Positions 1 to 31,498 of a stretch of DNA of 31,498 nt are shown here, one piece after another. The notes under the pieces are model-generated. The model searched no databases, was not told the origin of the DNA, and worked only from the letters and a program-made list of their open reading frames with translations. The stretch's first letter is position 1. Every line of letters begins with the position of its first letter. The position numbers were made by a program, and so were the translations under genes. Source of the stretch: Promethearchaeota archaeon (GTDB lineage Archaea > Asgardarchaeota > Lokiarchaeia > Sigyniarchaeales > SOKP01); contig JBHLLU010000047.1 in NCBI GenBank assembly GCA_048938895.1, positions 1-31,498 of the forward strand, read 5' to 3'.

Positions 1-336
1 TCTGGAATTACCACTATGTTTGAAGGGTATGAAAAACAGACTTTCGAAGAACTCCTGAGGGCAATAGATGGAATCAAACAAATACTCTGGAAAACAAAAC
101 CCCTCATCATCATAACTGCCCCTTTACACGAGAATTCTCTTTTCAGACCAAAAGGGGGAAAAATCCTTTCGCATTTTGGGAGTGTGTTAGTGATGATAAA
201 TGATGATGAAAGATACGATGAATATGTTCTCGTACAACATCCTTATCTCCCAGAGAAGCGGTTGTTAAAATGGAAGCCTCGGACCTCTAAGAAGAAAGTA
301 CCGTTAAAAAATGCAACGATCGATTGCTGGATTTAG
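1..336 (+). CDS. C-terminal part of a RadA/RecA-like protein, probably the inactivated RadA-like partner of PolB2 (5'-truncated by the window edge)
   Basis: Frame 1 is open from base 1 (SGITTMFEG...). PKGGKILSHF resembles the RadA/Rad51 L2-region motif PxGGxILxH. It lies on the same strand ~2 kb upstream of polB2, the known context for these proteins. The Walker A motif would be outside the window. Confidence 0.65.
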   Translation, partial: SGITTMFEGYEKQTFEELLRAIDGIKQILWKTKPLIIITAPLHENSLFRPKGGKILSHFGSVLVMINDDERYDEYVLVQHPYLPEKRLLKWKPRTSKKKVPLKNATIDCWI

Positions 337-341
337 GGATA

Positions 342-764
342 TTACCAAAATGCTTTTTCAAACTTATCTATCGTATCTTGTAGGCTACTTTTAATTTGCT
401 CCTCAAAATTATCAAAAACACTTATATCATTGTCCCATTTATTAAAAAATTCAGGAGGATATAAGGAGAAGAATTTGTCAACAATGTTTTTTAATTCTTT
501 TTTGACATTTTTTTCTTTAGCCTTCTTTGGAGAATTGGTAATGAAAGTAATTCCATGTTGTTTTGTAATTATATATTTTTTATCTTTTAACTCAAAATTA
601 GATAAACCTCCTTTTGCCAATTCTTCAGCTAACAAATTTAAGGCAGAAATTAACGCACCAATTAATTGTTCATCCACTTTTTTTTCTAAAACTCGATTGA
701 ATAAGACCGCACCTGCATCGCTTAGTATCCAAATATCTTGTATTACCTTTTCCACAGAAATCAC
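342..764 (-). CDS. Longin/roadblock-like small domain protein (Asgard type)
   Basis: 140 aa. The pattern IWILSDAGAVLF..DEQLIGALISALNLLA..W-D-x-D-I-S-x-F fits the beta-beta-alpha-beta-beta-beta-alpha longin topology expanded in Lokiarchaeia. GTG start. Confidence 0.65.
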   Translation of the reverse strand: MISVEKVIQDIWILSDAGAVLFNRVLEKKVDEQLIGALISALNLLAEELAKGGLSNFELKDKKYIITKQHGITFITNSPKKAKEKNVKKELKNIVDKFFSLYPPEFFNKWDNDISVFDNFEEQIKSSLQDTIDKFEKAFW

Positions 765-852
765 AGCTTAAAATATTCAAATTTGCTTTAAAGATAATTA
801 AGAAAAAATAAATATAAAAAATTTAATGTTTAATCCTTGAAAAAGTAATAGT

Positions 853-1587
853 TTACTCACCTGCTTTTGGTCTTATATATCCATAATACGCTCCAAAAAT
901 TCCAATTATGGCAAAAGTCCATCCTAGAAAATAGAACACAGTAAAACCTAGACTTCCTAAGAAGATAAATACTCGATCCACTGCAAATCCAAGAAAAATC
1001 AGCATAAAGCTAATTGACATGATTGCTAATGATAAAAATCCTTGCTTGTAGCTTTTCTCATCTACTGCTCGATAAGATTGTATAGCTCTTCGTAGGAAAG
1101 GGGCGTAAATCATTACCATATATATGAAAACAAATATGAAAGCACCGACATCTAGTAAATCATTCTCATTTTCATAGATGATGACTATATAAAGACAGGC
1201 AATTACGCCATAAACTATAGTTATATATTTATATATAGTTTTATAACCCTTTTCAAAAACGTTTACCTTCAAGATATAAGATAAAAATATTGCGACAGTT
1301 ACCAATAATTCACTGAATCTAAAGTCTGATATCCTGTAATAGAACCAAGAAACTACGAGATTATCTTGCACTTCATCCCACTGTAATACTGCGAAAATTT
1401 TCGATAACCAAGAAAAGATAATTGCGATGGTATAACATAAAAAGATGATGAAAAGCAGTAGGGTAAGTCTGTGCCGTTTAATGAAATATTTTCTAAGTAT
1501 GAGTACAAGTAAAATCACTGCAAAAATTAAGATGAATGATTCAAAGACCATACCAATGAAATTTAAAAGTATGTTTTGATCAACCAT
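853..1587 (-). CDS. Hypothetical ~7-TM membrane protein
   Basis: 244 aa with about seven hydrophobic segments and no recognisable catalytic motif. Confidence 0.75.
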   Translation of the reverse strand: MVDQNILLNFIGMVFESFILIFAVILLVLILRKYFIKRHRLTLLLFIIFLCYTIAIIFSWLSKIFAVLQWDEVQDNLVVSWFYYRISDFRFSELLVTVAIFLSYILKVNVFEKGYKTIYKYITIVYGVIACLYIVIIYENENDLLDVGAFIFVFIYMVMIYAPFLRRAIQSYRAVDEKSYKQGFLSLAIMSISFMLIFLGFAVDRVFIFLGSLGFTVFYFLGWTFAIIGIFGAYYGYIRPKAGE

Positions 1588-1683
1588 AATACATTATTGA
1601 TGAAAATCTGACTATTTATAGTTTTATTTTGTGCAAAATTGATTAGAAATAAACTAAAAGTCAAGAATATTGAAATACTGATT

Positions 1684-2097
1684 TTAATTTTCTTTCTTTT
1701 TGTACATATTAGGATCTTTTTCTTTCAATGTGAGAGTATCTCCCCCAAATTGTACTTTCTTTCCTTGATAGTATAGCGTGGACTTTTCTTCACATATTTT
1801 ATCCCAATCTTCTAATCCTAATTTTTGGATCATAACAGAATTATAGACTTTCGAATTATGAGGAGTAAAAATTTCAAAATTCACAATAGGTTGGAGCATT
1901 TCGCAGGGAAAATCATCACATTCATAACAAAAATCATATCCTTTCCTTGTGACGCATTCATAAGTTTTACAAACTGGAAACTTAAGAATTTGACCTTTTT
2001 TATCACGACATCCTGTACATCCAAAAGTTTGTACCCCGGGACATCGCTTACAATATATTCCACAAGGAGCATGCCACTCTTTTAAATCTTCTGACAT
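1684..2097 (-). CDS. DUF3795-like Cys-rich metal/Fe-S binding protein
   Basis: Cys pattern APCGIYCKRCP..CTGCR..CKTYECV..CYECDDFPC. The ATG at 2097 (MSEDLKE) is preferred over the TTG at 2121. Confidence 0.75.
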   Translation of the reverse strand: MSEDLKEWHAPCGIYCKRCPGVQTFGCTGCRDKKGQILKFPVCKTYECVTRKGYDFCYECDDFPCEMLQPIVNFEIFTPHNSKVYNSVMIQKLGLEDWDKICEEKSTLYYQGKKVQFGGDTLTLKEKDPNMYKKKEN

Positions 2098-2251
2098 TAT
2101 AATAAGTTTAGATCTCAACAAGAAATAAAGTTTGCCTTATTGTTTTGCTTGCTTTTTCGTTCAAAAATCAGAAAATTTGTTATGTATTTTCTTTTTAATC
2201 GACTGAAACACTTCCTTTCTGGGATTTTAACGAAGATTAGATGAGTAAAAA

Positions 2252-2524
2252 ATGGGAAGAACTGTTCCTTCTTTTAGGCCTGCTTTAGAGCACGAGATTG
2301 AAAGCTGGAAAAACTTTAAAAGAGCATTAAGGCCTGAAGAACAAAAGATATTTAACAAGTTAATGAATTACGCCAGAATTCACGCGGATGCGGGTAGCAT
2401 GAGTGCACGTCCAATGCTATCAGAAGTGTTATTCATCTCCTTTGCGGTTGAACAAGAAAAGAGAATTGAGAAGCTAGAAGAGAAGATCAAAGAATTTGAA
2501 GAAATCATTAGAGGAAAAGATTAG
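2252..2524 (+). CDS. Small helical PolB2-associated protein (arCOG07300/PPB2-like)
   Basis: N-terminus MGRTVPSFR..W..F.RALR..D/E...F..L...A..H is characteristic of this family. It ends 3 bp before the polB2 start and has a C-terminal coiled coil. Confidence 0.8.
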   Translation: MGRTVPSFRPALEHEIESWKNFKRALRPEEQKIFNKLMNYARIHADAGSMSARPMLSEVLFISFAVEQEKRIEKLEEKIKEFEEIIRGKD

Positions 2525-2527
2525 AGT

Positions 2528-4945
2528 TTGGTATTTCAAGAGCAATTTGATGGGTGGCTATTAGATGTATCTACCCATGGCAATGGAGTTATTCTTTGGG
2601 TAAAGACGGTAAAAGAGCAAAAGATAGTAAACATCTTTCATGATTTTTGTCCTGAATTTTTTGCTGTTCCAAGACGGCATGCTGGTAAGGATTTTAAGAG
2701 ATTAAAACAAATTCTTGAATCACATGATAATGTAAGCAGTGTGAGAATCTGTGAAAAATATGTGAAACTAGAAGACCATGAGAAAAGTACGATTTTTGGT
2801 GTTTCTATCACCAAACCTTCAGTGTTTAAAAAAACTATTAGAGAAATTGATGAGATTGGACTTTTTACCCTGTACAATATTGATATTCCGATAGCTCAGA
2901 TGTATTTCTACGTAAACGACTTGTTTCCAATGTCTCTGTGTGGGTTTAGGGTGAAGATTAAAAAGAAGAAAGCTGAGGGACATTTCCTAGGCTTAATCTC
3001 ACTAGAATTAAAAGACGACAACGAAAAACTGTTTTATGATTTACCTCCACTAAAGGCTGTTTGGTTAGATATCAAAATACAGCAGCAAGGGATAAGAACA
3101 TATTATAACGATCCTTTAGCATATGTCGAAGTGAGTATTGTTGAAAAAGATGAGAAGGCTAACATTCCAAGGGCAGACGGACAAAGGAAAAGAAAAATCA
3201 TTATTGATGAGGCTGATGAGGCTGAAACCATCAAGAAAATTAGTAAGGTGATTGAGCGACTGGATCCCGATATCATCCTTACCCATGGAGGTGACGAGTT
3301 TGTATTTCCTTACTTGGTTGCACGAGCATCAGTAAATCATGTTTCAAAAGATCTCTATCTTTCTCGCACCAAAACTCCCCTTAAAAACTGCATTTTTCAC
3401 CTTTCAGGAAATTCCGATCACTATATGACCTATGGGATAATAATGCGCCGTTCCAAAACCCAAGTTTACCTTACAGGGCGGTTTCATTTGGATACAACGA
3501 CTTATGGGAGTTTGCACTTTAGTGAGGGAAATATCCCTGGTGTTATCGAAGTCGCAAGAATTTCTCGAGTGCCCATGCAACGATTGTGCAGGGTGACTAT
3601 CGGAGGAGCACTTCACTCTATACAGTATTATAATGCATATAAGCTCGATCATCTTATCCCTCCTTTCAAAAAAAGCCCAGAAGACTTTCGAAATGGCATG
3701 GATCTCATAATTAATGATCGGGGAGGTCACATTTTTGAACCAATGATCGGAGTCTTTGATCAGGTGGTAGAACTCGACTTTTCAAGTATGTATCCTTCCC
3801 TGATGGCTAACTTTAACATTTCATCGGAAACGCTTAATTGTAAATGTTGTAAAGATGATGGTACTGGAATCAAAGTCCCGGGTACAAGTTTTCATATCTG
3901 TTCCAAGCGAGAAGGAATCATTTCTAAATCCATTAGCTTGCCTCTCAACAAACGACTTTTTTACAAGGAATACAATAAGACACATGATGATCTCCGATAT
4001 AAATTCACTGATATTGCATTAAAATGGGTACTTGTAGTGAGTTTTGGTTATTTAGGTTTCAAAAATGCTCGTTTTGGTAAGATTGAAGCCCATCAAACGG
4101 TATGTGCTTTTGCACGAGAATTTCTCATGCGATCTGCTGAAATTGCCCAAAAGTATGGGTGCCGTATCATTCATGGAATAGTGGACTCACTGTGGGTAAA
4201 AGACAACAAGGGGCGATCTCCTGAAGAATTCGAAGAATTAACAAAGAAAATTGCAGAGGAAATATCAAATAGTACAGGCATCCCTATGAGTTGGGATGGA
4301 TTGTTTAATACTATTGTCTTTTTACCCTCACGAGCAGAACCTGATATACCCGCGCTCAGTCATTACTGGGGGATAAAAAACGATGGAGAGGTGAAGGTGA
4401 GGGGAATCGAAGTAAGACGTAGAGACATGCCAAAAATAGTAAAAGATGCACAATATGCATTTATTGATGTTTTTCAAGGTGCAAAAACAGTTGATGAGTT
4501 TACAAAGAGAATTCCTGAAGCAAAGAAAAAACTCTATGAATATGTAGAAAGAGTATACTCAGGTACAGTTACTCGTGAGGAATTAACGATCCGACAGAAG
4601 ATCTCTCGTAGACCTTCTCAATACAAGGTAAATTCGTATCAAGCCGTAGCAGCCAGACAGCTTGAGCGTTCAGGAGTAATAGTATCGGCGGGTAAAAACG
4701 TGAGATATATTATTCTCAATGCTGATGCTGATCCTGCTTTTCCTGAAAAGAAGGTGATTCTCTCGGATTTATATGATGATAAAAAACACGAATATGATAA
4801 AAAGAAATATGTAGAACTGCTGAAAAGGGCATTTGAAAACATCTTTCCCTTTGAATTTCCTGAACTTAAAGAATTATTGAAGTCTGATTATAATAAGAAA
4901 TCGACTCAAAAAGATCTTTTTTGTTTTATTGGAAATACTATTTAA
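2528..4945 (+). CDS. polB2: Family B DNA polymerase, PolB2 (Dpo2-like) group, with a degenerate proofreading exonuclease domain
   Basis: Motif A is DFSSMYPS. Motif B is ALKWVLVVSFGYLG. Motif C is HGIVDS in place of YGDTDS, typical of PolB2. The thumb carries KVRGIEVRRRD. ExoI reads DIK and ExoII lacks its Asp. TTG start. Confidence 0.9.
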   Translation: MVFQEQFDGWLLDVSTHGNGVILWVKTVKEQKIVNIFHDFCPEFFAVPRRHAGKDFKRLKQILESHDNVSSVRICEKYVKLEDHEKSTIFGVSITKPSVFKKTIREIDEIGLFTLYNIDIPIAQMYFYVNDLFPMSLCGFRVKIKKKKAEGHFLGLISLELKDDNEKLFYDLPPLKAVWLDIKIQQQGIRTYYNDPLAYVEVSIVEKDEKANIPRADGQRKRKIIIDEADEAETIKKISKVIERLDPDIILTHGGDEFVFPYLVARASVNHVSKDLYLSRTKTPLKNCIFHLSGNSDHYMTYGIIMRRSKTQVYLTGRFHLDTTTYGSLHFSEGNIPGVIEVARISRVPMQRLCRVTIGGALHSIQYYNAYKLDHLIPPFKKSPEDFRNGMDLIINDRGGHIFEPMIGVFDQVVELDFSSMYPSLMANFNISSETLNCKCCKDDGTGIKVPGTSFHICSKREGIISKSISLPLNKRLFYKEYNKTHDDLRYKFTDIALKWVLVVSFGYLGFKNARFGKIEAHQTVCAFAREFLMRSAEIAQKYGCRIIHGIVDSLWVKDNKGRSPEEFEELTKKIAEEISNSTGIPMSWDGLFNTIVFLPSRAEPDIPALSHYWGIKNDGEVKVRGIEVRRRDMPKIVKDAQYAFIDVFQGAKTVDEFTKRIPEAKKKLYEYVERVYSGTVTREELTIRQKISRRPSQYKVNSYQAVAARQLERSGVIVSAGKNVRYIILNADADPAFPEKKVILSDLYDDKKHEYDKKKYVELLKRAFENIFPFEFPELKELLKSDYNKKSTQKDLFCFIGNTI

Positions 4946-5121
4946 TCACACTAAATAGCACTTAGACTTTATGATTCAATTTGAAATTTTGCATCATGGG
5001 GAGTTAATTGTTTATATAAGGACGCTTAGTTTGCTATTTCCAAGAAGTTGGAAAAAATCTGGGGACCGTTGAATGTTAAGAAAGAAAACTAAAGATGGTT
5101 AATCGAACCGACATAAAACCA

Positions 5122-5184
5122 ACAAAAAGGTATAATAACCCCTTAATAGTTGCCTTTAAATATAGATCAGTCAATTTATATATT
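5122..5184 (+). promoter_or_regulatory. Putative archaeal promoter of RNA copy 1
   Basis: TTTAAATA TATA box at 5155-5162, about 25-30 nt before the first helix (5185). The upstream block is almost identical in copy 2. Confidence 0.6.
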
Positions 5185-5475
5185 ATTCACATCTAATGGT
5201 GTGAAGCAATTTGCATCGTGATGTGAATGTCGAGAAGTAGTATTAGCATATCAGTGTGTTTTGCTAATTGAATTACTTTCGAGTAAAACAAATTAGTAAG
5301 TTCATACTTCCCTCACAGGAAGGAATACTATATCTTCGGATATAGAGTTGAACGATGGATCTTTGGATCCGCTGTTTAAAGTGATTTAACGCATTGATTA
5401 GTCTATATGCACGTATAGATTGCTTATACTTCGCTGATGAAAAACTTCGGTTCTTCATTAGCAGCTTCTCGTCCC
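5185..5475 (+). ncRNA. Putative novel ~290-nt structured ncRNA, copy 1
   Basis: Hairpins: 5185-5228 (GCAA loop), 5273-5286 (UUCG), 5307-5322, 5328-5345 (cUUCGg), 5348-5379 (cUUUGg), 5400-5421 and 5433-5462 (cUUCGg). Long-range helices: 5231-5238/5464-5471 and 5250-5260/5388-5398. Covariation with copy 2. The ends are inferred. Confidence 0.85.
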
Positions 5476-5501
5476 TTTATTCTTTTGGTTTTTTTACTTT
5501 T
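5476..5501 (+). terminator. U-rich archaeal-type terminator after RNA copy 1
   Basis: TTTATTCTTTTGGTTTTTTTACTTTT directly follows the closing helix. Confidence 0.5.
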
Positions 5502-5633
5502 GAAAATTGTTTTCTTCTTGAGAGATCAAATCTAACAGATAAAATTAATTAAAAAAAAATAATGAGTTACTGAAAAGAGCTTTGGGAAATGTTTTAAATC
5601 CCGACTTAAAAATTTGCTATTCTTTATTAAGCG

Positions 5634-5696
5634 ACAAAAAGGTATAATAACCCCTTAATAGTTTTCTTTAAATATAGATCAGTCAATATATATCTT
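5634..5696 (+). promoter_or_regulatory. Putative archaeal promoter of RNA copy 2
   Basis: TTTAAATA at 5667-5674, with the same spacing to the first helix (5697) as in copy 1. Confidence 0.6.
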
Positions 5697-5987
5697 GTTC
5701 ATATTTAATGGTGTGAAGCAATTCGCATCTTAATATGAATGTCGAGAAGTAGTATTAGCATATCAATGTGTTGCGCTAATTGAATTACTTTCGAGTAAAA
5801 CAAGTTAGTAAAATCGTACTTCCCTCACAGGAAGAAACACTATATCTTCGGATGTAGAATTGAATGATAGGTTTTCGGATCTGTTATTCAAAACGATTTA
5901 ATACATTGAAAATTCATATGAAAATATGATATCGCCTATACAATGCTGATGAAAAACTTCGGTTGTTCATTAGCAGCTTCTCGTCCC
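5697..5987 (+). ncRNA. Putative novel ~290-nt structured ncRNA, copy 2
   Basis: Same helices as copy 1 with pairing-preserving substitutions. Tetraloops are GCAA, UUCG (four times) and GAAA (5920-5923). Closing helix 5743-5750/5976-5983. Confidence 0.85.
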
Positions 5988-6009
5988 TTTATCCTTTAAC
6001 TATCTTTTT
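5988..6009 (+). terminator. Pyrimidine/U-rich putative terminator after RNA copy 2
   Basis: TTTATCCTTTAACTATCTTTTT follows the closing helix. It is weaker than the copy 1 tract. Confidence 0.35.
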
Positions 6010-6066
6010 CAAATTAAGAGGAATTTCTTCGTGCTTATCAATACTAAAATAAAGAAAAAAAAGAGT

Positions 6067-6609
6067 TTAAGGAAGTGTAAATACTTCAAAAAAGTCAAGG
6101 ATAATTATTATTAAGCAGATTAGTTCAATAAGAATCCACAGATTCCGTTTTAGATTCCTGATTGCTCCAAGAGGTTTACCAAAGTAATTAATAAGATTAT
6201 AAATGAAGATAACTACCCAGGCGGTAACTAAGAATGCAATCGGGAGAATTAATGTAATAAGTTCGCGACCAGCATACAATAATATATATTTATAACCAAG
6301 AACGGAGAATCCAATAATCACAAGAGTGAAACCAAGACCAAATGAATATTCTGCGAAGTTAACAAAACGTTTAATTCGATCTTCGTGTGCTTCTCCTGAG
6401 TTAGCTTCAAAGTTTGCTTTTGAATTTGCAGACACCGAATTAACAAAGAAGACAAAAGAAAGCATTAGTAAGAATGTCGAAGTAACGATCCCATCAGGTG
6501 GAGGAAATTGCCAAATTAACGCAAGAATCGTTAACACTGCCCCAATCATTACTGTGCTTAAAGTTATCCAATCTTTCACATTGATTTTTGATTGTTTTTG
6601 ATTGCTCAT
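6067..6609 (-). CDS. Hypothetical ~5-TM membrane protein
   Basis: 180 aa with about five hydrophobic helices. AGGTG Shine-Dalgarno upstream of the ATG. Confidence 0.75.
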   Translation of the reverse strand: MSNQKQSKINVKDWITLSTVMIGAVLTILALIWQFPPPDGIVTSTFLLMLSFVFFVNSVSANSKANFEANSGEAHEDRIKRFVNFAEYSFGLGFTLVIIGFSVLGYKYILLYAGRELITLILPIAFLVTAWVVIFIYNLINYFGKPLGAIRNLKRNLWILIELICLIIIILDFFEVFTLP

Positions 6610-6737
6610 TTTTCACACCTTTAATTTGAAGGTAATTAAAATTACTTAAAACTTAAAATAAAAACATTTGGATGGTTTAAATGGCATCTAACAAAAAAGT
6701 TAAGAAAAAAAAGAAATTTTAATAATAAAGAAATTTC

Positions 6738-7202
6738 TTACTCTTTTAAAAAATCTGTGTCTTCTTTTCCATAAAGGTTATTCATGAATAATTGAGGATT
6801 AGTATATGTTGTGCAAGTTTTTATTTTACCATTTTCAACATCATAAATATCCACTCCAGTATGAGAAAATGTTTTACCGTGAGCAGGAATAGATTGTTCT
6901 GAGAAGAATCCTTTAAAGTCTTTACTAAAGGTTAATGTAAGATTATATCTTACAACCATTACAGAATTATCCTTATTTGGTATAATATCAATATCTGCTT
7001 TTATATCAGGAAAAGAATCCACCATCCAAGCAAAGTAATTAGTAAAACCTTCTCTATCCATTTTATTTTTGCCGGGATCATTCCATACAAAATCATCTGA
7101 TAAGTAATCATCCCAACTGCTTTTGGGAGGTAAAAAATTGCGGTTATTAAAATCTTCATATATCAATCGAACAATTTGTTTATTAGTTATTACTTCATTC
7201 AT
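6738..7202 (-). CDS. SnoaL-like/ester cyclase (NTF2-fold) protein
   Basis: NKQIVRLIYE..DDYLSDDFVWNDP..SFPD..P.HGK.F...G.DIY.V.NGKI pattern. The ATG at 7202 is preceded by GGGTG and is preferred over 7241. Confidence 0.75.
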   Translation of the reverse strand: MNEVITNKQIVRLIYEDFNNRNFLPPKSSWDDYLSDDFVWNDPGKNKMDREGFTNYFAWMVDSFPDIKADIDIIPNKDNSVMVVRYNLTLTFSKDFKGFFSEQSIPAHGKTFSHTGVDIYDVENGKIKTCTTYTNPQLFMNNLYGKEDTDFLKE

Positions 7203-7553
7203 CACCCTACAACTCCAAGAGATATAGATTTCATATCCCATTAAGAAATAGTAATTTATAAATATTTTTACTTATTTGACAAATTTCAAATAATAAATCT
7301 CTGAACTTCATTAAAAACTATTCTTAGAGTTATAACTGAATTATAGATAATTAACTGACTCATTTTAAAATAATTCCAATATGATGATAATATTTTTATT
7401 AAATTATGGTAATTTATTCAATAATAAAATCAGTAAATTCAATATTATTCAGATTTTTTCGCATATTTATTATTTTGAGTTCAAGTTTGTTGAAGACCTC
7501 TAATTTGAAAAAACGTAATTTACCAAAGGAATTCCATGTAAAGATAATTTACT

Positions 7554-9443
7554 ATGATTCATTCAAAATTTGAGAACCAGCTCCACGCAGAACAACTAAT
7601 GGGCAAAGGAAAATATAATAAAGCCTTAGAGGTTGTAAATAATGCAGAAAAGAGAGGAATTAATAATCCTGAAATAAATCTTTCACTTTTAATTTTCAAA
7701 GCTGAATTATATAGATATATGGGATATGGCAAAGACACCATAGAATATGCGAGTAAAGCTTATCAATTAAGTCAAAACCTTGGTATGGACTATATCTCTT
7801 TTGATGCGCTCATCTTCAAGTTTTGGGGTTGCTGGATGGTTGAGAATTTGGAGGAATTTATAAAAACTATTGATAAAATCAAAATCTCTTTCTCTTCACT
7901 AAAAGATGATCAAAGTGAAGAGTTTCTGAAACGTAAAGCCTATTTTTCTCTCGTACAAGCATGCGATACAGGTTTTTTTAAGAAAAACTCTGAATCAAAA
8001 ACATTGGAATTTTTTAAATATGGATTGAACGTTCTTGAAAAAATGGAGGATAATACTGGAAGAATTAAAATTTTGAACTCCATAGGATATTTTTATCAGG
8101 GAAGAGGGGATTTAGATAAAGCTACACATTATTATGAGCAAAGCCTAGATTTATCTAAAAGACTTGGAAATAATGCAATTGTTGCAGAAAACCTCTATTT
8201 TATTGCGAATTTACATAGATTGAAAGGAAATCTTGATATAGCATTGGAATATGCCAATCATAGCTTGAAATTTGAAGAGATAACAGGGAAAGTAAAAATT
8301 GATAATTATCTGATTATTGGAGAAATACACAGGATAATGGGTAATCTTGATCTTTCATTAGAATATTGTAAAAAGGGTTTGGACATTGCCTCTGAGATCG
8401 AATTAAAATATGAAATTACACGTTGCTTATGGCGTATAGGTCAAATTAAATGGATGAATGGTAGTTTAGAAAAGGCATGCGAAGATTTGGAGACTTGTTT
8501 AAAAATTTCCCAAGATAATGATTATTTAACTAATCAAGCAAACTCATTATTCCATCTAGTGAGAGTAAATGTTGATTTAGGCCAAAAAACAAAAGCAGAA
8601 AACTATCTGTATAATTTTGATCAGTTCCTTCAGAAACATTATCTTTCTACAGAAGCTCAATGGCATTCCCAACTGTATCGTATAGCTAAGGGCTATTTAT
8701 TAAAAACTAGTAATAGAGCTCGTAATAGGGGTGAGGCTGAAATTCTTTATAAACAGGTGGCTGAAGAAAAAGTCTTTTATTATGAGCTGACAGTTTTTGC
8801 AATTATTGAATTATGCGACCTTCTGATTAGAGATATGGGAGAAACTAATGATCCAACAATACTTACAGAATTAGAACCATATATTGAACAATTACTCAAC
8901 ATATCAAAGAATCAAAAATCTTATCGTTATATGGCGGAAACAAAATTATTACAAGCCAAACTCTCACTTTTAACTTTTAAAATAAAGAAGGCTAGACAAT
9001 ATTTAATACAAGCCAAAAGAATAGCCGAAAATTATGGATTATATCTATTGGCAACAAAAATTGATACAGAAAACGAGGATTTGATAAAAAAATTAGAATT
9101 ATGGGAAAAATTAAAGGAAACAGAAGCACCCATGAAAGATCGTCTTAAATTGGCTAGATTAGACGAAAAAATTATTGAACTAGTTTTCGATCATACGATT
9201 ACAGAGAAAAAAATTGCAGTCTCAAAAAGAAAGAAAACTTGCATAGTATGTAGGGGTGAAGTGCTTGGATATTCATACATCTGTATATGTGGTGCTAATT
9301 ATTGTGAAAATTGTGCTCGAGCTTTAACTAATTTAGAAAATGTCTGTTGGAATTGTGAAGAACCAATTGATTATTCAAAACCAATAAAGCCTTTTAAGAT
9401 AAAAGAGAAAAAAGAAGGGATAAAGAATTTTAAAAAAAATTGA
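7554..9443 (+). CDS. TPR-repeat protein with a C-terminal 8-Cys Zn-finger (RING-like)
   Basis: Repeated units such as LNSIGYFYQGRGDLDKATHYYEQSL. C-terminal CxxC..CxC..CxxC..CxxC. Confidence 0.85.
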   Translation: MIHSKFENQLHAEQLMGKGKYNKALEVVNNAEKRGINNPEINLSLLIFKAELYRYMGYGKDTIEYASKAYQLSQNLGMDYISFDALIFKFWGCWMVENLEEFIKTIDKIKISFSSLKDDQSEEFLKRKAYFSLVQACDTGFFKKNSESKTLEFFKYGLNVLEKMEDNTGRIKILNSIGYFYQGRGDLDKATHYYEQSLDLSKRLGNNAIVAENLYFIANLHRLKGNLDIALEYANHSLKFEEITGKVKIDNYLIIGEIHRIMGNLDLSLEYCKKGLDIASEIELKYEITRCLWRIGQIKWMNGSLEKACEDLETCLKISQDNDYLTNQANSLFHLVRVNVDLGQKTKAENYLYNFDQFLQKHYLSTEAQWHSQLYRIAKGYLLKTSNRARNRGEAEILYKQVAEEKVFYYELTVFAIIELCDLLIRDMGETNDPTILTELEPYIEQLLNISKNQKSYRYMAETKLLQAKLSLLTFKIKKARQYLIQAKRIAENYGLYLLATKIDTENEDLIKKLELWEKLKETEAPMKDRLKLARLDEKIIELVFDHTITEKKIAVSKRKKTCIVCRGEVLGYSYICICGANYCENCARALTNLENVCWNCEEPIDYSKPIKPFKIKEKKEGIKNFKKN

Positions 9444-9455
9444 GCCAAAATATAG

Positions 9456-10079
9456 TTAAATATAGGGTTGTCTGATGATAGTTTTCATTGATGCAGGATT
9501 TGTCTTCCGAGGATCACTCAGGTAAATTTCATGGTGTTTTTTTTTAAGACCATCAAATTTTCCTCCTTCTTTCTTTATAAAATCATGAATCTTTTGGATG
9601 GTAGGGCCTTCCTCCGAGTAAGGACCTATGTGCATAATCTGAGCTGATTTTCCTTCTTTATATTTTTCCAAACGAAGTTTCGGTAATAACTTTGAAAGCT
9701 CGGGTTTTTTCTTTTTGACAATAGCTTTTGCTTCATCAATTACTTCTTGAGTAATCCAATCAGGTTGTCTTATCATCATTGTCCATTTCCATTTATCTCT
9801 ATTTCCTTCTATGAAATCATTCATGTCATCTGCCCACCATAATCCTTCTAAAGGAGGAACTACATAATCTTTCCCTTTAGCTTTACTAAAGAACTTAGTT
9901 CTAAATGATACAGGATAAAGAACAGCAAGAGTATTTTGGTATTCTTTTGAATCTCCAGGAGAACCCATTCCATCAATCATAAGAAATTGCATGTCTGGAA
10001 TGTCTACAATTACTGGGTCTTGAGCTTTGTGTTGGTAGAACTCTTTTTGAATCTTCTTATAGTCAACTTTAGTTGGCAA
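9456..10079 (-). CDS. GyrI-like small-molecule-binding domain protein
   Basis: Motifs FLMIDGMGSP, YVVPPLEGLWW, WKWTMMIRQPD, QIMHIGPYSEE, HHEIYLSDPR and KTIIRQP. TTG start with AGGTG upstream. Confidence 0.85.
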   Translation of the reverse strand: MPTKVDYKKIQKEFYQHKAQDPVIVDIPDMQFLMIDGMGSPGDSKEYQNTLAVLYPVSFRTKFFSKAKGKDYVVPPLEGLWWADDMNDFIEGNRDKWKWTMMIRQPDWITQEVIDEAKAIVKKKKPELSKLLPKLRLEKYKEGKSAQIMHIGPYSEEGPTIQKIHDFIKKEGGKFDGLKKKHHEIYLSDPRKTNPASMKTIIRQPYI

Positions 10080-10106
10080 TTATACTAACACCTTTTTTAA
10101 AATTCA

Positions 10107-10238
10107 TTACTCTCTTGGTTGGAATGATTTTGTTGGGCAACTTTCTACATCAAGGGTTGCAGGAACTTCATGACCAAAGCAATCCCCTTTAGTTTCATCT
10201 ATAGGTTTATAAAATTTGCATTCTTTACATTGAGCCAT
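10107..10238 (-). CDS. 43-aa four-Cys protein (BssC/TutF-like small Fe-S or Zn protein), absent from the ORF track
   Basis: Hand translation: MAQCKECKFYKPIDETKGDCFGHEVPATLDVESCPTKSFQPRE*. CxxC-x12-C-x13-C spacing with a GDC motif. GTGAT SD-like sequence upstream. It sits 27 bp upstream of the GyrI-like gene. Confidence 0.75.
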   Translation of the reverse strand: MAQCKECKFYKPIDETKGDCFGHEVPATLDVESCPTKSFQPRE

Positions 10239-10285
10239 TTTTTTATCACATTAAAATAATTATTAAGTTTATAGGTGATATAATT

Positions 10286-10343
10286 ATTTGTGACAATAAA
10301 AATCTATTTGTTTTACAAAATCTTTTTATACTTTGTCACAAAT
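10286..10343. promoter_or_regulatory. Palindromic operator array TTGTNACAA in a divergent intergenic region
   Basis: TTGTGACAA at 10288-10296, TTGTCACAA at 10333-10341 and a degenerate TTGTTTTACAA at 10308-10318. Confidence 0.55.
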
Positions 10344-10382
10344 TATTTAATAAAGAGAACTAAGAAAATTATACTAAAAGAA

Positions 10383-11411
10383 ATGATAACTAAACTAACT
10401 TCTTTTCTTTATGAGATGGGATTTTCAGAAATACAAATTGAAATCTATAAATATCTACTAACTCATAAGTATGGAACTATTAACGATATAAAAAGAGATT
10501 TGAATTATTCTTATACCCAAGTGTATAATAACTTACTCTTCTTAGAAGAAAAAGGATTAATAGAATCTTCTTCTGATTCCAAACCTAAATTATATATTCG
10601 AATTAATCCAAAAATGGCTTTAACAGAACTTATTAACATTAGGTATAGTAATTTTCAAGAAAAAATTAATAGAATTGATGAAGAAATTAAAATTCAAGAA
10701 TCTAAATTCGGCAGATGTGTTCGAGATGTCAGTTTTTACCACTATTCAGATATTCTCTTAGGTATAAACAATTTGACTGATTTGATCGAAAATGCCGAGC
10801 AAGAAATAATAATAACTTCTCTGCCTCCCTCATTGATAAAAAGATTAGAACCAAGTCTATATGAAGCCTATATGAATGGAGTAGAAGTTAAATTATATTT
10901 CTCCCAGGCTGATTTTGAGACAATACACAACTATTTTGAAGAAATCACTAATATTTTAAGAAGAATAAGGATAGAAATTATTCAAACTGAGCAAAAAGCA
11001 TGCCGGGTTGTAAGATATAATGATAAAATTGTCAATTCAGGAAATATTTTTATAGACAATATATATCTAAACTCAATTGTCTTTCATGAAGATGAAATTC
11101 TTCAGTTTGATGGATTTGTTGAACCCAATGTAATTAAGAATTCAAAGAAATATCTCGAACCTCCAATTAAAACAATTGTCAAGCGAATAAAGATTGATTT
11201 TCCTGAACCAATCCAAAATGTATTGAATATAATCAGAGAAAACAAATCTATTAAAACCCGTGATTTAAGCAGTTTGTCTAAAATAGGGGGGGCTAAATTA
11301 CGAGAGATTCTTAACTTCTTAATTGATCAAGGTGTCCTAAAAGAAAAAATAGTAAAAGAAAATAAAGCTGGTAGACCGAAACGAGAGTATATTTTAATAG
11401 ATGAGCTATGA
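10383..11411 (+). CDS. TrmB-family transcriptional regulator with an additional C-terminal winged HTH
   Basis: N-terminal MGFSEIQIEIYKYL..YTQVYNNL..LEEKGLIE..KPKLY TrmB HTH. Central effector domain (IENAEQEIII..GVEVKLY). C-terminal ..LREILNFLIDQGVL..GRPKREY wHTH. ATG 10383 is preferred over GTG 10290, which lies inside the operator. Confidence 0.85.
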   Translation: MITKLTSFLYEMGFSEIQIEIYKYLLTHKYGTINDIKRDLNYSYTQVYNNLLFLEEKGLIESSSDSKPKLYIRINPKMALTELINIRYSNFQEKINRIDEEIKIQESKFGRCVRDVSFYHYSDILLGINNLTDLIENAEQEIIITSLPPSLIKRLEPSLYEAYMNGVEVKLYFSQADFETIHNYFEEITNILRRIRIEIIQTEQKACRVVRYNDKIVNSGNIFIDNIYLNSIVFHEDEILQFDGFVEPNVIKNSKKYLEPPIKTIVKRIKIDFPEPIQNVLNIIRENKSIKTRDLSSLSKIGGAKLREILNFLIDQGVLKEKIVKENKAGRPKREYILIDEL

Positions 11412-11424
11412 ATTAATGAAAAAC

Positions 11425-12636
11425 CTAAAACCAAAACTCGATATTATCTCCTAAATCTTCCCTAAATTGCCTATTAAATCCTTTATATATATCCTTCTGA
11501 ATAATATATTTCATAATTTCATCAGTGCCACCACCTATTCGGTGAAGTCTGATATCCCTGAGTAACCTTTCTATCGGATATTTGTTCGTATAGCCTATTC
11601 CTCCCATAATTTGTAAGGCATCATCACATATTTTATGAGTTGCTTGTACTATAAACAGTTTGCATGTTGCAGCTAGTGCGGGATTTTGTGCCTTCCTATA
11701 AGCTCTTAGATACAAAGCTTTTCCTGCTTCATAGTTGGCAACCATTTCAGCAATTTTAAAACTAATTCCTTCGAACTCACTTATGGGCTGCTTAAATTGT
11801 ACTCTTTCTTGAGAATATTTGATCGCTATTTCGATTGCTCTTTTGGCTACTGAAAGAGCTTGTAATGACATGGCTACTCTTTCAGGGCCGAGGAATTGTT
11901 GCATACTTGAAATTGCAGAAGTTCTTTTCTTCTGAGTTCCTTCGGTTTTCGGTTTTAATTCACTATAAAATAGGAGATTTTCCTTAGGAACTTTAACATC
12001 CGTAAATTTCAGATGCCCCAAATTTAAACCATGAAGTCCCATGAGTTTATATTCTTCTAGCATTTCAAATCCTTCAAATCCAGATTCAACAATAAATGCC
12101 CCGTTCCGTCCGTAAACACACATTATATCAGCAACACTCCCATTAGTGATAAATCTTTTTTCCCCGTTGAGAATAAAATTCCCATCATCATTTTTTTCAT
12201 AAATCGTTTTCATCCTTGAAAGATCGGATCCTGCATCGGGTTCAGTAAAACAAAAACAACCTTTTAGCTCTCCAGTTACTAAAGGTTTAATATATTTCCC
12301 AAGACGCTCTTCTCTTCTAAAAACTCTAATCAAACCTGCAGGATAAACACTTGACCCTCTTACCATATCATAAACCAAACTCTCATAACATAATGCCTCA
12401 ACAAGTAACATTTCCTGGAAATAGGAACCAGCTCTTCCACCCAACTCTTTGGGATATGTTAATCCAAGCAATCCTTTCTTTCCTAAAGGTTCCAAAACAT
12501 CCCAAACGTTAATTTTTCCCTCTTCTAAATCTTGTGTTTTAGGAGCAACTTCTGAAGCAATTATTTCATCAATTTCTTCTTTAAATATTCTATCCTTTTC
12601 ACTCAGGTTCTCATGATCAATTACAATTTTTTTCAT
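11425..12636 (-). CDS. Acyl-CoA dehydrogenase
   Basis: CFCFTEPDAGSD, LNGEKRFITNG, RVQFKQPI, QIMGGIGY and RIGGGTDEI motifs. Confidence 0.95.
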   Translation of the reverse strand: MKKIVIDHENLSEKDRIFKEEIDEIIASEVAPKTQDLEEGKINVWDVLEPLGKKGLLGLTYPKELGGRAGSYFQEMLLVEALCYESLVYDMVRGSSVYPAGLIRVFRREERLGKYIKPLVTGELKGCFCFTEPDAGSDLSRMKTIYEKNDDGNFILNGEKRFITNGSVADIMCVYGRNGAFIVESGFEGFEMLEEYKLMGLHGLNLGHLKFTDVKVPKENLLFYSELKPKTEGTQKKRTSAISSMQQFLGPERVAMSLQALSVAKRAIEIAIKYSQERVQFKQPISEFEGISFKIAEMVANYEAGKALYLRAYRKAQNPALAATCKLFIVQATHKICDDALQIMGGIGYTNKYPIERLLRDIRLHRIGGGTDEIMKYIIQKDIYKGFNRQFREDLGDNIEFWF

Positions 12637-12726
12637 GTTTAATCAATAGGTTGAATTTTCATTAAATAATTTGAATTAACAAAATTTTATAAATTTCTTA
12701 TAAATCAATAATATCTATTTCTCTAA

Positions 12727-13152
12727 GGCTTATTTTTGATTTTTGATTTACCCCGGTTTTTCTTACTCCAAAAAACCCCATAAAAGATTTTTGTCGGAGT
12801 TATTCAATCAAAAAATCCAAAAGTTTATTTGTCGGTTAGATCCTACAAAACTGTAAATTCTGTTCCCATCGCACGTAATTTTGACAAAATATTCAAAACT
12901 AAATATGTAGATTTTTATCATGGTATTGAATATTAGAAAATTTTTACACTCTATTGATTTAATTGGCTAAATAAATTATTTAAAACTATGTCAAAAGCAA
13001 TATCTTATTATGATTGGAAATTATCATTTCAAAGGAAAATTGATACTGAGAGTGAGGAAGGAAATGATGATGAACCAATTAATACTTTAGGAATTCCTGA
13101 CAGCAATTTTAAAGATTTTATAAAAAATTGGAAGGAAAAAAATCTTAAATAA
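12727..13152 (+). pseudogene. Probable decayed gene; its last 54 codons (12988-13152) form an intact short ORF
   Basis: One frame runs about 142 codons with only three internal stops (12781 TAA, 12934 TAG, 12955 TGA) in very AT-rich DNA. The tail is protein-like (MSKAISYYDWKLSFQRKIDTESEEGNDDEPINTLGIPDSNFKDFIKNWKEKNLK). Confidence 0.35.
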
Positions 13153-13186
13153 ATTGGCAACTACTTTTTTTGCTTTAAATTTTGAT

Positions 13187-15778
13187 TTATTCTAATATAT
13201 CATAATGACTAAAGAGTCGTATTAGTAGCTTTTTGAGCCGGAAATTTCTCTTTGACATTCTACTAATTAAAGAATTTAAAAATGGCATAGATTCATCCGC
13301 TCTTGAGGGGATCTTATTCTCAAAATCAGGATAATTTATTCCACCTGTAGCCTTAGGAGGTCTCCCAAAAGTTTTAACCATCTCCCAATTGTTTTCATTG
13401 GTTTTTGATCCTACCCAAGTTTCATCCGTTTTAATCTGAATTATCTTACCTGAATTTTGCTTTATTATCCCATATAGGTTAATTGGCCCAACACCACCAA
13501 TATAATCAGTATTTTCAACTAAGAGAACATTTTCCCCTTTTTTCAGATATTTAGCTATATCAAAAATTTGAATGTTGTGTTCGAGTCTCACATAATTAAG
13601 AGATTGTCTAGTAATAACATGTCCTACTTCTTCACCATTGACAAAGATTTTTGAAAATGTTCCTGCAATTACCTGCAAAAATGCTTGTTCAATACCCTCT
13701 TCAATTGTAATGGTTTTTTTATAAAAAGTATTATGAATTTGGTGTATATAATTTGAATCTAAATAAATTAATTCACTTAGTATATTAGGATCCTCCCATT
13801 TCTTATTATTTTTAAGCGCTTCTAACTTTTCGTTATAGAATTTGAGTAACCACAGATATTTTTGTTTAACTGAACTAAACCCATTTTCCTTAGCGCAATC
13901 AAACCAAAGATTTTCATATTCTTTTAGCAGATCCTTTAAGTCTGTTATTAAATTTTCTATTTCAAAAATACCTCTATCCCTAAGAAAAGGAATTTCTCTC
14001 TTTAAATGAAAATTTACTATATTAAATGAATTCATCCGTTTTTTACAATAAAATCTTAGATGTTTTGCAACAAATAAAAGACTTCTGATATTAATTTTGT
14101 TTTTTAAGACATCTTTTTCTAATGATTCGCATTTTTCTATTAGTTCATCTAAGTCAGATATTAATTCCTTAAATCCCTTTATATTAAGATTTTTCTTAAA
14201 TCGTTGTGTATTTTTACTAAAAGGATGAGCAAAGAAACGATTGTAATAACCTGAGCTTCGAGTATGTAACAACTTTTTATCTTGAATTTGTCTAAATTTA
14301 CTAAATATCTCAACTAATCGGTGATCATAAATACCAAAGAAATGAACAAATAATCCTTTCCAAAATACCAATTTATTTATTTCTTTATCTGGATCCCAGC
14401 CTACCATAGCAGAGAAGATAAACCCATATATTCTGTTTTCTCGAATTTCCTTGTTATAATAATCACCCCAACTTGAGGTAATTTCTCCCTCGATACCAAT
14501 TTTATACCCATATTTAACCAAATTAATAATATTTTGTTCGTATCTGTCGATCGATGGAAATATGCGGTTGAAATCCATTATTGAAGGGCTTACAATTATA
14601 GGAAAATTATATTCCTTAACTTTGTCTATTATTGGATGTTTTTTTCGAATGTTATATTTCCAATACATTATTATCATATCTTTAGGAAGATTTTCGAGGA
14701 CTTCAACGTATTTGTATAGTATATCATGGTAAATAACCACTTTTTTATACCCATATTTTTTGGCAATATCATAAATTCTTTTATAATGGTTAATGTATGC
14801 GATACTAAGTCCTATTTCTTCAATGTATTGCTTTGAATTCCCTTTCCCAACATCAAAACTTTCATCAGCACCAATGTGAAAATAATCTGAAGTGAAAACT
14901 TCGCTTAATTCTCCTATCATTTTATCTAACATTTCATAAATTTCTTCATTTGCTAGGTTTAGACTATTAGATCCTGGAAATTCCCCATATTTCCAATAAA
15001 CAGGGTTATGTAGAATATTATCCCAATGACCGATTGTTTGAAAAATTGGAATTAGCTCAACAAAATAATTATTTGCAAATTCCACTAAATCTTCAATTTC
15101 TTCTTTACTGTAAGCCCCACGATTCTCTCCAATGTCAGGATAATCCTTAAATCTAAACATATCTTGCATATAAACCAGATAATATTGATTTACTTTGAAA
15201 TGGCTTAAATTTTTAATGAATTTCTTTAAATTATCTACTTTAGGAGCTTGGCCTCTTGAAATATCATCAGATACGCCCCGTATTTTTAATGCGGGGAAAT
15301 CTATTATTTTTAAACTATTCAGCGAGAGTTTATCCTTCCCTGAATTTAAAATCTGAATTAAAGTTTGCACTCCATAAAAAATCCCTTGAGGTGAGTGTGA
15401 TTTGATAATCAATTCAGAACCATGAGAAATAAGAAAATAACCTTGATCTACATAGTTTTGATTTGTAAAAACTGAGTTGTAGAGTCGTTCTGGAAACTGT
15501 TTAATATTCTCCTCAAAAAACGTTTTTATTTGGGGGTATTTCTCAATCTTTTGAATTTTAATAGCTTCTAACTGTTTTTTTAAGCCAAATGAGATCAACA
15601 TATCCTGTAATTCATCAATAATGTAAAGCAGCTTTTCTGGTATATCCGTAATTACTTTTACATTTTCATTGATTTTGTTTTTGGATGATTCTATCTTGAT
15701 GTACCGAGGCTGAGGAACTAAATAAAGTTCTTCTTTTGTATTTTCAGTTGGAAGTAATCGTTCTAAATAAATGAACAT
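13187..15778 (-). CDS. GH20 beta-N-acetylhexosaminidase (GcnA/HexD-like) with a C-terminal beta-sandwich domain
   Basis: GH20b N-domain ([16 protein letters not shown]), [24 protein letters not shown] and the catalytic HIGADE. No signal peptide is evident. Confidence 0.9.
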
Positions 15779-15886
15779 ATTATTACTTAAATTGTATGAT
15801 AAAAATAAATGTTAGTTTTAAATTAGAAAATCAATAACATTAAAATAAAAAAAAATTAAAAAAGAAACGGGTAAAAAATTATAGAT

Positions 15887-17572
15887 TTAAACTTCTTCTC
15901 CGCGACGCCTAGCCTCGATGTCTTTGAGATCTTTACGAAGAACTTTACCCACTAATGTTTCAGGCAATTCCTTACGAAATTCTATATCTCTAGGAACCTT
16001 GTAAGGGGCAACATTCTGTCTACAGAATTCTTTTATCTCATTTTTCATTTCATCACTTTCTCTATAGCCATCTTTTAATACAATATATGCTTTAACCTGT
16101 TCACTACCAGGCAATTTAGGATTGGGAACTCCGATTATTGCCACATTTTCAATTGCTTCATTTTCAAACAAAACATCCTCAAGCTCTCTTGGATATACCT
16201 TAAATCCACTGACGTTAATCATATCTTTCTTGCGGTCTACAATATAGAGATACCCATCTTCATCCATTCTACCAATATCTCCAGTTAATAACCAACCATC
16301 TTTTAATTGACCTGCTGTTTCCTCTGGTTTATTCCAATAACCTATCATAACCTGTGGGCCTCTAATCATGATTTCACCTTCTTCACCCTGGGGGACAATC
16401 TTAGTATAATCATCTATATTAACGATTCTAAATTCTGTATTAGGTAAGGCTAATCCAACAGATCCTATCTTTCGTGTTCCTTTTAAAGGATTAACATGAG
16501 TTGCTGGTGATGCTTCAGTCATCCCGTATCCTTCAATGATAACCGCACCAGTTCGTTCTTCAAATTCTTTAAGAACTTCAGGAGGCATTGGGGCAGCACC
16601 AGTGTTACATACTTTAATTGATTTGAGATCTTTAGCATAATCCTCAAGATCATCACGTTCTAACAGACGCATATACATAGTTGGTACTCCTGGGAACAAC
16701 GCGGGATGAGTCGCCTTAATTGTCTCAAAAAGCCCTTTCTGATCTCGGGGATCAGGGTGTAAAGCAATTGTTGTTCCACTGAATATAAAACTATTCATAC
16801 ACACTTGCATTCCATAGATGTGGAATAATGGGAGCGTAGTAAGTGCAGTCACTTTCCCTCTTTGAGCAACGGATTTCGTCCATTCATACATCTGATAGCA
16901 ATTTGCTACAAGATTATAATGTGTAAGCATAGCTCCTTTAGGTAACCCAGTTGTACCTCCAGTATATTGTAAAATTGCAATATCCTCCTTTGCATTCGTT
17001 TCAAAGGTGGGAGGATTAGGCTTTGTTTTTTCAATTAAGTTTAAAAATTGCATAGTTCCCGCTATTTCTGGTGGATTTCTTGGCGCCATTGGAGCATAAT
17101 CGAAAACATTAGTTATGATTATATGTCTGAGCCGAGTCCTCTCTTTTACATTCATAATTTTTTCAAGTTCACTATCCCATGCGATTATAACTTCTGCTCC
17201 AGAATCATTAAGCTGATAAGCTAATTCATGCTCTGTATGAAGTACGCTGCATGCTGTTACCGCTGCTCCTGCTTTCTGAATACCATAAAATGAAAATGGA
17301 AATTGTGGCATATTAGGAAGCATTATTGCAACGACATCACCTTTCCTAACACCTAAATCAACGAGAACTGTAGCAAGTCTTTCTGATATATCTTTAAATT
17401 TTTTATAGGAAATTTTATTTTTCATATACCATATAGCAGTTCGTCCACCAAATTCTTTTGTGGTATTATCAAGAAACTCAGAAATATTCATTTCAGGAAT
17501 TTCTATTTCCTTTGGCACATCATCATCATAATGTTCCAACCATGGTTTTGCGGCGTACGGATTTTCACTCAT
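15887..17572 (-). CDS. fadD: Long-chain fatty-acid--CoA ligase (FadD-like adenylate-forming enzyme)
   Basis: QYTGGTTGLPKG P-loop, EGYGMTE, GWLLTGDIG, VDRKKDMINVSG and VGKVLR motifs. ATG 17572 has GAGG upstream; the alternative start is TTG 17584. Substrate specificity is not determinable. Confidence 0.9.
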   Translation of the reverse strand: MSENPYAAKPWLEHYDDDVPKEIEIPEMNISEFLDNTTKEFGGRTAIWYMKNKISYKKFKDISERLATVLVDLGVRKGDVVAIMLPNMPQFPFSFYGIQKAGAAVTACSVLHTEHELAYQLNDSGAEVIIAWDSELEKIMNVKERTRLRHIIITNVFDYAPMAPRNPPEIAGTMQFLNLIEKTKPNPPTFETNAKEDIAILQYTGGTTGLPKGAMLTHYNLVANCYQMYEWTKSVAQRGKVTALTTLPLFHIYGMQVCMNSFIFSGTTIALHPDPRDQKGLFETIKATHPALFPGVPTMYMRLLERDDLEDYAKDLKSIKVCNTGAAPMPPEVLKEFEERTGAVIIEGYGMTEASPATHVNPLKGTRKIGSVGLALPNTEFRIVNIDDYTKIVPQGEEGEIMIRGPQVMIGYWNKPEETAGQLKDGWLLTGDIGRMDEDGYLYIVDRKKDMINVSGFKVYPRELEDVLFENEAIENVAIIGVPNPKLPGSEQVKAYIVLKDGYRESDEMKNEIKEFCRQNVAPYKVPRDIEFRKELPETLVGKVLRKDLKDIEARRRGEEV

Positions 17573-17852
17573 CTTTTTCAACAACCTCTTATTTTTAATT
17601 TATAATCTTAAAAAAGTACATTTATATTAAAACTATTCCTCTTTAAGCTAGTTTCTATATGAAATTACTCAGTGAAAAAAAGGTATTTTCATTATTCGAT
17701 TTGTTATCTGTGGAAGTTATAATTAAAAATAGTTAAATATAGAATCTAAGATATTTTATTCAAGAATCTCTTTCTCTCGTAATAAAATGTTAGAATCTAT
17801 TTTACAGGTCAAAATAGCGTAGAAAAGAAAATCATGGGATATTTTTAGAAAC

Positions 17853-19481
17853 TTATTCTTCTGTAAGAGAATCAATAGCATTAATCGCTGATTCACATAC
17901 ATAGTCACATTCATCATGAACTAATCCATTTAAATTGGTAATAACATCTTCTGTGTTGACGCCAATCTTACCTAAGGCTTCAGAGGCTCTCCACCTGACA
18001 TCGGGATTCTCATCCTTTAAGGCTCTTAGTAAGGAAGGAATAGCTATTTTTGCTGATTCACCTAATTTTCCTAATGACAGTGCTGCTTCACGACGTACTT
18101 TTTCTCTTGGATCATTTAAAGCAAGTTCCAATCCATTGATTGCTGGTTCTGAATTAACCCCTATTTTTCCTAATGAGCGAGCAGATTCAATTCTTATAGA
18201 AGCTTTCATAGCAAGAGGATCATCGTAAAAAGTTTTTAATTTTCTCCTGATTTTATTTTTAAATAAAGGTTCAAACCTTTCTTCTTGCTCACCAACTTTT
18301 AATTGATTCAGAAGAGTCAGTATAGCATCCTGTGCTTTTACACCAATACCTCCTAGTGCAGAAATAATTATAACTCTCAAATGAGTTATTCTTTTCGTTT
18401 CGTTGTATTTTCCAATTCCAAAAATAATCAATCCTAAAATAATTAAGATTGGTTGCCACATAATAAACGATGAAAAAAGTGGATGAAACATAAACACTAA
18501 ACCAAGAACATAAGGTATCAGAGAAAGGATCAACACAATTTCGCTAATTTTAGAAATTCTATATGGATAATTGAATCTATTTTCGGTAGTTTCAACTTCT
18601 TTTGATAAAGTAGGTACAGCTTCTTCACCAATGCTTCTAAGTGCATCAGCTGCTTTTCCCCTAACATTTTCAGCTTTATCACCCAATAAACTTGCAATTT
18701 TCCCAATTATCTTGGGATCAGTAATCTTTATTTCCCCTAAAGCCTCAATAGCTTCCTTCCGAACAATGTGATTTTTATGAGTTAAAACTTCCAGTATGCT
18801 TGGAACGGCTGGTTCTCCAATATCTGCTAGTGTATTTACTACTCTATAACGTACTCTCCAATCTGGATCCTCAAGTGCATATATCAAAGCAGGAATAGCT
18901 CTCGTTGATCCTTTTCCAATTTGACTAATCGATTGAGCTGATGAAGTTCGAACTGTCCAACTTACATCTTTCAAGCTTTCCATTAATTTTGGTATTGCTT
19001 CAAAGGCATCTGGTCCGATTTCACCTAATGCTATTGCTGCTTCGGTTCTAACGATGTCACTATTATCATCAAGTGCATCTCTTAGGCTAGTAATAGATTG
19101 AATTGTTGGGTTGCCAATTTTCCCAAGAGCTGTTGCGGCTTCTTTTCTTATGGATTCTTCTTTATCTTTTAATAATATTGATAATCTAGGTACAGCGTCT
19201 TTGGCTAAAGTTCCAATTTTACCCAGTGAACGAGCGGCTTCTCGACATATACTCCAATCATCATCTTCTAAGCAGCTAGTAATTTTAGAGACAGCATCAG
19301 TAGATTTTTCTCCTACTTCGCCTAATACATGAATTGAATTAAATTTAATCGATCGAATATCACTATCCAGATGAGTAATCACATCATTTATGACTGACTC
19401 ATCTTTTTCAATTCTTGCTAGAATAAGGTCAATTCTAGCATCTCTTAATAATTTTTCTAAGGGTGCTGACAAGTTGATCAC
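17853..19481 (-). CDS. HEAT-repeat (PBS-lyase-like) solenoid protein with an internal two-helix membrane hairpin
   Basis: More than ten repeats of L.D.D..VR..AA.ALG.IG. Two hydrophobic helices at about aa 312-357. The GTG start lies 1 bp after the livF stop. Confidence 0.85.
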   Translation of the reverse strand: MINLSAPLEKLLRDARIDLILARIEKDESVINDVITHLDSDIRSIKFNSIHVLGEVGEKSTDAVSKITSCLEDDDWSICREAARSLGKIGTLAKDAVPRLSILLKDKEESIRKEAATALGKIGNPTIQSITSLRDALDDNSDIVRTEAAIALGEIGPDAFEAIPKLMESLKDVSWTVRTSSAQSISQIGKGSTRAIPALIYALEDPDWRVRYRVVNTLADIGEPAVPSILEVLTHKNHIVRKEAIEALGEIKITDPKIIGKIASLLGDKAENVRGKAADALRSIGEEAVPTLSKEVETTENRFNYPYRISKISEIVLILSLIPYVLGLVFMFHPLFSSFIMWQPILIILGLIIFGIGKYNETKRITHLRVIIISALGGIGVKAQDAILTLLNQLKVGEQEERFEPLFKNKIRRKLKTFYDDPLAMKASIRIESARSLGKIGVNSEPAINGLELALNDPREKVRREAALSLGKLGESAKIAIPSLLRALKDENPDVRWRASEALGKIGVNTEDVITNLNGLVHDECDYVCESAINAIDSLTEE

Positions 19482-19482
19482 C

Positions 19483-20196
19483 TCAAATTCCTAAATATAC
19501 CTTTTTAATTCGAGGCTCTTTCTCTAACTCTTCCTTGGTGCCTCTCATTTCGATTTTACCCTCTTCAAGCACATGAATGTATTCTGAGACTGCCATGGCT
19601 AAAACTGCATCTTGCTCTACTAATAGAGTGGTTGTACCTCCTTTTTTTATGATATCAATGGCTTCAAATATAGTCGCTTTTATCTTTGGTGCTAAACCTA
19701 ATGATGGTTCATCCATTAATAGTAATTTTGGATTTGACATAAGTGCTCGAGCAATTGCAAGCATCTGTTGCTCTCCACCACTTAAAGTTCCTGCACGCTG
19801 TTTTTTTCTCTCTTTAAGGCGAGGAAATATTTCATACACAAATTTTCTTAATTCACGAGCTTTTGCTTTATCTCTAAGAAAATATGCCCCCATATCTAAA
19901 TTTTCACTCACTGTCATATCAAAAAATAACCTACGACGTTCTGGGCAGTGAGCAATTCCCTTTCGAGCAATTCGATGAGGTTTTTCCTCATCAATCCGTT
20001 CACCAAGGAATTCTATTTTTCCTCTATCAGGTTCCTCTAAACCTGATATAACTCTGAGCAATGTCGACTTTCCAGCTCCGTTTGGACCAATAACAGCCTC
20101 AAGAGCTTCCTGTTTTAAATTTAAATTTATCTCTTCAAGAGCTTTTGCTTTTCCATAATAGAAATATATTTTTTTTAAATCAAGCAAATCCTTCAC
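19483..20196 (-). CDS. livF: LIV-family ABC transporter ATP-binding subunit
   Basis: GPNGAGKST, LSGGEQQMLAIARAL and DEPSLGLAP motifs. Confidence 0.93.
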   Translation of the reverse strand: MKDLLDLKKIYFYYGKAKALEEINLNLKQEALEAVIGPNGAGKSTLLRVISGLEEPDRGKIEFLGERIDEEKPHRIARKGIAHCPERRRLFFDMTVSENLDMGAYFLRDKAKARELRKFVYEIFPRLKERKKQRAGTLSGGEQQMLAIARALMSNPKLLLMDEPSLGLAPKIKATIFEAIDIIKKGGTTTLLVEQDAVLAMAVSEYIHVLEEGKIEMRGTKEELEKEPRIKKVYLGI

Positions 20197-20920
20197 CTTT
20201 ACCTAAATATGCTTCTAACACAATTTTATTGTTGGCTACCTCTTTTGGAGGTCCATCAGTAATAAATTTTCCTTGATGCATAGCAATTACACGTGGGACT
20301 AATGTCATTAGTTCACGGAGAACGTGACCAGTTATAAAAATGGTAACTCCATCGTCATGTAATTTGTTTATTAAATCTGTGAGAATTACCTGTTCTTCAT
20401 GTGAAAGTCCGCTAAATGGCTCATCAAGGAGTAATAATTGAGGATTAGTTCCAAGAGCTTTCCCAATTTGTAGCTTTCTTAAATCCCCATGTGGTAAAAT
20501 AACTGGGGGGATCCTCGCTCGATCAATAAGTCCTACTGAGGCAAGAATTGAACTAGCATACGCTTCCGATCCCACTTTTTTTGAGACTTGTTTACCTCGC
20601 TTCGAAAGGCAAGGAACAACTACATTATCAAGTAAACTTAAAAACTTAAAAGAACGCACTAACTGAAAAGTTCGCGCAATACCATAATTTACAATTTTAA
20701 ACGGTTTCAACCCAGTAATGTCCACACCATCAAAACGTATTTTTCCTGAGCTGGGTTTTTCAAACCCACTTATTAAGTTAAATACCGTTGTTTTACCTGC
20801 CCCATTTGGCCCAATCAGTCCAACGAATTCTCCTCGCTGTATTTCAAAACTAAAATCATTTACAGCAGTTAACCCGCCAAATTTTTTTGTCAAATTTTTT
20901 ACTTCTAATATAATTCCCAT
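20180..20920 (-). CDS. livG: LIV-family ABC transporter ATP-binding subunit
   Basis: KKFGGLTAV, GPNGAGKTT, GIARTFQ, LLLDEP and EAYLG motifs. Overlaps livF. Confidence 0.93.
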   Translation of the reverse strand: MGIILEVKNLTKKFGGLTAVNDFSFEIQRGEFVGLIGPNGAGKTTVFNLISGFEKPSSGKIRFDGVDITGLKPFKIVNYGIARTFQLVRSFKFLSLLDNVVVPCLSKRGKQVSKKVGSEAYASSILASVGLIDRARIPPVILPHGDLRKLQIGKALGTNPQLLLLDEPFSGLSHEEQVILTDLINKLHDDGVTIFITGHVLRELMTLVPRVIAMHQGKFITDGPPKEVANNKIVLEAYLGKGEGFA

Positions 20921-20950
20921 TATTTTACACTATTTTTTTTATTAAAATTC

Positions 20951-22003
20951 TTACCTTCCTAATAATACATCCCATAAATCCTTAAGGTGTTCTAGAATTG
21001 GCATTAAGATCCCTCTTTCAGCAAATCTTACAACTACCATCAAAATTACAGCAAATATAGCAAATTTCCATAATCCAACATCGATTGTAAGAGGACCAAG
21101 ATTTATAATACCGATCTCTACAAGGGCATACTCAAGAAAAATGAAGAAAAAAGCACCTAAAGCAGCTCCTCTAATAGTAGTTAACCCGCCTAAAGATGCC
21201 ATTAGAATAGCAAAAAAAGAAATAAGCGTTCCAAAATTACCGGTAGGATTTACAGCTGTAGTATATAACGCATAAAAAGTGCCTGCTAATCCAGCGAAAA
21301 AAGCACTAATCATGAAAGCGATTACTTTATACTTTGTTACATTTATACCTGATGCATCAGAACCGGTTTCATCATCGCGAATTGATTTAAAAATTGTACC
21401 TAATTTAGATTTACTGATTTGAATTATTATAATAAATGTAATTATTGTAGCAAAAAAAATAATAAAGTATTCTATAATAGGATCATCTGATAACGCGGGT
21501 AACCCTGAAATTCCTTCAGAACCGAAAAACCATTCAGCAAGGGATCCTTGTAGAGTTAGTTTTAATAAAATCAAGCTAATTGCAAGGGTACCAAGTGCCA
21601 AATACGGACCTCTCAGCCTTAAACATGGAGTTCCAATTAAAAAACCAAAAATAACTGCAGCTATACAACCGATAATTATAGCTAACCAGATTGGAAAGTT
21701 TTGATAATCGATGAAATAAGCACAGAAATAACCTGCAATTCCAAAAAAAATAGCATGTCCAAAACTAATTTGACCAGAAATTCCGGTAAGTAAATCCCAA
21801 CTAGCTGCGAGAATAGCAAAAATCATTGCTAAAGTAAATTGTGGTAAAAAAACATATACATAGCTCGGATCGGTAGAAAAAAAAGGTATAAAGATTAGAA
21901 GAATTAAAAGAACTATGGTTAAACCTCCAGAAAAGGTCGTCGCCCAAGATTTTAAATATCCTGGAAAATACGTTATTTTTTCCTTTATGTTTTTCTTAAT
22001 CAT
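20951..22003 (-). CDS. livM: LIV-family ABC transporter permease
   Basis: GQISFGHA, LRLRGPYLALGTLA, IRDDE...GIN and LGGL motifs in a multi-TM protein. Confidence 0.92.
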   Translation of the reverse strand: MIKKNIKEKITYFPGYLKSWATTFSGGLTIVLLILLIFIPFFSTDPSYVYVFLPQFTLAMIFAILAASWDLLTGISGQISFGHAIFFGIAGYFCAYFIDYQNFPIWLAIIIGCIAAVIFGFLIGTPCLRLRGPYLALGTLAISLILLKLTLQGSLAEWFFGSEGISGLPALSDDPIIEYFIIFFATIITFIIIIQISKSKLGTIFKSIRDDETGSDASGINVTKYKVIAFMISAFFAGLAGTFYALYTTAVNPTGNFGTLISFFAILMASLGGLTTIRGAALGAFFFIFLEYALVEIGIINLGPLTIDVGLWKFAIFAVILMVVVRFAERGILMPILEHLKDLWDVLLGR

Positions 22004-22023
22004 TTTGAAATAACACCATAAAC

Positions 22024-22905
22024 TTATCTTAATTCCTTCTTTCCAAATAATCCTTGTGGTCTAATTAGAAGCATTACAACAATTACAATAATTGGGACTA
22101 AGTGAGCCCAAGATGGACCATTAGGGATGAAAACACTCGTAAAACTAGTAACATATCCTACGATGTATGCCCCAACAACACTCCCTACAAGACTTCCCAT
22201 ACCCCCAAGGATGACCACAGCAAATGAATTCGTCAAATATCCCCAACCCATTGCAGGACCATCGAGAGATGCCGCGGGTAAATATAAAACTGCTGCTATA
22301 CTTACTAAGAATGATGAAATCATCAAGGTGTAAAGAAGAACTCTGTTAGCATTAATACCCATAAGACTAGCTGCTTCTTTATCTTGAGATACTGCTCTAA
22401 TTGATTTACCTAATTTTGATTTATTGATAAATAAAGCAAAAGCTGTTACAATTATTAATGATGCAATAATAAGGAAAATAAACTGATTTATATAAGAAAA
22501 ACTGGGTGTTTCTAGTACCCCATCAAATATCTTATACTCTTTAACTGAACGTGATGTTGTACCTGAAAGTGCAAAAACATATTCTTGAAAAAAGAAAGCT
22601 AAACCAAACGTAATTAACACAACACCTACATTTGTATCTTGTAGGGGTTTAATAAGCAATATATAAGAAATCCCACCTATAATTGTAATAAAAGCAACAA
22701 CAATAATTGCAATCAGCCAGGGGATCTCGGGTAAGAAAGACGGAAACCAAAAAAGCATATATCCCGTCATCATAAAAAACGCACCATGAGCAAGATTCAT
22801 AATATGACCCACTCCATATGTCAAGGAATATCCAAGAGCTACCAATGAAAATACTGCTCCATTAACGGTGCCATTGAACAAAAAATTTATTATTTCTCCT
22901 TCCAT
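22024..22905 (-). CDS. livH: LIV-family ABC transporter permease
   Basis: ALGYSLTYG..NLAHG, GKSIRAVSQD..A.LMGIN, ILGGMGS and RPQGLFG motifs. Confidence 0.92.
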   Translation of the reverse strand: MEGEIINFLFNGTVNGAVFSLVALGYSLTYGVGHIMNLAHGAFFMMTGYMLFWFPSFLPEIPWLIAIIVVAFITIIGGISYILLIKPLQDTNVGVVLITFGLAFFFQEYVFALSGTTSRSVKEYKIFDGVLETPSFSYINQFIFLIIASLIIVTAFALFINKSKLGKSIRAVSQDKEAASLMGINANRVLLYTLMISSFLVSIAAVLYLPAASLDGPAMGWGYLTNSFAVVILGGMGSLVGSVVGAYIVGYVTSFTSVFIPNGPSWAHLVPIIVIVVMLLIRPQGLFGKKELR

Positions 22906-23058
22906 TATTCATAACTCTTACTTGATCATAAATTATTTTCATAAAAAGATCTCATCTTTTAAAAAGCTGTCGTTTTATCAGATGCATATTTTATTTTTTA
23001 GAAATCGTTTAATAAAATTTAATAAAAAAAAAAAATAAAATTTAAAATTATCTTAGCC

Positions 23059-24435
23059 TTAACTCCACGCAGTATTAACCCAGGGGGCAACTACATAAGG
23101 ACCTGTTGATACCCAAGGAGCGTAAATAGAAGCAGGAATTACGTTCTTAGTTCCATCAGTTTGCCATTGGCACCATAGAGTATATCCGTATGGAAATCCC
23201 GCTACAAGATCATGGGATTTTGGCCACCACGCACCGCCTCCACTAACACCAGGATGTGGATTGGAAGTAGTCCAAGTCTCCATATGTTGGATTATATCGT
23301 TATCTCTTAGAGATTGAGTAGCAAAAACAGCATCTTTGATTGCCATTACCGCATCATAGGCTCCACATGCAATATAGAGAGGTTCATGTTTGAATTCATC
23401 AATAAACGCATCCCAGAAGGCAATTGAAGTTGTAGTCTTATTAGTTTTGTATAGGGTTTGCATAATTGTCTCATACACACAATCACCTCCCGTATCCTTC
23501 CAGAAAGTATCTAGTTGTGATTGAACATCGATACCAAAAATAAGGTAATCATAATTGTTAAGGGCATATTGCTGCATCATCAAAATCCCTCCCTGAGCAG
23601 AAATTACTGGAATTACGATATCCGCGCCATCAGATTGGAATGAAGCTAGGTGTGTATTCATATCTGTAGCACTTAGAGTAATATCATATAAAATTGGAGT
23701 TAACATTGATGCCCAACCACCTGTGAGTGCTGGGAGATATCCTGTTATTGCAGCTACTAAGCTAGTTACCCATGTAAGATCTTCTGCAAGGACACCAATT
23801 TCTTTCACATCATGGTTAGGATAAGTTGCATTCATCGTTAAAATAAAGCCCGCTAGAGTACCTAATATTTGTCCACCTAACGAGGTTGAATTAATAGGCA
23901 TAAATCTAAAGAACCACTTATAATTCGGATAATCGGTTAATACATTTGTACAAAAGACATCGGTAGCTGCTCCGGTATCAATAAAGATCACTTCTGCATC
24001 CATAAATTCTTCGACATAGGCTAATAATGCTTCAGATCTAAAACCACCAATTCCAAAGTCGACCTCCTTGTCATAAATAAGTCGTCTTGCAGCATCAATA
24101 CCTCTTGCAGTTACAAGATTTGTATTTGATTCATCAGTATCTTCTTTAGTAACCCCAAAATAATATGTTGTTGAATTAATAACAACACCTCCAGCTTCAT
24201 TAATGGCTTTACATGCAAACCAAGCACCTTCATAATTGGCATCCCCTTGAATTTCACCAGTATCACCCGCACATCCAATTAGAATTGTATTATCTTTATC
24301 AAATCCACTTGGAGCTCCAGGATATTTGATTTCTGATTCTGGTGCAGAAAGAAAAATAAATGCGCCTATTCCTATCCCTACACCAATTACAACAATGAGA
24401 ACTATCGCTAAAATTCTTTTAGTTGCTGATTCCAT
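23059..24435 (-). CDS. LIV-family (periplasmic binding protein type 1) substrate-binding protein with an N-terminal membrane anchor
   Basis: N-terminal KR followed by a hydrophobic helix. INEAGG, GGFRSE and GAYDA motifs. First gene of the liv-type operon. Confidence 0.88.
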   Translation of the reverse strand: MESATKRILAIVLIVVIGVGIGIGAFIFLSAPESEIKYPGAPSGFDKDNTILIGCAGDTGEIQGDANYEGAWFACKAINEAGGVVINSTTYYFGVTKEDTDESNTNLVTARGIDAARRLIYDKEVDFGIGGFRSEALLAYVEEFMDAEVIFIDTGAATDVFCTNVLTDYPNYKWFFRFMPINSTSLGGQILGTLAGFILTMNATYPNHDVKEIGVLAEDLTWVTSLVAAITGYLPALTGGWASMLTPILYDITLSATDMNTHLASFQSDGADIVIPVISAQGGILMMQQYALNNYDYLIFGIDVQSQLDTFWKDTGGDCVYETIMQTLYKTNKTTTSIAFWDAFIDEFKHEPLYIACGAYDAVMAIKDAVFATQSLRDNDIIQHMETWTTSNPHPGVSGGGAWWPKSHDLVAGFPYGYTLWCQWQTDGTKNVIPASIYAPWVSTGPYVVAPWVNTAWS

Positions 24436-24652
24436 TTAATAGATCACTTTTTAAGTTTTTTAATTTATGATTAAATTTCTTGTTATTAATAGTTATTTTT
24501 AGCATCTATATAAATTTTATAATTTTTTACAAACAAAATTGTGATATTACGAGCAAAAAAAGTACATATGTAAAAAAAGTAGATTTTTATAGTATAACAT
24601 TAAAATTGAAAAATCGATTGATTAAATCCTTAGATCATCTTATTTTAGGATT

Positions 24653-27600
24653 TCAGAAATTCAATATAAGGAGTTGAATCGTAAACAAAATTCCAAAAAA
24701 TATCAATAAAATAAATAAAATGAGAAGTGTATAAAACCTTCTTCTTACCGAAATTTTTTCCCTTTCTTCCTTTCTCCTCATGAAAATCAAGACTATTGAA
24801 CCCGCGACTGCAATTGATATAAAAATTGTGAAAATATACCCTACAGGTGGTATATATATAAATAAAAAGGAAATTGCACTACCCCATCCATAAGATAAGC
24901 GTAATATTCTTCTTTTAAAAACAATATCTGGATCCTCTGATTTTGAAGAAGGAACCACTAAAATTAAAAAGGCAAAAATCGCGAGTGTCAATAAAGTTGG
25001 ATGAATTGGTCCTAAAAGTACCCCAAAAACAAACTCAGATAAAAGAACTCCAAGGAAAATAGCAAAAGAAGCACTGAATAGAAACCAAATTATTTTGAAA
25101 TACTTCTTTATGAAGTTTAAAATTGCTTTAAACCCATTAATTATAATTCGCTCAATGTTTCTTAAGACTTTAGTAAGAAAATCAACAAGTCTATTTAAGA
25201 GTTCTCGCAATTCTTCCAATAAAAATACAAATGCATAAATTGGTATCATTAAAATGCCTACGATTAAGACAATCTGCCAAAATTGAGTCAATTCAGCTAA
25301 AATTTCACTTGATAATAAAAACAATGCTGCCCAGAAGATAAATGCCTTAAATGAATGTTCCTTGAATGGTTTAACAATAATACCTAAGAAAACAACAGAG
25401 ATTAATGATGAAGTACTTAAATTTAACCAAAAAGTGGTGTTAGGCACATTTTGTAAACCTAGAAAACAATTTATCGAAAGTAATACTCCTATTGTAAGAA
25501 AAGAAGAGTTTCTTACAACTTTTAACAGCTTTTCCTTTAGAACTCCTAGAATTTTATCAATATATGTGAAAAAGAACATAAGAACAAGAGAAATAATAAA
25601 TAAATTGAGTAGATATACTACTTCCATTCTGGCAAAATAAATTGGCCAACTAATAAAATTTGAGTATGAGATTATTATTAATGCTGATTTAAATTTTTCT
25701 TTTTTCATTATAAAATATTGCCAAAAATTCAATAATCTAAATAAATAGGCCATTTCAAGAATTAATACAAATATTATGAGTGGTATTGATGTAGATAGAA
25801 AACCGATAAAATACTCACCGTAAAGCCAAAATAAGTAACTAGTCGTAAAAATCATAATTAAAACCCATGAAATCCACATAGTGGGATGTTTCGCAAATCT
25901 TCCCAGAAATTTGGTAAGAGAAATATCAATTATCATAAGGACATGAATTAATAAACTCAAACTTAGTAGAATTAATAGAAAATCAGCATTCAACAAAATT
26001 AATGCTTGAAGTAAGATGATACACAAATTTAAATAGATGGATAGACCTAAAATATGATCAAGATTTGACCTCCACTTTTTATACGTCTCAGTTTTCTCTG
26101 TATTCAAATATTTTAATGAAGTGAATAAGGAATAATTAGTATAGAACTGTAGAATGATGAATATTAATGCTTCGATACTAAGTAAAATTTGATATTGTGA
26201 AACAAGATTATTTAAAATAAGAAATATCATCAATGAGATAATGAAAAAACTTAGGGTGTGGATTAACTGAGCAAATCCTCTCTTAATTTTCTTAATAGAA
26301 TAAATATCTAACAATGTTAAGGTAAAGAAGCTCAATTGAGAGACAAGCAAGCTTTCTAAAAATCCCGCATGAGCAACTTCAGACATTAAGCCATAAAATA
26401 AGGTGCTTATTTCAAAATAAAGTAATATTATGAGTAATGAAAACATTCTGGTCAGAAAATTGGGCTTTTTCGTTTCAAAAAATAAAACATTGAGGTACTT
26501 AACTGTTTTAAATAGGAAGCAGGTTTCAATAACAATGATGAGAATGATTGAAAAGATATTTAAGACATCAAATAAAGTAAAGATAATAATCCAATTTATA
26601 GCAAATAAACTCTGAAACACGGCAAAAATAATCAATTCAATTAAAGATTTCATTCGAGTATCAACTTTAACAAGAAATATGCTTAAAATAAAAATAATTA
26701 GAAAAGAATTTTGGAATAATAAAGTATAGTATGGTATACCTCTTAATTCATCAATAAGGTTTACAATTCCCTCTGAAATTAGAGAACCCAAATAGAATGA
26801 ACCACTAATAAATAAAATATAAAATAATAGAATCCTCCCGTTTGAAATCTTTTCTCTGGGTATATCAAAGTAAGAAAGGAAAGTAAGTGAAATTTGGTTT
26901 AGAAGTGAAATTAACACTAACAATAAGAATGGATTTGGGTAAAAGCTAAAGAAAAAGAATGAAAAAATATTACAAAAAGCAGTCCATGACCAAAAAATGA
27001 ATTTATCTCTGATTGAATTAAATAAATAATAGAAAATCCTTCTATCTAATATATACACTTCGAAAAATATAACTCCACTTAAAGATAAAAAGAACATGAA
27101 AGATGATATTATAATATCTACTTCGATATACAGCATAAAAAGTAAAATAGTTATAGATAATGCTGTGGGGATTAGTAAATATATGCTAAAACAGATTCTG
27201 TTAAATTGAAGAAGTGGATCCTTTATCTTTAAATCGAATTCTGATTTTTCTATATATTTCAAACTTAAAAGAATGAAAAATGGCCAAATCATAAGAAAAT
27301 CAAGAATTTGGTAAACATAGGTAATCCCACTAAATAGGGATTGGTGCATTACTAAAGGACTTAAAATTGATATCAGAAGAGAAATAAATGCAGAATTTAA
27401 TAGAATACAAGTAAAATTCAGTAACTTAAATTGATTTCTATCTTCATAAATCCTCATTATACTATTCTCTATTTCTTTTACTCCCTCTCTTGGTTTAGCT
27501 TTGAATAAATTGATTATTATTTGAAATAAAAGGAGATAAATTGTTGAAAAGCATAAAAATCCTAAAATCCATATGGATCGGATTAAGGGAACAGATACTA

Positions 27601-30600
27601 AATACCCTAAAATCGGTAATGTTATAGGAATAGGAATTAAAATCCATAGAAAATACCTGTAATCAACCACTAGAAAATAGAGAAATATTGTGAAAAATCC
27701 TGAGAAAATACTAATTTCATTATAAATGGATAAATTGTACAATGTTGAAACTAAAGTTGATATGGATGCAGAAGCGCCAATTGCAGTGATTAAGAATGGA
27801 ATTGCTTTATTGATATGAAATTTCATCTTATAACGATTGAATATAAAAAATGAGGATCCAAACACGGTCATTGCTAAAAATAATGCAAAAATTTCCAAAC
27901 CTGGGAATAAACTGAATGTATTGAATGTGAACCAAGAGAAATTTATTATTAAGATCCAAGAAAGAACTTGATTAATTAACTTATTTACCAATTTGAGTGG
28001 TTTCGATGAGAATAAACTAAATCCCATTACAATGAAACTGATATTAATTGAAACTACTATGTCAAGAATTATAGAATAAATAAGGAAATAAATCACAAGA
28101 AAGATACCAATAAGAACAATGCAATAACTCGTTAGTAAAACAATTCCTATTGATCTAATGTTAGGGAAAAACGAATACACAACTAAAAACAACCCTGCAA
28201 CTAAAATATCAATGGCCACTATCATATCAAATTGAAGTCCTATTGAGATTAAATAAAAGTAGAGAAAGAAAACATTAATTCCCATTAAACCTAACCAAAA
28301 AAGAGAAGTTAATTTCCAGTATTTTAAACCAACTAAGAATGGCATCAATAGAAATACTGAGAATAAGAAAAATGAAAGATATCGTAGACCAATATCTTGT
28401 GTAAATAGATTCTGGCTTATCCAATAGAGTAAAAATAAGCTCTCGCCCCATATTATAAGGATTATCTTCAAAAAGTTTTTCTTTATCTTAGTATATAAAA
28501 CCGGGAGGAAGAATAATGTACAAATAATAACCGCAAGAATTGATGAACCTTTCACTTCAAAAATCCCAAATAATTGGATTGATTCTGTAAGAATGTCTAC
28601 ACCACTAAGACTTCTATAAATTATCCAGAAATTAGCAAACGGTAAAATATTCCATACATACCACCCTGATTTCCAGATTGCCCAGGAAACTTTCCAATGG
28701 TAGATCCCTACACAGAGGTAATATAGAAAGACTCCAATATTAATCACAATAATTATTGGTATAGGGTCTCCTACTAATCCAGGAATAGAAGAAATGATTA
28801 AGCAATAGAGAAAAAGTGGAAAACTAAAAATAATAGCAATTAAGATAAAGTAAAATGAGATTTTTCTAAATCTAACAGGAGCTTTATTATATAATAATAT
28901 AAAAGTAAATCCCGTTATACTCATTGTCAAGGTAAATGTTAGAACTGGACTAAAACTAATGTAAGTTGGATTGTTAAACAATATCGCATAAGAGATGAAA
29001 CTAATAAAATCGAATACAAGTAGAAGTACACAGGGTCTAATAAACCATTTATATAAATCATTATTCTGACGATAGAAATATATTCCAACAAAAAGCAAGA
29101 AGATAAACAACGATATTGTAATATTATATAGCAGTAGAATACTAGTGTAAGTGGATAGCAGTACAAAAGATAAGCAAGAACAAAGGCTATATAAAACTAA
29201 TTTCTCAATGTTATTATTTTTTCTATAATTTAACCAAATCGAAAGAAGTAAAACAGTTATGAATGTAATTAGATTCATGCTCACCAGAAATCCAAGTAAA
29301 GTAAAATTAAAACTCCCTAGAATCTCAAAATCACTAAAAACACTCAATAGGTCTAAATATATCACATAGCTTAGAAGAAAGTATGACAAAAATCTGAAAA
29401 TCAAGTTTAATAAATCAAATTTAATACTTCTACGATATAATAGAAGTATGAGGGTAATTAAAAGAGGTACAACATATACTATTTCAAAAACATAAAGTAG
29501 ACTAAAAAATAATAAAAATGCGGTAATATAGAAACCAATTGTATCTAATGTAGAATATTCTTCAATAATCTTATTAAATCTCTTCATGAAATAGTAGAGA
29601 TATTGAAAGCCATTAGCAAAAATAAAGCTATATTTCAAGAACACATTATTGTTAAAAATAGCAACATTTTGGGTAAGTTGAAGGGAAAATTCTAAATACA
29701 AAATTAATGTCGAGATGATAAAAATCCCAAGCATCATCTTTTTTATAAGAATTCGGTTTATTTCCGAAAAGATATTTAACTTCTTGAGATAACTAAGCGT
29801 AATTGGTGTAAAAAATGTAAATGTTAAGAGAAATATTATAATCAGGGATAAAATTGAATAAGATAAAATGATCGAAATAAACATACATAAAATTATTTTC
29901 AAAACTAGCCAAGAGCCTAAACCAATCCCATTGTTTACTTTAATAAAAGCGATTCTTACTTGTGCGCTAAATAACCTAATCAATGGAAGAAAAGTCAATA
30001 GAAACAACCCGATGTACCAAATAGCATTCAAATCTCTTAAATATGATGGGATAGAAGTTAGAATCTCGCTAAATTGGATAATAGATACAATCAAAAATGA
30101 AAAAGAAAGGACTAGACCATATAATAAAATTTCTTCAAGGGAATGAATGAACCTTGCTTCCTTGGAATAGGAAACTAATAATCTCACAGTATAAATGTTT
30201 AAAACAAAAAATATAAAAATTGAAATACTTATTGAAATCTCAATTAAAACATAGGAAATAATGCTAAAATCTACAAATAAGGATATTGAAATCCAGGAAA
30301 ATGCTTGTATAAGTCTAAGAGTGTTTTTCCATCTTCCTTCTGGTGAGTACCAGTTACTAACAATAGTTAAAAACTTCAAAACAAGAAATAATAATATCAA
30401 AGATGATGCGATTATGAGATAATAATTGATCTCCAAACCCAAACGAGTGAATTCTAACCCCACAATAATTGGAATTAATATAATTAAACCAGAAAGAAAA
30501 ATACTATTAACCATCAATGAATTTTTTACAATTTTTTCACCGAAATATCGTTTCCTATAAGAAAATATACTTGGTAAATAGAAAAAAACCGAAGCCGCTA

Positions 30601-31498
30601 TTAAAGGTACCAGAAAACTATAATAGGTACCAAATAATAGGATATAAAGGTAGTAAAAAACAGTAGTGCCTGCTATAATCAATTCTATAAAAATTTGAGT
30701 TTCTATAACTCCCGAACTATATTTCTCTTTCAAATTATTCTTCCTTAATATGTAGTATGTAAAAGTTAGAATGCCAAATGCTATATATAGGGTAAAATTA
30801 AATGTTGACATTGGGTCAATAGATATCCCTCTCCGAATTAGCTCCAAATGAACAGTTGTAGGAATTAAAGTAAGGAAAATAGCAAGTAATATACAATCTA
30901 TCAACAAAATTCGTCGAATATATTCCTTTAAAATATCTTTTTTAAGCATATAATAAATAGGGAAGAACAGAAGTGAAAATAGACATAAAGAAGGTATCAA
31001 AAATACGTAGTATGTATTTCTAGTTAATAAAAATGAAAAATAATATGCTATCCCTGCGGTAAATGTGAGTGTAATAATATTCATCCTTGCTGTTAAAAAT
31101 ACTGAAAAAATAAATTCCCTTCTCGATAGTAGATTAGCTAAGACCGTTATTATTAATAGAGAGAAGTATAATGAAAAAATAATATCAAGAGCTATAATCG
31201 TGAAAAAGAAGAAGAAGGATAATGCGAAAAGTTCTCCTGTGATTATAAAGGAATTTATATTGGTGTATTTGTCAACAATTTCCCCTTTTATCTTTCCTAA
31301 TTTTAATCCAAACTTGATATCAAGTTGACTAAAGACAGATAAAAATAAGAAACCTAAGGTTAAATATACAAGGTCTGGTATTGAACTTATTATTATTACG
31401 ATAAATAGATCTAATGTTAATATCCATATCAAATAATAACTAAAAATGATGAATTGTTCACGAGTTAATAGTGATACAATATAATCTAAAGCAATAAA
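24653..31498 (-). CDS. Giant polytopic membrane protein (>2280 aa, N-terminus beyond the window)
   Basis: The frame stays open from 31432 to the last base (FIALDYIVSLLTREQFIIFSYYL...). It consists almost entirely of hydrophobic helices with short Lys-rich loops. Confidence 0.85.
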   Translation of the reverse strand, partial: FIALDYIVSLLTREQFIIFSYYLIWILTLDLFIVIIISSIPDLVYLTLGFLFLSVFSQLDIKFGLKLGKIKGEIVDKYTNINSFIITGELFALSFFFFFTIIALDIIFSLYFSLLIITVLANLLSRREFIFSVFLTARMNIITLTFTAGIAYYFSFLLTRNTYYVFLIPSLCLFSLLFFPIYYMLKKDILKEYIRRILLIDCILLAIFLTLIPTTVHLELIRRGISIDPMSTFNFTLYIAFGILTFTYYILRKNNLKEKYSSGVIETQIFIELIIAGTTVFYYLYILLFGTYYSFLVPLIAASVFFYLPSIFSYRKRYFGEKIVKNSLMVNSIFLSGLIILIPIIVGLEFTRLGLEINYYLIIASSLILLFLVLKFLTIVSNWYSPEGRWKNTLRLIQAFSWISISLFVDFSIISYVLIEISISISIFIFFVLNIYTVRLLVSYSKEARFIHSLEEILLYGLVLSFSFLIVSIIQFSEILTSIPSYLRDLNAIWYIGLFLLTFLPLIRLFSAQVRIAFIKVNNGIGLGSWLVLKIILCMFISIILSYSILSLIIIFLLTFTFFTPITLSYLKKLNIFSEINRILIKKMMLGIFIISTLILYLEFSLQLTQNVAIFNNNVFLKYSFIFANGFQYLYYFMKRFNKIIEEYSTLDTIGFYITAFLLFFSLLYVFEIVYVVPLLITLILLLYRRSIKFDLLNLIFRFLSYFLLSYVIYLDLLSVFSDFEILGSFNFTLLGFLVSMNLITFITVLLLSIWLNYRKNNNIEKLVLYSLCSCLSFVLLSTYTSILLLYNITISLFIFLLFVGIYFYRQNNDLYKWFIRPCVLLLVFDFISFISYAILFNNPTYISFSPVLTFTLTMSITGFTFILLYNKAPVRFRKISFYFILIAIIFSFPLFLYCLIISSIPGLVGDPIPIIIVINIGVFLYYLCVGIYHWKVSWAIWKSGWYVWNILPFANFWIIYRSLSGVDILTESIQLFGIFEVKGSSILAVIICTLFFLPVLYTKIKKNFLKIILIIWGESLFLLYWISQNLFTQDIGLRYLSFFLFSVFLLMPFLVGLKYWKLTSLFWLGLMGINVFFLYFYLISIGLQFDMIVAIDILVAGLFLVVYSFFPNIRSIGIVLLTSYCIVLIGIFLVIYFLIYSIILDIVVSINISFIVMGFSLFSSKPLKLVNKLINQVLSWILIINFSWFTFNTFSLFPGLEIFALFLAMTVFGSSFFIFNRYKMKFHINKAIPFLITAIGASASISTLVSTLYNLSIYNEISIFSGFFTIFLYFLVVDYRYFLWILIPIPITLPILGYLVSVPLIRSIWILGFLCFSTIYLLLFQIIINLFKAKPREGVKEIENSIMRIYEDRNQFKLLNFTCILLNSAFISLLISILSPLVMHQSLFSGITYVYQILDFLMIWPFFILLSLKYIEKSEFDLKIKDPLLQFNRICFSIYLLIPTALSITILLFMLYIEVDIIISSFMFFLSLSGVIFFEVYILDRRIFYYLFNSIRDKFIFWSWTAFCNIFSFFFFSFYPNPFLLLVLISLLNQISLTFLSYFDIPREKISNGRILLFYILFISGSFYLGSLISEGIVNLIDELRGIPYYTLLFQNSFLIIFILSIFLVKVDTRMKSLIELIIFAVFQSLFAINWIIIFTLFDVLNIFSIILIIVIETCFLFKTVKYLNVLFFETKKPNFLTRMFSLLIILLYFEISTLFYGLMSEVAHAGFLESLLVSQLSFFTLTLLDIYSIKKIKRGFAQLIHTLSFFIISLMIFLILNNLVSQYQILLSIEALIFIILQFYTNYSLFTSLKYLNTEKTETYKKWRSNLDHILGLSIYLNLCIILLQALILLNADFLLILLSLSLLIHVLMIIDISLTKFLGRFAKHPTMWISWVLIMIFTTSYLFWLYGEYFIGFLSTSIPLIIFVLILEMAYLFRLLNFWQYFIMKKEKFKSALIIISYSNFISWPIYFARMEVVYLLNLFIISLVLMFFFTYIDKILGVLKEKLLKVVRNSSFLTIGVLLSINCFLGLQNVPNTTFWLNLSTSSLISVVFLGIIVKPFKEHSFKAFIFWAALFLLSSEILAELTQFWQIVLIVGILMIPIYAFVFLLEELRELLNRLVDFLTKVLRNIERIIINGFKAILNFIKKYFKIIWFLFSASFAIFLGVLLSEFVFGVLLGPIHPTLLTLAIFAFLILVVPSSKSEDPDIVFKRRILRLSYGWGSAISFLFIYIPPVGYIFTIFISIAVAGSIVLIFMRRKEEREKISVRRRFYTLLILFILLIFFGILFTIQLLILNF

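Follow-up and report, generated by a model that had tools for sequence, protein, structure and literature searches.

The window, a stretch of 31,498 nucleotides of DNA from a Promethearchaeota archaeon that was analysed as a whole, contains two loci that are very probably genes of a previously undescribed family of structured non-coding RNAs. The explanation that we somewhat favour is that these RNAs are stable, are transcribed independently and would act in trans as a compact scaffold.

Two tandem copies and their common fold

The two RNA copies lie in tandem on the + strand and are about 84-85% identical. The repeat period, start to start, is 512 nt and takes in some 70 nt of promoter sequence ahead of the RNA. 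A model search of the source genome found no further copies. Copy 2 is nearest to the single-copy orthologues (87-89.5% identity), while copy 1 is the more diverged duplicate (81-83%).

5185-5480, + strand: RNA copy 1, the more diverged duplicate (MFE z -7.7; all pairs kept)
5185-5228, + strand: 5' hairpin P1 of copy 1, with an inner GCAA-capped stem
5231-5238, + strand: 5' strand of closing helix P2 of copy 1, CGAGAAGU, which pairs with 5464-5471
5464-5471, + strand: 3' strand of closing helix P2 of copy 1, GCUUCUCG
5697-5992, + strand: RNA copy 2, nearest to the single-copy orthologues (MFE z -8.5)

The P1 helix is formed by AUUCACAUC/GAUGUGAAU in copy 1 (5185-5193/5220-5228) and by GUUCAUAUU/AAUAUGAAU in copy 2 (5697-5705/5732-5740). 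Six of the nine pairs of this helix 1 show double-sided changes among 29 sequences. The inner stem of P1 is an insertion, and other subgroups do without it. Closing helix P2 has the same strands in copy 2, CGAGAAGU/GCUUCUCG, at 5743-5750/5976-5983, and its 5' strand is the most conserved sequence across the whole RNA family. The long-range helix is found at 5251-5260/5388-5397 in copy 1 and at 5763-5772/5900-5909 in copy 2. Both copies have the marks by which the new family is recognized: a 5' hairpin abutting CGAGAAG/CUUCUCG, the long-range helix, the 3' hairpin and a UCCCUU tail.

Applied to the two copies, RNAalifold gives a structure of 103 pairs. Twenty of these pairs differ between the copies, 13 by one-sided changes via G-U and seven by two-sided changes (two of the seven fall in a replaced hairpin, where the alignment is uncertain), and none is broken. 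The folding energies are -101.7 kcal/mol for copy 1 (z -7.7) and -94.1 kcal/mol for copy 2 (z -8.5); neither was reached by any of 200 shuffles.

The fold is conserved among homologues. When 29 distinct short-form and array units were aligned by fitting them to a covariance model, 93.5% of cells paired, compared with 36-44% when the partner strand was slid. Double changes occur in 57 of the 103 pairs, a count that, like the other covariation counts given here, includes inherited changes and does not represent independent events, because all sequences stem from one archaeal family. None of five covariation measures was reached by any of 500 shuffles of this alignment. The 17 long forms were aligned with MAFFT alone, and 96.2% of their cells pair (34-45% when slid). 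Double changes are present in 27 of their 103 pairs, against a shuffled mean of 12.8 and with none of 500 shuffles as high; for one measure, "further pair types", 94 of the 500 shuffles did as well as the alignment.

The strand follows from the wobble pairs. There are 333 G-U cells and only 46 A-C cells, which fixes the + strand, and the orientation of the promoter and the U-tract agrees. Such an excess indicates selection on one RNA strand and not on duplex DNA. Each RNA has 13 to 16 helices in 300-360 nt. As for tertiary or pseudoknot pairs, an all-against-all covariation search gave 429 column pairs outside the structure, which is clear phylogenetic noise; no tertiary pair is therefore claimed.

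These results bear out the main claims of a sequence-only reading of the locus, namely a duplicated structured RNA of + strand polarity, with differences between the copies that preserve pairing and with CGAGAAGU/GCUUCUCG closing a domain in both. Every coordinate and helix that was checked agrees with that reading, including those of the closing helix, and the 20 differing positions all still pair. The same reading had suggested building covariance models from the copies, and such models retrieve homologues with strong covariation. Model R1 scores copies 1 and 2 at 352 and 347 bits and model R3 at 269 and 268 bits, all over the full length, although these scores are partly a matter of construction, since R1 was built from both copies and R3 includes them. 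Model R2, for which no sequences but the long forms found in other genomes were used, nonetheless detects both copies (66.6 and 61.6 bits).

Promoters, putative terminators and RNA libraries

Each copy has its own set of upstream and downstream signals.

5108-5119, + strand: distal upstream motif of copy 1, CCGAC and an A-rich run (read directly)
5133-5149, + strand: gene-specific upstream promoter element of copy 1, TAATAACCCCTTAATAG
5155-5163, + strand: TATA box of copy 1, TTTAAATAT, whose centre precedes the start of the 5' hairpin by about 26 nt
5472-5503, + strand: 3' tail of copy 1, UCCCUUUAU, and U-tracts (putative terminator; read directly)
5601-5640, + strand: distal upstream motifs of copy 2, CCGAC-A-run and GCGAC-A-run
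5645-5661, + strand: upstream promoter element of copy 2, TAATAACCCCTTAATAG
5667-5675, + strand: TATA box of copy 2, TTTAAATAT
5984-6010, + strand: 3' tail and U-tract of copy 2 (putative terminator; read directly)

A distance of about 26 nt is the usual archaeal spacing of the TATA centre, and oligo-U tracts are archaeal terminators. The positions at which transcription starts and ends are predicted from sequence.

The upstream element is specific to these genes. With at most one mismatch, the 17-mer TAATAACCCCTTAATAG occurs in the 4.65-Mb genome only at the two RNA genes, and 32 matches appear when up to three mismatches are allowed, just two of them with none. The promoter pattern of the family consists of TAATWAC-N3-TTAATAR and then TTTAAATA, some 22 nt ahead of the RNA, and is present at 5133-5163 and 5645-5675. 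A degenerate pattern of the upstream element and TATA box was found at 24 loci among 185,579 species genomes. Twenty-one of the 24 are in Asgard MAGs, and the RNA lies downstream in all 21; it lies downstream in none of the three bacterial loci. The CCGAC/GCGAC motif with its A-run is likewise repeated ahead of homologues, both in other genomes and in metagenome contigs, and the arrangement seen in copy 2 is found at array loci as well. This motif may be a factor-binding site.

The promoter is conserved even more strongly than the RNA, and its repeated motifs are unique to the RNA gene, which suggests tight and specific regulation. One may therefore think of a regulatory RNA, switched by a factor at the upstream element, that titrates a protein (as a 6S-like or 7SK-like decoy or sponge) or base-pairs with targets. 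The accessory nature of the gene described below fits such a role, as do the 5' hairpin, the 3' hairpin and the U tail. We nevertheless regard it as unlikely. No conserved single-stranded seed region stands out, and none of the three types of locus in which the RNA occurs showed a regulator gene linked to it. Moreover, an RNA of 300-360 nt with 13 to 16 helices is far beyond known archaeal base-pairing sRNAs, which are much less elaborate.

Related sequences are present in RNA libraries. Contigs from libraries X3, X4 and X6, which belong to three studies, map to 5736-5985 in copy 2; the best of them is 228 nt long with three differing letters, and the depth figure in X3 is up to about 1200. 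This partly answers the call of the sequence-only reading for RNA reads, but the support for expression is indirect, because the contigs carry neither strand nor ends and DNA carry-over is possible. The mapping covers four RNA runs and leaves aside 14 others with small word shares. Copy 1 (5185-5480) and the flanking stretches 5000-5702 and 5999-6100 carried no contig from the four runs, apart from a 34-nt piece in X1; the runs represent other communities with copy 2-like RNAs, and their empty parts indicate neither silence nor transcript ends.

Direct reading at both copies confirmed the TATA box upstream and the U-tract downstream that had been noted earlier. The view that the RNA is independently transcribed and not a cis-leader likewise stands, given its own promoters, its U-tracts and a next gene that is convergent, on the minus strand at 6067-6609.

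Distribution, forms and genomic setting

Covariance models found the RNA in 58 of 135 genomes of the same archaeal family, in three genera, with no match in the other 77. A further 125 genomes, which represent 26 other families of this phylum, gave no match. Searches covering more than 40 genomes, these included, were run with Infernal's stricter filters. The RNA was also not found in the complete relatives G005 and G024 (100% complete), and a search for divergent copies with R1 and lax filters in G005, G024, G023, G062 and G001 gave nothing better than 13.2 bits (E 0.9). Promoter-like matches in RNA-lacking genomes precede an AAA-ATPase-like gene (Orc1/Cdc6-like, by eye), with no RNA.

Outside cellular genomes, the promoter pattern had no match in viral contigs. 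A pattern for the 5' part of the RNA matched 41 loci in viral sequences, which by a rough estimate is close to chance expectation, and all were negative with R2. Phage and plasmid records gave no blastn match.

As far as searched, the RNA family is confined to one Asgard family. On this genome evidence the gene is accessory and no general Asgard RNA, because complete relatives lack it; any role is therefore dispensable or lineage-specific. The proposed new Asgard RNA class is thus Asgard and undescribed, but narrower than the name implies.

More than 80 sequences of the family are known, in three forms. The short form, of about 300 nt, lies between the genes for a family B DNA polymerase and a small membrane protein, as in the window. 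The long form, of about 360 nt, lies at another locus. In the array form, two or three different units stand behind one promoter. Three unlike units per promoter are found in G019, G077, G126, G136, G137 (two arrays) and G144 and in eight metagenome contigs, and a two-unit array is found in G070. One of these arrays folds with a z of -12. Genomes have from zero to six units, and most carriers have a single copy. The size of about 290 nt given by the sequence-only reading holds for the short form only, as longer RNAs and arrays also exist.

These arrays are one reason to consider a ribozyme, whose compact fold, rich in GNRA and UUCG loops, might process multi-unit transcripts into single units or catalyze a reaction in trans. 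If the units act singly, a transcript that carries several of them behind a single promoter would have to be processed, and a large RNA with a multi-junction fold, several GNRA loops and a highly conserved core would suit catalysis. The window's two genes, however, need no processing, because each has its own promoter and terminator. Even with E up to 10 there was no match to a known ribozyme family, and no invariant unpaired core of the kind expected at an active site could be identified; helices P1 and P2 hold the most conserved nucleotides. Catalysis consequently has a low probability.

The neighbours of the two genes are as follows.

2528-4945, + strand: family B DNA polymerase gene, upstream (Pfam DNA_pol_B and DNA_pol_B_exo1)
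6067-6609, - strand: convergent gene for a 180-aa membrane-like protein with no Pfam family, downstream

The polymerase gene is syntenic with the RNA at 12 of the 24 promoter-pattern loci. The cassette sits at three or more unrelated loci; each type of locus is syntenic across many species, and the neighbour genes differ between the three types. No conserved partner gene accompanies the RNA at the three types of locus. A membrane protein was considered as a partner and rejected, since the 180-aa neighbour here is unrelated both to the 126-aa neighbour of the long form and to the 154-aa neighbour of the arrays.

The RNA could instead be carried by a mobile or selfish cassette, itself non-autonomous, that moves from one intergenic site to another. 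Its presence at unrelated loci and the range of zero to six units per genome would agree with this, and at the locus seen in the window it is present or absent as a clean indel: here 1.1 kb separates the polymerase gene from the membrane-protein gene, whereas in genomes without the RNA at this site (G024 and G006) they converge at a distance of about 16 nt. Yet there are no convincing terminal inverted repeats or target-site duplications around the cassette, and no transposase or integrase near the RNA at the three types of locus. The absence from viral contigs and from phage and plasmid records, the synteny of each type across many species and the mostly single copy per carrier also count against mobility, which we consider quite improbable.

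Known RNA classes and a proposed scaffold model

The earlier failure to recognize a known class is upheld by Rfam 15, which at gathering scores has no hit in the window and none in 10 homologue loci. With E up to 10, the region 4900-6100 gave four chance hits (best E 0.55), and four further homologue loci searched in E-value mode gave four hits, none on the RNA. OLE, GOLLD, ROOL, HEARO and raiA, which we take to be included in Rfam 15, are not among the hits in 4900-6100 or in the four homologue loci. Neither Rfam 15 nor full-text literature searches yielded a description of the RNA family.

Introns, tRNA and tmRNA were each rejected. The models of group I and II introns scored no more than 11.1 bits on the minus strand, against a gathering score of 50, and 15.4 bits, against one of 140 (E 7.6-8.8); the RNA is also intergenic, with its own promoter. 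ARAGORN found no tRNA or tmRNA gene in the window. As for C/D or H/ACA guide sRNAs, a CUGAUGA string at 5434-5440 lies within the regular, covarying helix 13, and the Rfam snoRNA and sRNA models have no hit on the RNA.

Archaeal RNase P RNA and SRP (7S) RNA resemble the new RNA in stability, in a length of about 300 nt, in having genes of their own and in their UUCG- and GNRA-capped helices. They differ in that the ends of the new RNA are not paired with each other, and neither model matches it. RNase P RNA (RF00373, at least 84 bits, covering the P1-P4 core and the conserved regions) has no hit on 5185-5992 even at E up to 10, and the source genome has its copy elsewhere, at G000:C88:10858-11181 (123.2 bits). 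An SRP RNA would be expected to have helix 8 and an Alu domain and to be present as one essential copy per genome. Its archaeal model (RF01857) has no hit in the window, and the new RNA is missing from complete genomes. The model finds SRP RNA at other loci in five of five relatives (57.6-76.3 bits).

A very divergent housekeeping RNA (RNase P, SRP, intron or rRNA fragment) or a DNA-level element is thus extremely improbable and already largely refuted. The size would be right for RNase P or SRP RNA, and the SRP model yields only a 16.8-bit fragment in the source genome. Against this stand the RNase P and SRP genes elsewhere, the lack of hits on the RNA by rRNA, intron and tRNA models, the absence of the gene from complete relatives and, for a DNA-level element, the excess of G-U over A-C cells.

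Parallels are also offered by large ornate bacterial RNAs of unknown or partly known function, such as OLE, ROOL, GOLLD and raiA. Like the new RNA, these are long, multi-junction, covarying RNAs with their own promoter and terminator, and they are lineage-restricted and accessory. They have been reported as highly expressed. By Rfam models they have no sequence or structure similarity to the new RNA, which is archaeal, smaller (300-360 nt per unit), found in arrays of unlike units and without a conserved partner gene. RNA-only complexes have been reported for GOLLD and two further large RNAs of bacteria (10.1101/2024.12.08.627333), and OLE is reported to belong to a membrane RNP (PMC9723947, PMC3413148).

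The genes of the new family also recall the eukaryotic small RNA genes of U6, 7SK and Y RNA (Pol III type 3), by analogy only. U6, 7SK and Y RNA genes have external promoters with a gene-specific upstream element and a TATA box, and a U-run terminator, while Archaea have a single RNA polymerase. The new genes share the upstream element at a fixed distance from the TATA box, and the new RNA shares the 5' hairpin at the start, the 3' hairpin at the end and the U-run terminator. The Rfam searches found no sequence or structural homology; the likeness is architectural and may be coincidental.

Each gene is a self-contained cassette composed of the distal CCGAC/A-run motifs, the family-specific element, a consensus TATA box, the sequence for the RNA (about 300 nt) and, at its end, an oligo-U terminator. 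In the fold, the 5' hairpin stands directly against the 8-bp closing helix (CGAGAAG/CUUCUCG). This helix encloses a multi-helix junction made up of the long-range helix, a small hairpin and the conserved 3' hairpin. The long-range helix in turn carries an ornate domain that varies between members and consists of hairpins with UUCG and GNRA caps, and a short UCCCUUU tail comes last. Under the scaffold explanation, the RNA, acting in trans, would be the compact scaffold of a ribonucleoprotein or of an RNA-only assembly. Its functional platform would be the conserved core of 5' hairpin, closing helix, 3' hairpin and tail, and the inner domain would be a replaceable module. Tandem genes or multi-unit transcripts may supply several units at once.

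The scaffold reading is proposed because of the analogy with other large ornate RNAs. If the two loci do represent a new structured RNA family, a scaffold or assembly mechanism is a real possibility, though still short of probable. The neighbours at the two main loci and at the three types of locus indicate no protein partner. More speculative and rather doubtful is the idea that the RNA builds a higher-order particle, either RNA-only or RNA-protein, from the single units of tandem genes or from transcripts in which two or three unlike units are chained; a dedicated transcription factor at the upstream element would turn it on.

To our knowledge, few classes of large RNAs with an intricate fold exist beyond those that serve translation and RNA processing. 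Known large ornate classes have repeatedly led to new biochemistry. If the RNA does form a higher-order particle, archaea would have their first class of large ornate RNAs, and we know of no counterpart to its arrays of unlike units among the homo-oligomeric bacterial examples. Should it prove to be an ordinary regulatory RNA, it would be of less interest, but still a new family of Rfam grade.

With more than 80 sequences, three forms, well-supported secondary structures and a recognizable promoter, the family is directly testable. The gene-specific upstream element beside a consensus TATA box bears on the regulation of archaeal stable-RNA genes. The presence and absence of the RNA among close relatives bear on the possible accessory role of a folded RNA of 300 nt, and the multi-unit arrays bear on how such RNAs may act jointly.

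Tandem copies and their common fold

Two structured-RNA genes stand in tandem, as a direct repeat with a period of 512 nt, downstream of a family B DNA polymerase gene and before a convergent gene for a 180-aa protein.

2528-4945 (+): family B DNA polymerase gene, assigned by Pfam
5185-5480 (+): copy 1 of the RNA
5697-5992 (+): copy 2 of the RNA
6067-6609 (-): 180-aa gene, convergent, without a Pfam family

The copies are about 84-85% identical across the RNA body and have no ORF of at least 40 aa in common. RNAalifold assigns them 103 shared pairs, and 20 of these differ between copies without any being broken: 13 by a one-sided change through G-U and 7 by changes in both partners, two of the latter in a replaced hairpin that aligns only with uncertainty. 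Paired columns differ less often (27 of 206) than unpaired columns (23 of 98). Copy 1 folds at z -7.66 and copy 2 at -8.48 relative to dinucleotide shuffles, none of 200 equalling either. The duplicated structured RNA observed in the sequence-only reading is thereby confirmed, with its helices at the coordinates assigned to them, and the interpretation placed on it is supported.

Copy 2 is nearer to single-copy orthologues (87-89.5% identity) than copy 1 (81-83%), so copy 1 is the faster-evolving duplicate, although it retains every pair. Among the genomes searched, two units each with their own promoter and terminator occur in the window's genome only.

All forms of the RNA share a 5' hairpin, an abutting closing helix (CGAGAAG/CUUCUCG) lengthened by GUAU/AUAC, a long-range helix, a 3' hairpin with CUUCGG-like loop caps, and the tail UCCCUU. 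They vary in the domain that the long-range helix encloses: the short form has four hairpins there, with a four-way junction involving three of them, and the long form has a larger set that branches differently and carries three GNRA loops. Within the window's 5' hairpin, the GCAA-capped inner stem represents a subgroup-specific insertion.

Covariation was measured in short-form and array units, 29 distinct sequences in all, aligned to the covariance model built from copy 1 and copy 2 (R1); this alignment is fitted to the structure. Of 2653 cells 93.5% pair; sliding the partners by 1-3 columns lowers this to 36-44%. Two-sided changes affect 57 of the 103 pairs (shuffled mean 35.4), with at least two doubly changed pairs in each of 13 helices; as the sequences are related, these and the following counts represent non-independent events. 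None of five measures was reached in 500 shuffles. Seventeen long forms, aligned by MAFFT alone, pair in 96.2% of cells (34-45% when slid) and have double changes in 27 of 103 pairs (shuffled mean 12.8; 0 of 500), while the measure "further pair types" was equalled by 94 of 500 shuffles. Paired columns contain 333 G-U cells versus 46 A-C cells, an excess that fixes the + strand and shows selection at the RNA level, both as originally proposed.

Promoter and transcription

About 70-100 nt 5' of the RNA are conserved along with it. One or two CCGAC/GCGAC motifs lie distally, followed by A-runs, an upstream element (TAATAACCCCTTAATAG) and, six bases on, a consensus TATA box (TTTAAATAT) centred about 26 nt 5' of the 5' hairpin. 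At fewer than 2 mismatches, the upstream 17-mer occurs at only the two RNA genes in the 4.65-Mb genome.

A degenerate upstream element plus TATA box, searched in 185,579 species with one genome per species, gave 24 loci. The RNA lies downstream in all 21 that are Asgard, with record titles naming Asgard (Promethearchaeota) MAGs, and in none of the 3 bacterial ones. A second pattern, consisting of TATA box, 5' hairpin and closing helix, was scanned on metagenomes and gave 38 loci: 28 have the RNA by R2 (the long-form model described below), 1 breaks off beyond the 5' part, and the other 9 are matches by chance.

U-tracts follow both copies on the 3' side, and the next gene is convergent. Together with the conserved promoter, this indicates that the RNA is transcribed as a unit of its own and not as a leader, in line with the sequence-only reading.

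A promoter-like motif partly like that of the RNA, AAAYTAAAGATTAATAAnTAAnTTTTAAATA, is conserved at loci L101 (genome G062) and L103 (genome G023) and at 742-771 of contig C162 in genome G005, where the motif alone was seen. At L101 and L103 it stands about 110 nt before the start of an AAA-ATPase-looking gene, which we take by eye to be Orc1/Cdc6-like.

Eighteen sequencing runs were listed with small word shares, and four were compared by contigs. Window positions 5736-5985, in copy 2, are represented in X3, X4 and X6, recorded as RNA and from three studies, and in X1, recorded as metatranscriptomic and probably DNA.

Library contigs on copy 2
X4: 228 nt, 3 differing letters
X6: 97 nt, identical
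X3: 84 nt, identical; summed depth figures reach about 1200
X1: 211 nt, identical

Many contigs continue into unlike sequence, so their source is related RNAs in those communities. Of the metatranscriptome check proposed earlier, the contigs bear on presence in RNA libraries and say nothing on strand, ends or level. One 486-nt contig of X3, with a depth figure of about 900, carries three or four tandem repeats of a segment of about 70 nt with two UUCG hairpins (5819-5889). It may be a real variant, or a structured RNA of great abundance may have given rise to an artefact during assembly or reverse transcription.

Homologues and known RNAs

Homologues were found with R1, the two-copy model whose use in Asgard genomes had been suggested. 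R2 was built from 17 long-form homologues with 5' hairpin and tail removed, and R3 from 30 short-form and array units.

Genomes with matches (searches of more than 40 genomes ran Infernal's stricter filters, under which weak members may be missed)
R1, relatives: 22 of 61, all within the window's genus
R2, genus: 27 of 41
R2, order: 11 of 41, all from a single family (two genera)
R3, family: 58 of 135
R3, phylum: 14 of 151, all within the window's family

By genus, the R3 family matches comprise 35 of 53 in the window's own genus plus the window's genome, 21 of 42 in a second and 1 of 6 in a third, with none in 33 genomes of ten further genera. None of 125 genomes from 26 other families matched in the phylum search. 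Five own-genus negatives, two of them 100% complete, remained negative under lax filters.

At gathering scores, none of the 4227 families of Rfam 15 matched anywhere in the window, which bears out the judgement that the RNA belongs to no known class. With E up to 10, region 4900-6100 gave four matches, all chance (the best being NmsRb, with 23 bits against a cut-off of 52), and ARAGORN found no genes. Ten homologue loci had no match at gathering scores, and in E-value mode the RNA itself was without a match at four others. The genome's own RNase P RNA sits on a different contig, C88 (123.2 bits). Rfam's archaeal SRP model finds just a 16.8-bit fragment in the window's assembly (contig C18, 3865-3943), and full-length SRP RNA in five of five relatives, never at the locus of the new RNA's homologues. 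Beside these results and the G-U excess, it is highly improbable that the locus encodes a divergent form of a known RNA or is a DNA-level element.

The SRP RNAs of this archaeal family (loci L030-L034) score 57.6-76.3 bits, under the Rfam gathering score of 96.5, so standard annotation would miss SRP RNA family-wide.

No paper describing such an RNA was found by full-text literature searches, although supplementary files might list unnamed candidates; the RNA is novel by Rfam and by the searchable literature. Of the proposed new Asgard class, the novelty stands and the scope is narrower: the RNA is accessory and restricted to one archaeal family, and the RNA family as a whole is wider, taking in long forms and arrays. 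Very probably these structured, independently transcribed RNAs make up a new family.

Loci, gain and loss, and possible function

The short form, of about 280-305 nt, lies between the polymerase and 180-aa genes, as in the window. This synteny holds at 12 of the 24 promoter-pattern loci, including second-genus members with an RNA of about 353 nt. The long form, of about 360 nt, is single-copy in each genome and follows a 126-aa membrane protein gene, with a convergent zinc-ribbon gene next; the window's genome has the 126-aa orthologue with no RNA behind it. Genome G114 has both forms. In arrays, a single promoter directly precedes two units (G070) or three unlike units of about 750 nt in total, and a U-tract follows the last unit only. 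Three-unit arrays occur in G019, G077, G126, G136, G137 (two arrays), G144 and eight metagenome contigs; one array folds at z -12.

A GyrI-like protein gene at 9456-10079 (-), 3.5 kb downstream of the RNA genes, has a product 78% identical to that of L156:4353-4976, a gene two genes downstream of a three-unit array on a metagenome contig. An AMP-binding enzyme is next in both, which may place the array in the same part of the chromosome as the window's RNA genes. Elsewhere in the window, a 542-aa protein (17853-19481, -) consists nearly entirely of HEAT/Armadillo-type repeats (HEAT_2, 281 bits), its gene adjoining an operon for a branched-chain amino-acid ABC transporter (19483-24435). At 24653-31432 (-) a giant ORF, its frame open past the window's end, encodes at least 2259 aa, for which Pfam gives no family at E up to 1e-4.

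In two genomes the polymerase and 180-aa genes converge with a gap of about 16 nt: G024 lacks the RNA, and G006 has the long form alone, at another locus. This spacing makes the 1.1-kb RNA region a clean indel, as a mobile cassette might also leave. No terminal repeats or target duplications were found around the region, and no mobile-element genes near the RNA loci; viral contigs, phage records and plasmid records yielded no copy, and every locus type keeps its synteny between species. The preferred reading is an accessory gene of the chromosome with a history of duplication, relocation and loss; a mobile cassette is less likely, and indeed quite improbable.

Given an RNA gene, it may tentatively be supposed to act in trans as a scaffold, in an RNP or an RNA-only assembly. 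This is favoured by the conserved core with its replaceable ornate domain, by stabilising UUCG loops and GNRA loops (the latter typical of compact tertiary folds), by apparent abundance in RNA libraries, and by the repeated supply of several units as tandem genes or arrays of unlike units. A ribozyme appears unlikely, and so, to the same degree, does a regulatory decoy or riboregulator controlled by a dedicated factor.

At locus L079 (G070, contig C13, about 3950-4615), a short-type unit is fused to a long-type unit behind one promoter. This hybrid two-unit transcript connects the two main forms of the family.
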